A stretch of 64,000 bases of DNA from Patescibacteria group bacterium (GTDB lineage Bacteria > Patescibacteriota > Minisyncoccia > Phycocordibacterales > PALSA-1337): positions 17,548-81,547 of the forward strand of contig JAGWWT010000001.1 of assembly GCA_018970245.1 (NCBI GenBank), in the 5' to 3' direction. The notes under the pieces are model-generated. The model had not been told where the DNA came from, did not search any database, and worked only from the letters and a program-made list of their open reading frames with translations. Positions within the stretch are counted from its first letter, which is position 1, and each line of letters opens with the position of its first letter. The translations under genes were made by a program, and so were the position numbers. Positions 1-64,000 of the stretch are shown in pieces.

Positions 1-939
1 GCGATGACGGTGATCTTTATCTCGTTCTTCTTGAGCTTGTCGTCGCGGACCGTGCCGAAGATGATCTTGGCTTCCGGATCGATCGACTCGGTGATGACCT
101 TGGCGGCATCCTGGATCTCGAACATGGTCAGGTCTTCGCCGCCGGCGATCGAGAAGAGGACGCCCTTGGCTCCGGCGATCGAGACGTCGAGGAGCGGCGA
201 GTTGATGGCGGCTTTGGCGGCTTCGATGGCGCGATTCTCGCCAGAGGCCATGCCGATGCCCATCAGCGCCGAGCCCGCGTTCTCCATGACCGTCCTTATG
301 TCGGCGAAGTCTATGTTGATGAGCCCGGGGGTCGTGATGAGGTCAGAGATGCCCTCGACGGCCTGGCGGAGTATCTCATCGCACATGGCGAAGGCGTTCT
401 TGACGGTCGTGTCTTTATTTATGGCGGAGAGAAGGCGGTCGTTCGGTACGACTATGATGGCGTCGACTTCTTTGCGAAGGTCCTCGAGAGCGGCATCAGC
501 GATCCTCGAGCGCTGGCGCCCTTCGAAATAGAAGGGCTTGGTGCAGACCGCGACCGTGAGGCAGCCGAGCTCCTTGGCGGTGCGGGCCACCGTGGCGCTC
601 GCGCCGCTGAAAGTCCCGCCTCCCAAACCGCCGGCGACAAAAACCATGTCGGCGCCTTTCACGGATTCCTGGATCTCTTCCTTTGTCTCCTCGGCAGCGC
701 GGCGTCCGAGGTCCGGATTCATGCCGGTCCCGAGCCCGCGGGTCAGATTCTTGCCGATATTGATCTTTTTCTTTGCCTGAGAGCGATGCAGGTCCTGCGC
801 ATCGGTATTGACGACGATGAAGTCGACTCCGCGCACCTTGCAGCTGATCATGTGGTTGACGGCATTGCCGCCGGAACCGCCTACTCCCAGGACTTTTATG
901 CGCGCGAATGCTTCTATATCTGGTGTGATGTTGGGCATG
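1..939 (-). CDS. ftsZ: Cell division GTPase FtsZ (C-terminal part lost at the window edge)
   Basis: Reverse-strand translation from the ATG at 939 gives MPNITPDIEAFARIKVLGVGGSGGNAVNHM...GADMVFVAGGLGGGT, which carries the tubulin/FtsZ GGGTG signature. It lies directly downstream of ftsA. The reading frame runs off coordinate 1. Confidence 0.85.
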
Positions 940-1093
940 AATGGGTACGTACGCCGATCGAAAGGCTTCGTAATGCGTATATTACCACAGGCCTTTTAGG
1001 ATACAAGCAGAATCGCCTTAGCCGAAAAATACAAATCAAAAAGATGGAATAGGCAAGTCAGTTCACGGAGACGCCCGTCGGTTGAGCGGTCTT

Positions 1094-1642
1094 TCACCGG
1101 CTGACCAAGAGCCAAATGGCCGCCAGCGTCACCAGGATCTCGGCGTATGAAGTGAGATTCTTGAAATAGGCCTTGGAGATGAATTCCCAATAATAGGCGA
1201 TGGAGCCGCGTCGGTGCGCGCTCTCGCTCTCTGGCGGATACCGGAGCGCGTAGCTCCTATCCGAGAATGGCCAGAGCCAGCGCACGCCGTACTCGATCGA
1301 GTCGAAAAGCAGATGCGACCATGAGCCGGCCAAGATGACAGCGCTCAGAGTCAGGATGAACGCTGAAGAAGCCGCCAAGCCGATGAGCGCGGCTGCCGCC
1401 GATACGGCCAGCCAGAATATAGGCGTGTGAGTGACATATGATCGGTGCTGCTTCTTGGCGGTCTTCGATCCTATGAGATGCGTGAAGGAGAATATGGCTA
1501 CGTCGATATCGGGCAGGTCGCCGGATATGGTCCCTAAGATGAGCATCCACGTCGATTGCGAAGCTGTGAGGGCTGGATGGAAGATGGCGAGCACGGCCCT
1601 CGTCGCCAAGTATCCTCCAGCTAGATGTCCGGGCAGAACCAT
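1094..1642 (-). CDS. Membrane-bound metal-dependent hydrolase (YdjM/DUF457-like)
   Basis: 182-aa ORF with multiple TM helices and His/Asp-rich motifs (HLxGG...HLLFD) typical of the YdjM family. It sits between ftsA and ftsZ. Confidence 0.5.
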   Translation of the reverse strand: MVLPGHLAGGYLATRAVLAIFHPALTASQSTWMLILGTISGDLPDIDVAIFSFTHLIGSKTAKKQHRSYVTHTPIFWLAVSAAAALIGLAASSAFILTLSAVILAGSWSHLLFDSIEYGVRWLWPFSDRSYALRYPPESESAHRRGSIAYYWEFISKAYFKNLTSYAEILVTLAAIWLLVSR

Positions 1643-1651
1643 AGCTCTATA

Positions 1652-2833
1652 TTATGGAAGGAATTGCTTGAACCAGCGGCCGGCTTTCTTCGTGAGCTGG
1701 CGCAAGACCTGGCTGGAAGTGTCGATCTCCGGGCCCTCTTCTGCATGGGCGCCCCAGATGCACAGGCCGTATCCTACGGCCCAGGTGCTGTCCTTGAATG
1801 TCGAGCTGCCGTTCGGGATCGCCAGAGAACCGATGCGCGAAGGCAGCTTGAGGGAGGCTTTGGCCATATCCTCTATAGAATTCAATCCAGCCCCGCCTCC
1901 GGTTATGACTATGCCCGCCGGCAGCAATCCGTTCCGGCCGATCTTCTTGAGGTGGGCTTCGATGAGCTCGAATATGTCTGAAAGCCTGGCCGAGACGATC
2001 TCCTCGAGCTTCTTGCGCGGATAGGAGCTCCCGGTGATCGCGCCGATCTTGATCTGCTCGGCCTCTTCCAGCGGGACCTTCAAACCCAGCGCGATGTCGT
2101 TGGTGATGTCGGTCGAGCCTATCGGGAACACCTCGAGCGAGCTCGGGATGCCGTTCTCGAAGACCGCGATAGACACGGTCTCGGCGCCGATATTGGCCAG
2201 CACGCAGCCGGCGACCTTCTGCGATTTGCTGAGGGTCACGAATCCGGCGGCTATCGGAGCGGCCATGACGTCTTCGACTTCGATGCCGGCCTCGTTCACC
2301 GCGGCTATGAGGTCGGCCACATGGTGTTCCAGGCAGGTTATGAAGAGCATCTTCTGCTCTATCTTGTTGCCTTTCATGCCCTCTGGCGAGCCCAGGGACG
2401 GCATCCCGTCTATCTTGTACTGGAGAGGTATCTCGTATATGACGCGGCGATTGGCGGAAAGGGAATGGGGGATGTCTGCCTCGCACTGCTCTTCGAGCTT
2501 CTTAAGGTCGAGCGCCGTGATCTCCGCGTCCGCCCTGGAAGTCATGACGAAAGAATTTACAGTGGTGGCCGAAAGCCCGATGCCAGAGATGCCCACGAAA
2601 GCCTTCTTTATCTTCATGCCAGCCTTCTCCTCGGCGATCGAGACCGCCTGCCTGATGCTGTCGGCGACATCGCGTATGTTCGTGACGTACCCGTGCCGGA
2701 GGCCTCGCGATTCGGCCATGCCTGCCGCTATGACCCGCGGAAGGCCATGCTCAGAGCGTTCGCGCATGCTGGCGACGACCACCTTCACATGATAGGTGCC
2801 GACGTCGATGCCTGTGATGATGTTTCGAGACAT
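1652..2833 (-). CDS. ftsA: Cell division protein FtsA (actin-like ATPase)
   Basis: 393 aa. N-terminal ITGIDVGTYHVKVVV phosphate-1 motif, actin-fold signatures throughout, and position immediately upstream of ftsZ. Confidence 0.85.
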   Translation of the reverse strand: MSRNIITGIDVGTYHVKVVVASMRERSEHGLPRVIAAGMAESRGLRHGYVTNIRDVADSIRQAVSIAEEKAGMKIKKAFVGISGIGLSATTVNSFVMTSRADAEITALDLKKLEEQCEADIPHSLSANRRVIYEIPLQYKIDGMPSLGSPEGMKGNKIEQKMLFITCLEHHVADLIAAVNEAGIEVEDVMAAPIAAGFVTLSKSQKVAGCVLANIGAETVSIAVFENGIPSSLEVFPIGSTDITNDIALGLKVPLEEAEQIKIGAITGSSYPRKKLEEIVSARLSDIFELIEAHLKKIGRNGLLPAGIVITGGGAGLNSIEDMAKASLKLPSRIGSLAIPNGSSTFKDSTWAVGYGLCIWGAHAEEGPEIDTSSQVLRQLTKKAGRWFKQFLP

Positions 2834-2835
2834 TG

Positions 2836-3222
2836 CTAGATCTTGAATCTCCTCCTATACCGCTCCTCAAGCTTTTCCATTCTACTGCCATGGTCGTATC
2901 CTTTCAAATGCACGCATCCGTGGATAAAGAGAAAGGCGATGAAATTCCCGTAAGGTCGGCCGAACTTCTTGGCTTCTTTGCGGGCTTCGGTCGGGCAGAG
3001 ATAGATCTCGCCCTCTCCATCGGACAAGGGGAAGCTCAATATGTCCGTCGGCTTGGTCTTGTCGCGGTATATGGTGTTCAAGGCCTTCATCCTGGCGGGT
3101 GCGGCGACAATGGTGTTCAGGCGGTAGGCCTTGCCGAGGATGGCCTCCTTGATGGCGCGAAAAGCCACGCGTGGGAGCGTGGCCTTGGTCTCGTTGATGA
3201 GCGCGAATCTGCTTGCAGCCAT
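2836..3222 (-). CDS. ybeY: rRNA maturation endoribonuclease YbeY
   Basis: 128 aa with the HGCVHLKGYDH (HxxxHxxxxxH) zinc motif and a DILSFP motif. Confidence 0.8.
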   Translation of the reverse strand: MAASRFALINETKATLPRVAFRAIKEAILGKAYRLNTIVAAPARMKALNTIYRDKTKPTDILSFPLSDGEGEIYLCPTEARKEAKKFGRPYGNFIAFLFIHGCVHLKGYDHGSRMEKLEERYRRRFKI

Positions 3223-3229
3223 CTGTTAT

Positions 3230-3481
3230 TTATCTCCTAGGCCCGCGTTCCGGCTTGACCGGGGCTTTGCCGAGCTTGATGAGCTCAGCCATGTGCTCGC
3301 GGCGGCGGATGAGGGTCAGAGCGCGCTGCTTGACCTTGTAATGAGATTGGACGCGAGTCGAGGAGCGCAGGCTGCGGACGCGCGGGATGATGCCCGAGCC
3401 CTGGACCTTCCTGCTGAACCGGCGGACGATGCTCATAGCGTTCTCCCCGGGATTCCTGGTTATTTCTACGTTTATTGCCAT
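3230..3481 (-). CDS. rpsU: 30S ribosomal protein S21
   Basis: 83-aa basic protein; VRRFSRKVQGSGII..RVRS resembles the S21 ALRRFKR...GI..E.RR core. Confidence 0.65.
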   Translation of the reverse strand: MAINVEITRNPGENAMSIVRRFSRKVQGSGIIPRVRSLRSSTRVQSHYKVKQRALTLIRRREHMAELIKLGKAPVKPERGPRR

Positions 3482-3543
3482 AGAGCGCTCACTTTAACAT
3501 ATGAGGAGATAATGAGCAAATGCGGACCGCCGCATCCAGATGA

Positions 3544-4761
3544 TCATTTCTTGAAATACTGGTCCTCGATCTTCTTCATGTACTTGGGCAGATCGGAGAG
3601 AGGGACGATGTCCTGAGAATGCGTGTCTGTTCGGCGGACGATGACGGTGCGGTCGACGGCCTCTTTCTTGCCCATGACTATGATATACGGGGTGTGGTAT
3701 TTCTCTATGCTCGATACCTGTGCTCCGAGGCGATCCTTGGCCAGCGAGACATAGAGGGGTATCTTGACCTGCCGCAAAGCCTCTATGACCTGGAGGGAGA
3801 GCAGCTTCGACTCGAGGCCGAGCTGTATGAAGGAGGCGATCGGACGCTTGAGCTTGGTGAGCGGCTTGCGCAAGCCGGACTTGTTCTCCTTGATGAGGAG
3901 CGAGAGGCCGACGCCCTGGATGTCGCGCTTCATGTTCAGGCGCTTGGAAAGCCCGTTGTACCTGGCTCCTACGGCGAGGATGTGTTGGGAGCCCTTCTGG
4001 CTGTCATCGGCGTTGACTATGGAGAAGACTGTCTCGGTGCAGTACTTGCGGTTGCCGATCAGGCCGTTGTTGATCCGGTAGGGGATCTCGAGTGTCTCCA
4101 GGTACTCCAAGATCTCCTCGAGATGGCGGCGGCTGGTCTCGGACAGGAAGTCCATGGCCCGCGGCGCGCCGGCGTTGAGCTCACGGCATGAATCGTCGTG
4201 GCTTGACAGGAGCTCGAATGGATCCGTCTTGAAGAGCTGGCGGCATTCCGGCGTCATGTCGTTTATGTTCTTGCGGTAGTAGGCTGTCAGCTCCTTGACG
4301 AAGCGGACGATCGAATCGTGGTCGCCGATCGAGTTGATCTCGACCATAGTGTTCTCATAGCCCTCGGCGGCGAGCATGGCCCGGCCGGTCTGGATGAGCG
4401 CCGCTTCGGCGATCGGTCCCGAGGCGCCCAGGATCTCGAGGTCGGCATAGCGATGATAGTGGCTGCGCTTGGAGTTGCGGCAGGGATCTTTGTAGTAGAG
4501 CATCACCGGCTGCGGCAGAGCGTGCATGTTCTCGCTATGATAGGCGCGGATGATGGATATCTTCTCCTCGGCATGGAGCGGCAAGCGGCCGTGGCTCTCC
4601 GTCTCGTCATCTATGTAGTCTCCGTCGAGGAGGCCCTTGGCGGCATCGAGGTCTGCTTTGGAGATGGCCGGGCTCTTCATGGGCGCGAATCCGTAATACA
4701 CGGCGATCTCGCCTATCTTGTCCAGGTGCTCGAAGGGGATGAACTTCGGTTGATTGGCCAT
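3544..4761 (-). CDS. hisS: Histidyl-tRNA synthetase
   Basis: 405 aa. Class II aaRS core with HisRS-type motifs and a C-terminal anticodon-binding domain. Confidence 0.8.
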   Translation of the reverse strand: MANQPKFIPFEHLDKIGEIAVYYGFAPMKSPAISKADLDAAKGLLDGDYIDDETESHGRLPLHAEEKISIIRAYHSENMHALPQPVMLYYKDPCRNSKRSHYHRYADLEILGASGPIAEAALIQTGRAMLAAEGYENTMVEINSIGDHDSIVRFVKELTAYYRKNINDMTPECRQLFKTDPFELLSSHDDSCRELNAGAPRAMDFLSETSRRHLEEILEYLETLEIPYRINNGLIGNRKYCTETVFSIVNADDSQKGSQHILAVGARYNGLSKRLNMKRDIQGVGLSLLIKENKSGLRKPLTKLKRPIASFIQLGLESKLLSLQVIEALRQVKIPLYVSLAKDRLGAQVSSIEKYHTPYIIVMGKKEAVDRTVIVRRTDTHSQDIVPLSDLPKYMKKIEDQYFKK

Positions 4762-4764
4762 GGT

Positions 4765-5382
4765 TTATTTATTTGGTTGTGTATAAGCGCCCGGCAGGAT
4801 CGATATCTTGTCGAGAGGGAAGAGACGGACCACAGGCCTGCCGACGATGAGGTCTGCCGGAAGCGGTCCCCAAGCCCGCGAATCGGAGCTCTGGGCTCGG
4901 TTGTCTCCCATGACGAAATATTGCGTGGGACTGAGGGTGATATGGTAGTCGTCGTGCGAAGCGTGCGTAGGCGATACGTAGGGCTCGGAAAGGATGATCT
5001 TCGTGGCTCCTTCCGGCGATGTGGAAGCGGTCGTTATCGTGACTATGCCATTGTGTATGTCGACGGTCTCGCCAGGCAGGCCGATGATCCTCTTTATGTA
5101 ATAGATGCTGGGATTGTCGGGGAATTCGAAGACGATGACGTCATCGCGCTTGGGCGGCTCGAAACGATATGTCAGCCGGTCGACTATCAGGAATTGCCCG
5201 GTAGAGAATGTCGGATCCATGGATGCGCCGTTCACGATGAACGGCTCGGCCACGAAGAATCGTATCGGCAGCGAGATGATGAGGGCGATGATGATGACCT
5301 GGACCCATTCTCGGACTGTTCGCCAGAAACCGGGCTTGTTATCCTTTTCGGATCCTTCTTGGATGGGTGCGCCGGCCTCCAT
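4765..5382 (-). CDS. lepB: Signal peptidase I
   Basis: 205 aa. N-terminal TM, catalytic-region motifs GASMDPT and GDNRAQSSDSRAWGPLP. Confidence 0.85.
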   Translation of the reverse strand: MEAGAPIQEGSEKDNKPGFWRTVREWVQVIIIALIISLPIRFFVAEPFIVNGASMDPTFSTGQFLIVDRLTYRFEPPKRDDVIVFEFPDNPSIYYIKRIIGLPGETVDIHNGIVTITTASTSPEGATKIILSEPYVSPTHASHDDYHITLSPTQYFVMGDNRAQSSDSRAWGPLPADLIVGRPVVRLFPLDKISILPGAYTQPNK

Positions 5383-5442
5383 AATGCGGCTATTTTACTC
5401 TCTAATATCGAACAGCACAAGTTTTTGTGATAATATCGCGGC

Positions 5443-6039
5443 ATGAGATACATCATAGTAGGGCTGGGGAATCCCGGCGAAGGATACGAGAGCACGCGCC
5501 ACAATGCCGGACGCATCATCCTCGACGCGATCCGGAAGGAATTCTCGAAAGGCGAGTTCGAGTTCGACAAGAAGTTGAACGCGCTCGTCGCCGAGGCCAA
5601 GATCGGAAAGGAGAAAGTCGCTCTGATCGCACCCGAGACATTCATGAACAATTCAGGGAAAGCCGTCGCGCCTCTAGTGAAGAGCAAGAAGGCCGCAGAA
5701 GGGCTCGTCGTCATCTATGACGACTTCAATCTGCCTCTCGGCCGCATGAAGATCTCCTTCAACCGCAGCTCAGGCGGGCATAACGGCCTGGAATCCGTCA
5801 TCAAGGCAGTGAAGACCGAGGCCTTCGCGCGCATCCGCATCGGCACCGCTCCGGCGAACGCTAAGGGCGAAGCGAAGACGCCGCACGGCGACGACAAGAT
5901 AGAGAAGTTCATCCTCGGCCGATTCAAGGACGAAGAGCTGAAAGCCTTGAAAAAGGTCTCTAAGTCGGCCGCAGAAGCAGCAGAGATGCTGATCAAGGAG
6001 GGCAGAGAAAAAGCCATGAGCTTATACAACGCGGCCTGA
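5443..6039 (+). CDS. pth: Peptidyl-tRNA hydrolase
   Basis: 198 aa. MRYIIVGLGNPGEGYESTRHNAG is the canonical Pth N-terminus. Confidence 0.9.
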   Translation: MRYIIVGLGNPGEGYESTRHNAGRIILDAIRKEFSKGEFEFDKKLNALVAEAKIGKEKVALIAPETFMNNSGKAVAPLVKSKKAAEGLVVIYDDFNLPLGRMKISFNRSSGGHNGLESVIKAVKTEAFARIRIGTAPANAKGEAKTPHGDDKIEKFILGRFKDEELKALKKVSKSAAEAAEMLIKEGREKAMSLYNAA

Positions 6040-6073
6040 CTTATCCACAAGAACGGCCCGGAGCAGTCTGCGG

Positions 6074-6082
6074 GCTGATATA
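6074..6082 (+). promoter_or_regulatory. Extended -10 promoter element TGATATAAT
   Basis: Exact TGnTATAAT roughly 29 nt upstream of the ATG at 6111. Confidence 0.4.
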
Positions 6083-6110
6083 ATTACAGGAAAGAGCGCA
6101 AGCTCTCACG

Positions 6111-6446
6111 ATGGCGCCAGCAGAAAACAATTTCTTGGCACTGCCGAAGCCGCACGAGCATGTTTCGCGGCTTTTGGTCCTGACCATCATCATGGGCACG
6201 ATCGTGCTCCTTTTGTGGCTGGGGGCGGTGATATGGAGCACCTCGAACGCGCCGCAAGCGTCAGCGCCGGCACCGGTCAAGAGCATGGCAGAACAGATCA
6301 CGGAACAGCTATCCAATGCGCCCGTAGCCGCTGTCCAGCCTCAGACTGTGAAAAACATCACGGCCCAGCTCGACAAGGCTAAAGCAAATCCTCTGACTTC
6401 CAGCCAAAAAGCAGCGATAACCAAACAATTATCAGCTCCTTATTAG
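6111..6446 (+). CDS. Hypothetical small membrane-anchored protein
   Basis: 111 aa with one TM helix (LLVLTIIMGTIVLLLWLGAVIW) and an Ala/Gln-rich tail. Confidence 0.4.
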   Translation: MAPAENNFLALPKPHEHVSRLLVLTIIMGTIVLLLWLGAVIWSTSNAPQASAPAPVKSMAEQITEQLSNAPVAAVQPQTVKNITAQLDKAKANPLTSSQKAAITKQLSAPY

Positions 6447-6465
6447 ATAATCATATAAGCAAATC

Positions 6466-7125
6466 ATGAAGAACAGATCTCTAGTCAACAGGGTAGCGGC
6501 TCTCACCGGCATCCTCCTCGGAGCGTTCGCCCTCTCGGCTCTGGCAAATTGGACGGCGCCTTTGAATCCTCCCCCGACCTGCATCTCGGGCGATCCGGGC
6601 TGCGACGCGCCGATAAATGTCGGTCCTGTAGCGCAATACAAAGTCGGTCCTGGAGGCATAGGCATCGGCGCTTCCAGTGGAATGGACGCCGGCACCCTCC
6701 TCGACGTATTCGGTACGGCTGTCGCCCAGGACTTCTGGACGAATACATTGCATGTCAAAGGCTCGGCCCAGACGCTCGGCAAAGGCTACGTCCTCACGGA
6801 TGTTAATGGAGATGGCAACGCGACCTGGCAGCCTTCGACCGGCGGCTCTGGCAGCAGCACGAGCGGTGTCACGAGCATAAAGTCTGGAAGCACCGACAAC
6901 ATCACGGTCTCGCCGACGACAGGGAACGTCGTCATCTCAGCGCACGGAACGGTGGGAGGAGGATGCTATCAGGATGGCGGAACTAAGACGTGGGGAAATG
7001 CATCAACTAATTCGCTCGGGTCATGCATTTGCCCAAGCCAATATACGGCTCAAAAAATCAGCGGAGGACAAGTCATAGGAACGTCCGGAACTATAGCAGC
7101 TAGCTATCTTTGCCTCCGTAATTAA
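6466..7125 (+). CDS. Hypothetical secreted Gly/Ser/Thr-rich protein
   Basis: 219 aa with an N-terminal signal peptide (LTGILLGAFALSALA), then a low-complexity G/S/T region and Cys residues. Confidence 0.45.
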   Translation: MKNRSLVNRVAALTGILLGAFALSALANWTAPLNPPPTCISGDPGCDAPINVGPVAQYKVGPGGIGIGASSGMDAGTLLDVFGTAVAQDFWTNTLHVKGSAQTLGKGYVLTDVNGDGNATWQPSTGGSGSSTSGVTSIKSGSTDNITVSPTTGNVVISAHGTVGGGCYQDGGTKTWGNASTNSLGSCICPSQYTAQKISGGQVIGTSGTIAASYLCLRN

Positions 7126-7177
7126 AACAGCCCTGCCTTGATGGTGGGCCTGTTTTAATTATATCGGATCGGCGATT

Positions 7178-8422
7178 TTATGCCTTCATCTCGCCGCCGA
7201 ATGAGAGCGCCATCTTCTGATCTTTTGGATCGAAGAGGGTGATTTTGAACGGATAGGTCTTGCCGAGCTCGAGGGCCTTGCGGAGCTTCTCTTCCGAGCC
7301 GAATTCTGAGACGTGGACCAAGCCAGCCACGCCTTCCTCGATGGAAGCGAGCGCGCCATGCTTGTTGAACTTGATGATGACGCCGGTGACGGACATGTCC
7401 TTCTTGTACTTCTTGGCCGCTTCGATCCACGGATTCGGACGCAGCTGCTTGAGCGATAGGGAGATCTTGCCATCCTTGATCTCTATGATCTTGGCTTTGA
7501 TGCGCTGGCCGGTCTTCACGAAGTTGCGTGGATTGTCGACGAGGCCCCAGTCGATCTCTGATATGTGGACGAGGCCTTCTAGGCCTTCCTCGAGCTTGAT
7601 GAAGACGCCGAAGTCGACTACGCCGGTGACGGTGCCTTCGACTTCGTCTCCGATCTCGTACTTGCTGACGATCTTCTCTTTCTCAGTCGATTCAGATCCC
7701 TTCTCGGAGAAGATGAGCTTGCCTTCCTTCGGGTCGGCGGTGATTATCGAGACTTGCAGGCGAGTGCCGACGAGCTTCTTGAGCTCATCAAGGATCTTGT
7801 CCTTGTCGCCGTCGGTGATGCGGGGGTAGTGCTCGGCCTTGAGCTGGGAAGCAGGCAAGAATCCGGTGATGCCTTGCCATTCGATGAGGAGGCCGCCCTT
7901 GTTGGCTTCCTTGACCGGAAGGTCGAGGACCTTCTTCTCTCTGATGGCAGATTCAGCCTCGTTCCAGATGAGGGCCTGGCGGGCTTCCTTGAGGGAGAGC
8001 TCGTAATAGCCTTCCTTGTGGGCGTTGTCGACGATCTTGGCGGCGATGACGTCGCCGACGTTGATCTTCTTTATGACGTCGCGGGCCACGATGAATTCGC
8101 GGCCGTATATGATGCCTGTCCCGAATGGAGCCAAGTCGACGAAGACTGCCGATTTCTCGACGGCGATGACCGGTCCTTCGACCAGATCGCCGATGATCGG
8201 CGGATTCTTCATGCCGGAGACGAGCTTGCCCATCTCCGTCTGCATCTGAGCATCGGTTATGTCGCTATTGTCGTTCTTGGCGGTCTTCTTGGCTTCGGTC
8301 TTCGCCTCTGCCTTCGTCTCTGTTTTGGCATCGGTCTCGACCGTTTCGGGCGCTGTCGCCGTTCCTGTCTCGGTATCGGCGTCCTTGTGCCCAGTTATCG
8401 TGTCTTTAAGCTTCTTGAACAT
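7178..8422 (-). CDS. rpsA: 30S ribosomal protein S1 (multi-S1-domain)
   Basis: 414 aa with four repeated S1 OB-fold units (G.VV.G.V..I..FG.FV.L patterns). Confidence 0.8.
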   Translation of the reverse strand: MFKKLKDTITGHKDADTETGTATAPETVETDAKTETKAEAKTEAKKTAKNDNSDITDAQMQTEMGKLVSGMKNPPIIGDLVEGPVIAVEKSAVFVDLAPFGTGIIYGREFIVARDVIKKINVGDVIAAKIVDNAHKEGYYELSLKEARQALIWNEAESAIREKKVLDLPVKEANKGGLLIEWQGITGFLPASQLKAEHYPRITDGDKDKILDELKKLVGTRLQVSIITADPKEGKLIFSEKGSESTEKEKIVSKYEIGDEVEGTVTGVVDFGVFIKLEEGLEGLVHISEIDWGLVDNPRNFVKTGQRIKAKIIEIKDGKISLSLKQLRPNPWIEAAKKYKKDMSVTGVIIKFNKHGALASIEEGVAGLVHVSEFGSEEKLRKALELGKTYPFKITLFDPKDQKMALSFGGEMKA

Positions 8423-8575
8423 TTGTTAAGGCGCGATCCGCTTTTTATATTGATAATACAGAGGCCTCGCCTCTGCTGACGATTGCGGGATTACGCGCGG
8501 TTTCTAAGAGCGAACCACGGCATATTACTGCATTATTGCCATTTTGTCCATGAAAGGCTGATCTGCGGAGTGGGC

Positions 8576-8616
8576 ATAAAAACAACCCACCGGCGCGGCG
8601 AACCGCGAAGGTGGGT
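8576..8616 (-). terminator. Rho-independent terminator for the response-regulator gene
   Basis: On the minus strand: CCCACCttcgcggttcgccgcgccGGTGGG followed by TTGTTTTTAT. Confidence 0.5.
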
Positions 8617-8641
8617 GTGTGATCCTGTGGGCTTGTCTGGA

Positions 8642-9028
8642 TCATTCGTGCCGGACCTTTCCCAGCAGGCGCTCTGCCGCTCCAAGCAGATCCTTGAGCT
8701 TGAAGGGCTTGACCAGGAAGACGTCTGCTGGCGTCTCTGCCTGATCTTGATCTGTCATGTCTCCAGACATACAGATGACCGGAATCCCAGGATCTCGCCT
8801 TTTGGCCGTCTCAGCTACGAGCTTGCCTTCGCGGCCTCGCGGGATCCGGAAATCGGTCACGACGAGGTCGAAGCGCTCGCCAGACTCGATCCGGTCGATC
8901 GCGTCAAATGCATCCGCGCACTCGACTATCTCGGGATCTTCGGCGTGGTCCAGACCGGCTAACGTGATGACGACTAGTTGCCTCACGGCTCCAATGTCGT
9001 CGACCACCAGTATTTTCGATCTTCTCAT
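8642..9028 (-). CDS. Single-domain response regulator (CheY-like receiver)
   Basis: From the internal start MRRSKILVVDD: phospho-acceptor Asp (VVTDF) and conserved Lys (LVKPF). No kinase is adjacent. Confidence 0.7.
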   Translation of the reverse strand: MRRSKILVVDDIGAVRQLVVITLAGLDHAEDPEIVECADAFDAIDRIESGERFDLVVTDFRIPRGREGKLVAETAKRRDPGIPVICMSGDMTDQDQAETPADVFLVKPFKLKDLLGAAERLLGKVRHE

Positions 9029-9125
9029 AGTGCCTTTCTTTGCACCGCGTGTTTCTAATATCATAGCACGACAGCATAACAAAGTCAAGCTGAAGAATGT
9101 CGCCATATCTGATAGAATCACGGCC

Positions 9126-9758
9126 ATGATCATCAATTATCTCGGCGGCGAATTCGTGAAAGTCCAATTCGGCGACACCATCCTGGCGTTCAATCCGATC
9201 TCCAAGGACTCCAAGCTCAAGACCACGAAGTTCGGCGCCGACATCGTCCTCTCTTCGATCAATCATCCGGACATGAATGGCATCGACCAGATGTCATTCG
9301 GCGAAAAGAAGCCTTTCGTCATCAGCGGACCAGGAGAGTACGAGGTCAAGGGAGTCTTCATCAAAGGCCTGGCTTCCGGATCCGGCTATGACGGCGAGAA
9401 GCGGATCAATACTATATATACGGTCGGGCTCGAAGGGATGAATATCTGCTTCCTTGGCGCGATAGATACGCCCGAGCTGTCGAAGGAAGCCGATGAGGGC
9501 ATCGACGGCGTGGACATATTGTTCGTGCCCATAGGCGGCGAAGGCGTGCTTTCACCGGCCCAAGCCTACAAGCTGGCGGTCTCGATAGGCCCGAAGATCA
9601 TCATACCGGTCCATTACGGCGACATGGGCGGCAAGGACGCGCTCAAGCAGTTCCTGAAAGAGGCGGGGGATAATCCGAAGCCCGAAGCCAAGCTGACCCT
9701 CAAGAAGAAGGACCTGGAAGGCAAGGAAGCGGACGTTGTAGTCCTAGAAAAGGAGTAG
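9126..9758 (+). CDS. Metallo-beta-lactamase-fold metal-dependent hydrolase (UPF0173-like)
   Basis: About 210 aa from MIINYLGGEF. MBL-like His/Asp pattern (SSINHPDMNG ... IIPVHYGDMGG). Confidence 0.5.
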   Translation: MIINYLGGEFVKVQFGDTILAFNPISKDSKLKTTKFGADIVLSSINHPDMNGIDQMSFGEKKPFVISGPGEYEVKGVFIKGLASGSGYDGEKRINTIYTVGLEGMNICFLGAIDTPELSKEADEGIDGVDILFVPIGGEGVLSPAQAYKLAVSIGPKIIIPVHYGDMGGKDALKQFLKEAGDNPKPEAKLTLKKKDLEGKEADVVVLEKE

Positions 9759-9788
9759 TACAATTCAGGCATGGATGGAAATTGATCA

Positions 9789-10097
9789 ATGAGCTTCCAA
9801 ACCTATCTTGAAAACCTCCGTGCGAAACCGGAACATATCCGCAAGCGCTATGCTTTCTGGACGTCTTTCGGCGTGACCGCGGTCATCTTCGCTTTTTGGC
9901 TGGGCTCGTTCACGCCCTTAGGAGCCGGAGCTGGCGCACAGAAGAACGCGATCCTGGCGGCGGTCGATCGCGCCGGCACCCCGAGCCAGTCGATGGTCGC
10001 CGCAGTCGGCTCATTCTTCGGCGACATACGCGACATCTTCTTCGGTCCGCGCAAGGTCACCTTCTCGACGATCGAGATCGCGCCGGGGAAGAAATGA
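9789..10097 (+). CDS. Hypothetical membrane protein
   Basis: 102-aa ORF with one TM helix. Confidence 0.35.
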   Translation: MSFQTYLENLRAKPEHIRKRYAFWTSFGVTAVIFAFWLGSFTPLGAGAGAQKNAILAAVDRAGTPSQSMVAAVGSFFGDIRDIFFGPRKVTFSTIEIAPGKK

Positions 10098-10113
10098 TAT
10101 TCGTATTACATTC

Positions 10114-10353
10114 ATGAGAAAGACGCTTTTAAAAGACAAATCATTTCCCGTTCTCCTTGAAAAAGATGAGGATGGCGTATATATCGCAGAGTGCCCAGTT
10201 TTCAGCGGTTGCTATTCTCAAGGAAGATCGATCGATCAGGCATTGAAGAAGATCAGGGATGTCATTAGTCTTTGCCTTGAGGAGAAAGATAATCTTGAAC
10301 GTGCGAAAAACTATTCGCCGGCAGATATCAGGCTTTATACCGTTAGGATCTGA
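10114..10353 (+). CDS. hicB: HicB-family antitoxin (UPF0150)
   Basis: 79 aa. VLLEKDEDGVYIAECPVFSGCYSQGRSIDQALKKI matches the HicB RNase-H-like fold signature. Confidence 0.7.
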   Translation: MRKTLLKDKSFPVLLEKDEDGVYIAECPVFSGCYSQGRSIDQALKKIRDVISLCLEEKDNLERAKNYSPADIRLYTVRI

Positions 10354-10355
10354 AT

Positions 10356-10604
10356 ATGCCGAAGCTTCCAGTCTGACCGCATGGCAAAGTCATTCGTGCG
10401 CTCGAGAAGCTCGGCTATGAAGTCGTCCGCCAAAAGGGAAGCCATATCAGGATGCGGCATCCATATAAGACGCCTGTCACGATTCCGACGCATAATCCGG
10501 TGGCGAAGGGCACATTGAGGAAGATCTTGCGCGATGCTGAGATCTCCGTTCAAGCATTGATAGACTTGGCCAGGAGCGCCGCCGGCGTTCCCGAATCTCA
10601 TTGA
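10356..10604 (+). pseudogene. hicA: HicA mRNA-interferase toxin with an in-frame TGA at codon 7
   Basis: Frame 1 reads MPKLPV*PHGKVIRALEKLGYEVVRQKGSHIRMRHPYKTPVTIPTHNPVAKGTLRKILRDAEISVQAL... This is a textbook HicA (MPKLPVLSGREVI...GSH.R..H...) interrupted by TGA at 10374-10376. There is no frameshift and no alternative in-frame start downstream. Confidence 0.7.
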
Positions 10605-10678
10605 TCGAAACGTCGATCTGGTCCCTCGTGTGGTGTAATTTTTCCAGACAGCCGCTCAACTAAGCCGTTGATCATGTC
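10604..10678 (-). repeat. Copy C of a conserved ~85-nt intergenic element
   Basis: The reverse complement aligns almost base-for-base with 16205-16289 and 38673-38757 (CATTYGCATGAC..AACGGCYTRGTTGAGC..AAAAATTACAMCACACGAGSGACCAGATCGACGTTTCRAT). Confidence 0.8.
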
Positions 10679-10696
10679 ATGCGAATGCGTTTTCGT

Positions 10697-10728
10697 AAAT
10701 AAAAAATCCCGCAACAAAGGGCTGCGGG
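10697..10728 (-). terminator. Rho-independent terminator
   Basis: Minus strand: CCCGCAgccctttgtTGCGGG followed by ATTTTTTATTT. It lies after the 10761..11090 gene and immediately before element copy C. Confidence 0.6.
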
Positions 10729-10760
10729 CTCGGCCAGGTCGAGGAAGGGTTGGGGCAGGT

Positions 10761-11090
10761 TCACAACCAATCATCCAACTTCTCATTGATCCTGTCGTAC
10801 CAGTACCAGCTAGCATGTCTTACGATGTGCACAGACCAGGTGATCACAATTGGTGCAAATAAGACCGTGATGCTGCAGGCGATCCACGCCAATAGGCTCG
10901 ATGCCTGAAGTATATTCAAGAAGACCAGGGCATTCGCCACGGACGCTATGATAACAATGCATGCTGTTAGCATTATCACAGAGAGAGCCGTTATATTGTT
11001 CGCAAACTTTGCGACTGATTCATCGGCACGCTGGCTGATAGACTGGTTGATCTCTTGCAGATAGGCGATCAGGTTCATTGCAATCCTCAT
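10761..11090 (-). CDS. Hypothetical multi-TM membrane protein (low-GC segment)
   Basis: 109-aa ORF with three hydrophobic helices. The local GC is clearly lower than the surroundings. Confidence 0.45.
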   Translation of the reverse strand: MRIAMNLIAYLQEINQSISQRADESVAKFANNITALSVIMLTACIVIIASVANALVFLNILQASSLLAWIACSITVLFAPIVITWSVHIVRHASWYWYDRINEKLDDWL

Positions 11091-11191
11091 TTTTTATGGT
11101 TTTGTTGGTCGTCCGAAGATAATTGTTCTACTTTTACTGACATATGTCAAGTACAATCGAGCGCTGTTTTCTGCTATAATCAGACTAACAA

Positions 11192-13684
11192 ATGGCCAAG
11201 AAGAATGACAAAAACGCGGCCGAGAATGGCCGCGAAACCGATTCAGGATCCAAGCCGGCCGTGTCCGGCGTTATCGCGCGCTCCATCACGACCGAGATGC
11301 GCGAGTCATACCTCGACTACGCCATGTCGGTCATCACCGCCCGCGCGCTTCCGGATGTCCGCGACGGCTTGAAGCCTGTGCATCGCCGCATCCTTTACGC
11401 CATGCATGAGAAAGGCCTGACCGCCTCCTCCAAGTTCCGCAAGTCGGCAGTCGTCGTCGGCGACGTCCTCGGCAATTACCACCCTCACGGCGATGTCGCC
11501 GTCTATGACACGCTGGTCGGCATGGCCCAGCCTTTCAGGATGCGCTACCAGCTCGTCCAGGGCCAGGGCAACTTCGGGAATATCGATGGCGATCCGGCTG
11601 CCGCTATGCGTTACACAGAGGCTCGCATGTCGCGACTGGCGGCAGAGCTCCTGCGCGATATAGACAAGGACACGGTGGATTTTCGGCCCAACTACGACGG
11701 CACGCGCAAGGAGCCGGTCGTCCTTCCGACGGCAGTCCCGAACATGCTCCTCAACGGCACGCTCGGCATCGCCGTAGGCATGGCCACCAACATCGCGCCG
11801 CACAATCTCAACGAGGTAGTCGATGCGGCCGTGCATCTCATCGACGATCGCGAAGCCACTACCGAGGACCTCCTTCAGCACATAAAAGGCCCTGATTTCC
11901 CGACGGGCGCGGTCATATATGGAGAGAAGGATATCCGTCATGCCTATACGACAGGCCGCGGCCCCATCGTAGTCCGTGGCGAAGCGGAGATCATTGAAGA
12001 CAAGAAAGGCGCATACCAGATCGTCATCACTTCGATCCCGTATCGCGTGAACAAGTCCGAGCTGATCATGAAGATCGCCGACCTCGTGCGCGAGAAGACG
12101 GTCGAGGGCATCAAAGCCCTCCGCGACGAGTCCAAGGACGACATCCGCATCGTCATCGACCTCAAGCAGGGCTCATACCCGGAGAAGATCCTCAATCAGC
12201 TCTACAAGCATACCCAGCTCGAGGACGCTTTCCATGTGAACATGGTGGCGCTCGTGGACGGCGTCCCGCATACGCTGTCTTTGAAGTCCATCCTTGAAGA
12301 GTTCGTGAAGCACCGCATCATCGTCATCCGCCGCCGCACGCAGTTCGACCTGAATGCGGCCGAAGCCCGCGAGCATATCCTTCTCGGCCTCAAAAAGGCC
12401 CTCGACCATATAGATGAGATCATCACGCTCATCCGCGCCTCGAAGGACGTCGCCGAGGCCAAGGCCGGGCTCATGAAGAAGTTCAAATTCACTGACATCC
12501 AGGCCCAGGCCATCCTGGACATGAGGCTGCAGAAGCTGGCCGGCCTCGAGCGCAAGAAAGTCCTGGACGAGCTCAAGGAAGTCCAAGCGCTCATCGAAGA
12601 GCTCAAAGGGATCCTCGGATCGGAGAAGAAAGTCCGCGATATCATAAAGAAAGAGCTCGCAGACATAAAGGCCAAGTACGGCGACGACAGGCGCACCAAG
12701 ATCATCAAGCACGGTGTCAAGGATTTCAACCCGGAAGACCTCATCGCCGACGAGGAGTCCGTCCTGGTCCTCACCAAGGGCGGCTATATCAAGCGCACCG
12801 ACCCGTCCGAATACCGCAAGCAGAAGCGCGGCGGCGTAGGGGTCGTCGATCTCGACACCAAGGAAGAGGATTTCATAACGCATCTCGTATTCGCCACGAC
12901 CCACAACGACCTCTTGTTCTTCACGGACAAGGGCAAAGCCTATCAGATCAAGATGTACGACATACCCGAAGGCAAGCGGGCCACTCGCGGCAAGTCCATC
13001 ATGAACTTCCTCTCGCTGTCAGACGGCGAGCGCGTGACGTCCATCTTGCCCATGCCGAAGACCAAGAAGGAGGCCGAGGGATTGTCGCTCATGATGGTGA
13101 CCAAGGATGGCACCGGCAAGAAGACCTCGGCTGCGCATTTCAAGGACGTCCGCCGCTCAGGCCTCATAGCCATCAGCCTAGGAGAAGGCGACGAGCTCAT
13201 ATCGGCTTCGTTCGTGAGCAAGTTCGATGAGATCCTCATCGCCACGCGCGAGGGCCAGTCGATCCGCTTCAAAGGGTCAGACATCCGCGAGATGGGCCGC
13301 AACGCTGCCGGAGTGAGAGCCATCAAGCTCGGCAAAGGCGATGCCGTCATCTCAGCAGACATAGTCACCAAGGAAGCCAAGAATCCTCGCCTCTTCGTGA
13401 TGGGCGCCAACGGCTTCGGCAAGCAGACCGACCTTTCAGAATACAAGACGCAGAACCGCGGCGGCTCAGGGATCCTCACGATGAATGTGACCTCGAAGAC
13501 AGGCCCTGTCATGGCAGCCCGCGTCGTCACCGATGAAGTAGAGGAGATCGTGGCCATGTCCAAGAAGTCCCAGGTCATCCGCGTCGATCTCAAAGAGATA
13601 CCGACTCTCGGCCGCTCGACCCAGGGCGTCCGGGTCATGAAGCTCCGAGAAGGGGATTCTCTCGCTTCGCTCATCTGCATATAA
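11192..13684 (+). CDS. gyrA: DNA gyrase subunit A
   Basis: 830 aa. Carries the [11 protein letters not shown] active-site Tyr motif, the GyrA N-terminal domain and C-terminal beta-pinwheel repeats. Confidence 0.95.
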
Positions 13685-13710
13685 TCTCTCGTAGCGTTCA
13701 GAGACGGATC

Positions 13711-13742
13711 AAAAAAGCCGCGCATCCGTGAGGGGCGCGGCT
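13711..13742 (-). terminator. Rho-independent terminator (minus strand; possibly bidirectional)
   Basis: AGCCGCGCatccgtgaggGGCGCGGCT is preceded by AAAAAA on the + strand, giving a T-tract on the minus strand. It lies between the convergent gyrA and GH genes. Confidence 0.55.
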
Positions 13743-13789
13743 ATGAAGTGCCGTGGCGCGATGCTACCGGCGCCTTGGCAGGCTCGGGA

Positions 13790-14905
13790 TCAGATCGGAG
13801 GCTTGGCAGACTCTCTCTCGAAATCCCTCGGAGGAAGGCGGCGAAGGCTAGCTTCCCGCAACAATGCCGGCACGTCCAGGTTCTTCTTGGCATATTCAGC
13901 GACGGCTTCCTGGCCGCCCTCGATCAGCAATCGGCCGAGGAGCTTCGGCGAACCGTCTTCATGGCTGTCGCCGAAATGGAACTGCAGGGGATCCTGCCAG
14001 CCTGTATGGATAGAGCGCAATGTAGGGCCGCGCCGGTCTCTGAGAGCGAACCAGTATATGCGCTCTGGAAAGCCGTTCAAGACATGCGCGAGAGCGTCTG
14101 CGTAGATGGCGACCTGGATCTCTTCCAATCTATGTTCAGCGATCGAGCCAGGCGCATGCAAGCCTGTGGTCGGGAAGCTCAGCTCGGTCAGCCAGACTCG
14201 GGTGTTCCTGACTGTGTGCGCGACGGATCTCGCCTGGTCGAATAGGCTGCCTGGAAAATCCTGGTCGCTCCATGTCCCGCGCAGGGAATGGAAGCCGATG
14301 GAATCGAAGTAGCCTGCCGCTCCCTTGCTGACTAGGTTGCTCATGAGGGCCAGGTTCGTCTTGTCTACGCCTGCCATGCCCCCGAGCAGGTTCTTGAGGC
14401 CGAGCCGCCTGGCCATGACGCACCCTCCGGTGAGCATCCTGGCCAATATCGAATGCTCGGGATCGCATGACTGGTCATAATCAGTTCCCATGGCCCATTC
14501 ATTCCAGTGCTCGATGAATTCGATCCTGATGCCAGACATCTTGCAGTACTGAGCGACGTCGTATACGAACATCGCGTACATCACCGTGTCTTTCGGCGGG
14601 CCTGTGCACTTTCCATTCATGGACAAGTCAGCGGGCGTGAAGCACAGGCACGGCAATATATCGAAGCCGTCTTGGGCATATCTCTTCAGATACCATTGGA
14701 TGCAGGCCTTTCCTCCGGGCGAAGACCATTCTGCCCACGACACTCCTAGCCTGATGCGTCTCACGCGCCTGGCTTTGAGGTCGTCTATAGTCTGCATCGT
14801 CGACTCTCGATATCCGGCCAGGTCGGCCGATCCGAGCTCGTTCATACAGCTTTCCGGGATCTTTTCCCAGATCACATAGCCGAGGTTCTCCATATTTTCG
14901 CTCAT
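13790..14905 (-). CDS. Glycoside hydrolase, clan GH-A TIM-barrel (paralog 1)
   Basis: From the internal start MSENMENLGYVIWEKIP (AAGAGAAAG precedes the ATG). HWNEW motif at the expected NEP catalytic-acid position. Clearly paralogous to the upstream gene (GVSWAEWSSPGG...PPKD). Confidence 0.55.
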   Translation of the reverse strand: MSENMENLGYVIWEKIPESCMNELGSADLAGYRESTMQTIDDLKARRVRRIRLGVSWAEWSSPGGKACIQWYLKRYAQDGFDILPCLCFTPADLSMNGKCTGPPKDTVMYAMFVYDVAQYCKMSGIRIEFIEHWNEWAMGTDYDQSCDPEHSILARMLTGGCVMARRLGLKNLLGGMAGVDKTNLALMSNLVSKGAAGYFDSIGFHSLRGTWSDQDFPGSLFDQARSVAHTVRNTRVWLTELSFPTTGLHAPGSIAEHRLEEIQVAIYADALAHVLNGFPERIYWFALRDRRGPTLRSIHTGWQDPLQFHFGDSHEDGSPKLLGRLLIEGGQEAVAEYAKKNLDVPALLREASLRRLPPRDFERESAKPPI

Positions 14906-14951
14906 CTTTCTCTTTTTGATCGTTTTGGTAAGGTGCGGCTTGTCTCGTGCG

Positions 14952-16031
14952 CTACAAGCGGTCCGAACTTGAAGACGGTTCCGCGGCCAGATCCTTCCAA
15001 TGATAGAAAAGTGGCTTGCGCCGGCCATCGAGCGTTTCCAGGCCGAAATGATAGGCCGCTTCCTGTCGGCCGCCATTCATGTTCAGCTCGTCGTCTGTCA
15101 TGTTCTCCGGGGGTTGGTCGATCGCCGAGTACCAGATGATCTTATCCGCGCCGGCCTGTCGGCGCGTGTAGTCGAAGAACTTGGTCTGCTCGCGCTCGCC
15201 TCTGCGGCGAGCATCGTCTAGGATCGCTCCGTCATCGACCGTGGCATATCCGGCCTCGGCTATCCAGATCTCGATCCCGCTCTTGGCCAAGCCGGCTTTT
15301 TCCAAGCCGTCGAGATGCGCTCTGGCGGTCATGATCTCGGAAGCCCAGCCGTACCATTTGCGCCGCTGGTTCGTCCAGCTCGGGGAATGGTGGAGGCCGA
15401 CGGCATCCGGCTTGTGCAGCAATCCGTTCGACAGCGATCCGTTCGGCAGCGATCCGTTCGGCAGCGATCCGTTCGGCAGCGATCCGTGCCCTTTCTCCTC
15501 AGATTTTCCGCGGACTGTCGAGCATCGCGCTGCCATCGTCAGCCAAGCAGGATCATATGGAGTGAGCCCACCGAGGACGGCTTTTTTGCCGGCGGCATGC
15601 ACGATGTCGATGGCCGGAATGGCCATCTGGCAGAAGATCGAACCGTCAGGATCGATATCCCAATCCCAGTAAGGCTGCCAATTCGGCTCGTTCCATATCT
15701 GGACCCAGTCGAAGCGGCTTCCGTATCTTTCGATCATCTGGCCAGCGAAGCGGGCATAGGAGAGGATGTCTTTTGGCGGATGAGAAGTCTTGCCGCCTAT
15801 GGCCTGCTCCGGAGGCGTATAGAATAGCGCAGGGATCAGTTTCGGACCGGCTTCTCCGATCCGGTCTACGAAGAAATCGAACCATTCCTGGCCCCCTGGC
15901 CGATCCCAGTCGGCCCAGGAAAATAGGATCCGGAATTCTTTGATCTGGAGCTCTTCGATTGTGGCTGCTGTGCGTTCTACAGCCTGGCGGTCTTCGAATA
16001 TGAACCATTGGCATAGGGCAGGTAGGCGCAT
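14952..16031 (-). CDS. Glycoside hydrolase, clan GH-A TIM-barrel (paralog 2) with a (GSLPN)4 insert
   Basis: Start at MRLPALCQWF (16031). QIWNEPNWQ carries the clan GH-A NEP acid/base motif; FSWADWDRPGGQ and PPKD are shared with paralog 1. Confidence 0.6.
   Translation of the reverse strand: MRLPALCQWFIFEDRQAVERTAATIEELQIKEFRILFSWADWDRPGGQEWFDFFVDRIGEAGPKLIPALFYTPPEQAIGGKTSHPPKDILSYARFAGQMIERYGSRFDWVQIWNEPNWQPYWDWDIDPDGSIFCQMAIPAIDIVHAAGKKAVLGGLTPYDPAWLTMAARCSTVRGKSEEKGHGSLPNGSLPNGSLPNGSLSNGLLHKPDAVGLHHSPSWTNQRRKWYGWASEIMTARAHLDGLEKAGLAKSGIEIWIAEAGYATVDDGAILDDARRRGEREQTKFFDYTRRQAGADKIIWYSAIDQPPENMTDDELNMNGGRQEAAYHFGLETLDGRRKPLFYHWKDLAAEPSSSSDRL
15417..15491 (-). repeat. In-frame 15-nt tandem repeat (about 4.5 units) inside GH paralog 2
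   Basis: cagcgatccgttcgg x3 exact plus degenerate flanking units, encoding GSLPNGSLPNGSLPNGSLSNG. Confidence 0.85.
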
Positions 16032-16204
16032 ATGATTCCTGACGAGGCACCTGAATTGGGAGTTACTAGAGTTATTAACAGAAATAATTTCCACTATTCT
16101 TCTTCCCCCTATTCTTGTCCCAGGTTCATTTCCCATACTTTTCCAACATTCTGGGGAAAACCGCTATATGTGTGTACATATTACCCTTTTTCATTCACGG
16201 AAAT

Positions 16205-16289
16205 CCATTTGCATGACAAAATCAACGGCTTGGTTGAGCCGTCCCGCAGAAAAATTACAACACACGAGGGACCAGATCGACGTTTCGAT
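16205..16289 (+). repeat. Copy A of the conserved ~85-nt intergenic element
   Basis: ccatttgcatgacaaaatcaacggcttggttgagccgtcccgcagaaaaattacaacacacgagggaccagatcgacgtttcgat, with a T-rich tract just upstream. Confidence 0.8.
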
Positions 16290-16328
16290 GAATCGACGAA
16301 TAGAGACCAGTCATCGCGGGCCGCACGG

Positions 16329-16441
16329 CTTGAAAACTCGGCGTTATAAAACTCGGCGTTATATTCCGCTCCGCTCCATGTAACGCCTTCGCTCGGACTG
16401 TGTGTAAGCTAGCTTCCACAAGTCCTCGCTCGGCGTTATAA
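16329..16441 (+). promoter_or_regulatory. Three direct repeats of CTCGGCGTTATA with a -10 TATAAT (16436-16441) immediately before a leaderless ATG (16449)
   Basis: ctcggcgttataaa / ctcggcgttatatt / ctcggcgttataat. TTCCAC-N17-TATAAT lies 7 nt before the start codon. Confidence 0.4.
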
Positions 16442-16448
16442 TACCTGC

Positions 16449-16964
16449 ATGTTTTCCGATCCAGCGTCGAACCTAGCCAAGCTGGTCCTATCTGAAGGCA
16501 TGAAAGTTGGGGACCTCGGCGCCGGTTCAGGCTTCTATTCGATCGAAGCGGCCAAGCGCGTCGGTTCCAGCGGCCGCGTCTATGCCATCGATGTCCAGAA
16601 AGACCTGCTGGAACGCGTCCGCAAAGCCGGCTTGGAGCAAGGCCTGCACAACATCGAAGTCATCTGGGGCAATGCCGAAAAGATCGGCGGCACGAAGCTC
16701 AAAGAGGCGCTATTGGACCGCGTCGTCCTTTCGAACGTCCTTTTTCAGGTAGCCAAACCCGACGATCTCGCCCTCGAGATAAAGCGCATCCTCAAGCCGG
16801 GCGGCAAGGTTCTCGTGGTAGATTGGAGCGGAGTGACGCCGCTCTCGCCGAAGAAGATATTCCCGGAGGCGCAAACCAGGACGCTTTTCGAGAAGAACGG
16901 CTTCAAACTCGATCAGTCGTTCGGCGCCGGCGAGCACCATTACGGGCTCGTGTTCATCCGATGA
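16449..16964 (+). CDS. Class I SAM-dependent methyltransferase
   Basis: 171 aa with the VGDLGAGSGFYS motif I and the downstream acidic motif II. Confidence 0.7.
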   Translation: MFSDPASNLAKLVLSEGMKVGDLGAGSGFYSIEAAKRVGSSGRVYAIDVQKDLLERVRKAGLEQGLHNIEVIWGNAEKIGGTKLKEALLDRVVLSNVLFQVAKPDDLALEIKRILKPGGKVLVVDWSGVTPLSPKKIFPEAQTRTLFEKNGFKLDQSFGAGEHHYGLVFIR

Positions 16965-17007
16965 TGCGCTCCATTATCCCAAATACCCGAATATCCCGAA
17001 AGATCCC

Positions 17008-18318
17008 ATGACCAAATTCCAGATAATAACCTTAGCCATCTTCGTCGTCTGCATCATCGTAGGCGTGGCGGCATTCGCTCTGTACAAAGGCAGCGGGCCT
17101 TCCACATCTCTGCCGCCGATAACCATTTGGGGCACATTCCCGGCCAGCACCTTCGACCAATACGTGTCGGACATAAACAGCGCCAGCACAAACCAGCTCT
17201 CGATCTCCTACGTCGAGAAGGATCCATCGTCCTTCGCCAACGATTTCGTCAATGCATTGGCCACGGGACAGGGTCCGGACGCGATCCTCATACCAGCCGA
17301 CATGATCCTTCCGGAAGAGAACAAGATCACGCCGGTCCCGTACAGCGCCCTGCCTCAGCGGACATTCATGGACACCTATGTACAGGAAGCCCAGACATAT
17401 CTTACGGCCGATGGCATCCTGGCGGTCCCGTTCACGCTCGATCCTCTGGTCATGTATTGGAACCGCGATATGTTCAATGCCGCTGGTCTGGCCACATATC
17501 CGCGCTATTGGGATGAATTCACAGGCACCGATCTCAATCCCGGCCTTGTCCAGAAGCTCACGGTCAAGGACCAGAATGCGAACATCAGGCAGTCTGCTAT
17601 CGCCATGGGCTCATTCTCGAACATGACCAACGCCAGGGAGGTCCTAGGGTCCCTTCTCATGCAGCTCGGCAACCCGATAACCGCGCCGGGGCAGGGCGGC
17701 GCTCCTGTGAGCGCATTGGGTTCCGATCCCCAGCATCTTTCCATACCCGGATTGCAGTACTTCGCGCAATTCGCCGATCCGGCGAGCACGGCCTATTCCT
17801 GGAATGCCAGCCTGCCGAACGACAAGTCCCAATTCCTGGCCGGCGCTTTGGCCACATATTTCGGCTTCGCTTCGGAGATAGCCGACCTACGCGCCAAGAA
17901 TCCGAACCTGAACTTCGACGTAGCGGCTCTTCCACAGCTCCGTTCGGGCGGCCAGAAGGCCGCTTACGGCAGGATGTATGGGTTCTCGCTGGTGCACACC
18001 TCGGCTAAGCAGAACGAGGCTTTCCAGATCATCTCCATCCTGACTTCTCCGCAGCACATAGCCCAGCTTTCGAAGACCATGTACATCCCGCCGGTCCAGA
18101 CCAGCCTCATCGCCCAGGGCTCATCGGATCCTTACATGACGATATTCGATCAGGAGGCGCTCATAAGCCGGACATGGCTCGATGCCGGACCAGCCGCGTC
18201 TTCGCAGGTATTCAGCTCGATGATAGGCTCTATCGTGAGCGGCCAGAAGCAGCCGGATCAGGCTGTGAGGGACGCCAGCGACCAGTACAATGTCATCTTG
18301 CAACAAGCGCAGCAATGA
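17008..18318 (+). CDS. Membrane-anchored extracellular solute-binding protein (ABC-type, family 1-like)
   Basis: 436 aa with an N-terminal TM anchor, length and composition typical of a sugar-type SBP. No permease or ATPase is nearby. Confidence 0.45.
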   Translation: MTKFQIITLAIFVVCIIVGVAAFALYKGSGPSTSLPPITIWGTFPASTFDQYVSDINSASTNQLSISYVEKDPSSFANDFVNALATGQGPDAILIPADMILPEENKITPVPYSALPQRTFMDTYVQEAQTYLTADGILAVPFTLDPLVMYWNRDMFNAAGLATYPRYWDEFTGTDLNPGLVQKLTVKDQNANIRQSAIAMGSFSNMTNAREVLGSLLMQLGNPITAPGQGGAPVSALGSDPQHLSIPGLQYFAQFADPASTAYSWNASLPNDKSQFLAGALATYFGFASEIADLRAKNPNLNFDVAALPQLRSGGQKAAYGRMYGFSLVHTSAKQNEAFQIISILTSPQHIAQLSKTMYIPPVQTSLIAQGSSDPYMTIFDQEALISRTWLDAGPAASSQVFSSMIGSIVSGQKQPDQAVRDASDQYNVILQQAQQ

Positions 18319-18761
18319 ATAACACCCAGACATTATCAAGCCAGCTTCCTCCTGTCGATGTGAGCAGCTCCGGTTTCAGGCTGACCGTATGCGACGGGCC
18401 GACCCTGCCTCCGGGTCAGAGCTGGGTCACCGCTTACAAGGACAGCTTCCAGGCCACTTACCACCGGCAGTATGTGGCATGCGATTTCAATGGCGCGATG
18501 ATGCAGGTTCAGCACCTCATCGACGTCGCTCTGGTCGCAGGCGTGCTCCTGGCGATCGCCGGCTTCTGCTACGCCGGCTTCCTTTACATCACGCATGGGG
18601 ACAACCCTGGAAAGCGCGACGAGGCCAAGGACATATTCAAAAAGATCTTCGTGGGCTTTATAATAATGCTTGCCGCCTGGTTCGTCGTCTACCAGGTCCT
18701 GGCCTGGCTCACCGGCGCGAATTCCGGGTTCACGTCCCTCTTGGGCAAACCGACACCATGA
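18315..18761 (+). CDS. Small two-TM membrane protein, paralog 1 of 6 (VirB2/TrbC-like topology)
   Basis: 148 aa. Start overlaps the SBP stop (ATGA). C-terminal TM pair with AAWFVVYQVLAWL. Confidence 0.5.
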   Translation: MNNTQTLSSQLPPVDVSSSGFRLTVCDGPTLPPGQSWVTAYKDSFQATYHRQYVACDFNGAMMQVQHLIDVALVAGVLLAIAGFCYAGFLYITHGDNPGKRDEAKDIFKKIFVGFIIMLAAWFVVYQVLAWLTGANSGFTSLLGKPTP

Positions 18762-19339
18762 ATAAATCCATGACATCGTCAAAATCAAATCTGCCGAAGC
18801 TATTGGCTATAGCTGTGGCTCTGCTCCTTATTTCTGCGCCTCTGAATTTCGTCCTGGCTCAGCAAGGTGCTGGCGGAACAGTCTCAGGAACTCCTGGTTC
18901 AGGGGCCGGAGGAACGGTCTCTGGAACTCCTGGTTCAGGTGTAGGCGGCACAGTGTCCGGAAATCCAGGATCTGCTGCCGGTGGCACTGTCAATCCCAAG
19001 GCAACCAGTCAACCCACCTTCACGCTCGTCAATCCGCTGCAAGTCAATTCCATCGGCGGTCTGATCGAGACTTTCGTCGAGATATTCAGCTACATAGCTA
19101 TCCTGATCGCCGTCCTCATGCTCATATGGGTCGGCTTCCAGTACATCACCGCTGCGGCGCAGGGCAATTCCGAGAAGATAAAAAGCCTGCACTCATACCT
19201 TCTGTGGATAGTGGTGGGCGTTGCCATCGTCATCGGCGCGCGCGTCATCGTCCAGATAACCATAAACACCCTATCGGCGACGCATACGGTGAACCAGAAC
19301 GTCATCCAGAGCGCCAATAACGCCCTGCAGGGCAATTGA
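18758..19339 (+). CDS. Small two-TM membrane protein, paralog 2 of 6
   Basis: 193 aa with a signal peptide and three GGTVSGTPGSG repeats, then a TM pair (VLMLIWVGFQYI ... LLWIVVGVAIV). ATGA overlap with paralog 1. Confidence 0.55.
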   Translation: MNKSMTSSKSNLPKLLAIAVALLLISAPLNFVLAQQGAGGTVSGTPGSGAGGTVSGTPGSGVGGTVSGNPGSAAGGTVNPKATSQPTFTLVNPLQVNSIGGLIETFVEIFSYIAILIAVLMLIWVGFQYITAAAQGNSEKIKSLHSYLLWIVVGVAIVIGARVIVQITINTLSATHTVNQNVIQSANNALQGN

Positions 19340-19346
19340 TCGTCAT

Positions 19347-19355
19347 GATATAATA
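19347..19355 (+). promoter_or_regulatory. Extended -10 TGATATAAT, 5 nt before a leaderless ATG at 19361
   Basis: Exact TGnTATAAT consensus. Confidence 0.4.
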
Positions 19356-19360
19356 GATCC

Positions 19361-19657
19361 ATGGGACAGCAGACCTTGCAAGACGTGATCGGGCTAGTAG
19401 CCGGGTATCTCAATATGATCCTCGAGCTGTTGATGGGCCTGGCCGTAGTCGTCTTCGTCTGGTACGTCATAAAATATTTCATCCTCAAGCCGGACACAAA
19501 GCGGTCCGAAGCCGCCCAATATGTCATGTGGAGCGTCATCGGCTTCTTCGTCATACTGTCCGTATGGGGGATAGTGAACATCATGACAGCGACATTCAAT
19601 CTTGGCAGCAACAGCCCTGCATCCTGGTCAGGCGTCCAGGGGCTTTTCCCAAGATGA
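19361..19657 (+). CDS. Small two-TM membrane protein, paralog 3 of 6
   Basis: 98 aa: VVFVWYVIKYFIL ... VILSVWGIVNIM. Confidence 0.6.
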   Translation: MGQQTLQDVIGLVAGYLNMILELLMGLAVVVFVWYVIKYFILKPDTKRSEAAQYVMWSVIGFFVILSVWGIVNIMTATFNLGSNSPASWSGVQGLFPR

Positions 19658-19668
19658 TATAAACGGAC

Positions 19669-20088
19669 ATGTCTTTCCCATTTTTTCCAAATTTCGGAGG
19701 AGGTTCGTCATTCGGTTCGTCATTCGGCGGCGGTGCTGGCTACGGGCCAGGCGGCTATGGCGGCAGCCAGCTCGCTCCCGTTTATGACGCCAATTCGCTG
19801 GCGGTGAGGCTGGCGAGCATCGGAGACGTGGTCATCTATCTCTTGGTCGCTCTCGCCGTCGTCTATATCGTCTGGACCGTCTTCCAGTATTTCGTCAAAG
19901 GCAAAGAAGGCGATGAGAACAGGAAGGAGGCGGGTATGAGGATATTCTGGGCCATTCTAGGCCTGTTCATAATCGTCTCGCTCTGGGGATTGGTCAATAT
20001 CCTCGTAAATACGTTCTGGACTGGGTATAACCAAGCGCCTGCCCAGCAATTCCCGAACGCCAATTTCGTCAGCGGCCCGCAATACTAA
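19669..20088 (+). CDS. Small two-TM membrane protein, paralog 4 of 6
   Basis: 139 aa with a Gly/Ser-rich N-terminus, then VVYIVWTVFQYFVK ... IIVSLWGLVNIL. Confidence 0.6.
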   Translation: MSFPFFPNFGGGSSFGSSFGGGAGYGPGGYGGSQLAPVYDANSLAVRLASIGDVVIYLLVALAVVYIVWTVFQYFVKGKEGDENRKEAGMRIFWAILGLFIIVSLWGLVNILVNTFWTGYNQAPAQQFPNANFVSGPQY

Positions 20089-20173
20089 GCCGAGCAATCC
20101 ACAGCCCGGCTGTATAGACTGGCGTTTTCAGGCTATAATTGGCGCAAGCTTTATAAGATCGATCATAAATCAC

Positions 20174-20563
20174 ATGAAAAAAATCATCTCGCTTTTAGCG
20201 GTGCTCGCCCCGTCCGTAGCCTTGGCTCAGACTGCACCAGTGACTGACGTCAACTCTCTGAGCTCGAAGATCATCGGCATAGGCAACGTAGTCACCTACA
20301 TCCTGGTCGCTTTCGCGGTCATCTACATCGTCTGGATGGTCATCCAGGCCATCTTGAAGTCTGGCTCGGAAGACGCAAGCAAATACCGCATGAATGTCAT
20401 CTGGGGCATCGTCGGCCTATTCATCATCGTCTCCATCTGGGGCTTGGTGAACATCGTGGCCAATACCTTCAGGACGACGCCGACCACTCAGTCCATCCCT
20501 AACTTCGGACAGAATACTCAGAACGGAGGCATCCCGGCCAACCAGATCCCGCAGGTTCAGTAG
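20174..20563 (+). CDS. Small two-TM membrane protein, paralog 5 of 6
   Basis: 129 aa with a signal peptide, then VIYIVWMVIQAILK ... IIVSIWGLVNIV. Confidence 0.6.
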   Translation: MKKIISLLAVLAPSVALAQTAPVTDVNSLSSKIIGIGNVVTYILVAFAVIYIVWMVIQAILKSGSEDASKYRMNVIWGIVGLFIIVSIWGLVNIVANTFRTTPTTQSIPNFGQNTQNGGIPANQIPQVQ

Positions 20564-20586
20564 GCCTGTCCGCGCGATCATCGCCG

Positions 20587-20880
20587 ATGAACTTCTCAGC
20601 TCTCATACCTGAGGCATACGCCAGCGTCGACATGACAGCTTTCGGCAACGTCGTCGATCCGATCATCACCAACGTCGTCTATCCGGTCCTCGAGCTACTG
20701 TTCGGACTGGCGATCTTGATCTTCGTCTGGGGAGTCCTCCAGCTGGTCTTAGGTGGGGATGACGAGGAAAAGAGGGAACGTGGCAAGAGCACCATCAAGT
20801 GGGGAACTGTCGGGCTCTTCATAATGGTCTCGGCCTGGGGCATCATCTATCTCGTATCGAATACGGTCAAAACGCTGTAA
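20587..20880 (+). CDS. Small two-TM membrane protein, paralog 6 of 6
   Basis: 97 aa: ILIFVWGVLQLVLG ... IMVSAWGIIYLV. Confidence 0.55.
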   Translation: MNFSALIPEAYASVDMTAFGNVVDPIITNVVYPVLELLFGLAILIFVWGVLQLVLGGDDEEKRERGKSTIKWGTVGLFIMVSAWGIIYLVSNTVKTL

Positions 20881-20936
20881 GAACGCCAGTAAATCCGCCG
20901 CGATGCGCCGACGCGCGCGGCCCATATAAAAGAAAG

Positions 20937-20980
20937 CAAGCCGCATAGGATTTCTCCCTTGCGGCTTGTCTGATTTTCTC
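20937..20980 (+). terminator. Rho-independent terminator (bidirectional)
   Basis: CAAGCCGCAtaggatttctcccTTGCGGCTTG followed by TCTGATTTTCTC, with an A-rich stretch on the other side. Confidence 0.55.
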
Positions 20981-20982
20981 TG

Positions 20983-21447
20983 TCAAGAACTAGGTTGTTC
21001 GAAGTGGAACACGAATGGGCAGCTTTGGACTGCCTGTCCGGGGGTGACTCTGTAGTCGATCCCCGTGAGCTCCGTGTTCCCTGATCTGCTCTGGAAGTGG
21101 ATGAATACAGGCCTGAGCGCGTCTACAGGCTGCATATCCCTCACTTCGCAGATGCCGTTGCTGTAGCGTGCCCGGACTTGCCACCGGACACCTCTGCCTG
21201 CGTTGACGTTCGGGTTGCCCCATATATTCAGACGCAAGTTTAGCTCGTTCGGATCATACCAGACAGTCCCGACGGTTACCGTTTTGATCGAGGGAACCAT
21301 GGTCGACGCGACCGACGCCGCTGCAGCGGGGCTAGATGCTTTCGCATTAGCTATCGCCGCCGATGCGTGGAGGATCACCCCCACGATGACGATTATTCCA
21401 AAACCGACTCCCGCGACCCACAACAATCTTTTCTGCGTTGCTGTCAT
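20983..21447 (-). CDS. Hypothetical membrane-anchored exported protein
   Basis: Start at MTATQKRLLWVAGVGFGIIVIV; AAGAAGGGATAGAG precedes the ATG. Confidence 0.45.
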   Translation of the reverse strand: MTATQKRLLWVAGVGFGIIVIVGVILHASAAIANAKASSPAAAASVASTMVPSIKTVTVGTVWYDPNELNLRLNIWGNPNVNAGRGVRWQVRARYSNGICEVRDMQPVDALRPVFIHFQSRSGNTELTGIDYRVTPGQAVQSCPFVFHFEQPSS

Positions 21448-21463
21448 AATCTCTATCCCTTCT

Positions 21464-22438
21464 TTAAGATTTTTTTTGTTGATTTCCGCCTCCGCCGACA
21501 TTCACGTTGGCATTGGGGAATACTACTGTTCCGACTCGTGACTGGCCTCCGGTCAGGATCTCAAAACGGTTGTCTTTGCCGTCGCGGATCCGTCGAAGGG
21601 TATTGACCCTGTCCAAGGATTCATCCATTGAGAGGATCTCGCCCCTAGCTTCAGCCGCTGCTTTCAGCTCTTTCGCAGCTTCCAGGTCGGATCGATACTC
21701 GATGATCCTAGCCTCTTTCTGCGTATAGCTGTCGAGGACATCGTCTGGCAAGGAGAACGTGAGCTGGACTCGGTCGATCTCTATACCGAATGTCCTCTCT
21801 TTGAAAAGGTCAGCCCGCAACTTGCGGGTGCCATCGTTCTTCTCGGAGATCGCGTCTTCGACGCAATCTGACAGCTCCTGGCTTCGCTGCATTATGGAGT
21901 TGGCCATCCGAGTCCGAGTGAAGCGGCGAGCGACATTGTCGACTACGCCCTCCATCTCTTCCTGGATGTATTTCCAGCGAGTCGTGTGATCTTTTCCGTT
22001 GCTGACATATATGTCAGTTTCGTTCCTGTCCACACGAGCTCTGATACGCACCCTCCCTTCTAGAGGGATCTTGTCTTTCGACAGGATGGTCACCGGGAAT
22101 TCCATCTCTACCCAGGTGTATTCGATGCTGATGCTCGAGATCCATATGAGAGGCCAATTGCACAGGAAGACGGTGCCGTTCACCGTCGGCGTTTTCCCGC
22201 GTGATTTGTAGATCCTGTCTCTCACCGTGATCGCGCCTATGGTAGGTGGATCAGCGGGGAAGGTTTTGTACCCTGTGACCAGAATCGTCAAGCCGAGCGC
22301 TATCATAGCCAGGCCGACGATGAGATGTATCCAGCTCGGGCCCAAGAATACGAACACCAGGCCCAAGGAGATCAGGAATAGGATGGCCAGCATTATCATA
22401 CCGGTCACCAAATTGCTGAATATTCCAGAATCTTTCAT
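21464..22438 (-). CDS. SPFH/Band-7 (stomatin/prohibitin-like) domain membrane protein
   Basis: 324 aa with two N-terminal TM helices, then a Band-7-like domain with a coiled-coil tail. Confidence 0.6.
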   Translation of the reverse strand: MKDSGIFSNLVTGMIMLAILFLISLGLVFVFLGPSWIHLIVGLAMIALGLTILVTGYKTFPADPPTIGAITVRDRIYKSRGKTPTVNGTVFLCNWPLIWISSISIEYTWVEMEFPVTILSKDKIPLEGRVRIRARVDRNETDIYVSNGKDHTTRWKYIQEEMEGVVDNVARRFTRTRMANSIMQRSQELSDCVEDAISEKNDGTRKLRADLFKERTFGIEIDRVQLTFSLPDDVLDSYTQKEARIIEYRSDLEAAKELKAAAEARGEILSMDESLDRVNTLRRIRDGKDNRFEILTGGQSRVGTVVFPNANVNVGGGGNQQKKS

Positions 22439-22527
22439 TTTATCCTTTTGTTGGGATGCCCCGTTCAGGGCGTCGGTTTATTGTTGAAATTGACAACGTG
22501 CAATCATTCGAATCCACGTCTACATTA

Positions 22528-22556
22528 ATTATAGCACAATACACAGTAACGGTCAA
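22528..22556 (-). promoter_or_regulatory. Sigma70-type promoter TTGACC-N16-TATAAT (minus strand) for the SPFH gene
   Basis: Reverse complement is ctaTTGACCgttactgtgtattgtgcTATAATtaa. It is nearly identical to the promoter at 23790-23817. Confidence 0.45.
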
Positions 22557-22579
22557 TAGTCATAATATGGCTATAAGCA

Positions 22580-22625
22580 TGGAAAAGAAAGGGTCCCGAC
22601 CGACTCATTCGAGCCGATCGGGACC
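22580..22625 (-). terminator. Terminator after the Pro/Ala-rich protein gene
   Basis: GGTCCCGAccgactcattcgagccgaTCGGGACC, an 8-bp stem followed on the minus strand by a CTTTCTTTTCC tract. Confidence 0.45.
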
Positions 22626-22639
22626 TTGAAGTTACAGAG

Positions 22640-23671
22640 CTAACGACGGTGGTAACGACCGCAGCCGTACCCGTACCTGTGTCCGATACAGGAACCATAC
22701 GGGTTAGCGCGACAGTAGCCACGGTTGCCATATCCGTAGCCATAGCCGTAACATGGACCACCTACACAGACGCTCACGCCAGCGTACCCTGGATAGAAGC
22801 TGCCACTATATCCAGGATAATACGTCGGTGCCTGGACGTAAGTCGGCGGCGGAACGAGGGGCGGCGTGACTACTTGTGGCGGTGCTGCTGGTGGCGGTGC
22901 GACCGTTACGGGCGGGGCAGTTGGAACTGTCGCCTGCGGCGGCGCGACCGTATTCGTCAGCACCGATTGAGACGGCGCATAGATCGGCGGCGGCGGGATC
23001 ATGACTGCCGGCGGCGCGACCGTCTTGTTCGTTGACCCGAAGTTGTTGATGATCAACGGACTGTTGATCACGTTCGAGCCTACGATCGTCACCGACTGGT
23101 TGACGCTCAGGCCACCGACGTTGACGCCGGAATCCTGAACCAACCCGCTCGGCACCTCGACCTCTTCGGTCGGAGTGGGCATCGTGGTCTTCACATGCTC
23201 CGGTCCGGAAGTCACCTTCACAGAGCGATTCAGCGAAGCCGTGCCGCTCGCTTTCCGCGCCGCTAGCGTGACAGAAGCATAAATGCCCCAACCGATCAAC
23301 CCGACGACGACTAGCGCCAGAAGAACCATCGCTGCCTTCTCGTAGTCCTTCAAACCAGTCTTCGTGGGCACGGAAGTGGCCGACGTCGTCGCTGCCGTAG
23401 ACGACCGACCGCCGGCTCGCGTCGTTACGCGAGTAGTACGGGTAGTCGTTTTCGTCACAGCGGGAGCCGGTTTCGCGGCCTTAGCCGCTGGAGCCGGTTT
23501 TGTGGCCTTAGCGGCGGCCGGAGCCGCCTTAGGCTTTGCCGCTTTCGGAGCGGCTGCCGGTGCCGGCTTCGAAGCCGGAGCTGTACCGCCAGCGGCTGGC
23601 GCCGGAGGCGGGGGGAGTGCTGCTGTCGGGGGAGGCGTGAAACCGCCTGCCGCTGCATTTTTCTTTGCCAT
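22640..23671 (-). CDS. Pro/Ala-rich membrane protein with a Gly-Tyr-Cys-rich C-terminus
   Basis: Start MAKKNAAAGG, preceded by AAGAAAGAGGAAAACT. One TM helix, long PPxAP repeats, C-terminal GYGYGYGNRGYC...GCGRYHRR. Confidence 0.55.
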   Translation of the reverse strand: MAKKNAAAGGFTPPPTAALPPPPAPAAGGTAPASKPAPAAAPKAAKPKAAPAAAKATKPAPAAKAAKPAPAVTKTTTRTTRVTTRAGGRSSTAATTSATSVPTKTGLKDYEKAAMVLLALVVVGLIGWGIYASVTLAARKASGTASLNRSVKVTSGPEHVKTTMPTPTEEVEVPSGLVQDSGVNVGGLSVNQSVTIVGSNVINSPLIINNFGSTNKTVAPPAVMIPPPPIYAPSQSVLTNTVAPPQATVPTAPPVTVAPPPAAPPQVVTPPLVPPPTYVQAPTYYPGYSGSFYPGYAGVSVCVGGPCYGYGYGYGNRGYCRANPYGSCIGHRYGYGCGRYHRR

Positions 23672-23789
23672 AGTTTTCCTCTTTCTTGTTGCGGTTTGTC
23701 TATTTGTTGCGGTTTCAGGCACAAGCCCTAACCATGTTTATTTTCAAATTCCTGACTGGCATATTACAACAGATTGTCAGTCCAGGGCC

Positions 23790-23817
23790 ATTATAGCACA
23801 ATTACGTTAATTGTCAA
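23790..23817 (-). promoter_or_regulatory. Consensus promoter TTGACA-N16-TATAAT (minus strand)
   Basis: Reverse complement: ctaTTGACAattaacgtaattgtgcTATAATggcc. Confidence 0.5.
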
Positions 23818-23825
23818 TAGATAAC

Positions 23826-23853
23826 TTGACATGGAGCTTGAAAATGCTATAAT
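23826..23853 (+). promoter_or_regulatory. Consensus promoter TTGACA-N16-TATAAT (plus strand), divergent from the previous one
   Basis: cTTGACAtggagcttgaaaatgcTATAATtgg, about 95 nt upstream of the ATG at 23952. Confidence 0.5.
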
Positions 23854-23951
23854 TGGCGCCGGCTAGATGTTCTTCAAAATGTGAATAAGAACGGAAGGCT
23901 ATCGGCACTCTAACTAGGGTTTACAGACCCACAAAAACAGAAAGGCTATCA

Positions 23952-25544
23952 ATGAAAGCAAAGGAAAGCAGGTCCGCGGAAGGAACGGCAGCGGCGATCG
24001 GCACGGTGGTCATCAGCAAAGTCTTAAGGTTCCTGATCCATATGCGCCCGCATCTGGACGAGATCCTAGGTCGCCTGTTGGTCGTCCTTTACGGGAAGCG
24101 ACAGTTCGTGGACGCTGAGCACGCTCAGGTGCTGTTCGTGGAAGGCGATCCTGCCGGAAATGACGCGACATTTGATCGCGACGGCGACATCCCGATCGGC
24201 ATCTCCAACTCTCGTTTCAACGAGCATGTAGGTCCTGAAGGTCGTATGGAAGAAGAATGTGCCTCGACGCTAGTCGCCAAATTTCTTCATGTCGAAGAGA
24301 ATGAGGAGCTCACGGATCTTCTGGCGAGCACCCTTTTCTACGACACGCATGGCGAATGCCCGAACACTCACATCGCCGAGATGATCAAGGCTGCGACCCG
24401 AGTCGATCCTGACTCCAGCCTCAAGATCATGAATCGCGCTACCACGATGCTGGAAGCGATGATCGTCCGCAAGAAATACGGCATCGCAGCCATATCCGGC
24501 GAAATGACATTGGCCGAGATATTCAAGGCCTGGAAGGACAAGCAGTCCGACGAGATCGCGGCTAATCCGGATGCCTTTGCGCACCTGGAGCGGTCGATCG
24601 AAAAGAGCATGGCGCGGTCCGAAGAGGTCTGCGAGCTCTCCTACATCGTGACGAGCTTGTTCAGGCGCCAGTTCTACACAGACGACCAGATCCTCGATAT
24701 GATCTTCGAGACCCTGGATGATATGTGGTATGACCAGCGGCGATTCTGGGCGAAGCTAGAGGAGATCAGGGAGGAGGACCGGTTCATACCGATCCAAGCC
24801 CTTCTGAAGTCCGGATTCGGCGGCGATGAAAAGGAAGCGACGCTGAAGCTGTACGCATGCTATGACGATGACATGCTGACCCAAAAGGCAGCCCGCTTCG
24901 CTGGCGCTGATATCGTCGTGCAGGTATCATCGTCATATAACGTGCAGATCTTCACCAAGAGCAGGCCTGGCTTGAGCCTGGCCAATCCGGTGAAAATGAT
25001 CCGTTGGATGGAGCTGCCATTCGAGCTGAGGGATAAGGTGAGCTGGCAAGAGCTCTCTATGCCCGGGACTATCAGAGGCGTCGAGCACTGGTATTACTTC
25101 CGCAAGGGGCAGATGTTCTTCAATGGCAGCCTGACCAAGAGGGCTCGGCCAGCTCTGGGTCCGGGACGCATGTCGCTTCAGGCGATCGTCGAGGTCTGTC
25201 AGCATGCATTCCACCCAGACGGAGTCAGGCTCTGGTGCCGGAAGCGGGGTATCGCCATGAACGGCAAGCCTCGCTGGAACAGGCTGATCGCCAAGCCGCG
25301 CAACGGCCGCGATCAGAGGCCTGTAAAGCACGCAGAACAACCGGCTGCCGCATCGAAAGGCGCGGTCCAAGCAGGCGATGACATGCAGAGCGCGTTCGCC
25401 AAGGCCGAAAAAGCCATAGAAGAAGCCAAAAAGCCCATTGTCAGCTCAAAAAGCGTGACGAAGCGGGCCGCTTCTTCCAAAAAGCCGAAAAGCAAAACCG
25501 GGCGTAAGCCGAGCAAAAAAGCGGCAGAAGCCCAAAAAAGCTGA
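23952..25544 (+). CDS. Hypothetical large protein with a Lys-rich, histone-H1-like C-terminal tail
   Basis: 530 aa with no recognisable catalytic motifs. The last ~60 aa are KKPIVSSKSVTKRAASSKKPKSKTGRKPSKK. The true start may be internal. Confidence 0.45.
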   Translation: MKAKESRSAEGTAAAIGTVVISKVLRFLIHMRPHLDEILGRLLVVLYGKRQFVDAEHAQVLFVEGDPAGNDATFDRDGDIPIGISNSRFNEHVGPEGRMEEECASTLVAKFLHVEENEELTDLLASTLFYDTHGECPNTHIAEMIKAATRVDPDSSLKIMNRATTMLEAMIVRKKYGIAAISGEMTLAEIFKAWKDKQSDEIAANPDAFAHLERSIEKSMARSEEVCELSYIVTSLFRRQFYTDDQILDMIFETLDDMWYDQRRFWAKLEEIREEDRFIPIQALLKSGFGGDEKEATLKLYACYDDDMLTQKAARFAGADIVVQVSSSYNVQIFTKSRPGLSLANPVKMIRWMELPFELRDKVSWQELSMPGTIRGVEHWYYFRKGQMFFNGSLTKRARPALGPGRMSLQAIVEVCQHAFHPDGVRLWCRKRGIAMNGKPRWNRLIAKPRNGRDQRPVKHAEQPAAASKGAVQAGDDMQSAFAKAEKAIEEAKKPIVSSKSVTKRAASSKKPKSKTGRKPSKKAAEAQKS

Positions 25545-25564
25545 ATAAGCTCTTATTCACAAAA

Positions 25565-25596
25565 GGGTCTCCTGAAAAGGAGGCCTTTTTCTTTTG
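25565..25596 (+). terminator. Rho-independent terminator
   Basis: GGGTCTCCtgaaaAGGAGGCC followed by TTTTTCTTTT. Confidence 0.5.
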
Positions 25597-25633
25597 AAGG
25601 AAGATGACTATCTTATTCTCAGTTGTGGAGGAT

Positions 25634-25666
25634 CAAATAAAATAGCCGTCCAATAGAGTGGACGGC
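25634..25666 (-). terminator. Rho-independent terminator (minus strand)
   Basis: GCCGTCCAatagagTGGACGGC followed on the minus strand by TATTTTATTTGAT. Confidence 0.5.
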
Positions 25667-25684
25667 GTCGCTGATTTCTCGGAT

Positions 25685-26668
25685 TCATTTTAGGGATTTG
25701 GTCCCGTTCCGGACCTTTCTTTTGGAGACGGGCAGAATTTTCCTTTTCGTCGTTATCGCGTCGGATTGACCGCTTCTATTCCGGACAGCGCCTCGACGAA
25801 AGGTTTTACGGCCATTGCTCCTTGCCGACGCTACGAGATGCTGGGCTTTGAGGAAGTCGAGATCTTTAAGCGGCCCAGACATGGCTTCGCGTAGCTCGAT
25901 CAGGCATGCCCTCGTGCTGTCATGGAATGACTGGCGGAGCTCGTCGAGCTCTCGCGATGCGCGCTCTTGGATTTCCGCGATCGTACGCTCGGCGTCATGC
26001 TCCTTGTCGGAAAGGCGGTCGGATGCCTCTCCAAGCTTCGCTCGATAGGCGGCGATCATAGCCTCGATGCTCTCGGAATGAGACCGTATCGAGGACATCA
26101 GGCTGCCGGCCTTCGAGACGGATTCTTGCAAGAATGCGAGCTGGCGGGCGATCCTGGCCTCGCAGTCTTCCGCCGAGCGCGCGGCGAGAGCGATCTTGTC
26201 CAATCTCTCCGACTGAGCCGTGATCGCCTTGTCGGTGTCCCGGACTCTGTCGCCGAGCTTCTCCACCAGCTCGAGCGCGGACTCGAATCTGCGGAGATTG
26301 GCGTTCCTAGCCTGCTCCTCAGAGAGGCAGAACGTCGCGGAGCGCCTCTTCGTGTCGTCCACGAACTCGCCGTGGACAGGGGAGCATGACAGCCGGTAAT
26401 TTCCAGCCGCGAAGATCGCGCCGGGCCGGTATCTGAGGATGAAAAGGGAGATCTCGATGAAATCCCCGACAGGCGCGCGTCTGACTTTCTGGAGCGGCGC
26501 GACCGTCTCAGATGTGTCCACCCTGACGATGGAGATGTTATGCCATTCGCTGCCGTTCTTTCCCATCTTCAAGGAAAGATGATCGGCGTCGACCTCCATA
26601 GGGATCAGCCGGCCGTTGTTGTGAGGCTTATCATAAGAGATCATAGGTCCTCCGTTTTGCGGTTCCAT
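25685..26668 (-). CDS. Hypothetical protein with an N-terminal globular domain and long coiled coil
   Basis: 327-aa ORF with a coherent codon pattern. The C-terminal two-thirds are heptad-rich. Confidence 0.4.
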   Translation of the reverse strand: MEPQNGGPMISYDKPHNNGRLIPMEVDADHLSLKMGKNGSEWHNISIVRVDTSETVAPLQKVRRAPVGDFIEISLFILRYRPGAIFAAGNYRLSCSPVHGEFVDDTKRRSATFCLSEEQARNANLRRFESALELVEKLGDRVRDTDKAITAQSERLDKIALAARSAEDCEARIARQLAFLQESVSKAGSLMSSIRSHSESIEAMIAAYRAKLGEASDRLSDKEHDAERTIAEIQERASRELDELRQSFHDSTRACLIELREAMSGPLKDLDFLKAQHLVASARSNGRKTFRRGAVRNRSGQSDAITTKRKILPVSKRKVRNGTKSLK

Positions 26669-26803
26669 TCGACTCTATTCGATTTTCATTGTGAGCGGAC
26701 CGAGAACGGTCCTATTCCAGGCCGATTCTGCCATAAAAAGCGCTATAAAGTCAACTGACGCCGGTGATGCTAGTCTGATGCTGGCTTGAGCCGATCTTTC
26801 TGT

Positions 26804-26885
26804 GCCGGGGAGAGGAATCGAACCTCCATGGATTGCTCCACATGCTCCTAAGGCATGCGCGTCTAGCCAATTTCGCCACCCCGGC
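26804..26885 (-). tRNA. tRNA-Leu (anticodon TAG)
   Basis: Reverse complement GCCGGGGTGGCGAAATTGGCTAGACGCGCATGCCTTAGGAGCATGTGGAGCAATCCATGGAGGTTCGATTCCTCTCCCCGGCA. Cloverleaf with a long variable arm, TAG in the anticodon loop, GTTCGATTC T-loop. Confidence 0.8.
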
Positions 26886-26971
26886 GAATCAATCAAAAGT
26901 CCGTAAAGCCTTAAAGTCCGTAATGAAGACATTATGGGCTTTATGGGCTTTTTGACTTTTGACTATCATTG

Positions 26972-27044
26972 TCCGCCCAGTTGGATTCGAACCAACGACC
27001 AATCGCTTAAGAGGCGAGTGCTCTACCAGCTGAGCTATGGGCGG
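26972..27044 (-). tRNA. tRNA-Lys (anticodon CTT)
   Basis: Reverse complement CCGCCCATAGCTCAGCTGGTAGAGCACTCGCCTCTTAAGCGATTGGTCGTTGGTTCGAATCCAACTGGGCGGA. D-arm GCTCAGCTGGTAGAGC, anticodon loop CTCTTAA, T-loop GGTTCGAATCC. Confidence 0.8.
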
Positions 27045-27096
27045 AAGCGACGAGCGCACAAAAATATAACAGAAAAAAGTTATCTAGACAAATAGG

Positions 27097-27122
27097 TTGC
27101 ACGATATAGAAAAATATGTAAT
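27097..27122 (+). promoter_or_regulatory. Candidate promoter TTGCAC-N16-TAATAT for rpmF
   Basis: -10 ends about 9 nt before the ATG at 27132. Confidence 0.3.
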
Positions 27123-27131
27123 ATTATCGCC

Positions 27132-27356
27132 ATGGTAAACCGAATGCGTTCGACAAGGTCCCACACCGGCAACCGCCGGTCGCACCACGCCCTCGATGCG
27201 GCGCGCTTTTCGAAGTGCAGCAATTGCGGCGCGATGCACCAGGCCCACAGGGTCTGCATGAATTGCGGCTCATATAACGGCAAGAAGGTCATCGACCTTG
27301 CCACCAAGGCCGCGCGCAAGGCCGCGAAAGCCAAGAAGGCCGAGAACGTCAGATAG
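27132..27356 (+). CDS. rpmF: 50S ribosomal protein L32
   Basis: 74 aa. MVNRMRSTRSHTGNRRSHHAL is the L32 N-terminus, followed by a CxxC...CxxC zinc ribbon. Confidence 0.85.
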   Translation: MVNRMRSTRSHTGNRRSHHALDAARFSKCSNCGAMHQAHRVCMNCGSYNGKKVIDLATKAARKAAKAKKAENVR

Positions 27357-27370
27357 TTTGCCAGCAGAGG

Positions 27371-27400
27371 AGATTTAAGATTTAAGAATTAAGATTTAAG
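27371..27400. repeat. Heptamer tandem array (AGATTTAAG/ATTTAAG/AATTAAG)
   Basis: agatttaagatttaagaattaagatttaag, between rpmF and nusB. Confidence 0.8.
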
Positions 27401-27491
27401 GAGCCGGGCAGCAGGCTTAAATCGTAGATCCTAAGTCGTAGATCTTCGCATTAGCACTAGAAAGCCAGCACTAGAAAGCTCTTTCATCGAA

Positions 27492-28394
27492 ATGGCCAAT
27501 AGGCACCTATCAAGATCCGTCGTATTGCAATCCCTCTTCGAGTGGGATTTCCGAGGCCGCAACGACAAGGAATCTCCCGAGATAATCTCCCGCAACGTCA
27601 AGGAGTTCGCGCCAGGCATGGCCGATACGTCTTTTATCGACCTTCTCATGAAGGGCATCATGGCCAAGAAGGCCGACCTCGACCAGATCATAGAGAAGGC
27701 CGCCCCGGATTGGCCTATAGACAAGATCTCTCCCGTCGACCGCAACATCCTCCGCCTAGGCCTCTACGAGCTCATATTCGCCGACCGCTCGGAAGTGCCG
27801 GCCAAGGTAGCGATCAACGAGGCCATCGAGCTCGCCAAGACCTTCGGCGGCGAGACATCCGGCCGATTCGTGAACGGCGTCCTCGGCGCCGTATACAAGG
27901 AGCTCGGCGAGCCAGGCAAGGAAGCGGCTCCGGCCAAGAAGAAGAAACCCGCCGAGGTGCCTTACGAGCAGATGCCCATACAGCATCTCGGAGGCGCTGT
28001 TGTGTACGCCAAGAACGAAAAGGACATCTATCTGGCCTTCGTCCATGACATCTTCGGGCACTGGACCCTTTCCAAGGGCAAGATCCCAGAGGGCATCGCG
28101 CCTGACCAGGGCACTATCAACAAAGTAAAAGAAGAGATAGGCCTGGATGTCTCGATCAAGTCCGATCTCGGCACGAATGAATACATCGCCAACGATCCGG
28201 AGATAGGGAAGATCAGGAAGCAAGTCCATTACTATTTGGCGGAGTCCTCATTCACGGACCTCCACCTGGCCAAGAAGCCCGGGCTCGACGACGCCAAGTG
28301 GTTCAAGCTGGCCGATATCTTAGAGCTCAATTTCTATAATGACATCCTGCCCATAGTCACGAAAGCCGTCACGATGCTCGCGCAAGAGAAATGA
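27492..28394 (+). CDS. nusB: NusB fused to a C-terminal Nudix-like domain
   Basis: Residues 1-145 are a typical NusB. After a KKKK linker comes GAVVYAKNE...GHWTLSKGKIPEG...NKVKEEIGL, a Nudix-like box whose R and E positions are substituted. Confidence 0.75.
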   Translation: MANRHLSRSVVLQSLFEWDFRGRNDKESPEIISRNVKEFAPGMADTSFIDLLMKGIMAKKADLDQIIEKAAPDWPIDKISPVDRNILRLGLYELIFADRSEVPAKVAINEAIELAKTFGGETSGRFVNGVLGAVYKELGEPGKEAAPAKKKKPAEVPYEQMPIQHLGGAVVYAKNEKDIYLAFVHDIFGHWTLSKGKIPEGIAPDQGTINKVKEEIGLDVSIKSDLGTNEYIANDPEIGKIRKQVHYYLAESSFTDLHLAKKPGLDDAKWFKLADILELNFYNDILPIVTKAVTMLAQEK

Positions 28395-29089
28395 AGCCTG
28401 ACCTCGAAAGCCTAGCCAAAAGCTTGGGCGTCCGGTTCAAGGACATCTCCATCCTACGGACAGCCTGCACCCACCGATCCTACCTGAACGAGAACAAGGG
28501 GGCCGGTTTCGAGCACAACGAGCGGCTGGAATTCCTAGGCGATGCCGTCCTAGAGCTGGTCGTCACCAGCTTCCTCTTCAAGAAGTATCCAAAGAAGGCC
28601 GAAGGCGAGCTGACCTCGCTGAGGTCGGCCATTGTGAACACGGTCAGCCTGACCAGAGTGGCCGAGCATATCGGCCTCAATGATTTCCTGCTCCTATCGA
28701 AGGGTGAGCTCCGGGACACCGGCCGCGCTCGCTCGATCATTCTGGCCAACGCCGTCGAAGCCGTGATAGGCGCCATCTACCTCGACCAGGGATATGAGAC
28801 CGCCGGCGGCTTCATATCAGACAAGATCCTCGGGTCTATAGACATCGACGAGATCGCCGCCAAGAAGCTGTGGCTCGACGCCAAGAGCCGATTCCAAGAG
28901 CAGGCGCAGGACAAAGCTGGCAAGACCCCGAGCTACCGCACTCTCCGTGAAGAGGGCCCAGACCATAACAAGCAGTTCACTCTAGGCGTGTTCCTCGGGG
29001 ACGTCCAGGTAGCCTCGGGCACCGGGGCATCGAAACAGGAGGCAGAGCAAAAGGCCGCAGAGAAGGCGCTGGAAGCCAAGGGGTGGTAG
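28391..29089 (+). CDS. rnc: Ribonuclease III
   Basis: 232 aa with the ERLEFLGDAVLELVV signature and a C-terminal dsRBD. Overlaps the nusB stop. Confidence 0.9.
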   Translation: MKPDLESLAKSLGVRFKDISILRTACTHRSYLNENKGAGFEHNERLEFLGDAVLELVVTSFLFKKYPKKAEGELTSLRSAIVNTVSLTRVAEHIGLNDFLLLSKGELRDTGRARSIILANAVEAVIGAIYLDQGYETAGGFISDKILGSIDIDEIAAKKLWLDAKSRFQEQAQDKAGKTPSYRTLREEGPDHNKQFTLGVFLGDVQVASGTGASKQEAEQKAAEKALEAKGW

Positions 29090-29183
29090 GCAGGGAGCCG
29101 GCAGCTGTGGATAAGTCTCTTCCGAGCGCGTGATGGGCGGGGATCGTGGTGGTATAATCTGACCGAATCGTCCTTTCACTATT

Positions 29184-29444
29184 ATGGGTATCAGCCTTTC
29201 GCACGACCTCGCCGTCCTTCTGGCTGCGAGCAGTCATGGGAACAAAGATGCGGCTGCATCTTCTGGGAGCTCGCCAAAGATAGCCCGCGAGCTGGAACAG
29301 GAATACCATCCGCCCTGCCAATTCCGGAGCGGAAAGAAGTGCATGGCATTCGTGCCCCGCTGCGACCAGTGCTCGCACATGGATGAGTCTGCCAAGAAGC
29401 CTTCCCTCTGGGAGGTGCTCCTGGGACTCGATCCGATCAACTGA
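29184..29444 (+). CDS. Hypothetical small Cys-rich protein
   Basis: 86-aa ORF (C..C....C..C pattern) followed directly by a strong terminator. The start is uncertain. Confidence 0.3.
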   Translation: MGISLSHDLAVLLAASSHGNKDAAASSGSSPKIARELEQEYHPPCQFRSGKKCMAFVPRCDQCSHMDESAKKPSLWEVLLGLDPIN

Positions 29445-29449
29445 TAGCT

Positions 29450-29472
29450 CGCCGCCTATTGGCGGTTTTTTC
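29450..29472 (+). terminator. Rho-independent terminator
   Basis: GCCGCCtattGGCGG followed by TTTTTTC. Confidence 0.7.
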
Positions 29473-29475
29473 ATA

Positions 29476-29527
29476 TCTCCAATCTCTAATATCTAATCTC
29501 TAATATCTAATCTCTAATCTCCAATCC
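29476..29527. repeat. Heptamer tandem array (reverse complement of ATTAGAG/ATTAGAT units)
   Basis: tctccaatctctaatatctaatctctaatatctaatctctaatctccaatcc, immediately upstream of smc. Confidence 0.85.
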
Positions 29528-29549
29528 CCCCTCATGCTAGAATTACTCC

Positions 29550-31811
29550 ATGCATCTCAAGAGCCTGGAGGTATCTGGCTTCAAATCTTTCGCCAAGAAG
29601 GCTTCGCTCGCCTTCACCACGCCCATAACCGGCATCGTCGGCCCGAATGGCTCCGGCAAGTCGAACATCGCCGAGTCGTTCCGATTCGTGCTCGGCGAAC
29701 AATCTATCAAGTCCCTGCGAGGCCGCCGCGGCGAGGACATGATCTGGAACGGCGGCGGCGACGGCGCTTCGGCTGCAGGCCGCGCCAACAGGGCTTCGGT
29801 CAAGCTCGTATTCGACAACTCGAAGCGCCTATTCCCATCGATCGATTTCGACGAGGTTTCCATCGAGCGCGTAGTCCATCGCGACAATTCCAACGAGTAT
29901 CTCTTGAACGGGTCCCAGGTCAGGCTCAAGGACATCGTGGAGATCCTTGGATCCGCGCATATCGGAGCGACGGGCTATCATATCATCTCTCAAGGCGAGG
30001 CTGACCGCATCCTTTCGGCCTCGATAAGGGAGCGGCGCGAGATGATCGAAGATGCCCTGGGGCTCAAAGTCTACCAATGGAAGAAGCTCGAGAGCATGCG
30101 CAAGCTCGAGAGGACGGAAGAGAACATGAAGCAGGTCGAGTCGCTCCGCCGGGAGATCGCCCCTCACATCAGATTCCTCAAGAAGCAGGTCGAGAAGATC
30201 GAGCGTGCCGAAGAGCTCCGTAGGGAGCTGATCCAGCTATACAAGGCGTATCTCGCCGATGAAGAAGCATACATCAGAGCCGAGCGGGAAAGCATAGCCG
30301 CCGCCTCGGCCGCGCCGCGCAAGGAGGCGGCCGATCTGGATAGGGAGCTCGAGAGCGCGAAGAAGATCCTGACCGGCTCGAAGGGCAGCGATGCTAAGAG
30401 CGGTGAAGTCGTCGGTCTGGAGAGCCGCATCAAGGCGGTCCGGGCCGAGAAGGATTCGATAACGCGCGAGCTGGGCCGGATAGAGGGCGAGATGAATGCC
30501 TGCCGCCGCGCTATCGACAAGGAGAAGGAGAAGCAGAAGAGGGACGAATTCAAGACGATCTATCTCAAGGACTTGGAGGAAGCCGTCGCTTCCGCCGAGA
30601 TATTCCAGACGGTCAAGGAGGTCATATCCTCCCTTAGAGCTTTCATCTCCAGGCACAGGCAGTCAGTCGATTCCTCGGTCATCGCCGATTCGGAGAAGGA
30701 GATAGAGGCGCTTTCCAGGGAGAAGGCCGGCCTAGAGTCGCGCCTGAAGGACCTGATAGAAGAGGAGAGCCGCCTTTCTAAAGAATATGAGAGCCTCAAG
30801 GCTTCCATCGAGAAGGATAAGGACACCAACCGCGACGCGGAGAAGGAAGTCTTCAGAGTGATCGCCAGACAGAACGAGGTCCGGAGCGCGCTCGCCGCCC
30901 TTTCCGGCCGTTCCGCTGCCCTCGATCGGATCGAGGCAGACTTCAAGAGAGAGCTAGGCGAAGCGGCTTCCATTGCCGGCCGCGAAGCCGTTGAATATGA
31001 CCGGGCGCCGGAGGCTGGCCGCGCATCGAGCGCCGAGACCAGGCAAGAGCAGGAAGAGCGCCGGCGCAAGATCGAGAAGCACAAGGTCCGCTTGGAGGAT
31101 GCCGGCGGGGCAGGGGGCGCTGAGGTCATGAAGGAGTACAAGGAGACGGAGGAGCGCGATGCATTCTTGGCCAAGGAGATCGTCGATCTGGAGAAGGCCA
31201 GAGAAGAGCTCGTCAGGCTCATAGCCGAGCTCGACGCGCGCCTCGACATGGAATTCAAGAGCGGCATCCTGAAGATAAACGCCGAATTCCAGAAGCTCTT
31301 CACGCTCATGTTCGGAGGCGGCCGGGCCGAGCTATCAGTCGTCAAGGAAGCGAGGCGCCGCAAGAAGAGCGAGATGGAGGAGCTGGACGAGGCCCTCTCC
31401 GGAGACATGCCAGGCGCGCCGTCGGATGCCGAGATGGATGCACAAGAAGACGGGCCGGAAGGCCTGGAAGTGAGCGTCAGCTTGCCGCGGAAGAAGGTCA
31501 AAGGATTGATGATGCTCTCAGGCGGGGAACGCGCTTTGACGTCGATCGCGCTCCTCTTCGCCATCTCGCAGGTCAATCCGCCGCCATTCATCATCCTCGA
31601 TGAGACGGATGCCGCCCTCGATGAGGCCAATTCCAAGAAATACGGCGATATGATCGCCGATCTTTCGAGGCGCTCGCAGCTCATACTCATAACCCATAAT
31701 CGAGAGACCATGTCCAGGGCCGGAGTCATCTACGGCGTGACCATGGGCTCTGACGGCGCTTCTAGGCTGCTCTCGATCGCCTTCGAGGAGGCGGTCGCGG
31801 TGGCGAAATGA
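29550..31811 (+). CDS. smc: SMC-family chromosome-partition ATPase (short, no obvious hinge)
   Basis: 753 aa. N-terminal Walker A (GPNGSGKSN), long coiled coil, C-terminal LSGGERALTSIALLFAI...ILDETDAALD signature and Walker B. Confidence 0.65.
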   Translation: MHLKSLEVSGFKSFAKKASLAFTTPITGIVGPNGSGKSNIAESFRFVLGEQSIKSLRGRRGEDMIWNGGGDGASAAGRANRASVKLVFDNSKRLFPSIDFDEVSIERVVHRDNSNEYLLNGSQVRLKDIVEILGSAHIGATGYHIISQGEADRILSASIRERREMIEDALGLKVYQWKKLESMRKLERTEENMKQVESLRREIAPHIRFLKKQVEKIERAEELRRELIQLYKAYLADEEAYIRAERESIAAASAAPRKEAADLDRELESAKKILTGSKGSDAKSGEVVGLESRIKAVRAEKDSITRELGRIEGEMNACRRAIDKEKEKQKRDEFKTIYLKDLEEAVASAEIFQTVKEVISSLRAFISRHRQSVDSSVIADSEKEIEALSREKAGLESRLKDLIEEESRLSKEYESLKASIEKDKDTNRDAEKEVFRVIARQNEVRSALAALSGRSAALDRIEADFKRELGEAASIAGREAVEYDRAPEAGRASSAETRQEQEERRRKIEKHKVRLEDAGGAGGAEVMKEYKETEERDAFLAKEIVDLEKAREELVRLIAELDARLDMEFKSGILKINAEFQKLFTLMFGGGRAELSVVKEARRRKKSEMEELDEALSGDMPGAPSDAEMDAQEDGPEGLEVSVSLPRKKVKGLMMLSGGERALTSIALLFAISQVNPPPFIILDETDAALDEANSKKYGDMIADLSRRSQLILITHNRETMSRAGVIYGVTMGSDGASRLLSIAFEEAVAVAK

Positions 31812-31898
31812 TCGCCCTAGAGCAGATCGCCCGGCATGCTTTCCAGGGCTTCTCCCGCAGCATTGCCGCCGGGCCTCTCTATGCTGTAGACTTCTTGC

Positions 31899-32627
31899 AT
31901 GGAAGACCTGACAAAGCAGCAGCTCATACTCCTCGGGCTCCTAGTATCATTCGTGACGTCGCTCGCCACAGGCATAGTCACTGTCTCTCTCATGAACCAG
32001 TATCCGGAGAGCACCAGGACCGTATCCCAAGTCATAGAAAAGACGATCCAGCAGATAGCCGCGCCGCAAGATGCGGCTGTCGTCGAATCGCAGGACACGC
32101 CATCATCGGCGCTCGCGGCATTCTCGCCTAGCTTGGTCAGATTCGTGCAGGCCGACGCCACTACCACCGTGAACGGCATCGGCGTCGTGCTCACAGACAC
32201 GGGAGTGGTCCTCACCGACAAAGCCTCTATCGGCGGCGCGCCAGGCATCTTAGCGAAGATGGAAGACGGCGAGCTCATCCCATATAGCGTCATCCGATCG
32301 CAGGACAATGGAGACATAGTCTTTCTGGCGCCATCTGCAACGGCCCAGCATGCCTATTCTCCGGCGTCTTTGGCGCCTGGTCCGTCCCTAGGAGAGCCGG
32401 TCCTGTCGCTTTCGGGCACATCGACGATGAGCCTAAGCGAAGGATATATCGCCAGCTCGGACCTTTCTATGGTGAGGACTTCCATAGCCGTAGATGAGGT
32501 CATCCCCGGAAGCCCGCTCTTCGACATGAAGGGCCGGCTCATCGGAGTGCGGCTTTCTTCCGTCGAGAACGCGCACGGAGCCGCTTTCTATCCGATCTCG
32601 AACTTGCAGTCAGTCATACCTAAATGA
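31899..32627 (+). CDS. Membrane-anchored trypsin-like (HtrA-type) serine protease domain protein
   Basis: 242 aa with an N-terminal TM and a C-terminal region IPGSPLFDMKGRLIGV resembling the GNSGGPL catalytic-Ser motif. Confidence 0.4.
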   Translation: MEDLTKQQLILLGLLVSFVTSLATGIVTVSLMNQYPESTRTVSQVIEKTIQQIAAPQDAAVVESQDTPSSALAAFSPSLVRFVQADATTTVNGIGVVLTDTGVVLTDKASIGGAPGILAKMEDGELIPYSVIRSQDNGDIVFLAPSATAQHAYSPASLAPGPSLGEPVLSLSGTSTMSLSEGYIASSDLSMVRTSIAVDEVIPGSPLFDMKGRLIGVRLSSVENAHGAAFYPISNLQSVIPK

Positions 32628-32639
32628 TATGGTACGCCC

Positions 32640-33704
32640 ATGTGGAAGGACCAAAAGGAAAGGATCTTCAATCGATTCTCGAATGATATCGGCATCGACC
32701 TTGGGACGGCCAATACTCTCGTATATGTGCGCGGCAAGGGCATAGTGGTCACAGAGCCGTCCGTCGTGGCGGTGAATGAAAAGACAGGCCAGGTGGTCGC
32801 CGTAGGAGCAGCAGCCAAGGAGATGCTCGGTCGCACCCCGACTCACATAACAGCTGTCAGGCCTCTGGTCGACGGAGTCATCTCCGATTTCGAGGTCACG
32901 GAGGAGATGCTCTCATATCTCATGAAGCGCGCCGGAGAATTCATGCCCAAGCGCCTCATGGGCCCACGAGTGGTGGTCGGCGTTCCATCCGGCGTGACTA
33001 ACGTCGAGGTGAGGGCCGTCAGAGACGCGACCAGGAATGCCGGCGCTCGCGAAGTCTACATAGTCGAGCAGCCCATGGCCGGAGCAATCGGCATCAGGCT
33101 TCCGATCCATGATCCCGTAGGCAGTATGATCATAGACATCGGAGGGGGCACTTCGGACATCGCCATCATCTCTCTCGGCGGCATCGTCAGGTCCAAGAGC
33201 CTTAAGATCGCAGGCGACAGATTCAACCAAGACATCATCTCCTACATAAGGAACGAGTTCAAGATACTCATAGGCGAGACGACGGCGGAGCAGGTCAAGA
33301 TCGCCGTCGGCTCGGTCATACCCGACCAGCCTATGGAGACGACGATCCGAGGCCGAGACCTCATCACCGGCCTGCCTCGCGAGGTGGTCATTACCGATTC
33401 CGACATACGCGAAGCCATGGGCCAATCTGTCGAGGCGCTTGTCGCGTCGGCCAGGGAGGTCCTGGAAACGACGCCGCCCGAGATCCTGGCTGATGTGATG
33501 CGCCGTGGCGTGCACCTCGTCGGAGGAGGGGCTCTAATTAAGGGCCTGAATGACCTCCTGGCGGAGAGCTTGCAGCTCCCGGTCACGGTAGCCGAGGAGC
33601 CGCTGACTGCCATAGCCAGGGGAGCGGGGATAATCCTGGAAGACTTGGACAGGTTCAAGAACGTCCTTTTGCAAAGCGAAGATGACCTACCTAGAAGCTC
33701 GTAA
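32640..33704 (+). CDS. mreB: Rod shape-determining protein MreB
   Basis: 354 aa. FSNDIGIDLGTANTLVYV matches the MreB N-terminus, with actin-fold motifs. Confidence 0.9.
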   Translation: MWKDQKERIFNRFSNDIGIDLGTANTLVYVRGKGIVVTEPSVVAVNEKTGQVVAVGAAAKEMLGRTPTHITAVRPLVDGVISDFEVTEEMLSYLMKRAGEFMPKRLMGPRVVVGVPSGVTNVEVRAVRDATRNAGAREVYIVEQPMAGAIGIRLPIHDPVGSMIIDIGGGTSDIAIISLGGIVRSKSLKIAGDRFNQDIISYIRNEFKILIGETTAEQVKIAVGSVIPDQPMETTIRGRDLITGLPREVVITDSDIREAMGQSVEALVASAREVLETTPPEILADVMRRGVHLVGGGALIKGLNDLLAESLQLPVTVAEEPLTAIARGAGIILEDLDRFKNVLLQSEDDLPRSS

Positions 33705-34467
33705 ACGCCGTTCGTCAGGCAAGCGCATCGCTTTCTATGCGTGCGCGGCCATCGTCGCGATCGTCGCTGCCGTGCAGCTCTTGCGCCCGATGCTCTTTCC
33801 GTCTCTCTTCACCACGATCGCCAGGCCGTTCTGGCGCGTCCAGCTGGCGATCCAGCTCGGGTCCATGCGATCCCCAGAAGCTCTCATGCAGGAGAACGCC
33901 TACCTGACTCAGCAGCTGGACGCCGCCAATGTCCGTCTCCAATCCGTGCAGTCGCTGGAGAGCCAGAATGAGGAGCTGAAGGCCCTCTTAGGACGCGCTT
34001 CGAGCACGCCGTACACGCTGGCCGCCGTCCTCGAACATCCAGCGGTCTCGGCCTATGACGAGCTCATCATAGACATCGGTTCCGACTATGGGCTGCAGGA
34101 CGGCGATCCAGTCTACGCGAGCGGCGACGCTCTTATCGGCAAGGTCTCCGAGGTGCTCGGCGACACCGCAAAGGTCCTCTTGTATTCATCTCCCGGGCAG
34201 TCATACGAAGTGATGATCGGCAAAGCCCATTCTTCGGCTGAGGCCATAGGGCGGGGAGGCGGCCAATATGAGGCCCAGCTGCCGCGCGACGTATCAGTTT
34301 CTGCGGGCGACCCAGTGAACGCGCCTGGCTTGAGCGCGGCGCCATTCGGCATCGTCTCGGCGGTCGTGTCCGATCCGGCCCAGCCGTTCGAGAAGGTCCT
34401 CTTCGCGCCGCCCGTGAACATCTATCAGCTCAGATGGGTCCTGGTGGACACGCACCAGCAGATCTGA
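33682..34467 (+). CDS. mreC: Rod shape-determining protein MreC
   Basis: 261 aa with an N-terminal TM, a coiled coil and a C-terminal beta domain. Positioned after mreB. Confidence 0.75.
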   Translation: MTYLEARKRRSSGKRIAFYACAAIVAIVAAVQLLRPMLFPSLFTTIARPFWRVQLAIQLGSMRSPEALMQENAYLTQQLDAANVRLQSVQSLESQNEELKALLGRASSTPYTLAAVLEHPAVSAYDELIIDIGSDYGLQDGDPVYASGDALIGKVSEVLGDTAKVLLYSSPGQSYEVMIGKAHSSAEAIGRGGGQYEAQLPRDVSVSAGDPVNAPGLSAAPFGIVSAVVSDPAQPFEKVLFAPPVNIYQLRWVLVDTHQQI

Positions 34468-34487
34468 TCCATCCCGGATCCTCATCC

Positions 34488-34769
34488 ATGACCAAAGGCA
34501 AAGCACTACTGCGCATCGCTGTCGATATCGCCCTATTCGGGAGCATCATCGAAGGATGGTGGTTCTCCGCTCTCGCTATCGGATTGATAGGCGCCTGGCT
34601 GCTCCCGTATTTTGCCGAGGCTTTGATAGCGGGATTCTTCTATGACGGTCTTTTCGGGATGGCTGCAGGCATGGGTCTCAAGGGCTATGGCGGGACCATC
34701 GCGGCGACCGCCATTCTGGCCATCGCAAGCGGCATCAAGCGGGTGGTCGTGCATAGGCCTCGCCTCTGA
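34488..34769 (+). CDS. mreD: Rod shape-determining protein MreD-like small membrane protein
   Basis: 93 aa with 2-3 TM helices, located between mreC and the PBP2 gene. Confidence 0.4.
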   Translation: MTKGKALLRIAVDIALFGSIIEGWWFSALAIGLIGAWLLPYFAEALIAGFFYDGLFGMAAGMGLKGYGGTIAATAILAIASGIKRVVVHRPRL

Positions 34770-34773
34770 TACA

Positions 34774-36546
34774 ATGCGTCCAATGCAGACCCTGTGGAAG
34801 AGCTTCATTAAAAGGACCAGGCTCGGCGGCCGGCGCAACCGCCGCAGCCGGGAGATAGATCCTGACGAGGTCCTTATAGACTCCAGCAACCTCCCGAGAT
34901 ATGACACCTCGCGATTCGAGGGCCGGCTCGAGAAATCCATCAAGCGCCGTTCGCTCTATTCCGTGGGCGCCGCCTTCGCTGTGATAGCCGTGGCCGTCTT
35001 CGTCCAGGCAGCCAGCATGGAGCTAGTCCATGGGAGCGACTACAGGACGATGAGCGAAGACAACCTCCTGCGCCCGGAGCCGATATTCGCCGGAAGAGGC
35101 GTGATATTCGACCGGAACGGCGTCCTTCTAGCCTGGAATGCGCCTCCTCCGGCTTCCTGCGCGAGCGACGCCACCTCCTCTCAATGCTCGGACGAATTCG
35201 TGCCCCAGCGCGAGTATGCGACGACCACCGGGTTGGCCCACATCCTCGGATACGTCCAATATCCTTCCAAGGACAGCAACGGCTTCTACTACCAGGAAGA
35301 CTTCCAGGGCATGGCCGGAGCCGAAAAATATTTCGATAGCGAGCTGAAGGGGCAAGCTGGATCGCGCCTCATCGAAGTCGATGCCCACGGCAAGATCGTC
35401 TCCGAGAACACGATCCAGCCTCCTGTCCAGGGAAAGAATATCACCCTGTCCATCGACAGCCGGGTCGAGTCCGATCTATACAATAGCCTGGAAGACGTCG
35501 CCAAAAAGGTCGGATACACTGGAGGCGCCGGCGTCATTATGGACGTCCATACGGGGGAGCTCATAGCGCTCACCAGCTATCCTGAGTACAGCTCGCAGAT
35601 CATGTCCGACAAGACGGACGTAGCGGCCGTCCAGGCCATGCTCAATGATCCAGGCCTGCCATTCCTGAACAGGGCGATCGACGGCCTTTATACCCCCGGC
35701 TCCATCGTCAAGCCGTACGAAGCAATAGGCGCCCTGGACGCGCACATCATCGACCCGGATAAGATAATCCACACCAAGGGCTATATCTCAATCCCGAGCC
35801 CTTATGACCCGACGAAGGTGTACCTTTTCAAGGACTGGAAGAACCTGGGCGACCTAGATATGCGGCATGCCATCGCCATGTCGTCTGACGCATATTTCTA
35901 CACAGTGGGAGGCGGCTATGGCGATCAAAAAGGCTTAGGCATCGATAACATCGACAAGTACGAGGGCATGTTCGGCCTTGGCACGACGACTATGGACGGC
36001 GTGCCGTCATTCTTGTATCCGAAGGCAGGCATCATCCCAACGCCCGCATGGAAGAAGGCCACTTTCAATCAGGATTGGTATCTGGGAGACACATACCACT
36101 CGGCCATCGGCCAATACGGCTGGCTGGTCACGCCGATGCAGATCGTGCGCGCCGTTGGAGCGATGGCGAACTATGGCACTGTCCTCACGCCGACCATCCT
36201 CAAGGGCCAGCAGCCGCATGTCGAATCAGTGGTTAACATACCGAGAGCGGATTTCGACGTCGTCCATCAGGGCATGCGCCTCGGCGTGCAGATAGGGACG
36301 AGCATCGCCTTGAATGTCCCGTTCGCTGAATTCGCCGGCAAGTCGGGCACCGCCGAGCTAGGCGTGACGAAGGACAATGTCAATTCGTGGATCACCGGTT
36401 TTTGGCCATACCAGGACCCCAAATATGCCTTTGCGGTCACGATGGAGCACGGTTCGGTCCACGAGCTCATAGGAGCGGCGGCCGCTATGCGCGAGACGAT
36501 ATACGCGATGGACGCGAATGCGCCGGAGTATTTCAGCCAGAATTGA
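34774..36546 (+). CDS. mrdA: Penicillin-binding protein 2 (elongasome transpeptidase)
   Basis: About 590 aa from MRPMQTLW. Contains TPGSIVKPY (SxxK), a dimerisation domain and a transpeptidase domain. Confidence 0.8.
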   Translation: MRPMQTLWKSFIKRTRLGGRRNRRSREIDPDEVLIDSSNLPRYDTSRFEGRLEKSIKRRSLYSVGAAFAVIAVAVFVQAASMELVHGSDYRTMSEDNLLRPEPIFAGRGVIFDRNGVLLAWNAPPPASCASDATSSQCSDEFVPQREYATTTGLAHILGYVQYPSKDSNGFYYQEDFQGMAGAEKYFDSELKGQAGSRLIEVDAHGKIVSENTIQPPVQGKNITLSIDSRVESDLYNSLEDVAKKVGYTGGAGVIMDVHTGELIALTSYPEYSSQIMSDKTDVAAVQAMLNDPGLPFLNRAIDGLYTPGSIVKPYEAIGALDAHIIDPDKIIHTKGYISIPSPYDPTKVYLFKDWKNLGDLDMRHAIAMSSDAYFYTVGGGYGDQKGLGIDNIDKYEGMFGLGTTTMDGVPSFLYPKAGIIPTPAWKKATFNQDWYLGDTYHSAIGQYGWLVTPMQIVRAVGAMANYGTVLTPTILKGQQPHVESVVNIPRADFDVVHQGMRLGVQIGTSIALNVPFAEFAGKSGTAELGVTKDNVNSWITGFWPYQDPKYAFAVTMEHGSVHELIGAAAAMRETIYAMDANAPEYFSQN

Positions 36547-36650
36547 TCGATAAAGCCGCTGCGCGGGCAGGCCGCTATGGCTAAAAATCCCGCTATCTGG
36601 TATATTATCTTCGCAAATCGCCTTAGAAGCCTAAGCGTATTTTTATTTTC

Positions 36651-37118
36651 ATGACCACAGATGCCCAATATTTGACTAACGAGAAATTCGCCGAGCTGCA
36701 GAAAGAGCTGGATCATCTGCGGATAGAGCGCCGCAAAGAAGTGGCTGAGCACCTCGAGTATGCGAAGAAGCTCGGCGATCTTTCGGAGAATGCCGAATAC
36801 CATCAGGCCAGAGAAGAGCAGGCCGAAGTCGAAGACCGCATAAGCAGGCTGGAGCAGCTCCTCAAGAACGCCATCATAACGGGCGAGGGCAGCAAGGACG
36901 TCATCACGATCGGTTCGACCTTCAGGCTCCAGAAAGATGGAGACAACAAGTCCTACCTATATACGATCGTCGGCTCTGAAGAAGCGGATATGTCGCAGGG
37001 AAAGATCTCGAACCTCTCGCCGCTCGGTTCGGCGGTCCTCGGCCACAAGGAAGGCGACAAGGTCACCATACAGACCCCGAAAGGCAAGGTCACTTACTCG
37101 GTCGTCGTGATACAATAG
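36651..37118 (+). CDS. greA: Transcription elongation factor GreA
   Basis: 155 aa with the GDLSENAEY motif and a C-terminal FKBP-like domain. Confidence 0.9.
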   Translation: MTTDAQYLTNEKFAELQKELDHLRIERRKEVAEHLEYAKKLGDLSENAEYHQAREEQAEVEDRISRLEQLLKNAIITGEGSKDVITIGSTFRLQKDGDNKSYLYTIVGSEEADMSQGKISNLSPLGSAVLGHKEGDKVTIQTPKGKVTYSVVVIQ

Positions 37119-37133
37119 AGGCTATCAACCTCA

Positions 37134-38591
37134 ATGGCCTCGCTTGAAGAATTAAGGGCAACGCGCCAAAAGAAGCTGGATATCCTTAATAAAGCCGGCA
37201 TGGAGGCTTATCCCGTGTCCGTGCCAAAGGATCTGTCCCTGAAGGACGCGCGAGATAGGTTCAAAGAGCTGGAAGCCGGCAAAAAGGAGCTGTCTCTGGC
37301 AGGGAGGATCATGGCCATCCGCGGCCAAGGCGCCATCCAATTCTTCGTTCTTGACGATGGGACCGGCGCATTCCAGGCAGTCGTAAAGAAGGACGCGCTC
37401 AAGCCCGAGCTATTCGATCTGATCTCGGCCGCTGTCGACATCGGCGATATAATCAGCGTCACCGGCTCTCTTTTCGTCACCCAGCGCGGGGAACAGAGCC
37501 TCGAGGTCCATTCCTGGAAGATGGCATCCAAGTCGCTCGCGCCTCTTCCCGAGAAGTGGCACGGCCTTGCCGATCCAGACGAGAAGTTCCGGAAGCGCTA
37601 CCTGGATTTCATAATGGACCCTGAGACGCGAGAGGTGTTCTTCAAGAAAGCGAGATTCTGGCGTGCAGCCAGGGCGTTCATGGAAAAAGCGGGCTTTCTC
37701 GAAGTGGAGACGCCGACGCTCGAGACGACCACCGGGGGAGCGGAAGCCAATCCTTTCAGGACGCATCACGACGACTTCGACCTGGATGTATTCTTGCGCA
37801 TATCGGTCGGCGAGCTTTGGCAGAAGAGGCTTCTGGCTGCAGGATTCCCGAGGACATACGAGATCGGGCGGATCTACAGGAATGAAGGCACCAGCCCGGA
37901 GCATGCCCAGGAATTCACGAACATGGAATTCTACGCTTCGTATATGTCCTTCGACGAGGGGATCGCTTTCACTGAGAAGCTCATAAGGGAGATGTCCAAG
38001 GAAGCCTTCGGCACCTCGGCGTTCGAGATCAAAGGCAACAAGATCGATTTGGCCGGCGAATGGAAGCGGATCGACTATGTCGAGACGGTCGAGAAGATGA
38101 CCGGCATCGACGTCCTCAAGGCTTCAGAGAAGGAAATGGAGGCTAAGCTCAAAGAGCTGAAGGTCGAGTTCGAAGGCCAGAATCGCGAGAGGCTGGTGGA
38201 TACGCTCTGGAAATTTTGCCGCAAGCAGATCGTCGGGCCGGCGTGGCTCGTAGGCCATCCTAAGCTCGTGTCGCCCCTTTCCAAGGCCGACCCGAAGGAC
38301 CCCGATAAGACTCTGCGCGTTCAGCTCATACTCGGCGGCTCCGAGATGACCAACGGCTTCGCAGAGCTCAATGATCCGATCGATCAGCGCTCCAGATTCG
38401 AGGAGCAGAAGAAGCTCATCGCCTCGGGTGACAAGGAAGCGATGATGCCCGATCTAGAATTCGTGGAGATGCTCGAGCATGCCATGCCGCCAGCTTTCGG
38501 GTTCGGCGTTGGCGACAGGCTTTTTTCTACGTTGGCCGGCAAGCCGCTTCGCGAGACGCAGATGTTCCCGCTGATGAGGCCTAAGATGTAG
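37134..38591 (+). CDS. lysS: Lysyl-tRNA synthetase (class II)
   Basis: 485 aa. N-terminal OB anticodon-binding domain and class II motifs 1-3. Confidence 0.9.
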   Translation: MASLEELRATRQKKLDILNKAGMEAYPVSVPKDLSLKDARDRFKELEAGKKELSLAGRIMAIRGQGAIQFFVLDDGTGAFQAVVKKDALKPELFDLISAAVDIGDIISVTGSLFVTQRGEQSLEVHSWKMASKSLAPLPEKWHGLADPDEKFRKRYLDFIMDPETREVFFKKARFWRAARAFMEKAGFLEVETPTLETTTGGAEANPFRTHHDDFDLDVFLRISVGELWQKRLLAAGFPRTYEIGRIYRNEGTSPEHAQEFTNMEFYASYMSFDEGIAFTEKLIREMSKEAFGTSAFEIKGNKIDLAGEWKRIDYVETVEKMTGIDVLKASEKEMEAKLKELKVEFEGQNRERLVDTLWKFCRKQIVGPAWLVGHPKLVSPLSKADPKDPDKTLRVQLILGGSEMTNGFAELNDPIDQRSRFEEQKKLIASGDKEAMMPDLEFVEMLEHAMPPAFGFGVGDRLFSTLAGKPLRETQMFPLMRPKM

Positions 38592-38672
38592 TCAGAGATG
38601 GCAGGTTGACAGGCGCCGCGAGGCTTAGCGGATCACACGGTCCCTCGGCTCGGATTTTTTATTCACAGAAAC

Positions 38673-38757
38673 CCATTTGCATGACATTATTAACGGCCTA
38701 GTTGAGCTGCGCTGCAGAAAAATTACAACACACGAGCGACCAGATCGACGTTTCAAT
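38673..38757 (+). repeat. Copy B of the conserved ~85-nt intergenic element
   Basis: ccatttgcatgacattattaacggcctagttgagctgcgctgcagaaaaattacaacacacgagcgaccagatcgacgtttcaat, preceded by GGATTTTTTATTCAC after lysS. Confidence 0.8.
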
Positions 38758-38768
38758 AAGATCGATTC

Positions 38769-38895
38769 AAAGGACTCTCGATGTTTGATGGGACTCTCGA
38801 TTACTTAACATATTTTTGGTGGTGTGACCCATTATGTTGCGAGTCCATATCTTATGACCCGCCTTTTAAGAGCTATCCACAGCTTATCCACCGCT
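38769..38895 (+). promoter_or_regulatory. AT-rich mraZ upstream region with direct repeats (GGACTCTCGAT x2; TATCCAC-N5-TATCCAC)
   Basis: ggactctcgatgtttgatgggactctcgat and gctATCCACagcttATCCACcgc, 140-260 nt upstream of mraZ. Confidence 0.3.
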
Positions 38896-39032
38896 AAATA
38901 GCTTGTGTATTACCGGTGGAGTGGTTTAAAATACCCATCAAGTGGGAAGAAGTGGTAAAGCGTCGGTCTCCGAAAATTTTTTACAAAATTTCGCGCGCTA
39001 CGCCTGACCATCCTTCCCGCCGGCATATTTCT

Positions 39033-39473
39033 ATGCTCATCGGAGAACACCGCCATACTATCGATGACAAGAATCGCCTGTCGCTTCCCGCCAAGTTCCG
39101 AAAGGAAATGGGACGCGCAGTTGTGATCACGCCGGGACTCGACTCCTGTCTCTTCGTCTTTTCGGCGAAGGAATGGGAGAAGATCTCCGGACGCTTGTCA
39201 GCGGGAGATTCTTCGATACTGCAGGCGGACAACCGCGGCTTCAACCGCTTCCTCCTCGGAGGGGCCGTTGAAGCTCCGGTTGATGCAGTCGGCCGCATGC
39301 TTCTACCGGAACATCTGCGCGAGCACGCCAGGCTCAAGACGAATGTCGTCTTCCTAGGCGTCGTGGACCGCGCCGAGATCTGGGACGAAGAGACTTGGAG
39401 CGCCTATCGGAAGGGTGTGACGGACAACGCCAACGCCCTCGCCGAGAAGCTAGGCCAGGCGGGCGTGAAGTGA
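39033..39473 (+). CDS. mraZ: Division/cell-wall cluster transcriptional regulator MraZ
   Basis: Start MLIGEHRHTIDDKNRLSLPAKFR, with the duplicated MraZ fold motif (second half GAVEAPVDAVGRMLLPEHLRE). Confidence 0.8.
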   Translation: MLIGEHRHTIDDKNRLSLPAKFRKEMGRAVVITPGLDSCLFVFSAKEWEKISGRLSAGDSSILQADNRGFNRFLLGGAVEAPVDAVGRMLLPEHLREHARLKTNVVFLGVVDRAEIWDEETWSAYRKGVTDNANALAEKLGQAGVK

Positions 39474-39532
39474 GGAGTATGGAGAAAGGAGAAAGGAGTA
39501 AGGAGAAAGGAGTAAGGAGCGACGAGAAAGGA
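39474..39532 (+). repeat. Heptamer array (AAGGAGA/AAGGAGT)n spanning the mraZ-rsmH junction and rsmH N-terminus
   Basis: ggagaaaggagaaaggagtaaggagaaaggagtaaggagcgacgagaaaggag, with SD-like units. Confidence 0.8.
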
Positions 39533-40462
39533 GATTCAGTCCACAAACCAGTACTTTTAAATGAAATCATCGGATATTTGACGGATCTGCCTGAACATCC
39601 GTCCGATATCTCGTATCTCGATGGGACTCTAGGCGGAGCAGGGCATGCTCTCGCCGTCGCTGAGGCCTTGAAGGAGAAAGGCGTGCGCCATCTGACGCTG
39701 GCCGGCTTGGACAGAGATCCGGCTGCCATCGCACGCGCCGCCGTCGCCCTGCAGGGGAAGGCTTCCAAGCTGATCCTTGAGAACGAAGATTTTCGGAACC
39801 TGGATAGGGTCCTCGATAAGCACGGCATGAAGGCCGTCGACCTTATCCTCCTAGATCTAGGCATCTCTTCGGATGAGCTAGAGTCTTCCGGCCGCGGCTT
39901 CACCTTCCAGAAGGACGAACCGCTCCTCATGACTCTTGGCGATCCGGCCCGGTACCAATTCACGGCCAAAGACATCGTGAACGGCTGGGAAGAGGAGGTG
40001 CTCGCGAACATCATTTTCGGATATGCAGAAGAAAAGTTCGCCAGGCGCATAGCCAGAGCCATCGTCATCTACCGGTCCAAGAAGAAGATAGAGACGTCGA
40101 TGGAGCTGGCCGAGATCGTCAAGAATGCCGTTCCTCCGTTCTACCGTCGCGGGAAGATCCACCCGGCCACCAAGACCTTCCAGGCCTTGCGCATCGCCGT
40201 CAACGACGAGCTTGAAGCGCTCCGTGAAGGCCTCGCCAAGGGATTCGACAGGCTGGCGCCTGGCGGCCGGATGGCAGTGATCTCCTTCCACAGCCTCGAA
40301 GACAGGATAGTGAAAGGATTCTTCAAAGACAAAGGGAAGCTGGGAGCGGACGTCCTCACCAAGAAGCCGGTCACCGCCGCTCAAGAAGAGATCTCGTCCA
40401 ACCCACGATCCCGCAGCGCGAAATTGCGAGTTATTTCTAAGAACAAAAACCAAAATAAATGA
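39479..40462 (+). CDS. rsmH: 16S rRNA (cytosine1402-N4)-methyltransferase RsmH (MraW)
   Basis: HKPVLLNEIIGYL and DGTLGGAGHA motifs. The only available in-frame start is the ATG at 39479, inside the heptamer array, so the N-terminus MEKGERSKEKGVRSDEKGD is repeat-encoded. Confidence 0.75.
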   Translation: MEKGERSKEKGVRSDEKGDSVHKPVLLNEIIGYLTDLPEHPSDISYLDGTLGGAGHALAVAEALKEKGVRHLTLAGLDRDPAAIARAAVALQGKASKLILENEDFRNLDRVLDKHGMKAVDLILLDLGISSDELESSGRGFTFQKDEPLLMTLGDPARYQFTAKDIVNGWEEEVLANIIFGYAEEKFARRIARAIVIYRSKKKIETSMELAEIVKNAVPPFYRRGKIHPATKTFQALRIAVNDELEALREGLAKGFDRLAPGGRMAVISFHSLEDRIVKGFFKDKGKLGADVLTKKPVTAAQEEISSNPRSRSAKLRVISKNKNQNK

Positions 40463-40803
40463 CAAGAACGATGACAGCAGCATACGATCTCGCCAACGAA
40501 CATCGCAGGCAGATAGTCTGCAGCCTTTTGATCGCGAGCTCATGCCTAGCGGCCATTTATGTGCTGAACATCTATTCGGTCGTCTCTAAGACCGTCGCCC
40601 TCCAGAGGACGGAGAAGCAGATCGCATCGCTCTCGCAGGGCGTCGAGGACCTAGATTCGCAGTATCTGGCCCTTTCGAGCAAGATCACGCCGGATTCCCT
40701 GAAGGAATACGGCTTGTCGCAGGTGCAGGTCTCGGAATACATCTCCCGCTCCTCCACGCTCGGCGTAAGCCAGCTGGCCGTCTCTGGCGGACATGAACTC
40801 TGA
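40459..40803 (+). CDS. ftsL: Cell division protein FtsL-like
   Basis: 114 aa: short cytoplasmic N-terminus, one TM, periplasmic coiled coil. Positioned between rsmH and ftsI with overlapping stop/start. Confidence 0.45.
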   Translation: MTRTMTAAYDLANEHRRQIVCSLLIASSCLAAIYVLNIYSVVSKTVALQRTEKQIASLSQGVEDLDSQYLALSSKITPDSLKEYGLSQVQVSEYISRSSTLGVSQLAVSGGHEL

Positions 40804-42535
40804 TCAACGCCTGCGTTCGCGGCTGATCTTCGGCCTATTCATCATGGGCGCAGCCGTTTTGGCCGTCTCCCTGTATTGGACGCAGATCGTCCAAGGCTCG
40901 CAATATCAGGCCAAGGCCGACCAGCAATACGACAAGCCCAATGCCGCGCAATTCGACCGCGGCACCATATATTTCGAGTCGCGGGACGGCACGAGAGTAG
41001 CGGCGGCGACCGTAGGCAGCGGGTATCTCGTTTTCATCAATCCATCGCAGCTCGCCGACCCGGCCGAAGCGTATTCGGCCCTCTCGCAATTCATATCCGT
41101 CGACCGCGCCTCATTCATGGCCAAAGCCACGAAGCCGAACGATCATTATGAGGTAGTCGCCGACCGGATCGCTACCGACGCCGCCCAATCCATACGCGGG
41201 CTCCAGATCGCCGGCCTGAACGTCGCTCCAGAGACATGGCGCTCATACCCGGGCGGCACGCTGGCAGCTCATGTCCTCGGCCTCACAGGCGAGGATGGCA
41301 GCTCCACGAACGTCATCGGCCGCTACGGCCTCGAGCGGTCTTACGAGGATGTCCTGGGGCGAGCTTCCGCTGGTTCGAGCGCTAACGTCTTCGCCCAGCT
41401 CTTCGGCGGCATCGGCACGGCGCTAGGGGGAGCATCATCGCAGAGCGGCGATATCGTCACGACCATAGACCCTACCGCTCAAAAATACTTGGAGCAGACC
41501 CTCAGCCAGACCGAGTCAGTATGGCATTCTGACGAGATCGGCGGTATAGTGATGGACCCGACCACTGGCGAGATCGTAGCCATGTCGTCGCTGCCGAGCT
41601 TCGACCCGAACGACACCTCATCGATAAAGGACGTATCGGTCTTCTCCGATCCGCTCGTCGAGCACGTATATGAGATGGGATCGATCATGAAGCCGCTCAC
41701 CATGGCTATGGCGCTCGATTCCGGGGCAGAGAAGCCCGACTCCTTATATGACGATACGGGCACGATGGTATTGAACGGCATGAAGATAGCCAACTACGAC
41801 GGCCGCGCGCGCGGGATCATCCCGATGCAGCAGATCCTATCGCAGTCGCTGAACATAGGCGCCGCCACTATAGCCTTGAAGACCGAGAAGGATATCGGCA
41901 CCGGGACCATGTTCAAGTATTTCAGCGATTACGGCCTCGGCGAGAAGTCCGGCATCGATGAGCCGAGCGAGGCCTCCGGCCTCATCTCCAACATCAAGCC
42001 TGGGCCTAACCTGCGCGATATTAACATCGCCACCGCGTCCTTCGGGCAAGGCATCGCCGTCTCGCCCATAGAGATGGTCAGGGCTCTTTCGGTCATAGCT
42101 AATGGCGGTTATCTCGTGACGCCGCATGTCGTGGATGAGATCGACCATACCGACGGTACGGTGCAGAGGATCTTGCCCCAAAAAGAAGGCCCAGTCATCT
42201 CCAAGACCGCCGCTGAAGACGTCACCTTGATGCTCATAAAGGTGGTCGATGACACGATGGCCAAGGTCCATAAGGACATGCATTGGCAGCATTATTCGAT
42301 CGCCGCCAAGACCGGCACGGCCCAGATCCCGGACCATGTCCATGGAGGCTATTATCCGAACCGCTATCTGCACTCCTTCTTCGGTTTTTTCCCGGCATAT
42401 GATCCGCGGTTCATAGTTTTCTTGTACCAGGTCTATCCCAAAGGCGCCGAATACGCCTCGGAGACTCTGACGGATCCCTTTAGCCAGATGGCGAAGTTTC
42501 TGATAAATTACTACAACATAGCTCCGGACAGGTAA
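40793..42535 (+). CDS. ftsI: Penicillin-binding protein (FtsI-type transpeptidase)
   Basis: 580 aa with an N-terminal TM and SIMK (SxxK), SQSLN (SxN) and KTGTA (KTG) motifs. Confidence 0.8.
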   Translation: MNSDQRLRSRLIFGLFIMGAAVLAVSLYWTQIVQGSQYQAKADQQYDKPNAAQFDRGTIYFESRDGTRVAAATVGSGYLVFINPSQLADPAEAYSALSQFISVDRASFMAKATKPNDHYEVVADRIATDAAQSIRGLQIAGLNVAPETWRSYPGGTLAAHVLGLTGEDGSSTNVIGRYGLERSYEDVLGRASAGSSANVFAQLFGGIGTALGGASSQSGDIVTTIDPTAQKYLEQTLSQTESVWHSDEIGGIVMDPTTGEIVAMSSLPSFDPNDTSSIKDVSVFSDPLVEHVYEMGSIMKPLTMAMALDSGAEKPDSLYDDTGTMVLNGMKIANYDGRARGIIPMQQILSQSLNIGAATIALKTEKDIGTGTMFKYFSDYGLGEKSGIDEPSEASGLISNIKPGPNLRDINIATASFGQGIAVSPIEMVRALSVIANGGYLVTPHVVDEIDHTDGTVQRILPQKEGPVISKTAAEDVTLMLIKVVDDTMAKVHKDMHWQHYSIAAKTGTAQIPDHVHGGYYPNRYLHSFFGFFPAYDPRFIVFLYQVYPKGAEYASETLTDPFSQMAKFLINYYNIAPDR

Positions 42536-42545
42536 TAAAATTGCA

Positions 42546-42573
42546 GAATTAGGAATTAAGAATTAAGATTTAT
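42546..42573. repeat. Heptamer tandem array (AATTAGG/AATTAAG)
   Basis: gaattaggaattaagaattaagatttat, ending 2 nt before the 4HB start codon. Confidence 0.8.
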
Positions 42574-42575
42574 GG

Positions 42576-42977
42576 ATGGGTCTACTAGACGCTCCAAGAA
42601 GCAAGATCAGATCATTCACAGACCTCAAATCCTGGAAGGAAGGCCATGGATTAGTAGTCTTGACCTATAGGATAACGGCAAAATTCCCGCGTTCTGAGCT
42701 TTATTCTCTCACTGATCAGATGCGTAGAGCTGCTTCTTCAGTAACCGCAAATATAGCGGAAGGGTTCGGGAGGCGAAGCTATAAAGAAAAGATCCAATTC
42801 TACTATCATTCACAGGGTTCTTTGACTGAATTGAAGGATCATATTTTGACAGCTAAGGATATCGGATATTTGAATGAGGATGATTTAAGATCCTTGGCAG
42901 AATCGGCCAATATGACTCACAGATTGCTTCAAGGACTCATAACGAAATCCAAGTCCTTCTTAAATCTTAAATCCTGA
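42576..42977 (+). CDS. Four-helix-bundle protein (23S rRNA-IVS protein family, TIGR02436; DGR Avd-like fold)
   Basis: 133 aa with the hallmark SVTANIAEGFGRRSYKEKIQFYYHSQGSLTELKDHILTAKDIGYL. Paralogous to 58549..58935. Inserted between ftsI and murF. Confidence 0.75.
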   Translation: MGLLDAPRSKIRSFTDLKSWKEGHGLVVLTYRITAKFPRSELYSLTDQMRRAASSVTANIAEGFGRRSYKEKIQFYYHSQGSLTELKDHILTAKDIGYLNEDDLRSLAESANMTHRLLQGLITKSKSFLNLKS

Positions 42978-42990
42978 TTCTTAATTCCTG
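42957..42990. repeat. Heptamer tandem array overlapping the 3' end of the 4HB gene
   Basis: ttcttaaatcttaaatcctgattcttaattcctg encodes the C-terminal FLNLKS* and continues past the stop. Confidence 0.8.
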
Positions 42991-42998
42991 CTCAGCCC

Positions 42999-44303
42999 AT
43001 GCAACCCATCAAGAAAGCCATAATAAGCATCCTCACACTGGAGTCCAGGCTCATACTGCGCAAATACAGGCCATTCATCGTGGCCGTGACCGGCAGCGTA
43101 GGCAAGACTTCGACCAAGGACGCGATCTTCAGCGTCTTCAAGGGCCAAGGCGGCTATGTGCGGAAGAGCGAGAAGAACATGAACAGCGACATCGGCTTGC
43201 CGCTCACGATCATAGGCGTGCCGAATGCTTGGCGCAGCCCTTCGGCTTGGCTGAAGAACATAAGGGCCGGCCTGAGGCTCATCCTGTCCAAGAATGAATA
43301 CCCGGATTGCCTGATCTTGGAGGTGGGTGCGGATCACCCGGGAGACATCAGCAGGACGGTGAGATGGCTCAAGCCGGACATCGCCGTGATCACCAAAGTC
43401 TCGCAGACGCCGGTCCACGTAGAGTTCTTCAAGTCGCCTGAGGACGTCTTCAAGGAGAAAGCATCGCTCGCCGAAGGCGTCAAAGCCGGAGGGACAGTGA
43501 TCCTCTTTGCCGACGACGCGAAGGTCATGTCGATCGCCGATATGGTCAAAGCCAAGCAGTCGAGGATAGCGACCTTCGGGACAGCCGAAGGGTCGACGGT
43601 CAAGGGTTCTGGCTTCGAGACGGCATACGACGAGCAAGGCAGGCCGAAGGGGATCGCCTTCGGCATGCAGATGGGGTCGACGAGCCTGCGCGCATCGGTG
43701 GACGGCATACTGGGGCGCACATTCATGTACCCTCTCCTCACAGCGGCCGCAGCGGCTCAAGCGAGGGGTATCGATGCGGAAAAGATCGCCGAAGGCATCA
43801 ATTCCTATGAGGCGCCCAGGGGCAGGATGAACATCATAGAGGGCGCGAATGGCTCGATGATTATAGACGACACCTACAATTCCTCGCCCGATGCAGCCGA
43901 AGCGGCCCTAGAGACGATCAAATCGCTACGATGCGCCGGCTCGAAGATCGCGGTTCTCGGAGACATGATGGAGCTTGGCAAATTCTCGGCAGAGGAGCAC
44001 AGGAAGATCGGCGCGGTCGCAGCCTCATCGGTCGATCGGCTAGTGACAGTGGGGCCTAGGTCGCGTGCGACGGCGGAAGAAGCGGGGAAGAAAGGCCTCT
44101 CTCAGGCGATGATCGCGTCGTTCGATTCCGCAGACGAGGCCGCAAGCTTTCTCAAGCCGCTCGTAGGCCCTGGCGATACGATCCTGGTCAAAGGATCGCA
44201 ATCAGTGCGCATGGAGCGGGTCGTGAAAGCCCTGATGCGCTCGCCTGAAGACGCTGAGAAGCTGCTTGTCCGGCAGGAGCCGGAATGGCTGAGCAGGGCC
44301 TGA
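42999..44303 (+). CDS. murF: UDP-N-acetylmuramoyl-tripeptide--D-alanyl-D-alanine ligase (MurF)
   Basis: 434 aa. LRKYRPFIVAVTGSVGKTSTKD is a Mur-ligase P-loop with the MurF-type N-terminus. Confidence 0.7.
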   Translation: MQPIKKAIISILTLESRLILRKYRPFIVAVTGSVGKTSTKDAIFSVFKGQGGYVRKSEKNMNSDIGLPLTIIGVPNAWRSPSAWLKNIRAGLRLILSKNEYPDCLILEVGADHPGDISRTVRWLKPDIAVITKVSQTPVHVEFFKSPEDVFKEKASLAEGVKAGGTVILFADDAKVMSIADMVKAKQSRIATFGTAEGSTVKGSGFETAYDEQGRPKGIAFGMQMGSTSLRASVDGILGRTFMYPLLTAAAAAQARGIDAEKIAEGINSYEAPRGRMNIIEGANGSMIIDDTYNSSPDAAEAALETIKSLRCAGSKIAVLGDMMELGKFSAEEHRKIGAVAASSVDRLVTVGPRSRATAEEAGKKGLSQAMIASFDSADEAASFLKPLVGPGDTILVKGSQSVRMERVVKALMRSPEDAEKLLVRQEPEWLSRA

Positions 44304-44362
44304 GGCGCTTCCTGGAATGATCTCTTCGAATAAAAAAGCGGAGACGGGCTCCGCGGGCCGCC

Positions 44363-44770
44363 TCATCGCCAGAGGTCGGATTCGAACCAGCATGCCAGAG
44401 GATAGTCCTCGATGACCTTTTTCTTGTCGAACCGCCTGGCATATAGGATGCAGCATATGGCGCCGCCGGGCGGGACGAGCGGGGTCGTGATGCAGACCTC
44501 CATCCGTTCGGCCTCGGCTGACCGCATCTCGAATATGGTCTGCAATTTGTCTATGACCGGCCTTACGCTCATAGGGACCTTGAGGCCCCGGAAGTCTTTG
44601 AGATAAAGGCGCCAGTGCACGGTCCCGAATGAACGCCTTATCGAGGCTACCAAGTTCATAGACAAGATGGCGATCTTGTTATTGTGGATGATCCAGAAGA
44701 GCGTGCTTTCGTCGGTGCAATCTGCTTCGATATGCTTGCCGACACGATTTCTGTCTCGGATAACATTCAT
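44363..44770 (-). CDS. Hypothetical protein
   Basis: 135-aa ORF with a plausible coding pattern and no recognisable motif. Confidence 0.35.
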   Translation of the reverse strand: MNVIRDRNRVGKHIEADCTDESTLFWIIHNNKIAILSMNLVASIRRSFGTVHWRLYLKDFRGLKVPMSVRPVIDKLQTIFEMRSAEAERMEVCITTPLVPPGGAICCILYARRFDKKKVIEDYPLACWFESDLWR

Positions 44771-44873
44771 AAAAAGCGTTTCTCCGCATGGAAAAGTACC
44801 ACTATCTTAGCGTCAGGTCAACTATTTTTTGAGTTTTTTTGCGGAAAATGCTATGGTTCTTCCACCAGATCGC

Positions 44874-44948
44874 GGCCCTATCGTCTAGCCTGGTCTAGGA
44901 CACAGGATTCTCAATCCTGGAACCCGGGTTCAAATCCCGGTGGGGTCA
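44874..44948 (+). tRNA. tRNA-Glu (anticodon CTC)
   Basis: GGCCCTATCGTCTAGCCTGGTCTAGGACACAGGATTCTCAATCCTGGAACCCGGGTTCAAATCCCGGTGGGGTCA. D-loop TCGTCTAG is typical of tRNA-Glu; T-loop GGTTCAAATCC. Confidence 0.8.
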
Positions 44949-45083
44949 CCCGACCGAAAAAGCATCGAGCTTGTCTCGGTGCGTTTTCGTGTCGTGGGGC
45001 TAGCGGGATTTGAAAGACGGAGCGAGCGGAGGCGAGCGAGTCGGGGTCGCGGGCGAGCCGAGCACGGCGAGACCCGTGACCAA

Positions 45084-45112
45084 AATGTTGACAATATAGA
45101 AATTTAGTGTAA
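45084..45112 (+). promoter_or_regulatory. Candidate promoter TTGACA-N17-TAATTT
   Basis: tgTTGACAatatagaaatttagtgTAATTTaaaat, upstream of the 45155 gene. Confidence 0.3.
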
Positions 45113-45154
45113 TTTAAAATTAGACACCAGAACCAATAAATAGAAAGGGTAATT

Positions 45155-45772
45155 ATGAACGAACCAACACCGCTGTCGGAAGACAGGGTTAAAACGCTCT
45201 GCAAGATGGGTCGGGGCCCTGATACCTGCAGTTTCCTCATTGCGGGCACAGGCATGTGTTGTGCTAAGGGCTCAGTGTTCGAGCAGGCCATCTTGGAACG
45301 GCGGCCGACAATGAAAGCACAGGGTGACAACTGCTCTGGTCCTCCAGAGTTTAAACCCAATGCGAACCCCATGGACAAGACCGAGAACAATATGTCCAAC
45401 ATGGAGCTCTGGCAGTACATCGCCACACGAGCGGATCTCATCGGAGGCGATATGGAAGCGGTCGAGAGCGGGGACATATATCGTGGGCCTCTGAAGCGCA
45501 TCGTCATTGAAGGCGAAGAAGTCAGCCTGGAAACGGAGTGGTCGGCCAAAAGAGCGGAAGGGAGTGACGAGTGGACGAAATGGAACAACAACCGCATCTT
45601 CACGAATATCCCAATTACCCGCCCGGCAGGCGCTCTGGATGGTCGTGTGAGGTTCGACCTACTCCTTATCGGTTCGGTTACGATCTATCCGAATGGCGAC
45701 GACAATCTTGACCCGAACAAAGTCAAAGGACTCCGGCTCAAGCCGAGGAGGATTAAGACTTCTAAGGTATAA
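45155..45772 (+). CDS. Hypothetical protein (Cys-rich N-terminus)
   Basis: 205-aa ORF in the lower-GC segment after tRNA-Glu. Confidence 0.4.
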   Translation: MNEPTPLSEDRVKTLCKMGRGPDTCSFLIAGTGMCCAKGSVFEQAILERRPTMKAQGDNCSGPPEFKPNANPMDKTENNMSNMELWQYIATRADLIGGDMEAVESGDIYRGPLKRIVIEGEEVSLETEWSAKRAEGSDEWTKWNNNRIFTNIPITRPAGALDGRVRFDLLLIGSVTIYPNGDDNLDPNKVKGLRLKPRRIKTSKV

Positions 45773-45966
45773 CCGAGGACTCAACTTCCAACGCTATCAT
45801 AACGTCCAGCGATCACATCAAAGGATGTTTTTTATTTTACCAAAAGTTGCATTTCAGAAAGGCTGGATTTAATACAATTATGATACTTTACAAGTTCCGA
45901 AAGTCACCAGAATCGATTACAGGTGAACATCGTGAACGTTTTGAATATCTTATCTAAAGCAAATCG

Positions 45967-45985
45967 GGTATGAATGAAACGTTCA
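45967..45985. promoter_or_regulatory. 19-bp palindrome TGAATGAAACGTTCATTCA
   Basis: Perfect 8-3-8 inverted repeat in the AT-rich spacer, about 95 nt upstream of the 46081 start. Confidence 0.4.
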
Positions 45986-46080
45986 TTCAATGATGGGGCT
46001 GTTTTGTTGACAAATTCGGAAAACTCAGATAGCTTCACATACAGTCCAGTACCAATAAAAAATAGAAAACGGAGGCATGA

Positions 46081-47013
46081 ATGAATGATGTCGATATCAA
46101 GCTTCGTAGGCGGCAGGAGCAGGCTTCTGCTACTGCGGCACGCAAAGCTCTTGATGCAAATAATGCTGCCGAGGCCTTGCATCTTATAGATGGAGCCGTG
46201 GAGTTCTGGCCGCAAAATCTGATTATCATCATGAGCGTAATCGGATTTCACAGTCAAAAAAGACCCTTGGTCGAAAAGGCATACCGTCTTTTTGGTATCC
46301 AGCTCGATCTCTGCTCGAATGTATGTTCGCTCGTGCATCTCGCATTATGGGTCAGGAATCCATCGAGGGCGAAATCTATTCCATACCAGCTCAAGGAGGC
46401 GATCGATCGGCGACGCTTTAAGCTGGAACCGGATTGGGACGGCAAATGGGTCAATGCTGGGCTCGGTCCCAATAATCTCAGCTTGGCTTTGATAACGAAT
46501 CGTCCGGATGATGTGCATAATCCGGCAGATTGTCTCACTGCCGCCAGTCAGACAGGCAATTGGTTCCCATGGATAAACCGCTACCGCTTTCTCGGGGGCG
46601 ATTCAGATGACCCGGCCTATTTGAAGCTGATGGTCGCAAAGGCAGTGGCCAGCGGAAGGACACCCAAACGATATTTCAAGAGCATGCTCAAAAAGTTTGC
46701 GCATCTCGGGCGGATCCAAGAGGTCAGGAAATTCCTGATAAGGATAACACCCACCCGGTCGAGCTTAAAAGGCTTCGATCTGAATCCCGATATGGCTATA
46801 TGTGCTCTACGTATCTACAGCGAATGCGAGCGGCTTCAGCATACAGTCGACGACTGGGTGCACATAGCCAACAGCGCGCTGTACCTTGGTGAGCTATCGG
46901 TGGCCAAGACTGCCGCGCGTGTGCTTATCGAACATTCGGGAAACCCTGAAGTTGACAAGGCCTTGGCACGATTAAACCTAGTAATAGGCAGAGGAGAAAA
47001 CATGCTCCGATAG
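46081..47013 (+). CDS. Hypothetical protein
   Basis: 310-aa ORF with clearly lower GC than the backbone. Confidence 0.4.
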   Translation: MNDVDIKLRRRQEQASATAARKALDANNAAEALHLIDGAVEFWPQNLIIIMSVIGFHSQKRPLVEKAYRLFGIQLDLCSNVCSLVHLALWVRNPSRAKSIPYQLKEAIDRRRFKLEPDWDGKWVNAGLGPNNLSLALITNRPDDVHNPADCLTAASQTGNWFPWINRYRFLGGDSDDPAYLKLMVAKAVASGRTPKRYFKSMLKKFAHLGRIQEVRKFLIRITPTRSSLKGFDLNPDMAICALRIYSECERLQHTVDDWVHIANSALYLGELSVAKTAARVLIEHSGNPEVDKALARLNLVIGRGENMLR

Positions 47014-47108
47014 AGTCTGTCAAGTTGTAATCTGCGGGAGCCCGCCTTTATGGTCGGACTCCTGATTTTTAATACGGAACCTTTAAATTTTTTAGCCAAG
47101 ATAGTTCA

Positions 47109-47444
47109 GTGCAATTGTGCTATCATTCGAGCGTGAGGCGCTCAATGGTTCGGATCATAATGTATAATGTGCTCGTGAGTTTTCTCGCTAAAAAAGTATC
47201 AGAACGGCTGTTGAATTTTGTGAAAGGATTATCTATTGCGGTATTCGCTTTTCCGTCGGCCTTTTTCGTTTTCATTGTTGTGCTCTTTATATCTGGAGGC
47301 ACGATATTTCCGCCTGATGTTCCGAGCTCAGTTCCGATCTCAAATACTCCATATACAGTGGCTGGTGCAATTGCCTTTTTTACGTTCAGTCTACAATTTG
47401 TACACGGTATCTTCGTGATGTTCAGGAAAAGTGTGAAGGACTAG
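47109..47444 (+). CDS. Hypothetical small membrane protein (AT-rich)
   Basis: 111 aa with 2-3 TM helices. This is the lowest-GC gene in the window. Confidence 0.35.
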   Translation: MQLCYHSSVRRSMVRIIMYNVLVSFLAKKVSERLLNFVKGLSIAVFAFPSAFFVFIVVLFISGGTIFPPDVPSSVPISNTPYTVAGAIAFFTFSLQFVHGIFVMFRKSVKD

Positions 47445-47461
47445 TATAACTACCCACGTCT

Positions 47462-48079
47462 ATGCCAAAGAAACAGCACAAAGCAGTAGCATTCGATTTC
47501 GGGGGAGTCATCCGCCTGAATGATCAAGGCGATGTATTAGCCAAGGTCGCTCATCTTCTAGGTGTGAGCGACGATGCCTTTAGAGAAGCCTATTATCAGC
47601 ACAATCATCTTTCCAATGTCCAAAACGCTCCATGGGAGGATATCGTCGCCGGAGTGGCACGGCTTTTCGACAGTCGGCCGCAAACCGAAAAAGAGGTCAG
47701 GAAGATCATCGAAGAGTTCAGAAATGGAGATTATTTGAACCGAGAGTTGCTCGATCTGCTTCCGCGGCTGCGTGCGAAAGGGCTTAAGACTGCGATTTTC
47801 AGCAATGCGCAATCTGAGCTGAGGAAGTATCTGGTGTCTGAAGGGATAGACAAGATGGTCGATGAGGTCGTCATCTCAGGAGAGATAGGGCATCAAAAGC
47901 CGCATAAGGAAGCATTCCAAGTGCTTTTCGAAAGGCTGAAGGTCTTGCCCGAAGAAGTGGCATTCATAGATGATTCCAAGAAGAGCCTGGAAAAAGCGTC
48001 TGAAATAGGTTACACGCCTATCCTATTCAAGGATAACCAGCAGCTTAAAAGCGAGCTCGCCAGTCTCGGATTGATGTGA
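47462..48079 (+). CDS. HAD-superfamily hydrolase
   Basis: 205 aa. AVAFDFGGVI is HAD motif I (DxD-like), with downstream motifs II and III (K...DD). Confidence 0.55.
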   Translation: MPKKQHKAVAFDFGGVIRLNDQGDVLAKVAHLLGVSDDAFREAYYQHNHLSNVQNAPWEDIVAGVARLFDSRPQTEKEVRKIIEEFRNGDYLNRELLDLLPRLRAKGLKTAIFSNAQSELRKYLVSEGIDKMVDEVVISGEIGHQKPHKEAFQVLFERLKVLPEEVAFIDDSKKSLEKASEIGYTPILFKDNQQLKSELASLGLM

Positions 48080-48128
48080 GCTAGCATCTGTCTATTGCCT
48101 TTTCCGTGATGGCTCCTATAATGCCGAT

Positions 48129-49127
48129 ATGAACAGAAATGAGGCAAAAAACCGCTGTAATGGCCCGCAAACAAAGACGTCTTACGGATTTATGAGAGCC
48201 CGCACCGCATCAGTCCTAGGGAGCGTGATCCTGGGGGCGGCTTTATTCGCTTTTCTGCCGGCTGGCAGAGCCGATGCCCAGATCTTCCCGTTCCCATTCG
48301 GAGGAGGTTCGCACTCCAGCCCTCTCGGCTTCTTGCCAAATCCAGGCCGCCTGCCGAATCCTCTCAGCATATTGCCGAATCCATTCGGATCGCCGATAGG
48401 CCACGATTACGGCTACGGCAACAACCACGGCTATAACAACAATTACAACTACAATTATAACTACAACTATAATTCCAACCGCGGACCTTATCCGCCTCCG
48501 GCATATCACCCGCCAGAGCCGCGCCCAAATCCGCAACCATATCCGTATCCGATCCCACACCCCCAGCCGAATCCTCGCCCATATCCATATCCGTCGCCGT
48601 ATCCTTCGCCGGTGCCATATCCGGTGCCATATCCTGTCCCGCAGCCGGTCTACTACCCACAACCTCAACCTGTGGTCCAGCCGATCTATTATCCTCAGCC
48701 TCAGCCTGTGGTCCAGCCCATAGTCTATCAACAGCCGGTCTATGTGCCCCCGCCGCAGCCAGTCTACGTACAACAGCCGCAGCCGATCGTCATAAGCCAG
48801 CCGCAACCCGTCTACGTCCAGCAGCAGCCGGTCATCGTGAGCCAGCCGTATCAGTCATACCCCCAGTCGCTCTCCATATCCTGCTATCCGGATTCGACGA
48901 CCGTTTACAACAACCGATTCGTGACATGGACAGCCGATGTCACCGGCGGCGTCACGCCCTACGCTTATTCTTGGAGCGGGACAGAGTACACCGGCAATAT
49001 GAGCTCGAGCCAGATATACCAGTACTACCAGTATCTCGGATACAAGACTATGAATGTGACCGTCCGCTCTGCCGACGGCCAGACGGCATTCGCCAGCTGC
49101 GGCTCGGTGAACGTGATAGATCCATAG
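48129..49127 (+). CDS. Secreted low-complexity protein (NY and PQPV repeats) with a conserved C-terminal module
   Basis: Signal peptide; (NY)n; P/Q/V/Y-rich repeats. The C-terminal TVRSADGQTAFASCGSVNV is shared with the 51472 gene. Confidence 0.55.
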   Translation: MNRNEAKNRCNGPQTKTSYGFMRARTASVLGSVILGAALFAFLPAGRADAQIFPFPFGGGSHSSPLGFLPNPGRLPNPLSILPNPFGSPIGHDYGYGNNHGYNNNYNYNYNYNYNSNRGPYPPPAYHPPEPRPNPQPYPYPIPHPQPNPRPYPYPSPYPSPVPYPVPYPVPQPVYYPQPQPVVQPIYYPQPQPVVQPIVYQQPVYVPPPQPVYVQQPQPIVISQPQPVYVQQQPVIVSQPYQSYPQSLSISCYPDSTTVYNNRFVTWTADVTGGVTPYAYSWSGTEYTGNMSSSQIYQYYQYLGYKTMNVTVRSADGQTAFASCGSVNVIDP

Positions 49128-49148
49128 TCCCGTGCTATCATCTTCCGC

Positions 49149-51374
49149 ATGGCTGTACCCGATAGCTTTTTGAAGCCCTACGATCCTGGGGCTACCGAAG
49201 ACCGCATATACTCGCTCTGGGAGAAGAGCGGCTTTTTCGATCCTGACGATCTGCCTGAAAGGAACAAGAATGGCGAGCCTTTTTCCATAGTCCTGCCCCC
49301 GCCTAACGTGACAGGCACCCTCCATATGGGCCATGCCGCCATGCTCGCTATCGAGGACATAATGATCAGATACAAGCGGATGCGCGGATACAGGACATTG
49401 TGGCTTCCTGGCACGGATCACGCAGCCATCGCCACGCAATCCAAGGTCGAGAAAGAGATAGTCAAGAAGGAGGGCAAGAATCGCCACGACCTAGGACGAG
49501 AGGAGTTCCTGAAGCGCGTTGGCGAGTTCGCCAAGAATAGCCACGACACGATAGTCAATCAGGTCCGCAAGATGGGCGCTTCAGTCGACTGGTCGCGGGA
49601 AGCATTCACTTTGGATGAGAAGCGCTCCTTCGCTGTCCGGACCGCCTTCAAGCGCATGTACGATATGGGCCTCATTTACCGCGGCAACCGCATCGTCAAT
49701 TGGGATCCGAAGGGGCAGACCACTATCTCCGACGATGAGATCGTCTATAAGGAAGAGAAGACGAAGTTCTATTATTTCAAATACGGCCCGTTCGTCATCG
49801 GCACAGCCAGGCCTGAGACGAAGTTCGGCGACAAGTACGTCGTCATGCATCCGGACGATGCGCGCTACGCCGCTTACAAGCATGGCCAGAAGATCGACCT
49901 TGAATGGATAAACGGCCCTATCACGGCGACGGTCATCAAGGATGCTTCTATCGACATGGAGTTCGGGACCGGCGTCATGACGATCACGCCTTGGCACAGC
50001 GCTGTGGATTTCGACATAGCCGAACGGCATAAGCTCGACAAAGAGCAGATCATCGATACATTCGGCAAGCTCCTGCCCGTAGCGGGCGAGTTCGCCGGCA
50101 TGAAGATCGCCGAAGCCAGGCCCAAGATCGTGGAGAAGCTCCGCGCTAAAGGCCTCGTAGAAAAGGAAGAAGACTACGTCCACAACATCGCTACCGCTGA
50201 GCGCACTGGCGGCCTAGTGGAGCCTCAGATCATGAAGCAATGGTTCGTCGGGGTGAATACGAGGTTCGAGATCCCGGGCGCCAAAAAAGGCTCGAGCAGC
50301 AAGACTCTCAAAGAGATTATGAAGGAAGCTGTCGAGTCCGGAAAGATAAAGATCATTCCTGACAGATTCGAGAAGATCTATTATCACTGGATAGACAATC
50401 TCCGCGATTGGTGCATCTCGCGCCAGATCTGGTATGGGCACAGAGTGCCGGTGTGGTACAGGAGGGCAGAGATTGGAGATGAGAGATTAGATATTAGAGA
50501 TGAGAGATCAGAGACTAGAGAGGAGGTGTATGTGGGCGTGGAGGCGCCGGAAGGGGAAGGTTGGAGACAAGATGAAGACACTCTCGATACCTGGTTCTCG
50601 TCGGGCCTCTGGACATTCTCGACCCTAGGCTGGCCGGAAGAGACCGAAGACCTCAAGCTCTACCACCCGACCGACGTCCTCGAGACGGGCTATGACATCC
50701 TCTTTTTCTGGGTGGCCAGGATGATCCTCATGACCGGATGCCTTCTCGGTGATGTACCGTTCAAGACAGTCTATCTCCATGGCCTCGTCCGCGATGGGAA
50801 GGGCCGCAAGATGTCCAAATCGCTGGACAACATCATCGATCCTCTGGACATGATCAAGAAGTACGGCGGCGACGCCACGCGCCTGTCGCTCATCATCGGC
50901 ACCGGACCAGGGAACGATCTCAAGCTCTCCGAGGACAAAGTCCGCGGCTACAAGAATTTCGCTAATAAGCTCTGGAACATCACTCGTTTCGTCCTGGAAT
51001 CAGCCGGCGGCGAGGCCATCGACAAAGCCTTCGAAGGCTACACGGACGCAGACGCCAAGCTCCGCAAGGCCAGGCGTGCGTTCCTGGAAGAGATCACCCG
51101 CGAAATGGAGGAGTTCAAATTCTACCTGGTAGGCGAAAAGCTATATCACTATGCCTGGCATGAATTCGCGGACAAGATCCTAGAGGATAGCAAGAAGATA
51201 TTCAGGGAGGGGGATGAAAAGGCCCAGAGGTCACGCCGCCAGCTTTTGCTCCATACGCTGGACGATATCTTGCGGGCTCTGCATCCATTCATGCCATTCG
51301 TGACTGAAGAGATCTGGAGGGCTATGGATCGGGATCAGGGCATGCTCATGGTCCAGGAATGGCCGATCGCCTAA
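49149..51374 (+). CDS. valS: Valyl-tRNA synthetase (short form) with a repeat-encoded insertion
   Basis: 741 aa with PPPNVTGTLHMGHA (HIGH), KMSKS and an editing domain. Lacks the long C-terminal coiled coil. Confidence 0.9.
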   Translation: MAVPDSFLKPYDPGATEDRIYSLWEKSGFFDPDDLPERNKNGEPFSIVLPPPNVTGTLHMGHAAMLAIEDIMIRYKRMRGYRTLWLPGTDHAAIATQSKVEKEIVKKEGKNRHDLGREEFLKRVGEFAKNSHDTIVNQVRKMGASVDWSREAFTLDEKRSFAVRTAFKRMYDMGLIYRGNRIVNWDPKGQTTISDDEIVYKEEKTKFYYFKYGPFVIGTARPETKFGDKYVVMHPDDARYAAYKHGQKIDLEWINGPITATVIKDASIDMEFGTGVMTITPWHSAVDFDIAERHKLDKEQIIDTFGKLLPVAGEFAGMKIAEARPKIVEKLRAKGLVEKEEDYVHNIATAERTGGLVEPQIMKQWFVGVNTRFEIPGAKKGSSSKTLKEIMKEAVESGKIKIIPDRFEKIYYHWIDNLRDWCISRQIWYGHRVPVWYRRAEIGDERLDIRDERSETREEVYVGVEAPEGEGWRQDEDTLDTWFSSGLWTFSTLGWPEETEDLKLYHPTDVLETGYDILFFWVARMILMTGCLLGDVPFKTVYLHGLVRDGKGRKMSKSLDNIIDPLDMIKKYGGDATRLSLIIGTGPGNDLKLSEDKVRGYKNFANKLWNITRFVLESAGGEAIDKAFEGYTDADAKLRKARRAFLEEITREMEEFKFYLVGEKLYHYAWHEFADKILEDSKKIFREGDEKAQRSRRQLLLHTLDDILRALHPFMPFVTEEIWRAMDRDQGMLMVQEWPIA
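50476..50517 (+). repeat. Six degenerate heptamers (42 nt) in-frame inside valS
   Basis: gatgaga gattaga tattaga gatgaga gatcaga gactaga encodes DERLDIRDERSETR, located between the WYGHR(V)P(V)WY motif and RQDEDTLDTWFSS. Confidence 0.75.
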
Positions 51375-51471
51375 ACAGACCCCGTCTGCCTGGGTTCTTA
51401 TCCACATGCGCCATCGAATAGAACGGCGCTTTGCGGTACAATTCAGGAAACAGGCTTTTTAGCCATAAACT

Positions 51472-52755
51472 ATGAAAAAATATATCATCCCGTCGATAGT
51501 CGTCGTCGCGCTCCTAGTGTTCTACGGCAGCATATATGGTCCCAGGAATGCCAGCGCCATCACTAACCCTTCTCCGACAGCTGCCGATTTCTCCGGCTGG
51601 GCCTGGTCTTCCAATACTGGCTGGGTGAGCGTTAACGGGTCTGATGCAGGAACGGGCACGAATGGTTCCGGCAGCAGCCCATACCCATACAAAGTCACCG
51701 CCGATCTCGGTACCGGACAGCTTTCAGGATACGCCTGGTCACAGTATCTAGGATGGATCAGCTTCAATTCGTCTGACGTGAGCAGCTGCGGCTCGGCCCC
51801 GACGATCCTGTCGAACGGCCAAGTGACCGGCTGGGCCAAGGTCCTATCGCTCGCGAGCGGCGATGGCTGCATTGAGCTTTCCGGCTCCAATCACGCCGCG
51901 CCTAACTTCAGCGGCTATCAGGGCACTTCGACTCAGGGCTTGACCCTTAGCTCGACCACCGATGCTATAAGCGGGTTCGCTTGGGAACCGACGGATGCCG
52001 GCTGGATGCAATTCAACATCAAATGTCCGGGATGTTCGTCGCTTTTCCCGCCCACGGACTACGCTATCAACGCGACGTGCAGCCAGAAGATCACTACTGA
52101 CCCGACGACCGGATATGTGACGGCTTCATTCAGCTCGACCGCTTCGAGCAATGCACCGACTCCCACGTATACATACATCTGGAATCCTGGAACAGGAGGT
52201 ACGGTGACTCATGGCCCGACTAGCCTATCTACTGATACCTATGGGATAACCTACACCCCCGGCACATACCCTGTCACATATTCGCCTTCCGTAACGGTCA
52301 AGGACAATCAAGGCGATACGGCTTATGCCTCTTGCGGATCAGTGACGGTTTCGCCAGTGAATACCAATGGGACGTCGAACGCGATCAGCTTGGGCATAGG
52401 CAGCACCGTTAGCCAAGCTACTCAGAATGAGCAGACGCCTAACTCGACGATCACGATAAGGCAGCAGAGGCCGTTCGCTCTGGCATGGACGAACACGCTG
52501 GATAATACGAAGTACAGCTGTACGGCTACTATGACGGCGGATGGAAATAACTGGTCCAATTACTGGAATAACGGGGCTCTCACAGACAGTAACGGCAATT
52601 TCACCTCGAGCAATACTGGGCAATACATGAGCTCAGGCCTGGCGCCGTATGGCACCTACACCTTTACGATGACGTGTTCGCCAAACAATACGGGTACGAC
52701 GCAGACGGCCACAGCCAACCTGAAGATCATCAGCGCCAGCGAGGGTGAGAAATAG
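51472..52755 (+). CDS. Secreted Ser/Thr/Gly-rich protein with a conserved C-terminal module
   Basis: 427 aa with a signal peptide. TVKDNQGDTAYASCGSVTV matches the C-terminal module of 48129..49127. Confidence 0.55.
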   Translation: MKKYIIPSIVVVALLVFYGSIYGPRNASAITNPSPTAADFSGWAWSSNTGWVSVNGSDAGTGTNGSGSSPYPYKVTADLGTGQLSGYAWSQYLGWISFNSSDVSSCGSAPTILSNGQVTGWAKVLSLASGDGCIELSGSNHAAPNFSGYQGTSTQGLTLSSTTDAISGFAWEPTDAGWMQFNIKCPGCSSLFPPTDYAINATCSQKITTDPTTGYVTASFSSTASSNAPTPTYTYIWNPGTGGTVTHGPTSLSTDTYGITYTPGTYPVTYSPSVTVKDNQGDTAYASCGSVTVSPVNTNGTSNAISLGIGSTVSQATQNEQTPNSTITIRQQRPFALAWTNTLDNTKYSCTATMTADGNNWSNYWNNGALTDSNGNFTSSNTGQYMSSGLAPYGTYTFTMTCSPNNTGTTQTATANLKIISASEGEK

Positions 52756-52803
52756 GAAACAGAATAGAGGGAGGGGAATCGGAAAAGATCAGGCAAATTT
52801 AAT

Positions 52804-52837
52804 GAGCGCACCGGTCTTGGACCAGTGCGCTCTTTCG
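52804..52837 (+). terminator. Rho-independent terminator
   Basis: GAGCGCACcggtcttggaccaGTGCGCTC followed by TTTCGC. Confidence 0.5.
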
Positions 52838-53163
52838 CTAGCGGGCTGAAACTTAATCGCGATCTCAGTCGGCTTTCTGCCCCCGAACGATCCAGGGGAC
52901 GAACTGAAAGGACTTGAAACTGACGGGCAACCGCACGATCTCCCTGACCTTTCTCTCTGCGGTTTCCGGGGCTATCGTACCATCCGCGGCCTGTCGCATG
53001 ATATCGAAGGCCAATCTTGCTCTGCGGCGTCTCATCATAAGGTGCTCCTTTCTTGCCTAAAGGTTTTTACAATTATAACACCTTTCCCTGTGGGCGTCAA
53101 GCTAAACTGCAAGAAGCTAATCCCGCGCATCACTCTACCACGAAACCGCTTATTTTCAACCCG

Positions 53164-53634
53164 CTATTTCAACAGCTCCTCGATGACAGCTTTGACATCT
53201 GCGCCATCGGCCTTTCCGCCGAGCTCTTTCATGACCATGCCTGTGAGCTTGCCGACAGCAGCGGGCATAGGGCTCGCGCCTATGGCGCCGGACTTCTTGA
53301 GTTCGTCTACTTTCGGCTTGGCGATCTTGGCTATCTCCTCGCGGCTCATGGATTTCGGCAAGAAAGCCTCGAGGATCGCGAGCTCCTTCTTCTCCTTGTC
53401 GGCCAGATCCGCGCGGCCGCCTTTTTCGAACTGTTCGATCGAATCCTTGCGCTGCTTGACGGCACGCTTCACGAGGGGCATGGACTTGTCGTCAGGAAGG
53501 AAATCGGTGACCAGTTTCGAAGCAATCATCTCATTTTGGAACATGGCATTGAGCCCGCGGAGGGTGTCCAGCTTGAGCTGATCCTTGGCGCGCATGGCTT
53601 CCTTGATCTGTTCCTTGATGTCTTTGTGTAGCAT
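53164..53634 (-). CDS. GatB/YqeY-domain protein
   Basis: Start MLHKDIKEQIKEAMRAKD. Typical YqeY helical protein of about 156 aa. Confidence 0.6.
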   Translation of the reverse strand: MLHKDIKEQIKEAMRAKDQLKLDTLRGLNAMFQNEMIASKLVTDFLPDDKSMPLVKRAVKQRKDSIEQFEKGGRADLADKEKKELAILEAFLPKSMSREEIAKIAKPKVDELKKSGAIGASPMPAAVGKLTGMVMKELGGKADGADVKAVIEELLK

Positions 53635-53744
53635 GGGAGTATCGTTGGGGGTAATTATCGGATATGAATCTGGAATATGCAACAGGTGACAAGGCGATCA
53701 CGGCAGGATTTTGTACAGCGTCCCTACCGTGTTCTCGAAAGTCA

Positions 53745-53826
53745 ATTTTTTGCAATTGAGAAAATTCACAGGTTTTTCGACGGATCATAGCCCTCGTTTT
53801 GGAAAATATTCTCAATTGCAAAAAAT
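53745..53826. promoter_or_regulatory. Pair of 18-bp perfect inverted repeats (ATTTTTTGCAATTGAGAA / TTCTCAATTGCAAAAAAT) 46 bp apart
   Basis: Located in the divergent yqeY/rmuC intergenic region. Each arm contains the CAATTG palindrome. Confidence 0.45.
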
Positions 53827-53934
53827 CAAGTTTTGGATGTGCCTTGGATATGCCTAAAATATGCCTGAATGGCTGCGCCCTGTCAGATTCTGGCCGTGCT
53901 TGCTGCCTTAAGACCAGTCAAATATACTTACTTC

Positions 53935-54999
53935 ATGGAAAAGATGCTTATCATCCTCGTCGCTCTGGCCATAGCCGCCAACATCGTCATGCTTTTCGCA
54001 TTCTTGCGCCGCCGGGAAGCGCCAAAGGCTGACGCGAGCGCTTCTGATGGCTACAAGCTGATAATGGAACAGGTGAATGACCTGCGCCGGACCATGGACG
54101 ACCGGATGATCAGGAATACCCGCGATATGCACGATGCTCTCCACAGGCAGTTCAGCGAGTCACAGAAGCTCATCAAAGATATAACGAGCGAGCTTGTCCA
54201 GGTCAAAGAAACAGGCAAACAGGTGGTCTCGTTCGCCGATCAGCTACAGAATCTACAGGATATCCTCAAGAATCCGAAGCATAGGGGGATCCTCGGTGAA
54301 TATTATCTGGAGACTCTGTTGAAGAACGTCCTGCCGCCGGGACAGTACCAGATGCAGTATCCATTCGCTAATGGCGAGATAGTGGACGCGGCGATATTCG
54401 TGAAGGATAAGATAATACCCGTGGATTCCAAGTTCTCTCTTGAGAACTACAACAAACTGGCCGAGGCTCGTGATCCGGGCGAGAAGGAGCGCCTCGAAAA
54501 AGCCTTCGTCAACGACTTGAAGATCCGTATCCAGGAGACCTCGAAGTATATCCGGCCTATGGAAGGGACGATGGAGTTCGCATTCATGTTCATCCCGCAC
54601 GAGGCGATATATTACGACCTTCTCGTGAATAAGATCGGAGCGGTCACAGATGACACGGATAATCTCATCCAGCGCGCTGCGAGCAAATACAAGGTGATCA
54701 TCGTCTCGCCGACCTCATTCCTGGCTTATCTACAGACTGTCCTCCAGGGATTGAAGGCTCTGCAGATCGAGGAGACGGCCAAGGACATAATCAAGCGCGT
54801 CTCTGAGCTGGGCACGCACCTGAAGAAGTACGAGGATTACCACTCGAAGCTCGGGTCATCATTGTCCACTGTCGTGAATCACTACAATAATGCTGGCAAG
54901 GAGCTCAAAAAAGTGGATAAGGATATCCTGAGGATAACCGAATCTTCGCCTGGCCTAGAATCGCCGATGATCGATAGGCCAGAATTGGTGGGGGAATAA
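53935..54999 (+). CDS. rmuC: DNA recombination protein RmuC
   Basis: Start MEKMLIILVALAI: N-terminal TM, coiled coil, C-terminal RmuC nuclease-like domain. Confidence 0.7.
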   Translation: MEKMLIILVALAIAANIVMLFAFLRRREAPKADASASDGYKLIMEQVNDLRRTMDDRMIRNTRDMHDALHRQFSESQKLIKDITSELVQVKETGKQVVSFADQLQNLQDILKNPKHRGILGEYYLETLLKNVLPPGQYQMQYPFANGEIVDAAIFVKDKIIPVDSKFSLENYNKLAEARDPGEKERLEKAFVNDLKIRIQETSKYIRPMEGTMEFAFMFIPHEAIYYDLLVNKIGAVTDDTDNLIQRAASKYKVIIVSPTSFLAYLQTVLQGLKALQIEETAKDIIKRVSELGTHLKKYEDYHSKLGSSLSTVVNHYNNAGKELKKVDKDILRITESSPGLESPMIDRPELVGE

Positions 55000-55019
55000 A
55001 GTTATCCACACCCTCTCGA

Positions 55020-55049
55020 TTGACAGGTGAACGCTCGTTCACCTATACT
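55020..55049 (+). promoter_or_regulatory. Promoter TTGACA-N18-TATACT with an embedded Cheo-type LexA box AGGTGAACGCTCGTTCACCT
   Basis: Perfect 9-2-9 palindrome containing GAAC-N4-GTTC, located between -35 and -10. The ATG at 55056 is 6 nt after the -10, which implies a leaderless transcript. Confidence 0.6.
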
Positions 55050-55055
55050 GTGTGC

Positions 55056-55259
55056 ATGAGCAAGCATCAAGCCATCAGGGCCATTCGTGTCGAGATCGAG
55101 AGGCTCAATCAGGAGATCGACCTCAAGATCATAAGAGGCGCTTCGTACAGGCGCGAAGCTCTCCGGCACAAGACCCTGATGGCGCAGCTCGCTCGTTTGT
55201 CGCCGCGCAGGAAGTATTTCGCCGGGTTCGGCAATTTCGTAAGGATGTTCCTATTTTGA
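55056..55259 (+). CDS. Small basic protein (67 aa) cotranscribed with lexA
   Basis: MSKHQAIRAIRVEIERLNQEIDLKIIRGASYRREALRHKTLMAQLARL, possibly DUF465/YdcH-like. Its stop lies 2 nt before the lexA start. Confidence 0.4.
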   Translation: MSKHQAIRAIRVEIERLNQEIDLKIIRGASYRREALRHKTLMAQLARLSPRRKYFAGFGNFVRMFLF

Positions 55260-55261
55260 AT

Positions 55262-55825
55262 ATGGATTCATACAAGAACAAGATCATATATTTCTACAGG
55301 CGCACGAAGCGCATGCCCAGCTATGCGGAGATAATGTCTCTGCTCGGCTTCAAGTCCAAGAATGCCGTCTACAAATTGGTGAACAAGCTCGTGAGCGAGG
55401 GTGCTTTGGATAAAGATTCGCAGGGACGGCTAGTACCGAACCGCCTTTTCGGAGAGGTGCCTGTCCTCGGATTGGTCGAGGCGGGATTTCCCACCGCTGC
55501 CGAGGAGGAGCTCGTAGATACTATGAGCCTCGACGAATATATGATCGAGAACAAAGAGGCCACCTATATGCTCGAGGTAAAGGGCGATTCTATGATCGAG
55601 GCCGGCATCCAGGAAGGCGACCTTGTCATCGCTGAAAGAGGCAAGGAGCCCAAGCCTGGCGATATCGTCATTGCCGAGGTCGACGGCGGATGGACGATGA
55701 AATATTTCCGTAAGACCGGCAACCAAGTGTGGCTGGAGCCTGCGAACAAGGCGTACAAGCCTATCTATCCCGAAGCCGATCTCAAGATCGCCGCCGTCGT
55801 GAAGGGGGTGATCAGGAAATATTAA
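55262..55825 (+). CDS. lexA: SOS repressor LexA
   Basis: 187 aa from MDSYKNKIIYFYRR: wHTH (YAEIMSLLGFKSKNAVYKLV), S24 peptidase with VKGDSMIEAGI (catalytic Ser) and the Lys dyad partner. Confidence 0.85.
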   Translation: MDSYKNKIIYFYRRTKRMPSYAEIMSLLGFKSKNAVYKLVNKLVSEGALDKDSQGRLVPNRLFGEVPVLGLVEAGFPTAAEEELVDTMSLDEYMIENKEATYMLEVKGDSMIEAGIQEGDLVIAERGKEPKPGDIVIAEVDGGWTMKYFRKTGNQVWLEPANKAYKPIYPEADLKIAAVVKGVIRKY

Positions 55826-55835
55826 ATATCAAAGA

Positions 55836-55857
55836 TTAAAAATTAAAAACAACAACC
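55836..55857. repeat. Short heptamer-like array (GATTAAA/AATTAAA)
   Basis: aagattaaaaattaaaaacaac, immediately upstream of the VOC gene start. Confidence 0.5.
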
Positions 55858-56226
55858 ATGAAAATCAGAGGCGTTGACTATTTCTTCTATAACGTGAGCG
55901 ATATCAAGAAGTCTCTGGCGTTCTATCGCGACGTCATGGGATTGGAAGTGACCGATGAGCAGGAGAAGTGGGCGGAATTCGATTGTGGGAACCTGACTCT
56001 CGGCATAGGCGTATTCGGAGCCGATCCCAAGGCTGCAAAGAACGGCGCGGCTGTGGCTTTATCTGTCGATAATGTGGAAGATGCGGTGGCTGAATTGAAG
56101 GGTAAAAAAGTGAAGATCGTCACGGAACCTATGGATTTCCCGGATATGTGCGAGATGGCTATCATAGCCGATCCCGATGGCAACCAGATCATCCTCCATC
56201 ATCGGAAGGATGGAAGCGTTGGATGA
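55858..56226 (+). CDS. VOC-family (glyoxalase/bleomycin-resistance/dioxygenase) protein
   Basis: 122 aa; VDYFFYNVSDIKKSLAFYRDVMGLEV matches the VOC beta-alpha-beta-beta-beta module. Confidence 0.6.
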   Translation: MKIRGVDYFFYNVSDIKKSLAFYRDVMGLEVTDEQEKWAEFDCGNLTLGIGVFGADPKAAKNGAAVALSVDNVEDAVAELKGKKVKIVTEPMDFPDMCEMAIIADPDGNQIILHHRKDGSVG

Positions 56227-57527
56227 TCCTAACCCACAGATCGTTCCCGCGTGCGATACTCCACGTAGATGGCGACAGCTTTTTCGCCTCGTGCGAGGTC
56301 GCCAAGGATCCGAGCCTGAAGGGCAAATGCGTGGTCACTGGCAAGGAGCGTGGCATAGCGAGCTCCATGAGCTACGAAGCCAAAGCCCGTGGCGTTACGC
56401 GGGCGATGCGGCTGTCCGAGATCAAAAAGCTCATCCCAGACGTGATAATTTTGCCGTCGGACTATGAGACGTACAGCCTGTATTCGCAGCGCATGTATGA
56501 GATCGTACGGCGCTATACGGACGCTGTCGAGGAGTATTCGATCGACGAATGCTTCGCGGATCTCACGGGGATGCGCCGGCCCAACAACATGTCGTACGAG
56601 GCTATGGCCGAGAAGATAAAACGCGAATTGGACGGCGAGCTCGGCATGACGTTCTCGGTTGGTTTGGCTTTGAATAAAGTCACGGCCAAGGTGGCCAGCA
56701 AATGGCGGAAGCCGTCCGGATTGACGATCATTCCTGGCTACCATCTTCATCTTTATTTGGCAAAGACCCCGATAGAGAAGATCTGGGGCATCGGTCCGCA
56801 GACTTCTTCATATTTGATAAAGAAAGGCGTGAAGACCGCCTTGGATTTCGCCATGAAGGAAAAAGAATGGGTCAAAGCGCTTTTTTCCAAGCCGTTCCAG
56901 GAGATCCATTCGGAACTGAATGGCGATTTTGTGTATCCTTTGACCGTCGGTGAGAAGCACGACTACGCTTCCATATCTAAAACGCGGACATTCACGCCAC
57001 CCTCGAAGGACAGGGGATTCGTCTATTCGCAGCTATCCAAGAATATCGAGAATGCCTGCATAAAGCTGCGCCGGCACAACCTCTTCGCCAAGGCCTTCGC
57101 TTTCTATCTGAAGACACAGGACTTCAGGTACAGCGGATTGGACTTCAAACTGAGCCAAGCTGTCTCCGTGCCCCAGGAGATATTGAAGATAGTCAGCGAG
57201 CGATTCGACGATGTGTACAGACCAGGCTTCGAATACAGGGCTACCGGCGTGGTCCTCATGGAATTGAGCCATTCTGATGCCCGTACGCTCGACCTATTCG
57301 GCCGATCTGGCGCGATAGACAGGATAAAGCGCGTCTATGAGGGCGTAGATGCCGCCTGCGCCAAGTTCGGCAAGCATGCCGTATTCCTGGGGTCTTCATT
57401 CAGGGCCATGAATGAGCCTGCGCATAGGGGCGATAGGGCTGATTCGTCAGAAAGGCGCAAGAATCTCGTCAAAGGAGAGAACGAAAGGCAGAGAATAGGG
57501 TTGCCATTCCTGGGAGTTGTCAAATAG
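56223..57527 (+). CDS. dinB: DNA polymerase IV (Y-family, DinB)
   Basis: Start MILTHRSFPRAILHVDGDSFFAS (overlaps the VOC stop in ATGA). Y-family palm/fingers motifs and a little-finger domain. Confidence 0.85.
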   Translation: MILTHRSFPRAILHVDGDSFFASCEVAKDPSLKGKCVVTGKERGIASSMSYEAKARGVTRAMRLSEIKKLIPDVIILPSDYETYSLYSQRMYEIVRRYTDAVEEYSIDECFADLTGMRRPNNMSYEAMAEKIKRELDGELGMTFSVGLALNKVTAKVASKWRKPSGLTIIPGYHLHLYLAKTPIEKIWGIGPQTSSYLIKKGVKTALDFAMKEKEWVKALFSKPFQEIHSELNGDFVYPLTVGEKHDYASISKTRTFTPPSKDRGFVYSQLSKNIENACIKLRRHNLFAKAFAFYLKTQDFRYSGLDFKLSQAVSVPQEILKIVSERFDDVYRPGFEYRATGVVLMELSHSDARTLDLFGRSGAIDRIKRVYEGVDAACAKFGKHAVFLGSSFRAMNEPAHRGDRADSSERRKNLVKGENERQRIGLPFLGVVK

Positions 57528-57554
57528 AATCAGTTCGTGTATGATGTTTCGACT

Positions 57555-57875
57555 ATGGAATTCGCCGTAATACAAACAGGTGGGAAGCAGTATACCGTCG
57601 CCAAAGGCGATGTTATAACCATTGAGAAGCTCCCTGGCGAGCATAAGGAGGGCGATAAGGTCGTCTTCGACAAGGTCCTCCTCATGGATAACGGCAAGGA
57701 CACCACTATCGGCACTCCCTATATAAATAAAGCCTCGGTCCAGGGCACGATCACCAAGATCGGCCGCGCTGCCAAGGTCCTCGTCGTCAAATATATGCAG
57801 AAGAGCCGCTCAGGATGGAAGCGCAATGGCCACAGGCAGCCCTTCTTCCAGGTCAAGATAGATGCGTTGAAGTAA
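57555..57875 (+). CDS. rplU: 50S ribosomal protein L21
   Basis: MEFAVIQTGGKQYTVAKGDVITIEKL matches the L21 N-terminus. An alternative start at 57537 would add six residues. Confidence 0.8.
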   Translation: MEFAVIQTGGKQYTVAKGDVITIEKLPGEHKEGDKVVFDKVLLMDNGKDTTIGTPYINKASVQGTITKIGRAAKVLVVKYMQKSRSGWKRNGHRQPFFQVKIDALK

Positions 57876-57882
57876 GGGAGGG

Positions 57883-57922
57883 TAGATATTAGAGATTAGA
57901 GACTAGAGATTAGAGACTAGAG
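57883..57922. repeat. Heptamer tandem array (ATTAGAG/ACTAGAG) overlapping the recR 3' end
   Basis: gatattagagattagagactagagattagagactagag. The recR stop and last codons lie inside it. Confidence 0.85.
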
Positions 57923-58518
57923 CGCCGGTTTTGGAGGGCGCTCTTTATCGTTTCAGAGTCGGCATATTCGAGCTCTGCGCCTGTGGATAGGCCCCGTCCT
58001 AGGACAGTGATCCGAGCCGGCGAGACTTTTGCCAAACCTTCGTGCACGATCTTTTCGGTGTGCTCGCCATCAGGGGTCGTATTCAGGGACAGGATGATCT
58101 CCGTCAGCGTCGATTCGGATGCGCGTTCCAAGAGCTGCTGCAGCCTTATGCGCTTCTCGGGCTCCTTGTCTAGTATGGGCACAGTGCCGCCGAGGATGAA
58201 ATATAGGCCTTTGTATGCGCCTGATCTTTCGACAGTCTCGAAGTCCGAGTCTCTGGCGACGACCATCAGCGTGGATCGGTCTCGGCTCTGATCGGCACAT
58301 GTCGGACAGAGGTCTGTTTTTTGAGCCCTATGGAAGAAGAACCTATGGCACTTCTCGCATTCGCTGGTCGATCGGCGGACGTCGGCGACTAGGTCGGTGA
58401 ATTCCTTGATCGAAGCAGGAGACTTGTTGAGCAGATAATAGACGAACCGCTTGGCCTGGCGAGGGCCGATGCCTGGGAAGCGGGAGAATATCTCTTCTAG
58501 GCGGTGTAGGGAATCCAT
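57910..58518 (-). CDS. recR: Recombination protein RecR
   Basis: 202 aa with HhH, a C4 zinc finger (CEKCHRF...CPTC), and Toprim and Walker-B-like motifs. Confidence 0.9.
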   Translation of the reverse strand: MDSLHRLEEIFSRFPGIGPRQAKRFVYYLLNKSPASIKEFTDLVADVRRSTSECEKCHRFFFHRAQKTDLCPTCADQSRDRSTLMVVARDSDFETVERSGAYKGLYFILGGTVPILDKEPEKRIRLQQLLERASESTLTEIILSLNTTPDGEHTEKIVHEGLAKVSPARITVLGRGLSTGAELEYADSETIKSALQNRRSSL

Positions 58519-58544
58519 GGGAGTAGAGCGGAGAGTAGAGAGCA

Positions 58545-58575
58545 GAGATTAGAGATTAGAGATTAGATTAGAGAG
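58545..58575. repeat. Heptamer tandem array (AGATTAG) overlapping the 4HB gene 3' end
   Basis: agagattagagattagagattagattagagag. Its reverse complement encodes the C-terminal ...LSNLISNL*. Confidence 0.85.
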
Positions 58576-58935
58576 GGAATTGGTTTTTGTGATCAGGCCC
58601 TGCAGCAGGCGATGGGCGCTGCTGATCCGATCACTGGCCTCATTGTAGTCTTTTTCTGAGATGTATGAAATATCCCTCGAAAGGATGAGCTGGTTCTCGA
58701 GCTCTGACATCGAGCCGCGAGCTTGGTAATAGAAATGCGCTTTGTCCTTGTATGTCCTGCGTCCGAAGCCCTCGGCGATATTGGACGTGATCGATACGGC
58801 TGACCTTCTCATCTGGCCTGCAAGGCCAAAGAGCTCTTCCTTCGGGAATTTCCTCGTCAAATCATACACGCCCATTACAAGGCGGTGTGAGACCTGCCAA
58901 GCCTGCAAATCTGTGAATTTGACGATGCCACCCAT
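58549..58935 (-). CDS. Four-helix-bundle protein (23S rRNA-IVS protein family, TIGR02436; Avd-like fold), paralog 2
   Basis: 128 aa: FTDLQAWQVSHRLVMGVYDLTRKFPKEE...RRSAVSITSNIAEGFGRRTYKDKAHFYYQARGSMSELENQLILSRDISYI. Confidence 0.8.
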   Translation of the reverse strand: MGGIVKFTDLQAWQVSHRLVMGVYDLTRKFPKEELFGLAGQMRRSAVSITSNIAEGFGRRTYKDKAHFYYQARGSMSELENQLILSRDISYISEKDYNEASDRISSAHRLLQGLITKTNSLSNLISNL

Positions 58936-58939
58936 ATAT

Positions 58940-58970
58940 GCCCTCTAATATCTAATCTCTAATCTCTGCC
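58940..58970. repeat. Heptamer tandem array upstream of the 4HB gene
   Basis: ccctctaatatctaatctctaatctctgccc. Confidence 0.8.
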
Positions 58971-58974
58971 CCCC

Positions 58975-60348
58975 CTAAAATCCGCCAAAATCCGCCTTTT
59001 CCATCGAGAGGAACGTCGTCTTCTTTGAGTCGAAGAATAGCTTGGCCACGCCGGTCGGGCCGTTGCGGTGCTTCTCGATCATGATCTCAGCCTCTTCCTT
59101 GCGGCCGCCATTGTCCTGGTCGGCTTCGCGGTGTATGAACATGACCACATCGGCATCTTGCTCGATAGAGCCGGAATCGCGCAAGTCAGAGAGGCGGGGC
59201 TTGCCGCCGCGCTGCTCGACGGCGCGGGAAAGCTGGGAGAGGGCTAGGACCGGCACTTCCAATTCGCGGGCAAGGGTCTTGAGCGACCTGGATATCTCGG
59301 TTACCTGCTGCACTAGGTTGTCATTGCCGCGCGTCTGTGTAGGGATCATGAGCTGGAGATAGTCGACGATGATGAGTCCGAGGCCCTTCTCGTTCTTGAG
59401 GCGGCGGGCGACAGCGCGCATCTTGATTATGTTGTTCCCGGGCTGGTCATCTATGAAGATGGGCGCTTCAGAGAGCTTGGATATGGCGTCGCCGATCGCC
59501 CGGAAGTCCTCCTGCACGGAAAGATTGTGGCCGGTGCGGATCTTCCAGGCGTCGACCTGGGATTCGGCTGAGAGCATGCGATCGACGAGCTGCTGGGAGC
59601 TCATCTCTAGCGAGAATATGGCGACCGGGACCTTGAAATTGACAGCGGCCTTGCGGGCTATGTCCAGGGCGAGCGAGGTCTTTCCCATGGACGGCCTGGC
59701 GGCGAGGATGATCAGGTCGGATTTCTGGAAGCCGGCCAGCTTGTTGTCCAATTCCGGGAAGCCGGTGTGGACGCCTCGGATCTCGCCGCTGGTCTTGTGG
59801 AGATGGTCCAAGCGCTCCCAGGCCTCGTTTAGCGTGTCCTTGAGGGCCACGAATTTGTGCGAGCCGGTCTTGTTCGTCACGGCATAGAGCGAGCGCTCGG
59901 CTTTTTCGAGGATCTCGTGGAGCTCCGCGTCCTCCTCATAGCCCAGGGCGGTGATATTCTCGGCAGCGCGCAGAAGCTCGCGCATCACATGCTTCTTTTC
60001 GACTATCTCGGCGTAATTGGAAGCGTTGGTCGATGAGGGGACGAGGTTTATGAACTCTGTCAGCGCCGACATGCCGCCGACCTGCTCCAGCTCGCCCTTT
60101 TCCTTGAGCCTGGCTGAGACGGTCAGGACGTCGATCGGGGAGTTCTTGGTATGGAGCTCGAAGAGCGCCTCCCAGATCATCCTGTGCGCGGTGGAGTAGA
60201 ACGACTGCGACGAGACGATGTCGACGATGTCGTGCATCACCTCGCCGCGGATCATGACCGACCCGAGAAGGGCCTTCTCAGCTTCGATCGAATTCGGAGG
60301 GATCTTCAGGTCCTTGGTCTTGAAATAGGGAGAAGGGTTGTTGTTCAC
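58975..60348 (-). CDS. dnaB: Replicative DNA helicase DnaB
   Basis: 457 aa with the N-terminal DnaB domain and a RecA-like C-terminal domain (GKTSLALDIA Walker A). No intein is present. Confidence 0.9.
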   Translation of the reverse strand: MNNNPSPYFKTKDLKIPPNSIEAEKALLGSVMIRGEVMHDIVDIVSSQSFYSTAHRMIWEALFELHTKNSPIDVLTVSARLKEKGELEQVGGMSALTEFINLVPSSTNASNYAEIVEKKHVMRELLRAAENITALGYEEDAELHEILEKAERSLYAVTNKTGSHKFVALKDTLNEAWERLDHLHKTSGEIRGVHTGFPELDNKLAGFQKSDLIILAARPSMGKTSLALDIARKAAVNFKVPVAIFSLEMSSQQLVDRMLSAESQVDAWKIRTGHNLSVQEDFRAIGDAISKLSEAPIFIDDQPGNNIIKMRAVARRLKNEKGLGLIIVDYLQLMIPTQTRGNDNLVQQVTEISRSLKTLARELEVPVLALSQLSRAVEQRGGKPRLSDLRDSGSIEQDADVVMFIHREADQDNGGRKEEAEIMIEKHRNGPTGVAKLFFDSKKTTFLSMEKADFGGF

Positions 60349-60550
60349 GTTGCTGCCATTGTATCACGCTCGCTGCGGGACAGTTACAAGCCCGATCGGG
60401 TGGAAAAGTTGTGCATAGCGCCGGGTCGGATAGTCTTGACATCGGTGGTATAATGGACCAAGTCCGCCAATAGCTCGTAGATACCCCAGTGATCGTAGAT
60501 GCCAGTTTCCGTTCGTCTATTATAAAAATGTTCCATCAGCTTCATTAAAT

Positions 60551-60880
60551 ATGTCAAATGCAGCCAAAACAGGGATAGCCATAGTCATAATCATAATAAT
60601 CATCATCATCGGTTGGATCTGGTATAACAATTCGCAGTCGATCCCGCAGCCGACAGCCACGCCGACTACCCAGCCTGCGACTGCCTCGACCTCGACGCAG
60701 AGTCAGAGCCAGAGCCCGAATCTGAGCGGCACGGGCATGACCGCGCCATCGGATACCTCGACCGCATCGCTCCAGCAGGACATGAGCGCGGTAGACTCGC
60801 AGATGAGCGGCCTCAATACCGATTCGGCCAATGTCGATTCTGGCCTGTCATCAGGCACCGCGGTGCCCGTCCAGCAGTGA
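60551..60880 (+). CDS. Hypothetical membrane-anchored Ser/Thr/Gln-rich protein
   Basis: 109 aa with a poly-Ile TM (IAIVIIIIIIIIGWIW) and a low-complexity tail. Confidence 0.4.
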   Translation: MSNAAKTGIAIVIIIIIIIIGWIWYNNSQSIPQPTATPTTQPATASTSTQSQSQSPNLSGTGMTAPSDTSTASLQQDMSAVDSQMSGLNTDSANVDSGLSSGTAVPVQQ

Positions 60881-60908
60881 TTATAAGAGCCAAATGCCAA
60901 TCAACATC

Positions 60909-61712
60909 ATGAGAACAAAGATCATATCCGCCGTCGCTATGGCCGCCATAGCATCTGCCTTTTCTATCGCGCCGGTATTCGCCCAGGCTCCAGCCGCCAG
61001 GAAGAACACCTCTGGAGTCACTGAGGCGCAGCGCATGGCTGTCCTCGGTGCCCACGGAGACAAGGAGATAGACGTCCGAGTCCAGAGCCTGAACAAGCTC
61101 ATCGCGCGCATACAGGGGCTGCGCAACATATCAGACGCCCAGAAGTCATCGATCGAGAATACGCTCCAGTCCATCGTCACCAATCTCCAGACGCTCAAGA
61201 CACAGGTCGACGCCGCCACGTCCACAGCCGATCTCAGGTCCGACGACAAGGCTGTCATTGATAACTATCGCGTCTACGCCTTGGTCATGCCGCAGCTCAA
61301 CATCATCGCCGCATCTGACAGGATAGTCACGATATCGCAGATGCTAGGATCGGTATCCCAGAAGCTCCAATCCAGGCTCTCAAGCGCCTCGGCGATCTCT
61401 AACCTTTCAGCTCTGCAGTCCGATTTGTCTGACATAGCCGCCAAAGCAGCAGATGCGGCTTCCCAGGCCCAGGCTGCCGTCTCTGAAGTCTCTGCTCTGG
61501 TGCCGGATCAGGGCGACAAGACCAAGATGGCCTCCAATACCGCTGCTCTCAAAGACGCCCGCTCCAAGATCAGGGCCGCCCAGCAGGACCTCGTCGCCGC
61601 CAGGAAGGATGCTGAAGCCATCATCCAGGCGCTGGTCAAATGGGACAAATCCGTCATGAGCTCGTCTGCGGCAGCAAGCTCGACCGAAGCCGCTAGCTCT
61701 TCGCAGCAATAG
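60909..61712 (+). CDS. Hypothetical secreted coiled-coil protein
   Basis: Start MRTKIISAVAMAAIASAFSIAPVFAQA (signal peptide), followed by an alanine-rich heptad sequence. Confidence 0.45.
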   Translation: MRTKIISAVAMAAIASAFSIAPVFAQAPAARKNTSGVTEAQRMAVLGAHGDKEIDVRVQSLNKLIARIQGLRNISDAQKSSIENTLQSIVTNLQTLKTQVDAATSTADLRSDDKAVIDNYRVYALVMPQLNIIAASDRIVTISQMLGSVSQKLQSRLSSASAISNLSALQSDLSDIAAKAADAASQAQAAVSEVSALVPDQGDKTKMASNTAALKDARSKIRAAQQDLVAARKDAEAIIQALVKWDKSVMSSSAAASSTEAASSSQQ

Positions 61713-61758
61713 GCCGCTAAGGGATGAGGACGCAGACGATCGTCCAAACGCCTCAGTG

Positions 61759-61790
61759 AAAAAGACCGCCCTAGAGGGCGGTCTTTGCGT
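61759..61790. terminator. Bidirectional rho-independent terminator
   Basis: AAAAAGACCGCCCtagaGGGCGGTCTTTGCGTCTTT: a perfect 9-bp stem with A-tract and T-tract flanks, between convergent genes. Confidence 0.7.
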
Positions 61791-62538
61791 CTTTGGGGTC
61801 GACTGCTTTGCTCGCGGTCTCGACGGATGAGCCGTCGTATTCAGGACGGTTCGAAGCGTTAAAGACCGCTCCCCAAAAGCCTAGGAAATAAGGCTTGATG
61901 GTAGCCATGATGCCTTGGCGCATGAAGCGCCTCGCCGAAGTCGGCAGGATGAGCTTCCTATCGAAAACCAGGTGGCCGAGCCTCGACATCTTCTTGGCGA
62001 TATCCGTGTCGTCGCCGTAGAAGACGATGCTCGTATCGAATCCGCCGATCTTTTCCATAGCCGAAGCGCGCATGAAGCTGTTGCCGCCGATCATCACGCC
62101 GTTGCCGCCCAGCCACTGGAGGACATTGCTTGAGAGCCAATATACGTCCTGCTGGATCACATCTGTTATGAATTGGAAAAGAGGAGAGTAATCGAAATAT
62201 TCATAGGGCCCAGAGACGGCCGTCACGCGCGGGTCGGCGAAATGGCTGGCGCCTCGGGACAGCCAATCGGTCCGCGGGATGCAGTCGGCATCCATGCGGA
62301 CGATGATGTCTCCTTTGGCTTCGCGCCGGCCGCGTTCACAGGCCCACATAGTGCCCATATGGTCTTCGCGGAGGACCTTCACGCCTGGAAAGCTGGAAGC
62401 GATCTTCGATGTCTGGTCGGTGCTGCCGTTGTCGACGACGATAACCTCGTAATCAGGGTGATCCTGCTTGAGGATGGCCTCAAGCGCCGCAGCGATGCGC
62501 TTCTCCTCATTCCTGGCCGGTATTATCACTGATATCAT
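61771..62538 (-). CDS. Family 2 glycosyltransferase
   Basis: 255 aa. MISVIIPARNEE...VIVVDNGSTD...RMDADC carries the GT-A DxD motifs. Confidence 0.8.
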   Translation of the reverse strand: MISVIIPARNEEKRIAAALEAILKQDHPDYEVIVVDNGSTDQTSKIASSFPGVKVLREDHMGTMWACERGRREAKGDIIVRMDADCIPRTDWLSRGASHFADPRVTAVSGPYEYFDYSPLFQFITDVIQQDVYWLSSNVLQWLGGNGVMIGGNSFMRASAMEKIGGFDTSIVFYGDDTDIAKKMSRLGHLVFDRKLILPTSARRFMRQGIMATIKPYFLGFWGAVFNASNRPEYDGSSVETASKAVDPKDAKTAL

Positions 62539-63169
62539 TTTGGCTGTCGCCGTTGCCGTTCCCGGCGACGTTATGCGTCATGACATAGTCTCTCACGAAC
62601 TTCCCGAAGCCGACGACCAGGAACAAGACTATGATAGACAATGATACCAGAGAAACGCGGGCCAGTATATTGTTGAAGCTGACGAACAGGTGGCCGAAAA
62701 GGTAGCCTAGAGCTAGCAGCCCGGCGGTCCAGATGAATTGGCCCATGATGTTCAGTGTCAGGTATTTCCTGAATGGGATCTTGGAGAGGCCAGCGGTGAA
62801 GAGCGTGACTATGGCGAAGCCGAATCCCGTGGTCAGCTTGGATATGACGAGTATGGAGGTCGAGTGGCGCCTGAATATGCGCGAGACGACGTTGATGTCC
62901 TTCTCGTGGATGGAAAAATACCGGCCGAACCTCTGCACGAACCTATGGCCGAAGCGGTGGCCCATATAATACCAGAAGCAGTCGCCGAGGAGGTCGCCTG
63001 CCATGAGGGACAGATAAAGCGGCACTATGTGGAAGAAGCCGAGGCGATAGAGTATGCCGCATGCCATGGCGAGGATCGGGCCTTCGACATAGCCGATGAT
63101 CACAATGGCTCCGTAGACGAGGATGGGGTAATTGGTGACAAGGTATGTGAGGGTGTGCTGGAGGTCCAT
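62507..63169 (-). CDS. DedA/SNARE-associated (VTT-domain) membrane protein
   Basis: 220 aa with multi-TM topology and a DedA-type G..Y..G motif region. Confidence 0.55.
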   Translation of the reverse strand: MDLQHTLTYLVTNYPILVYGAIVIIGYVEGPILAMACGILYRLGFFHIVPLYLSLMAGDLLGDCFWYYMGHRFGHRFVQRFGRYFSIHEKDINVVSRIFRRHSTSILVISKLTTGFGFAIVTLFTAGLSKIPFRKYLTLNIMGQFIWTAGLLALGYLFGHLFVSFNNILARVSLVSLSIIVLFLVVGFGKFVRDYVMTHNVAGNGNGDSQNDISDNTGQE

Positions 63170-63204
63170 GTGATTGGGATATTATAACGTGCTATATTGT
63201 CTTC

Positions 63205-64000
63205 GTGCTATACAAGAATATCCTCAAGCCGCTCATGTTCAGGCTCGATCCGGAATACGTCCACGACAGGATGACCAGGAATGGCGTCATGCTAGGCGAT
63301 CATTCGGTCACCAGAGCGGCCATCGAAGCGCTATACGGATATCATGGGCCGGACATATCTAGGACTGTCGACGGGATCAAGTACAGGACGCCATTCCTGC
63401 TCTCAGCCGGATTCGACTATAACGGCCAGCTTTCCCGCATCTTGCCCCATATCGGCCTCGGCGGCGAGGAGATCGGCTCGGTCACGGCCAGGCCGTGCCC
63501 CGGCAATCCTAAGCCTCGATTGACGCGATTGCCCAAGAATAGGAGCATCATAGTCAACAAGGGCTTGCGCAACGAAGGCGTGGACAAGATCATTGCGCGG
63601 CTGAAGTCTACGCCCAGGGAATCAGTGGCCGGGACCGGCTTCGTGACTGGCATCTCCATCGCGCGCACGAATGATGCGCTCTCGGTACCGATCGATAAAG
63701 GCATCGATGATTACTGCTATTCATTCGAGCGCCTCAACAGAGCGGATGTCGGCGACTACTATACGATCAATATCTCATGCCCTAACGCCTTCGGCGCAGA
63801 GGCTTTCAATGACCCGAAGCTTCTCCCGCAGCTCCTCGGCGCGCTGAAGGCGATCCCGACCAAGAAGCCTGTTTACGTGAAGATGCCGATCAATATCCCT
63901 TGGGTGCAGTTCGAATCTCTGCTCAAGACGATCGATCGATTCGGCCTGGATGGAGTCGTCATAGGCAATTTGAACAAGGACTACGATTCTCTGGAGATCA
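63205..64000 (+). CDS. pyrD: Dihydroorotate dehydrogenase (quinone-type, class 2), 3'-truncated by the window end
   Basis: Frame from GTG 63205 gives ...YRTPFLLSAGFDYNGQ...IVNKGLRNEGVDKII...GISIARTND..., i.e. the PyrD FMN-barrel motifs (NRxGFNN-like). No stop occurs before the window end. Confidence 0.65.
   Translation, partial: MLYKNILKPLMFRLDPEYVHDRMTRNGVMLGDHSVTRAAIEALYGYHGPDISRTVDGIKYRTPFLLSAGFDYNGQLSRILPHIGLGGEEIGSVTARPCPGNPKPRLTRLPKNRSIIVNKGLRNEGVDKIIARLKSTPRESVAGTGFVTGISIARTNDALSVPIDKGIDDYCYSFERLNRADVGDYYTINISCPNAFGAEAFNDPKLLPQLLGALKAIPTKKPVYVKMPINIPWVQFESLLKTIDRFGLDGVVIGNLNKDYDSLEI

Follow-up and report, generated by a model that had tools for sequence, protein, structure and literature searches.

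The DNA analysed here is a stretch of 64,000 nucleotides, referred to below as the window, from an uncultured Patescibacteria genome. It contains a compact two-gene toxin–antitoxin (TA) cassette in which hicB comes first and hicA second. The features of the locus are collected in Table 1. The initial annotation described an intact 79-residue HicB and a hicA ATG 2 nt further on, and its coordinates and frames (starts at 10114 and 10356) match the sequence exactly; its statement that codon 7 of hicA is TGA is also confirmed in the sequence. The spacer between the two genes consists of the letters AT. Read from its ATG, the hicA frame gives MPKLPV, meets the TGA, and then continues as PHGKVIRALEKLGYEVVRQKGSHIRMRHP..., remaining open until the TGA at 10602–10604. 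The context of the codon 7 stop, from −6 to +9, is CCAGUC UGA CCGCAUGGC. To judge from its position, the AGGAT in the 3′ end of hicB would serve as the hicA Shine-Dalgarno sequence. Upstream of the cassette, the gene p102 also ends in TGA, with 16 nt separating this stop from the hicB start, and it is the last gene in synteny with the sister species.

Table 1. Features of the hicB–hicA locus and its immediate surroundings (positions in the window)
Feature	Position	Strand	Basis or remark
p102, upstream host gene, 102 aa	9789–10097	+	No Pfam match
hicB antitoxin gene, intact, 79 aa, TGA stop at 10351–10353	10114–10353	+	Pfam PF15919; full-length alignment to 82-aa homologs
AGGAT, Shine-Dalgarno-like, 6–7 nt 5′ of the hicA ATG, within the hicB 3′ end	10345–10349	+	Sequence reading
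hicA toxin gene, interrupted; 82 sense-equivalent codons and one in-frame TGA at codon 7	10356–10604	+	
In-frame TGA, codon 7 of hicA, context GTC TGA C	10374–10376	+	Position of Trp7 (TGG) in close homologs
Gly28-Ser29-His30 codons (HicA motif, putative catalytic His), intact	10437–10445	+	Invariant alignment columns
Met33 ORF, 50 aa, longest start-codon ORF left in the hicA frame	10452–10604	+	25.7 bits, below cut-off of 27
Eight extra codons (AAGVPESH) and TGA stop, in no homolog	10578–10604	+	DNA and protein alignments
Repeat copy 1, ~107–115 nt, adjoins the hicA end and carries the current hicA stop	10596–10715	+	
Terminator-like hairpin and T-run, 3′ of the minus-strand ORF p109	10708–10728	−	
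p109, hypothetical membrane-like ORF	10761–11090	−	No Pfam match; variable segment between p102 and gyrA

The resemblance of the two proteins to HicA and HicB is, on profile scores and alignments, far beyond chance. HicA matches the Pfam profile HicA_toxin (PF07927) with 71.1 bits (E = 8e-20, cut-off 27), over residues 11–63, a stretch that lies wholly 3′ of the codon 7 stop. A search of 5.8 billion proteins returned 676 homologs at E ≤ 1e-5. HicB matches HicB_lk_antitox (PF15919) with 33.9 bits (E = 4e-8, cut-off 27), and does so only over positions 1–50 of the 123 in the profile, corresponding to the N-terminal toxin-binding part. The solved structures closest to it in sequence are PDB 2YZT and 6G1C. 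Profile searches of the 79 residues gave no HTH or RHH match, and no DNA-binding domain. Neither HicB nor HicA matched any NCBIfam model.

AlphaFold2 was run on residues 8–82 of HicA, and predicted the α-β-β-β-α HicA fold with a pLDDT of 89 (elements H-E-E-E-H(-H)). The top Foldseek matches to this model are 1WHZ, 6G26, 4C26 and 5YRZ, that is, the solved HicA proteins of T. thermophilus (TTHA1913, 1WHZ) and B. pseudomallei (4C26, and 6G26 together with HicB) and the HicAB of S. pneumoniae (5YRZ). Compared with 1WHZ the fold is the same (Foldseek TM 0.76/0.81, rmsd 1.2 Å). The solved proteins are 33–36% identical to the window HicA, and have the G-S-H motif in common with it. This motif, Gly28-Ser29-His30, is invariant in both HicA alignments (A1 and A6) and is kept in the window HicA, where it aligns with a G-S-(A) segment of the 6G26 HicA chain. 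The Ala opposite His30 in that chain is presumably the H24A catalytic mutant. There are also differences: the solved HicAs come from hicA–hicB operons or from modules with a DNA-binding HicB, and an N-terminal MPKLP(A/S/V)W extension is specific, relative to them, to the Patescibacteria clade of the window.

Class 2 hicBA systems have a reversed gene order, a small HicB (63–103 codons) and no recognisable DNA-binding domain (Gerdes, 2024, mBio, PMC10865869). The cassette described here has the same organisation, with hicB followed by hicA across a 2-nt spacer, a 79-residue HicB without a DNA-binding domain, and a HicA that is a single dsRBD-like domain of ~74 residues. HicB therefore shows every mark of the short class, in its profile match, its size, its lack of a DNA-binding domain and its place upstream of hicA. 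The cassette departs from the class in that the toxin ORF is broken at codon 7, that an eight-residue tail replaces the native stop, and that hicB is preceded by only ~20 nt belonging to the cassette, so that the cassette's own promoter is probably missing.

The nature of the change at codon 7 can be read from the close relatives. The 13 closest HicA homologs (77–89% identity), from Taylorbacteria and other Patescibacteria, all begin M-x-K-L-P-(A/S)-W-(P/S)-(H/F)-(G/P)-K, and thus all have Trp at codon 7. At the DNA level this codon is TGG in all six of the metagenome loci in which codon 7 encodes Trp (L006, L007, L008, L016, L021 and L077). On these two counts the alteration is therefore a third-position G>A transition, TGG>TGA, and, as read from these alignments, the hicA lesion is a one-nucleotide nonsense change. 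Trp7 is the sole Trp codon of hicA, and hicB has none. The initial annotation had taken the ancestral codon to be TTA, with Leu or Val at this position in homologs. Ile, Val or Leu do occur there, but in distant homologs only (~50–60% identity), and a Leu ancestor is refuted by the nearest 13 proteins and the six loci. Its core reading, of a single-nucleotide nonsense change in an otherwise intact HicA beside an intact HicB, is supported. The metagenome scan with HicA from which these loci were taken gave 80 loci, none of them from the source species, and it informs the ancestral codon and the base rate of disruption only.

Within the species, the stop is fixed in all of the members sampled. 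Five further assemblies were retrieved by exact look-ups of the window HicB and of the upstream 102-residue protein, and all five have TGA at codon 7. Two of these are NCBI MAGs, GCA_028865675.1 (L001/L166) and GCA_028866085.1 (L167), and three are Logan run assemblies, SRR32006849, SRR32006850 and SRR32006840 (L168–L170). The first of the MAGs has 10 flanking differences from the window in 6,280 bp. In the second, hicB differs by a non-synonymous SNP (10339 A>G, T76A). In L170, hicA differs by a synonymous SNP located two codons past the stop (10382 T>C), which is the only hicA SNP seen in the population. Given that two assemblies carry SNPs of their own in the cassette, and that there are ten more in the flank, these assemblies are not copies of one consensus. 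As a separate observation, five of the ten differences between the window and GCA_028865675.1 fall within 91 bp (9239–9329), inside the MBL-fold gene, and this cluster may be a small recombination tract.

Past codon 7, Met33 (10452) is the only in-frame ATG, GTG or TTG. Its 50-residue product begins too late to include helix 1, strand 1 or the G-S-H motif, and it scores below the Pfam cut-off. An exact look-up of this product found it absent from the protein collection. Reinitiation at ATT13 or Met33 to give an active toxin was considered and rejected, since either there is no Shine-Dalgarno sequence or the catalytic motif has gone. An out-of-frame ATG at 10381 was likewise rejected as a functional start, because the SNP in L170 destroys it. 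With TGA at codon 7 and the next start at Met33, hicA has no uninterrupted ORF covering the full domain, and the locus is therefore classed as a HicA pseudogene and not as a functional member of the family.

A TGA in place of Trp raises the matter of the genetic code, since a recent report describes one family of Patescibacteriota, JAKLIH01, in which UGA has been reassigned to Trp (PMC13092985). A set of 47 non-overlapping ORFs of at least 150 residues, covering 76.5% of the window, was therefore examined. TGA is the most frequent stop among them (20 of 47), and the set has 172 TGG codons in 16,329 codons. The stops close to the site can be aligned individually: opposite the hicB TGA, L007 and L008 have TAA, and opposite the p102 TGA the sister-species locus L087 has TAG at the identical position (...PGKK*). 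These two aligned stops precede the codon 7 site by 21 nt and 277 nt, respectively. The gyrA gene is an uninterrupted ORF of 830 codons, and residues 1–830 align with the homolog from the sister species. The window thus has neither the in-frame TGA codons in many conserved genes nor the lack of TGA stops that code 4 would give. The tRNAs in the window are tRNA-Leu, tRNA-Lys and tRNA-Glu only; the genes for tRNA-Trp and RF2 are located beyond it. A stop-to-stop scan using only TAA and TAG, meant to reveal further genes interrupted by TGA, gave too much noise to be informative, the sequence being GC-rich. As far as stop usage and alignment go, these results establish that the species uses the standard genetic code, and the judgement in the initial annotation that TGA recoding is unlikely is upheld.

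The surroundings of the cassette indicate a second alteration of hicA. The nearest sister species among the matches listed (L087, gyrA 82% identical) has the order MBL-fold gene, p102, gyrA, and between p102 and gyrA it has a terminator and a pilin-like minus-strand gene, with no hicBA. The cassette is also absent from L088–L092. These loci come from a genome scan with gyrA, among the matches listed, which gives sister species for synteny and not the source species itself. The window from ~10096 to ~11140 is therefore lineage-specific. Compared at the DNA level with other hicBA cassettes, homology starts ~20 nt upstream of the hicB ATG, at the p102 stop. At the other end it extends as far as hicA codon 74, where the relatives stop, and the native stop has therefore been lost; the frame runs on for eight codons (AAGVPESH) into GC-rich DNA and a repeat that supplies the TGA. 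In the AlphaFold2 model this tail is disordered and of low confidence. The alignments therefore show that hicA carries two lesions, the nonsense change at codon 7 and the loss of the native stop (or a junction scar at 10578–10604). The initial annotation was right that the frame stays open after codon 7, but in taking it to run to the normal C-terminus it missed the loss of the native stop and the tail derived from the flank. The slot between p102 and gyrA is variable in a further respect: the 109-residue p109 of the window is unrelated to the gene found there in L087 (2181–2570, minus strand), which encodes 129 residues with the prepilin-type N-terminal motif GFTLIELL.

No sigma-70-like promoter was found on the plus strand upstream of hicB. 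The cassette is probably transcribed by read-through from p102 or other upstream genes, because only ~20 nt of cassette-specific DNA precede the hicB start. In three relatives (L002, L007 and L008) a sequence TTTTTGA-TA(T/C)CATT is conserved 5 nt upstream of the hicB ATG (alignment A2, columns ~20–55), which may represent the original promoter, an operator or a very short leader; of this sequence only the proximal part, TGATATTCGTATT, survives in the window.

The initial annotation placed the module in a low-GC patch. This fits hicB (42% GC) but hardly hicA, which at 54% is close to the window as a whole (55.6%). In GC3, hicB (0.44) is like the low-GC relatives, hicA stands at 0.65 and the host genes at 0.74–0.80; the difference between hicB and hicA is ~2.5 standard errors on ~75 codons each, and could reflect a mosaic origin or different amelioration. 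Searches of a phage collection gave no match to the cassette, and those of a plasmid collection gave only matches of 36–53% identity; there is therefore no known vector for the cassette.

The repeat adjoining hicA is present in three copies of ~83% identity with a variable centre of ~12 nt, at 10596–10715 (plus), 16181–16297 (minus) and 38646–38761 (minus). In window plus-strand orientation, copies 2 and 3 precede a methyltransferase gene (16449) and mraZ (38916) by ~150–270 nt, and copy 1, taken in the same orientation as these two on the plus strand of the window, points antisense into hicA. Rfam gave no match to the ~107-nt unit, RNA folding showed no significant structure whichever way it was read, and the sister-species loci lack it. 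The short-read assemblies L168 and L169 break within it. It could be promoter-bearing or mobile.

The age of the lesion can be judged only roughly. Comparison of the window with its nearest relatives shows saturation at synonymous sites (pS 0.70–0.92) and a dN of only ~0.08; with dN/dS affected by this saturation, it is the dN branch lengths alone that are comparable. A three-taxon split of dN gives ~0.042 for the window branch, as against 0.036 and 0.043 for two intact relatives. Wherever the clade is at least 90% conserved, the window HicA shows no private substitution. Because there is no other damage at conserved HicA positions, the codon 7 mutation is young relative to the divergence of the cassette from its nearest relatives; on this evidence hicA has therefore been functional for essentially all of its history, with the stop being recent on that scale. 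Diversity within the species, at ~0.1–0.2%, is too low to tell whether purifying selection on hicA is ongoing. HicB shows five private conservative substitutions (V>A, K>R, T>S, E>D, S>R) at sites at least 90% conserved, and a three-residue N-terminal deletion relative to the clade. It is 67–73% identical to the clade, whose members are 76–82% identical among themselves, and HicA has no such excess. This is no more than a mild hint that HicB may be evolving faster, perhaps under relaxed or shifted antitoxin constraint.

Lesions of this kind are not rare. In the 80 hicA loci of the metagenome scan, which were fetched regardless of gene calls, three unrelated loci have a single in-frame stop, each produced by one nucleotide change: CGA>TGA at codon 6 (L079:1446–1448), adjacent to the position affected in the window; CAA>TAA at codon 17 (L072:3049–3051); and an in-frame TAA at match codon 59 (L020). 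Three more are truncated or internally deleted (L037, L056 and L077), and visibly disrupted loci make up roughly 4–8%. Chromosomal TA systems are frequently pseudogenised, including decay of the toxin only, as found in a survey of Photorhabdus (PMC13617665). As in that survey, the toxin here is inactivated beside an intact antitoxin, and the module sits in a small variable spot between conserved genes. The inactive Photorhabdus toxins are mostly truncated, with only two point mutations, whereas the lesion here is a single nonsense transition that is fixed across all sampled strains.

On the basis of these observations, we conclude with good confidence that the locus is a decaying type II TA cassette of class 2 hicBA, in which hicA is a pseudogene and the antitoxin has been retained. 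Codon 7 of hicA, a TGG and the gene's sole Trp codon, became TGA through a G>A transition. Translation that begins at the hicA ATG would then break off once the hexapeptide MPKLPV has been made, and of the RNase toxin there would be none, or only traces from near-cognate readthrough. The hicB gene is intact and is probably transcribed by read-through from the upstream genes. Toxicity would thus be lost, and HicB would now be an orphan antitoxin. The initial annotation spoke of a knocked-out toxin and an orphan antitoxin; the stop and the intact HicB agree with this, but "knocked out" goes further than they do, since traces of HicA may still be produced.

Several other explanations have to be weighed against this. 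An error of sequencing or assembly, with a real codon of TGG, has in its favour just the general possibility of error in a metagenome-assembled genome. The initial annotation had listed it as an alternative, but with the TGA found in six assemblies from at least three accession series, distinguishable by their SNPs and including two with cassette SNPs of their own, it can be dismissed as having a negligible chance of being correct. Decoding of the stop is just as hard to credit, whether by genome-wide recoding of UGA (as Trp or Gly), by insertion of selenocysteine or by programmed frameshifting at the site. UGA reassignments do exist elsewhere in the Patescibacteriota, but here TGA is the commonest stop of long ORFs and aligns with TAA or TAG in homologs, and gyrA is uninterrupted. 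For selenocysteine, the homologs have Trp and not Cys or Sec at codon 7, and no SECIS-like signal is present 3′ of the stop; for frameshifting, the homologous frame goes on in frame 0 so that no shift is needed. A +1 frameshift like that of prfB was rejected on the same ground and for want of a slippery CUU-UGA context. It is somewhat less far-fetched, though still very improbable, that the cassette came from a donor in which UGA encodes Trp (for example JAKLIH01), where hicA was intact, and became a pseudogene upon arrival. The reassignment is known in one family of the phylum (PMC13092985), the cassette is located in a horizontally variable segment, and with one Trp codon in hicA and none in hicB its codon usage cannot contradict such an origin. 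Against this, hicB itself ends in TGA (as does the homolog L006), readthrough of which would give an out-of-frame extension; codon 7 is TGG in all close relatives; and the GC3 of hicA (65%) is nearer to the host than to the low-GC relatives, which speaks against a recent AT-rich recoded source.

The alternative with most to recommend it is that the toxin has been attenuated rather than lost, although we regard it as improbable. It proposes that the UGA-C is read at a low rate by Trp-tRNA(CCA), so that authentic HicA is made at ~0.1–4% of normal, and that HicB is kept since it is still needed, with selection maintaining the rest of the hicA frame. UGA followed by C is said, in work by Poole et al. 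from 1995, to be the weakest termination signal in E. coli, and C is indeed the base that follows the codon 7 UGA. The start codon and the Shine-Dalgarno-like motif of hicA are intact, conserved HicA sites show no private changes, the window branch has no excess of dN, and the only hicA SNP in the population is synonymous. However, a recent null mutation predicts an identical pattern, and a within-species divergence of ~0.1–0.2% gives no power to detect selection; equally, the stop and the tail are the only blemishes in a hicA frame that otherwise keeps every invariant residue, as a leaky, selected allele would also predict, and this counts against the pseudogene reading. Readthrough of UGA by Trp-tRNA, in competition with RF2, reaches ~2–4% in E. 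coli K-12 reporters and is heterogeneous among cells (PMC10570021), and the stop in hicA replaces exactly the residue that such near-cognate decoding inserts (PMC10570021). In this respect the site, with UGA at a wild-type Trp position followed by C, resembles the known cases of near-cognate readthrough by Trp-tRNA, in E. coli (PMC10570021) and with a tRNA-Trp having a 4-bp anticodon stem (PMC13092985). It is unlike them in that the TGA is not conserved in relatives and there is no stimulatory structure. The TGA is not recurrent, codon 7 being TGG in six of six loci of the clade with Trp at this position; the RNA fold 3′ of the stop is no better than that of shuffled sequences (z −0.66); and Rfam gave no match at the locus at gathering or permissive thresholds. 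Thus, of the marks of programmed readthrough, stop conservation and structure are lacking, and only the +4 C context fits. Trp codons are moreover intrinsically prone to nonsense changes, and G>A is the commonest type of mutation.

A more specific form of the attenuation proposal, to which we give only a slim chance, is that TGG>TGA acts as a dose switch, the UGA-C being misread at a low rate that varies from cell to cell and so regenerating exactly the wild-type HicA in a small share of translation events. If this were true, the cassette would work as a TA module that is strongly biased towards antitoxin and fires stochastically, and the retention of HicB and of every conserved HicA residue would be explained. 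Leaky readthrough would then be a new way to tune the dose of a toxin.

On the preferred reading, that of a decaying cassette, the locus is an ordinary feature, TA erosion at an early stage. The annotation would be amended accordingly, with hicA as a pseudogene and hicB as the orphan antitoxin of a class 2 hicBA cassette, and beyond this the locus would have little significance. Before a TGA found in frame at a Trp position is called a mutation in this phylum, it should be compared with the UGA reassignments that are known; here that check was negative. The cassette would then provide a clean, population-fixed example of the erosion of a chromosomal TA system, toxin first, in a reduced-genome lineage of the Patescibacteria.

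Follow-up and report, generated by a model that had tools for sequence, protein, structure and literature searches.

Patescibacteria, or CPR bacteria, have small genomes with few repeats, and the control of transcription in these organisms is almost unstudied. The locus considered here belongs to a stretch of 64,000 nucleotides (referred to as the window, meaning the whole of the DNA that was analysed), which its LysS homologues place within Patescibacteria, close to Paceibacterota/Taylorbacteria. At the 3' end of the hicA gene lies a short sequence that recurs at two other intergenic places in the window, and an earlier note on this DNA had considered it as the possible source of a micro-protein family, as a structured sRNA or as a mobile MITE-like unit. 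What kind of element this repeat is, and what it might do at the places where it lies, are the questions that we address in this work by means of comparative genomics, structure prediction, database searches and an analysis of promoter motifs.

Copies, boundaries and distribution of the repeat

When the window was scanned with both halves of the consensus given in the earlier note, they were found at 3 places only, with 0 mismatches, while in dinucleotide shuffles no match to either half is expected, even with 3 mismatches allowed. An nhmmer profile constructed from the three copies returned the same three places (E ~1e-37) and no further copy elsewhere within the 64 kb, and the three-copy repeat was thereby confirmed. 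Alignment of the copies with their flanks revealed three oriented intergenic units of 103 nt each, displaying a pairwise identity of 83-86% and sharply bounded by a T-tract followed by ATTYAC at the start and by TTTCRAT at the end; the flanks of the three copies are unrelated to one another. Thus, a conserved unit does exist, but the ~85 nt originally attributed to it fall short of its true length, since conservation extends ~20-25 nt further on the 5' side.

Copy A (16187-16289, plus strand) is located in the spacer that separates a 359-aa gene (minus strand) from a divergent operon encoding a methyltransferase, a solute-binding protein (SBP) and a pilin (plus strand, ATG at 16449). Copy B (38655-38757, plus strand) is placed after the lysS stop (38591) and before the mraZ regulatory region, being directed towards mraZ (ATG at 39033). 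Copy C (10604-10706, minus strand) lies between the terminator of a 109-aa gene (10761-11090, minus strand) and the stop of hicA, a plus-strand gene, so that it is oriented antisense into hicA/hicB. A fourth variant, copy D, was found after lysS in the sister assembly GCA_028866085.1, 110 nt further downstream than copy B, with an identity of 91% to copy A and of 75-82% to copies B and C.

The copies do not vary evenly along their length. A hypervariable block of 9 nt reads CGTCCCGCA in copy A (16240-16248, plus strand), TGCGCTGCA in copy B (38708-38716, plus strand), GGCTGTCTG in copy C (10653-10645, minus strand) and CATGCGGCA in copy D, and it is followed by a nearly invariant core of 41 nt, GAAAAATTACAACACACGAGGGACCAGATCGACGTTTCGAT, which occupies 16249-16289 (plus) in A, 38717-38757 (plus) in B and 10644-10604 (minus) in C. 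Across the only four distinct copies on which these counts are based (A-D), variable columns amount to 3/41 in the core, 8/9 in the 9-nt block and 20/62 in the upstream part, the difference between core and upstream part being significant (Fisher p=0.003). Such uneven conservation argues against a uniform neutral decay. Furthermore, the core is ~97% conserved while the whole copies have diverged from each other by 14-25%, and since copies this far apart are identical between strains differing by 0.1-0.8%, they are old relative to the divergence of the strains. Old copies with a near-invariant core require either selection or gene conversion, and the latter could be the cause of the conservation observed.

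Regarding its distribution among close strains, copies A and C are base-for-base the same in two conspecific sister assemblies, and copy A is identical in the sister assemblies L007 and L008; identity to the window is ~99.9% for GCA_028865675.1 and ~99.2-99.8% for GCA_028866085.1 (L022). Conversely, the lysS-mraZ spacer is polymorphic, as the window, L003/L022 and L016 all differ at this place. The divergence between the window and the sister strain L003 begins exactly at the opening T-tract of copy B (38659), and in the mraZ contig of GCA_028866085.1 a strain-specific gene with a PG_binding_1 domain is located between the element and mraZ; the contig L022 starts within this gene, and L003 terminates in copy D. 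Four contigs, from different assemblies, have one of their ends within the element (L003 and the Logan contigs L002, L015 and L017), which is the usual behaviour of assemblers at repeats. In comparisons among strains, the element has the character of a discrete unit.

Beyond these strains, the relatives L005, L009 and L010, with 77-80% LysS identity, carry no element within ~10 kb either side of lysS. The sequence that flanks the window on its two sides (~18 kb, taken from sister assemblies) contains no additional copy, which results in a density of 3 copies in about 82 kb examined. No true copy was retrieved by an exact-pattern scan of GTDB representative genomes, whose lone match (L001, 4359-4381) was rejected as a chance occurrence, being inside a protein-coding gene (motif HTSDQIDV) with dissimilar flanks. 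Pattern scans yielded nothing for either core half in JGI metagenomes, and three matches to the core in IMG/VR that were likewise discarded as coding-sequence chance matches to the same peptide motif; blastn searches of phage and plasmid collections yielded nothing meaningful. All the chance matches to the core pattern (L001, L011, L012 and L013) encode the peptide motif [HY]TSDQI and are unrelated to the element, and this common coding motif accounts for the recurrence of a 17-22-nt core pattern in unrelated contigs. Since the element was not found in the relatives nor in the GTDB, JGI, IMG/VR, phage and plasmid sets searched, it is a low-copy repeat confined to one species-level lineage of Patescibacteria. 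A search of the literature on CPR repeats or sRNAs yielded nothing but the TIGR-Tas tandem arrays, whose nature is different.

Several neighbouring loci also vary among strains or deserve description. The lysS-mraZ spacer (38591-39033) constitutes a rearrangement hot spot: the allele of the window is made of copy B and ~105 nt of unique sequence, that of GCA_028866085.1 comprises 110 nt, copy D and the PG_binding_1 gene, that of L016 is divergent and recombines at the mraZ -10, and in the relative L010 an IS200/IS605 Y1 transposase is present. A 38-codon ORF (38781-38897, plus strand; MFDGTLDYLTYFWWCDPLCC...), which begins 24 nt after copy B with the Shine-Dalgarno sequence AAGGA placed 6 nt before its ATG and has no Pfam match, might be what is left of the 5' end of a gene since deleted. 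Beside copy C, the hicA gene (10356-10604, plus strand; HicA_toxin, E=7e-20) displays an in-frame TGA at codon 7 (10374-10376) and no in-frame start before 10452, and the neighbouring hicB (10114-10353) is intact; judging from its sequence, hicA looks like a nonsense-inactivated toxin gene. This region is ~99.9% identical over 13.65 kb in L007, where hicB is called and no gene is called at the hicA position. Elsewhere in the window, two genes encode 23S_rRNA_IVP / bAvd-like four-helix-bundle proteins (42576-42977, plus strand, and 58549-58935, minus strand); the first, between ftsI and murE, is missing in GCA_028866085.1 owing to a 451-nt deletion, and the second varies by strain (103 aa in L018 versus 128 aa), a behaviour like that of small selfish insertions.

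The promoter-like 5' half and its surroundings

The first 36 nt of the element are composed of a T-tract, TTYACR, 17 nt, TGn and CANNAT, an architecture absent from the earlier note. In all copies, TTYACR-17-TGnCANNAT displays the hexamers, spacing, A2/T6 positions and TG of a sigma-70-type promoter. The predicted promoter of copy A (16194-16222, plus strand) consists of a -35 TTCACG, a 17-nt spacer, TG at 16214-16215 and a -10 CAAAAT; those of copy B (38662-38690, plus strand) and copy C (10671-10699, minus strand) share the 17-nt spacer and the TGn, with TTCACA and CATTAT in the former, and TTTACG and CATGAT in the latter. The promoter scan itself calls a promoter in copy B, while the scan used for motif counts covers A, B and C. 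From these positions, transcription would be expected to start at ~16227-16229 (plus) in copy A, ~38695-38697 (plus) in copy B and ~10666-10664 (minus) in copy C. Among the four copies, only positions 3 and 4 of the -10 hexamer vary (AA, TT, TG and AT), these being the weakly constrained ones, and the TG, A2 and T6 are invariant; the match to the promoter consensus is moderate (7-9/12), with C in place of T at -12. A promoter or terminator on the reverse strand of the element was considered and rejected, as the T-run after the reverse-strand hairpin is unconserved among copies.

The frequency of this motif was assessed by counting the sites in which both hexamers match at no fewer than 4/6 positions (at least 8/12 in total), the -10 has A2 and T6, the spacing is 16-18 nt and the TG extension is present. 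Nineteen such sites were found in 128 kb of strand, a density of ~0.015 per 100 nt per strand, whereas shuffles contained ~9; a chance occurrence is thus expected in ~1-2% of 100-nt stretches. Copies A, B and C of the element account for three of these sites, all on the element's own strand, and copy D retains the motif; as the copies are homologous, they count effectively as one observation. From the other 16 sites, 8 are located 8-99 nt upstream of a same-strand annotated gene or tRNA and a ninth precedes a small gene that lacks an annotation and possesses a Shine-Dalgarno sequence, whereas ~4.5% would be placed upstream of a gene by chance. This placement of 9/16 sites outside the element indicates, at the sequence level, that TG-extended promoters are the working promoter type of this organism.

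As for the genes around the element, three of the four copies (A, B and D) face a co-oriented gene or operon, and copy C faces none; the downstream genes of the copies are unrelated to each other. Each copy had been described as following a terminator or T-tract, and a T-tract is indeed present in all of them, but a hairpin terminator only precedes copy C, namely the intrinsic terminator of the 109-aa gene (10708-10728, minus strand), whose T-run merges with the T-tract that opens the copy. On the other side, a terminator scan revealed no same-strand terminator in the several hundred nt that follow each copy; transcripts would therefore read through into the neighbouring DNA. The methyltransferase gene downstream of copy A possesses its own proximal TATAAT, and mraZ possesses its own closer promoter with conserved GTGG boxes. 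Given this mraZ promoter, and given that the 130 nt preceding the mraZ DnaA boxes in the L016 allele contain no element, copy B appears to be dispensable for dcw expression.

Other regulatory sequences were recorded in the window. Three AGTGG(G/T) boxes (38920-38965), which surround the TAAAAT -10 of mraZ and are conserved in L005, L010, L016 and L022, are probably MraZ autoregulatory sites, and a tandem pair of DnaA-like boxes upstream of mraZ is conserved in the same four relatives. Sites resembling the DnaA box TTATCCACA with at most 1 mismatch number 22 in the window against 7.6 expected (0/100 shuffles reach 22), including those at 6041, 29106 (minus strand), 38873-38892, 51398 and 55002, the perfect boxes being located where genes end. 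A -10 element lies ~30 nt downstream of each of three of them (6041, 51398 and 55002). Together with the conserved tandem pair at mraZ, these sites suggest that DnaA, or another factor reading the box, commonly acts as a regulator close to promoters in this lineage. The stretch from copy A to the methyltransferase gene contains three direct copies of CTCGGCGTTATAA/T (16337-16349, 16352-16364 and 16429-16442) and one inverted GGCGTTA, which possibly constitute an operator array; the last direct repeat provides the TATAAT, which ends 7 nt before the ATG at 16449 and predicts a leaderless mRNA. An unannotated gene of ~56 codons (53100-52860, minus strand; MMRRRRARLAFDIMRQ...) displays an 11/12 TG-extended promoter (53100-53072), the Shine-Dalgarno sequence AAAGGAG and a downstream hairpin, GCGCACTGG...CCGGTGCGC, that may be a terminator. 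At 55020-55049, a Gram-positive-type LexA box, GAACgctcGTTC (55029-55040), is included in a TTGACA-18-TATACT promoter preceding a LexA-like gene (Peptidase_S24, 55052-55825; annotated as two ORFs of 67 and 187 aa in the sister assembly L018), and a Y-family polymerase gene is found further downstream (IMS, 56148-57527).

Coding, RNA, mobile and DNA-site readings

Some of the observations that led the earlier note to propose a micro-protein family of 25-46 aa, with the frame H(L/S)HD.INGLVE....KIT.HE.PDRRF., were reproduced: the frame is open in all copies, two of its codons differ synonymously (Ile ATC/ATT and Leu TTG/CTA/TTA), potential starts are present (a TTG for A and B; for C, an ATG situated two codons further on), and the stop of the frame in copy C overlaps that of hicA (TCATTGA, 10598-10604). 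However, all copies also have an equally open frame on the opposite strand, so that ~28 open codons in near-identical sequences carry no weight. The start position is itself unconserved, as the TTG of A and B corresponds to TCG in C and to TTC in D, the latter without a replacement start, and no Shine-Dalgarno sequence precedes it. Outside the variable block, 3 synonymous substitutions stand against 8 non-synonymous ones, about the neutral proportion; the 9-nt block replaces 3-4 residues of the peptide in every copy, the C-termini extend 0, 17 or 18 residues past the conserved part, and a six-frame query against 5.8 billion predicted proteins retrieved no match, even at E<=10. If the promoter were correctly recognized, the proposed start codon would moreover fall within the promoter spacer and not be transcribed from that promoter. 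Taken together, these results make a coding function extremely improbable. Almost no credence can be given either to a structured cis-regulatory RNA, i.e., a riboswitch-like or attenuator-like leader, in spite of the location of A and B upstream of operons and of the existence of small local hairpins; one of these, ATCGAcgttTCGAT, is found as previously described in A and C, and is mismatched in B (TCAAT). The element and its 131-nt putative transcripts, folded on both strands, gave z-scores from -0.37 to +0.99 relative to shuffles, and the RNAalifold consensus reached -7 and -11 kcal/mol with a covariation term that acted as a penalty, no compensatory changes being observed. Rfam 15 covariance models gave no match over the element at the gathering score or at E<=10, only sub-threshold chance matches, and three tRNAs in the whole window. 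A common leader would also have to serve unrelated downstream genes, and in copy C no gene at all. The structured sRNA of the earlier note likewise finds no support in these folding, covariation and Rfam results. An sRNA without such structure is a distinct proposal, and sRNA families that exist in several copies and conserve their promoter and seed are well documented. A stand-alone trans-acting family of this kind, with its own promoter, the single-stranded 41-nt core as seed, and 3' ends produced by processing or by flank-specific signals, would agree with the promoter motif and with a nearly invariant core whose A/C-rich part is predicted to be single-stranded in all copies. We nevertheless consider it unlikely, given that no same-strand intrinsic terminator follows any copy, no 3' end structure is conserved, antisense targets of the core within the 64 kb occur at chance level, and no Rfam relative was detected. 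Pairing of the variable block with the downstream flank was observed in copy A (p ~0.03), and none in copies B and C.

The proposal of a mobile MITE-like unit holds in part, as the four distinct copies are dispersed, display presence/absence polymorphism among strains and break assemblies, but the structural hallmarks of such a unit were not found. A repeat search (seed 6) detected no inverted pair common to the copies, with a 5-nt GAAAC/GTTTC match between the element ends as the only one seen by eye; the flanks of A-D, when read, showed no direct repeat at both ends of any copy; and no transposase was present among the ~50 window proteins scanned against Pfam. As regards an IS200/IS605-derived PATE, the hairpins observed amount to a single weak one of 5 bp near the 3' end, broken in B, and no Y1 transposase lies within the window. 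The copies could still be inert remnants of a non-autonomous mobile element, or a repeat spread by recombination, in which the promoter motif is incidental and the core has remained conserved via recent spread or gene conversion. The restriction to one species-level lineage, the strain polymorphism of the lysS-mraZ spacer, the assemblies that break within the element, the lack of a gene faced by copy C, and the IS200/IS605 Y1 transposase in the same spacer of L010 are all in favour of such an origin. Conversely, the missing inverted repeats, target-site duplications, conserved hairpins and transposase, the age of the copies combined with a ~97% conserved core, and a promoter motif that is rare by chance make it somewhat unlikely. 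Two related candidates were discarded. A composite transposon with copies C and A as its inverted ends disagrees with the presence of gyrA in the intervening segment and with the synteny of that segment in sister strains. A group IIC intron or other terminator-targeting element disagrees with the absence of intron termini and with a conserved length of only 103 nt. A protein-binding module acting at the DNA level without being transcribed, such as an operator, a DnaA-box-like site or a recombination site, seems to us very unlikely. The palindrome ATCGA-N4-TCGAT of A and C, the DnaA-box-like TTATTCACA with which copy B starts in a window enriched in such sequences, and the coincidence of the element with a recombination breakpoint between strains are consistent with it; however, copy B breaks the palindrome by a mismatch, copies A, C and D depart from the DnaA-like box at 2-3 positions, no dyad symmetry surrounds the variable block, and the near-invariance of 41 nt far exceeds the length of a typical operator.

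A proposed promoter-plus-leader module and its relation to known systems

The reading that we favour, with a probability of about 45%, is that the element is a dispersed, portable promoter-plus-leader module, that is, a non-coding and oriented intergenic repeat. Its T-tract would be followed by a TG-extended promoter of the sigma-70 type, a start ~7 nt after the -10, and a transcribed segment composed of a short semi-conserved stretch, the 9-nt hypervariable block and the unstructured, A/C-rich 41-nt core. From the promoter motif and its position we infer that the element is transcribed from the start points given above, and likewise that the conserved core works as RNA, either as a shared leader or as a single-stranded seed, rather than as a DNA site. 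The module would start transcripts into whatever adjoins it downstream: copy A into the methyltransferase, solute-binding protein and pilin operon, copy B into the mraZ-dcw cluster, to which it would add a promoter upstream of the conserved one that mraZ already has, copy D of the sister strain probably towards the strain-specific PG_binding_1 gene, and copy C antisense across the hicBA toxin-antitoxin pair.

A more specific version, which we hold to be decidedly unlikely, extends the promoter-plus-leader module to a functional, lineage-specific RNA family with a common single-stranded 41-nt core and a 9-nt specificity block that differs between members. Operons related to the cell envelope and division (pilin, dcw and PG-binding) would then be co-regulated via a common RNA-binding factor, or the RNAs would act in trans. 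If true, this would be, to our knowledge, the first regulatory RNA family described for CPR bacteria.

The element is a new lineage-specific example of the short dispersed intergenic repeats with promoter potential, belonging to no named family, and in this sense a modest, lineage-restricted curiosity. Should the promoter-plus-leader module be real, a strain-variable repeat that places a promoter and a fixed leader by division, pilin and cell-wall genes would represent a way in which regulation is rewired in reduced genomes, and the element offers a concrete sequence for the few genetically tractable CPR systems. Were it merely a decaying repeat, its main practical effect would be the fragmentation of assemblies in this lineage.

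Known systems resemble the element in different respects. Correia elements (CREE) of Neisseria possess 26-bp terminal inverted repeats, duplicate a TA target and reach hundreds of copies; like them, the element is a dispersed, intergenic, non-coding and strain-variable sequence in the size range of ~100-150 bp with outward promoters (predicted, in our case), but it has few copies, no inverted termini, no duplication and no sequence similarity to them. REP/BIME, ERIC, BOX and RUP are also short repeated intergenic sequences, confined to lineages and disruptive for assemblies, although these form a stable palindrome or stem-loop, whereas the element folds no better than shuffled sequences. With Qrr1-5, the streptococcal csRNAs and PrrF1/2 it shares paralogous intergenic copies, a conserved promoter region and a conserved single-stranded segment; these families have intrinsic terminators and conserved hairpins, while the element has neither, nor any similarity in Rfam. 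Outward promoters at IS ends and PATE-like derivatives of IS200/IS605 offer a further parallel, in which a promoter is carried to host genes by mobile DNA, and an IS200/IS605 transposase occupies the same lysS-mraZ spacer in a relative; the element differs from them in that it is accompanied by no transposase in the window, lacks subterminal guide hairpins and bears no resemblance to the L010 insertion. Without inverted termini or target duplication, and with no transposase in the window, it does not fit the Correia and IS-end families; by analogy of function, it would most resemble promoter-bearing small repeats such as the Correia elements, or the outward promoters of IS ends.

What the first reader, a model, noticed from the sequence alone, without database searches (positions are those of the whole stretch)
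17008..20880. Tandem array of six divergent paralogs encoding small two-TM proteins with a WG(L/I)VN helix, co-operonic with an orphan solute-binding protein
Six consecutive same-strand genes code for 97-193 aa proteins, at 18315-18761, 18758-19339, 19361-19657, 19669-20088, 20174-20563 and 20587-20880. All share one architecture: a variable N-terminus (a signal peptide in some, Gly/Ser-rich repeats in others), then TM1 ending (V/I)(Y/F)(I/V)VWxVxQ(Y)(F/I), a short charged loop, and TM2 (I/V)xWG(I/T)VGLFI(I/M)VS(I/L/A)WG(L/I)VN(I)(L/V). The first overlaps the stop of a membrane-anchored SBP gene in ATGA, and two further junctions are ATGA or 12-nt spacers, so the whole block looks like one operon. 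It has its own extended -10 promoters and a strong terminator at 20937-20980. The topology (leader, hydrophobic helix, short loop, hydrophobic helix, about 100 aa) matches VirB2/TrbC-type conjugative or T4SS pilins, but no VirB4, VirD4 or VirB6 genes are in the window. Sixfold paralog expansion with heavy N-terminal diversification suggests a surface-exposed, possibly antigenically varying or cell-cell contact structure. No known family is named by motif here, so this may be an undescribed membrane or pilus-like system.
Basis: partly seen in the sequence, partly recalled or inferred. Interest (0 to 1): 0.8.

Follow-up and report, generated by a model that had tools for sequence, protein, structure and literature searches.

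The report
Patescibacterial VirB2-like pilin gene array
The six small membrane-protein genes are a tandem array of type IV secretion pilin-like genes, a known feature of ultra-small Patescibacteria, but here they sit in a widely conserved operon with a sugar-type binding protein that several lineages have fused to the first pilin, which hints at what the structure does.

Summary
Six same-strand ORFs (18315-20880) each encode a two-helix membrane hairpin, follow a solute-binding protein (SBP) gene, and end at a strong terminator.

They are not an unnamed family. All six score above the Pfam gathering threshold for PF18895 (T4SS_pilin), and paralog 2 also passes PF04956 (TrbC/VirB2). The organism is a Patescibacteria (Paceibacteria-type) MAG. 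Tandem arrays of divergent VirB2-like pilins in this phylum are published (Wang 2023; Quinonero-Coronel 2025).

What I could not find described:
- The module SAM-methyltransferase, SBP, then 5-7 pilins recurs in 56 of 57 species-level genomes with enough sequence. It is still present at 35% SBP identity.
- The paralogs form five position-specific orthogroups in fixed order. Orthologs share 45-56% identity, paralogs 21-42%. This argues against antigenic variation.
- The SBP is fused in frame to pilin 1 in at least four lineages.
- A conserved TATAAT precedes the last two pilins.
- No VirB4, VirB6 or ABC permease lies nearby.

Best reading: a heteromeric pilus-like surface structure that displays an SBP, probably worked by a T4SS encoded elsewhere. 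This is a new variant of a known kind, of moderate interest.

The parts
16415..16442 (+). Promoter-like site (TCCACA, 16 nt spacer, TATAAT) 7 nt upstream of the methyltransferase ATG. It is the candidate operon promoter.
   Evidence: Consensus scan, 10 of 12 matches. Such hits are not enriched over shuffles, so this is unverified.
16449..16964 (+). Small class I SAM-dependent methyltransferase (171 aa, no signal peptide). It is the first gene of the conserved module.
   Evidence: Pfam Methyltransf_31/11/25. A homologue lies directly upstream of the SBP in 73 of 74 related loci with enough upstream DNA.
17008..18318 (+). Solute-binding protein (436 aa) of the carbohydrate type. It has one N-terminal hydrophobic segment (residues 6-24), which could be an anchor or a cleavable signal ending AFA|LY.
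   Evidence: Pfam SBP_bac_8 at 57 bits. Nearest solved relatives are the manno-oligosaccharide, maltose and acarbose SBPs 4r9f, 3jzj and 8art. It is 100% identical to an NCBI Patescibacteria MAG protein. Hydropathy.
18315..18761 (+). Pilin orthogroup 1 (148 aa). It has an extracellular N-domain with two conserved Cys (FxLxxCDGP ... YVxCDF) followed by the two-helix hairpin. It lacks the signal peptide its orthologues carry, and its start overlaps the SBP stop (ATGA).
   Evidence: PF18895 at 42.8 bits. It best-hits array position 1 in 74 of 74 other loci. Ortholog N-termini and SBP fusions.
18758..19339 (+). Pilin orthogroup 2 (193 aa; alternative start at 18770). It has a Sec signal peptide, Gly/Ser/Thr-rich repeats, an NPLxVNS motif, the hairpin and a long C-tail.
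   Evidence: PF04956 TrbC at 30.7 bits and PF18895 at 29.9 bits, both above gathering. Orthologues also pass both models. Position-2 orthology.
19361..19657 (+). Pilin orthogroup 3 (98 aa) with a short N-terminus and a WGIVN helix. A TGATATAAT sequence lies at 19346-19354, just upstream.
   Evidence: PF18895 at 36.0 bits. Position-3 orthology. Sequence.
19669..20088 (+). Pilin orthogroup 4/5, copy A (139 aa) with a Gly-rich N-terminus and no signal peptide. It is a lineage-variable duplicate of the next gene (55% identity in the core).
   Evidence: PF18895 at 40.9 bits. It best-hits position 4 of five-gene arrays.
20134..20139 (+). Conserved internal -10-like TATAAT, about 40 nt before the orthogroup-5 start, inside the only long spacer of the array (85 nt).
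   Evidence: The same spacer (median 84-85 nt) carries G(G/T)TATAAT about 40 nt upstream of the start in 37 of 50 and 15 of 21 orthologous gaps.
20174..20563 (+). Pilin orthogroup 4/5, copy B (129 aa). It has a canonical signal peptide (ends ALA|QT), an ITDVNSL motif, the hairpin with WGLVNI, and a disordered tail. It is a candidate abundant ('major') subunit.
   Evidence: PF18895 at 41.0 bits. AF2 model with pLDDT 75.6. 167 homologues were returned; all 120 listed are PF18895. Conserved upstream TATAAT.
20587..20880 (+). Pilin orthogroup 6 (97 aa). It is the shortest member and always the last gene of the array.
   Evidence: PF18895 at 53.2 bits, the best of the six. It best-hits the last position in other loci.
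20936..20979 (+). Intrinsic terminator: a 10-bp G+C-rich stem with a U-rich tail, closing the operon.
   Evidence: RNA fold at -23.3 kcal/mol, z = -5.1, with 0 of 200 shuffles as stable. The next genes are on the opposite strand.

Best explanation
The block is the pilin operon of a Patescibacteria (Paceibacteria-type) type IV secretion-like apparatus. It runs methyltransferase, SBP, then six VirB2-like pilin genes that belong to five ancient, non-interchangeable orthogroups.

**Shown.**
- Family membership in PF18895.
- Two-helix hairpins with a Lys/Arg-bearing loop between the helices.
- A module conserved across many genomes in fixed gene order.
- Recurrent in-frame SBP-pilin 1 fusions.

**Inferred mechanism.**
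- The pilins insert into the membrane with both ends outside.
- They are drawn from the membrane pool by a VirB4-type machine encoded elsewhere in the genome.
- They assemble into one heteromeric pilus-like structure. The last two genes, which have their own conserved promoter-like element, would supply the bulk subunits. Orthogroups 1-3 would be low-copy specialised subunits.
- Pilin 1 carries a disulfide-type extracellular domain that holds the carbohydrate-type SBP. The link is non-covalent here and covalent in the fused lineages.
- The structure therefore displays a ligand-binding module that either recognises a host surface glycan or captures a host-derived solute.
- The role of the methyltransferase is unknown. 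It may modify the pilins.
For: **Family and fold.**
- All six ORFs pass the PF18895 gathering score, and paralog 2 also passes PF04956. Orthogroup-2 orthologues pass both models.
- All six give sub-threshold hits to the Mycoplasma ICE pilin-like family NF045849.
- The hairpin topology shows (two TM-like helices, Lys/Arg in the loop; AF2 model).

**Organism.** A Patescibacteria MAG.

**Published precedent.**
- Tandem VirB2-like arrays with about 25% identity, and an essential six-pilin array.
- T4SS pilins are among the most highly expressed genes of unknown function in related organisms.

**Module conservation.**
- 56 of 57 loci with at least 3 kb downstream of the SBP carry 5-7 pilin ORFs immediately after it.
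- The methyltransferase lies directly upstream in 73 of 74 loci.
- The module is still intact at 35% SBP identity.

**Fixed orthogroups.** Each window paralog best-hits the same array position elsewhere. Ortholog identity is 45-56% against 21-42% between paralogs.

**SBP-pilin 1 fusions.**
- L035 with P0071, L037 with P0241, the clade L060/L062/L076, and the distant P0245.
- The window's pilin 1 has lost its signal peptide and abuts the SBP stop codon.

**Other support.**
- Conserved internal TATAAT before orthogroup 5.
- A T4CP-like ATPase sits directly upstream of the module in L014. By contig-length match it appears to share contigs with the SBP in other genomes; in one sample the two lie on separate contigs.
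- Paceibacteria and Taylorbacteria genomes are mostly VirB4-positive in Table S1 of PMC12102498.
Against: - No VirB4, VirB6, VirB3 or VirB8 gene lies in the 64-kb window or within 10 kb of the module in about 80 related loci. Dependence on a T4SS is therefore inferred from family membership and clade-level data only.
- I could not show that this genome has a VirB4.
- Fold searches cannot tell a two-helix hairpin from unrelated hairpins. A profile search against PDB sequences found nothing.
- No pilus has been seen for any of these proteins.
- In the fused proteins the SBP keeps its own N-terminal hydrophobic segment. Unless that segment is cleaved, the fusion would be held in the membrane at both ends, which fits a membrane complex better than a distal pilus subunit.
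- Four of the six window proteins lack a canonical signal peptide.
Confidence: 0.55

Rival explanations
1. The five hairpin proteins never form a pilus. They stay in the membrane as a heteromeric 10-12-helix complex that works directly with the SBP as a T4SS-independent uptake or signalling device. In this reading the pilin-family proteins have been co-opted as a channel or docking platform.
For: - The SBP has no ABC permease or ATPase within the window or within 10 kb in four annotated contexts.
- The fixed set and order of five distinct subunits looks like a multi-subunit complex.
- The SBP-pilin 1 fusions keep the SBP's N-terminal hydrophobic segment.
- The module is not linked to T4SS machinery.
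Against: - The family is homologous to TrbC/VirB2 pilins.
- In the one genetically tested relative, the pilins lie inside an essential T4SS cluster.
- The operon encodes no energising component.
- Orthogroups 2 and 5 have cleavable signal peptides and exposed tails, as pilins do.
Confidence: 0.2
2. The SBP is an ordinary receptor of an ABC importer encoded elsewhere. It sits next to the pilin array only through inherited synteny (gyrA, methyltransferase, SBP). The pilins serve the T4SS independently of it.
For: - Membrane-tethered SBPs are standard for ABC importers in monoderms (established knowledge).
- The SBP is a typical SBP_bac_8/SBP_bac_1 protein related to sugar SBPs.
- Much of the neighbourhood is syntenic housekeeping.
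Against: - In-frame SBP-pilin 1 fusions arose in at least four separate lineages, and one is retained across three species.
- Stop and start codons overlap in the window, and SBP-to-pilin gaps are small in related loci.
- The linkage persists down to 35% SBP identity while the downstream neighbours change.
Confidence: 0.15
3. One reading: a recently expanded, antigenically or phase-variable family of surface proteins used for immune or host evasion.
For: - Paralogs are very divergent and their N-termini differ.
- N-terminal regions of orthogroups 1 and 2 vary in length between species, 87-396 aa and 93-270 aa.
- The literature raises this idea by analogy with Bartonella and Anaplasma.
Against: - Each paralog has a one-to-one ortholog at the same array position in dozens of species, and orthologs are more alike than paralogs.
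- There is no sign of gene conversion or shufflable cassettes.
- An independent assembly (L003) has identical DNA over the aligned stretch covering paralog 2.
- No tandem-repeat instability was found beyond two short repeats.
Confidence: 0.05
4. The genes encode unrelated small membrane proteins such as holins, bacteriocin or immunity proteins, or defence-system components.
For: The proteins are small and have two TM helices. Weak sub-threshold Pfam noise includes a holin family for paralog 6 (E = 0.63).
Against: - PHROGs gave only one marginal hit, to a family of unknown function.
- PADLOC gave no hits for the pilins.
- PF18895 is the only family above threshold for every member.
- The context is chromosomal housekeeping, not a prophage.
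Confidence: 0.02

Closest known systems
Essential pilin array of the Ca. Southlakia epibionticum ML1 T4SS (SEML1_0014-0019; Wang et al. 2023, PMC10633639)
   Same: Six tandem, sequence-divergent PF18895 genes, some also hitting PF04956, in a monoderm Patescibacteria chromosome. The proteins are of similar size.
   Different: In Southlakia the array lies inside the T4SS cluster, next to VirB4-, VirB6- and PrgI-like genes, and no SBP or methyltransferase is reported there. Here the array is unlinked to any T4SS machine gene and is fixed behind a methyltransferase and an SBP. Orthology between the two arrays was not tested.
'VirB2 arrays' of Patescibacteria (Quinonero-Coronel et al. 2025, PMC12102498)
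   Same: 2-11 tandem pilin genes detected with PF04956 and PF18895, mean identity about 25%, on chromosomes. The window array fits that definition.
   Different: That survey was centred on virB4 neighbourhoods (within 20 CDS either side; its supplementary figure scores arrays near virB4) and found arrays most abundant in Microgenomatia and Saccharimonadia. It does not mention an SBP, fusions or position-specific orthogroups. It proposes antigenic or host-range variation, which the fixed orthogroups found here do not favour.
VirB2/TrbC/TraA conjugative pilins of Gram-negative T4SSs (PF04956)
   Same: A leader, two hydrophobic helices and a short charged loop, with both ends outside. There is detectable profile similarity for orthogroup 2.
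   Different: Canonical systems use one major pilin plus VirB5 and are encoded with VirB3-B11. Here there are five distinct pilin types, no VirB5, a monoderm host, and no adjacent machinery. No structural match to solved pilins could be demonstrated.
VirB5-type minor pilin or tip adhesin, and the minor-pilin sets of type II secretion and type IV pili (analogy from established knowledge)
   Same: The idea that a few low-copy, specialised subunits in fixed operon order prime or cap a filament built from an abundant subunit and carry the binding function.
   Different: There is no sequence or fold relationship. The binding module here would be an SBP fold attached to a VirB2-like hairpin, which I did not find described for any T4SS.
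Mycoplasma ICE 'Mbov_0395 family pilin-like conjugal transfer protein' (NCBIfam NF045849)
   Same: All six paralogs give their best NCBIfam hit to this small pilin-like protein of monoderm conjugative elements (20-34.5 bits).
   Different: All scores are below the 40-bit cut-off, so this is not membership. Those proteins are ICE-borne single genes.
Carbohydrate ABC-transporter SBPs (e.g. MnBP1 4r9f, GacH, MalE)
   Same: SBP_bac_8/SBP_bac_1 domain, and the nearest solved sequences.
   Different: No permease or ATPase genes are nearby, and the C-terminus is fused to a pilin in several lineages. The ligand is unknown, and the AF2 model was too poor to use.

Membership tests
Pfam PF18895 T4SS_pilin | Whole-protein score at or above the curated gathering score (26.6 bits) | tested here: met
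   Scores of 42.8, 29.9, 36.0, 40.9, 41.0 and 53.2 bits for the six ORFs. The precomputed Pfam on the public gene calls agrees.
Pfam PF04956 TrbC/VirB2 pilin | Score at or above gathering (27.9 bits) | tested here: inconclusive
   Met only by paralog 2 (30.7 bits) and its orthologues (32.1 and 30.0 bits). The other five paralogs give no hit.
VirB2-type T4SS pilin (functional class) | Cleavable N-terminal leader or signal peptide | tested here: inconclusive
   A canonical signal peptide is present only in paralogs 2 and 5. Orthogroup-1 orthologues elsewhere have one, but the window copy does not. No dedicated signal-peptide predictor was available.
VirB2-type T4SS pilin (functional class) | Two hydrophobic helices joined by a short charged loop (hairpin with both termini on the same side) | tested here: met
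   Two TM-like windows in each protein. In the five parsed loops, 2-5 Lys/Arg in 16-22 residues; the paralog 3 loop was not parsed. The AF2 model shows helices 26-61 and 68-98.
VirB2-type T4SS pilin (functional class) | Encoded with, or dependent on, VirB4/VirB6-type machinery | tested here: not met
   None found in the 64-kb window or within 10 kb either side in 81 related loci. The one exception is a T4CP-like ATPase adjacent in L014. Presence elsewhere in this genome could not be examined.
VirB2-type T4SS pilin (functional class) | Three-dimensional similarity to solved conjugative pilins | tested here: inconclusive
VirB2-type T4SS pilin (functional class) | Polymerises into an extracellular filament | not testable with these tools
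   Needs microscopy, biochemistry or multimer modelling.
Patescibacteria 'VirB2 array' (Quinonero-Coronel 2025) | Two or more tandem genes hitting PF04956 or PF18895, with low mutual identity | tested here: met
   Six tandem hits. Pairwise core identity is 21-55%.
Patescibacteria 'VirB2 array' (Quinonero-Coronel 2025) | Located near virB4 (within about 20 CDS), as for the arrays mapped in that study | tested here: not met
   No VirB4-like ORF lies about 17 kb upstream or about 43 kb downstream of the array.
ABC-importer solute-binding protein | SBP domain | tested here: met
   SBP_bac_8 at 57 bits. Orthologues also hit SBP_bac_1. PDB relatives are sugar SBPs.
ABC-importer solute-binding protein | Cognate permease and ATPase genes in the same locus | tested here: not met
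   None in the window or in the annotated contexts L001, L004, L086 and L090.
NCBIfam NF045849 Mbov_0395 pilin-like conjugal transfer protein | Score at or above the cut-off (40 bits) | tested here: not met
   Scores of 20.0-34.5 bits for the six paralogs.
Phage holin, bacteriocin or defence small membrane proteins | Match to PHROGs or PADLOC models | tested here: not met
   No PADLOC hit. One marginal PHROG hit of unknown function, E = 0.008.

The most novel reading that the evidence does not exclude
The conserved methyltransferase, SBP and five-pilin operon, together with the recurrent covalent fusion of the SBP to pilin 1, would mean that many Paceibacteria build a pilin-based surface organelle whose working end is a solute-binding-protein fold. 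That organelle would be either a T4SS pilus that recognises host glycans or captures host-derived nutrients, or a VirB4-independent SBP-dependent membrane device assembled from pilin-family hairpins. Either would be an unreported coupling of the SBP and VirB2 folds. It would also be concrete genomic support for the speculation that Patescibacteria T4SS pili serve uptake from the host.
Probability: 0.3. Interest if true: 0.75.

Novelty: new variant of a known kind. Interest (0 to 1): 0.45.

Why it matters
Patescibacteria make up a large share of bacterial diversity and depend on host cells. In the one tractable species their T4SS and its pilin array are essential, yet nobody knows what the pilins do.

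This locus adds three usable leads:
- A deep Paceibacteria clade keeps the pilins as five distinct, position-fixed subunits. That points to one composite structure, not a set of variable antigens.
- A sugar-type binding protein is genetically welded to the first pilin. This names a candidate ligand-recognition component and a concrete protein-protein interaction to test.
- A conserved internal promoter-like element marks the likely bulk subunits.

If the SBP-pilin coupling is functional, it would connect the T4SS pilus with host recognition or nutrient capture. The finding as first written, an undescribed family, is not new.

Tried and rejected
- **AFDB50 library.** Unavailable.
- **Profile of the six paralogs against PDB sequences.** Only spurious GPCR helices.
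- **AF2 model of the SBP.** Built from 23 close homologues, it gave pLDDT 51.8. It was too poor to use, so no ligand inference from structure.
- **Holin, bacteriocin or defence idea.** PHROGs and PADLOC negative.
- **Strain-level variation or repeat instability in the Gly-rich N-terminus of paralog 2.** L003 is 100% identical at the DNA level. The different public gene length is only a gene-calling difference. TRF finds two short repeats only.
- **Programmed frameshift joining the SBP to pilin 1 in the window.** The pilin frame is -1 relative to the SBP frame, but there is no slippery heptamer at CAG-CAA-TGA. Rejected as unsupported.
- **Search for VirB4.** I clustered all ORFs of at least 450 aa in the flanks of 81 loci and scanned representatives. 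Only a T4CP-like ATPase in L014 turned up. Its own neighbourhood in another genome is not a T4SS cluster.
- **Assembly look-up.** The window's assembly accessions (GCA_028865675 and GCA_028866085) are not found in Table S1 of PMC12102498. The stored file is truncated.
- **Downstream neighbours.** The 172-aa TM protein, the SPFH protein and the Pro-rich protein are not conserved with the module, so I excluded them from it.

Full report
**1. The observation**

The six ORFs are present exactly where stated, all on the + strand.
- The SBP stop overlaps the first ORF's start (ATGA, 18315-18318).
- A second ATGA lies at 18758-18761, although the public gene call starts paralog 2 at 18770.
- The remaining spacers are 21, 11, 85 and 23 nt.
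- A hairpin at 20936-20969 followed by a U-rich tail folds at -23.3 kcal/mol, z = -5.1. The next genes are on the opposite strand.

Each product has two TM-like helices. In the five loops the scan parsed (16-22 residues), 2-5 residues are Lys/Arg; the paralog 3 loop was not parsed. Paralogs 2 and 5 also have a canonical signal peptide. An AlphaFold2 model of paralog 5 (pLDDT 75.6) shows a signal helix, helices 26-61 and 68-98, and a disordered tail.

- The exact WG(L/I)VN motif occurs only in paralogs 3-5.
- Promoter-like hits are not enriched over shuffles.

**2. What the proteins are**

[quoted passage not shown] Paralog 2 also passes PF04956 TrbC/VirB2. All six give their best, though sub-threshold, NCBIfam hit to the Mycoplasma ICE pilin-like conjugal transfer family. 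PHROGs and PADLOC give nothing relevant.

The upstream gene is an SBP_bac_8 protein. Its nearest solved relatives are manno-oligosaccharide, maltose and acarbose binding proteins. The gene before that is a small class I SAM methyltransferase.

The SBP is 100% identical to a protein of an NCBI 'Patescibacteria group bacterium' MAG. Its homologues are all from Paceibacterota, Parcubacteria or Taylorbacteria. Public precomputed annotation already tags these six genes as PF18895, and NCBI names some homologues 'pilin'.

The rest of the window is chromosomal housekeeping: GyrA, SMC, MreBC, two PBP2-type proteins, aminoacyl-tRNA synthetases, Mur ligase, DnaB, RecR, a LexA-like protein and DinB. It has no recognisable VirB4, VirD4, VirB6 or ABC permease.

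**3. What is already known**

- Wang et al. 2023 (PMC10633639) found an essential T4SS cluster in Ca. [quoted passage not shown] Their tables show six PF18895 genes, SEML1_0014-0019.
- Quinonero-Coronel et al. 2025 (PMC12102498) report VirB2-like pilins in 1,948 Patescibacteria assemblies. They found 441 arrays of 2-11 pilin genes with mean identity 25%, and suggest antigenic or host-range variation.
- A 2025 review speculates that the pilus might act as a conduit for uptake from the host.
- T4SS pilins were among the most highly expressed genes of unknown function in Patescibacteria enrichments.

So the family and the array phenomenon are known.

**4. What the comparative data add**

I fetched 80 loci from species-representative genomes using an SBP alignment, added one more from a look-up, called ORFs, and searched them with an HMM built from the six paralogs.

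*Module conservation.*
- Of 57 loci with at least 3 kb downstream of the SBP, 37 carry five pilin-domain ORFs immediately after it, 18 carry six, one carries seven and one carries three.
- The methyltransferase is directly upstream in 73 of 74 loci.
- GyrA ends within 1.5 kb upstream in 33 of 48 loci.
- The genes downstream of the array are not conserved.
- A representative at only 35% SBP identity still has GyrA, methyltransferase, SBP and six T4SS_pilin genes.
- The SBP family has 958 representatives (50%-identity clusters) at E <= 1e-30.

*Position-specific orthogroups.*
- Each window paralog finds its best match at the same array position in the other genomes: paralog 1 in 74 of 74 loci, paralog 2 in 70 of 71, and similarly for the rest.
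- Paralogs 4 and 5 both map to the single fourth gene of five-gene arrays. Paralog 6 maps to the last gene.
- Core identity between orthologs is 45-56%, against 21-42% between paralogs. The exception is 55% for the 4/5 pair.
- Each orthogroup has its own signature:
  - Orthogroup 1: signal peptide, variable linker, FxLxxCDGP ... YVPCDF with two conserved Cys.
  - Orthogroup 2: signal peptide, low-complexity region, NPLKVNS and a long tail.
  - Orthogroups 3-5: WGLVN helix.
  - Orthogroup 6: the shortest.
- This is an old, fixed five-component set with one recurrently duplicated member. It is not a recently diversifying family.
- N-terminal length does vary between species for orthogroups 1 and 2, including a homologous extra N-terminal region of roughly 200-300 aa with no Pfam hit in L023 and L090. 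That fits surface exposure.

*SBP-pilin 1 fusions.*
- In L035, L037, L060, L062 and L076 the SBP ORF runs in frame into pilin 1.
- Independent database proteins show the same fusion: P0071 (JGI), P0241, and the distant P0245 (Logan).
- By SBP similarity these fall in at least four lineages. One is a three-species clade that has kept the fusion.
- The fused pilin part lacks a signal peptide.
- The window's own pilin 1 (and that of L010) also lacks the signal peptide present in most orthologues. It begins at the equivalent of the mature N-terminus, right at the SBP stop codon.
- The fusion is topologically coherent only if the pilin N-terminus is extracytoplasmic, which is the VirB2 topology.
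- Recurrent fusion is strong evidence of a physical partnership between the SBP and pilin 1.

*Internal promoter-like element.*
- Gaps inside the array are short (medians 5, 16 and 8 nt), except for the gap before the orthogroup-5 gene (median 84-85 nt).
- That gap carries G(G/T)TATAAT about 40 nt upstream of the start codon in 37 of 50 and 15 of 21 loci. In the window it is at 20134-20139.
- I read this as a conserved internal promoter that boosts the last two genes, which are therefore candidates for the abundant subunits. This is an inference.

*Link to T4SS machinery.*
- The link is weak at the locus level. Among 81 loci only L014 has a T4SS-type gene adjacent: a 922-aa T4CP-like ATPase 108 nt upstream of the methyltransferase.
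- That ATPase family is highly conserved in Patescibacteria.
- By matching contig lengths, it appears to share contigs with the SBP in several genomes. In one sample the two lie on separate contigs.
- At clade level, Taylorbacteria and Paceibacteria genomes are mostly VirB4-positive in Table S1 of PMC12102498.
- I could not check the window's own genome.

**5. Mechanism**

*Shown:* family membership, hairpin topology, operon structure, a fixed five-orthogroup composition, and recurrent SBP-pilin 1 fusion.

*Inferred:* the pilins insert with both ends outside. A VirB4-type machine encoded elsewhere extracts them and assembles one heteromeric pilus-like structure. Orthogroups 5 and 6 form the bulk and orthogroups 1-3 are specialised low-copy subunits. 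Pilin 1 displays the SBP as a glycan-recognition or solute-capture module. I put about 0.55 on this overall. Pilin-family membership alone is about 0.95.

*Main rival (0.2):* a membrane-resident heteromeric complex working with the orphan SBP, independent of a T4SS. Two things favour it: the lack of linked machinery, and the retention of the SBP's N-terminal hydrophobic segment in the fusions.

*Other rivals:* pure synteny without a functional link (0.15) is hard to reconcile with the fusions. Antigenic variation (0.05) and holin-like proteins (0.02) are essentially excluded.

**6. Novelty and verdict**

As written, the finding describes a known family and a known kind of array. Three features appear in none of the papers I could search: the module of methyltransferase, SBP and five pilin orthogroups conserved across many genomes and unlinked to virB4; the SBP-pilin fusions; and the fixed orthogroup order. 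These make it a new variant of a known kind, with moderate interest (0.45). Its main value is as a testable lead to the function of Patescibacteria pilins.

Noticed in passing
window 13790-16136 (- strand): Two tandem paralogous genes (public and 359 aa; 30% identity over 156 aa, E = 2e-24) have no Pfam hit. They carry a WNE(P/W) motif reminiscent of clan GH-A glycosidases, and one has a (GSLPN)x4 repeat. They are inserted between gyrA and the methyltransferase in this lineage only; homologues appear in 1 of 81 related loci.
   Followed up: partly
L014 126-2894 (+), directly upstream of the methyltransferase-SBP-pilin module: A 922-aa T4CP-like ATPase (DUF8128 plus TrwB_AAD_bind/T4SS-DNA_transf; SXT_TraD 57 bits, sub-threshold). 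It belongs to a very conserved Patescibacteria family (3403 hits, 59-78% identity among the 120 listed). In another genome its neighbours are a 582-aa unknown protein, a DnaJ-like protein and a Ser/Thr kinase, not a T4SS cluster.
   Followed up: partly
L023 3429-4619 and L090 11295-12554: Orthogroup-1 pilins of 396 and 419 aa carry a homologous extra N-terminal region of roughly 200-300 aa (motif TGxGTPPxYxYGFQ) with no Pfam match. This is a second kind of extracellular domain grafted onto pilin 1, besides the SBP.
   Followed up: partly
L015, L055, L059, L064, L083 (about 1 kb upstream of the methyltransferase, opposite strand): One extra ORF matching the pilin HMM lies on the minus strand upstream of the module in five loci.
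   Followed up: no
window 22640-23722 (- strand): A 360-aa protein with no Pfam hit. It has an Ala/Pro/Lys-rich N-terminal half, one TM segment, a Pro-rich region and a C-terminal Gly/Tyr-rich tail (GYGYGYGNRGY). It is probably an envelope protein and is not conserved next to the module.
   Followed up: no
window 20983-22438 (- strand): Convergent with the array are a 172-aa single-TM protein with no family and a 324-aa SPFH/Band 7 protein. The Band 7 homologue is present in only 10 related loci.
   Followed up: partly
window 27492-28394 (+): A NusB domain fused to a NUDIX hydrolase domain in one 300-aa protein, followed by RNase III. The same fusion is seen in related genomes (L004, L090).
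   Followed up: no
window 55052-57527 (+): A LexA-like S24 peptidase gene directly followed by a DinB/ImpB-family polymerase, resembling an SOS-type cassette in a reduced genome.
   Followed up: no
window 23952-25544 (+), 25685-26668 (-), 46081-47013 (+), 48129-49127 (+), 51472-52755 (+): Five sizeable ORFs (310-530 aa) have no Pfam family at E <= 0.001.
   Followed up: no
Supplementary table of PMC10633639 (Southlakia epibionticum), SEML1_0634: [quoted passage not shown] It is another essential SBP lacking an adjacent transporter in a Patescibacterium.
   Followed up: no
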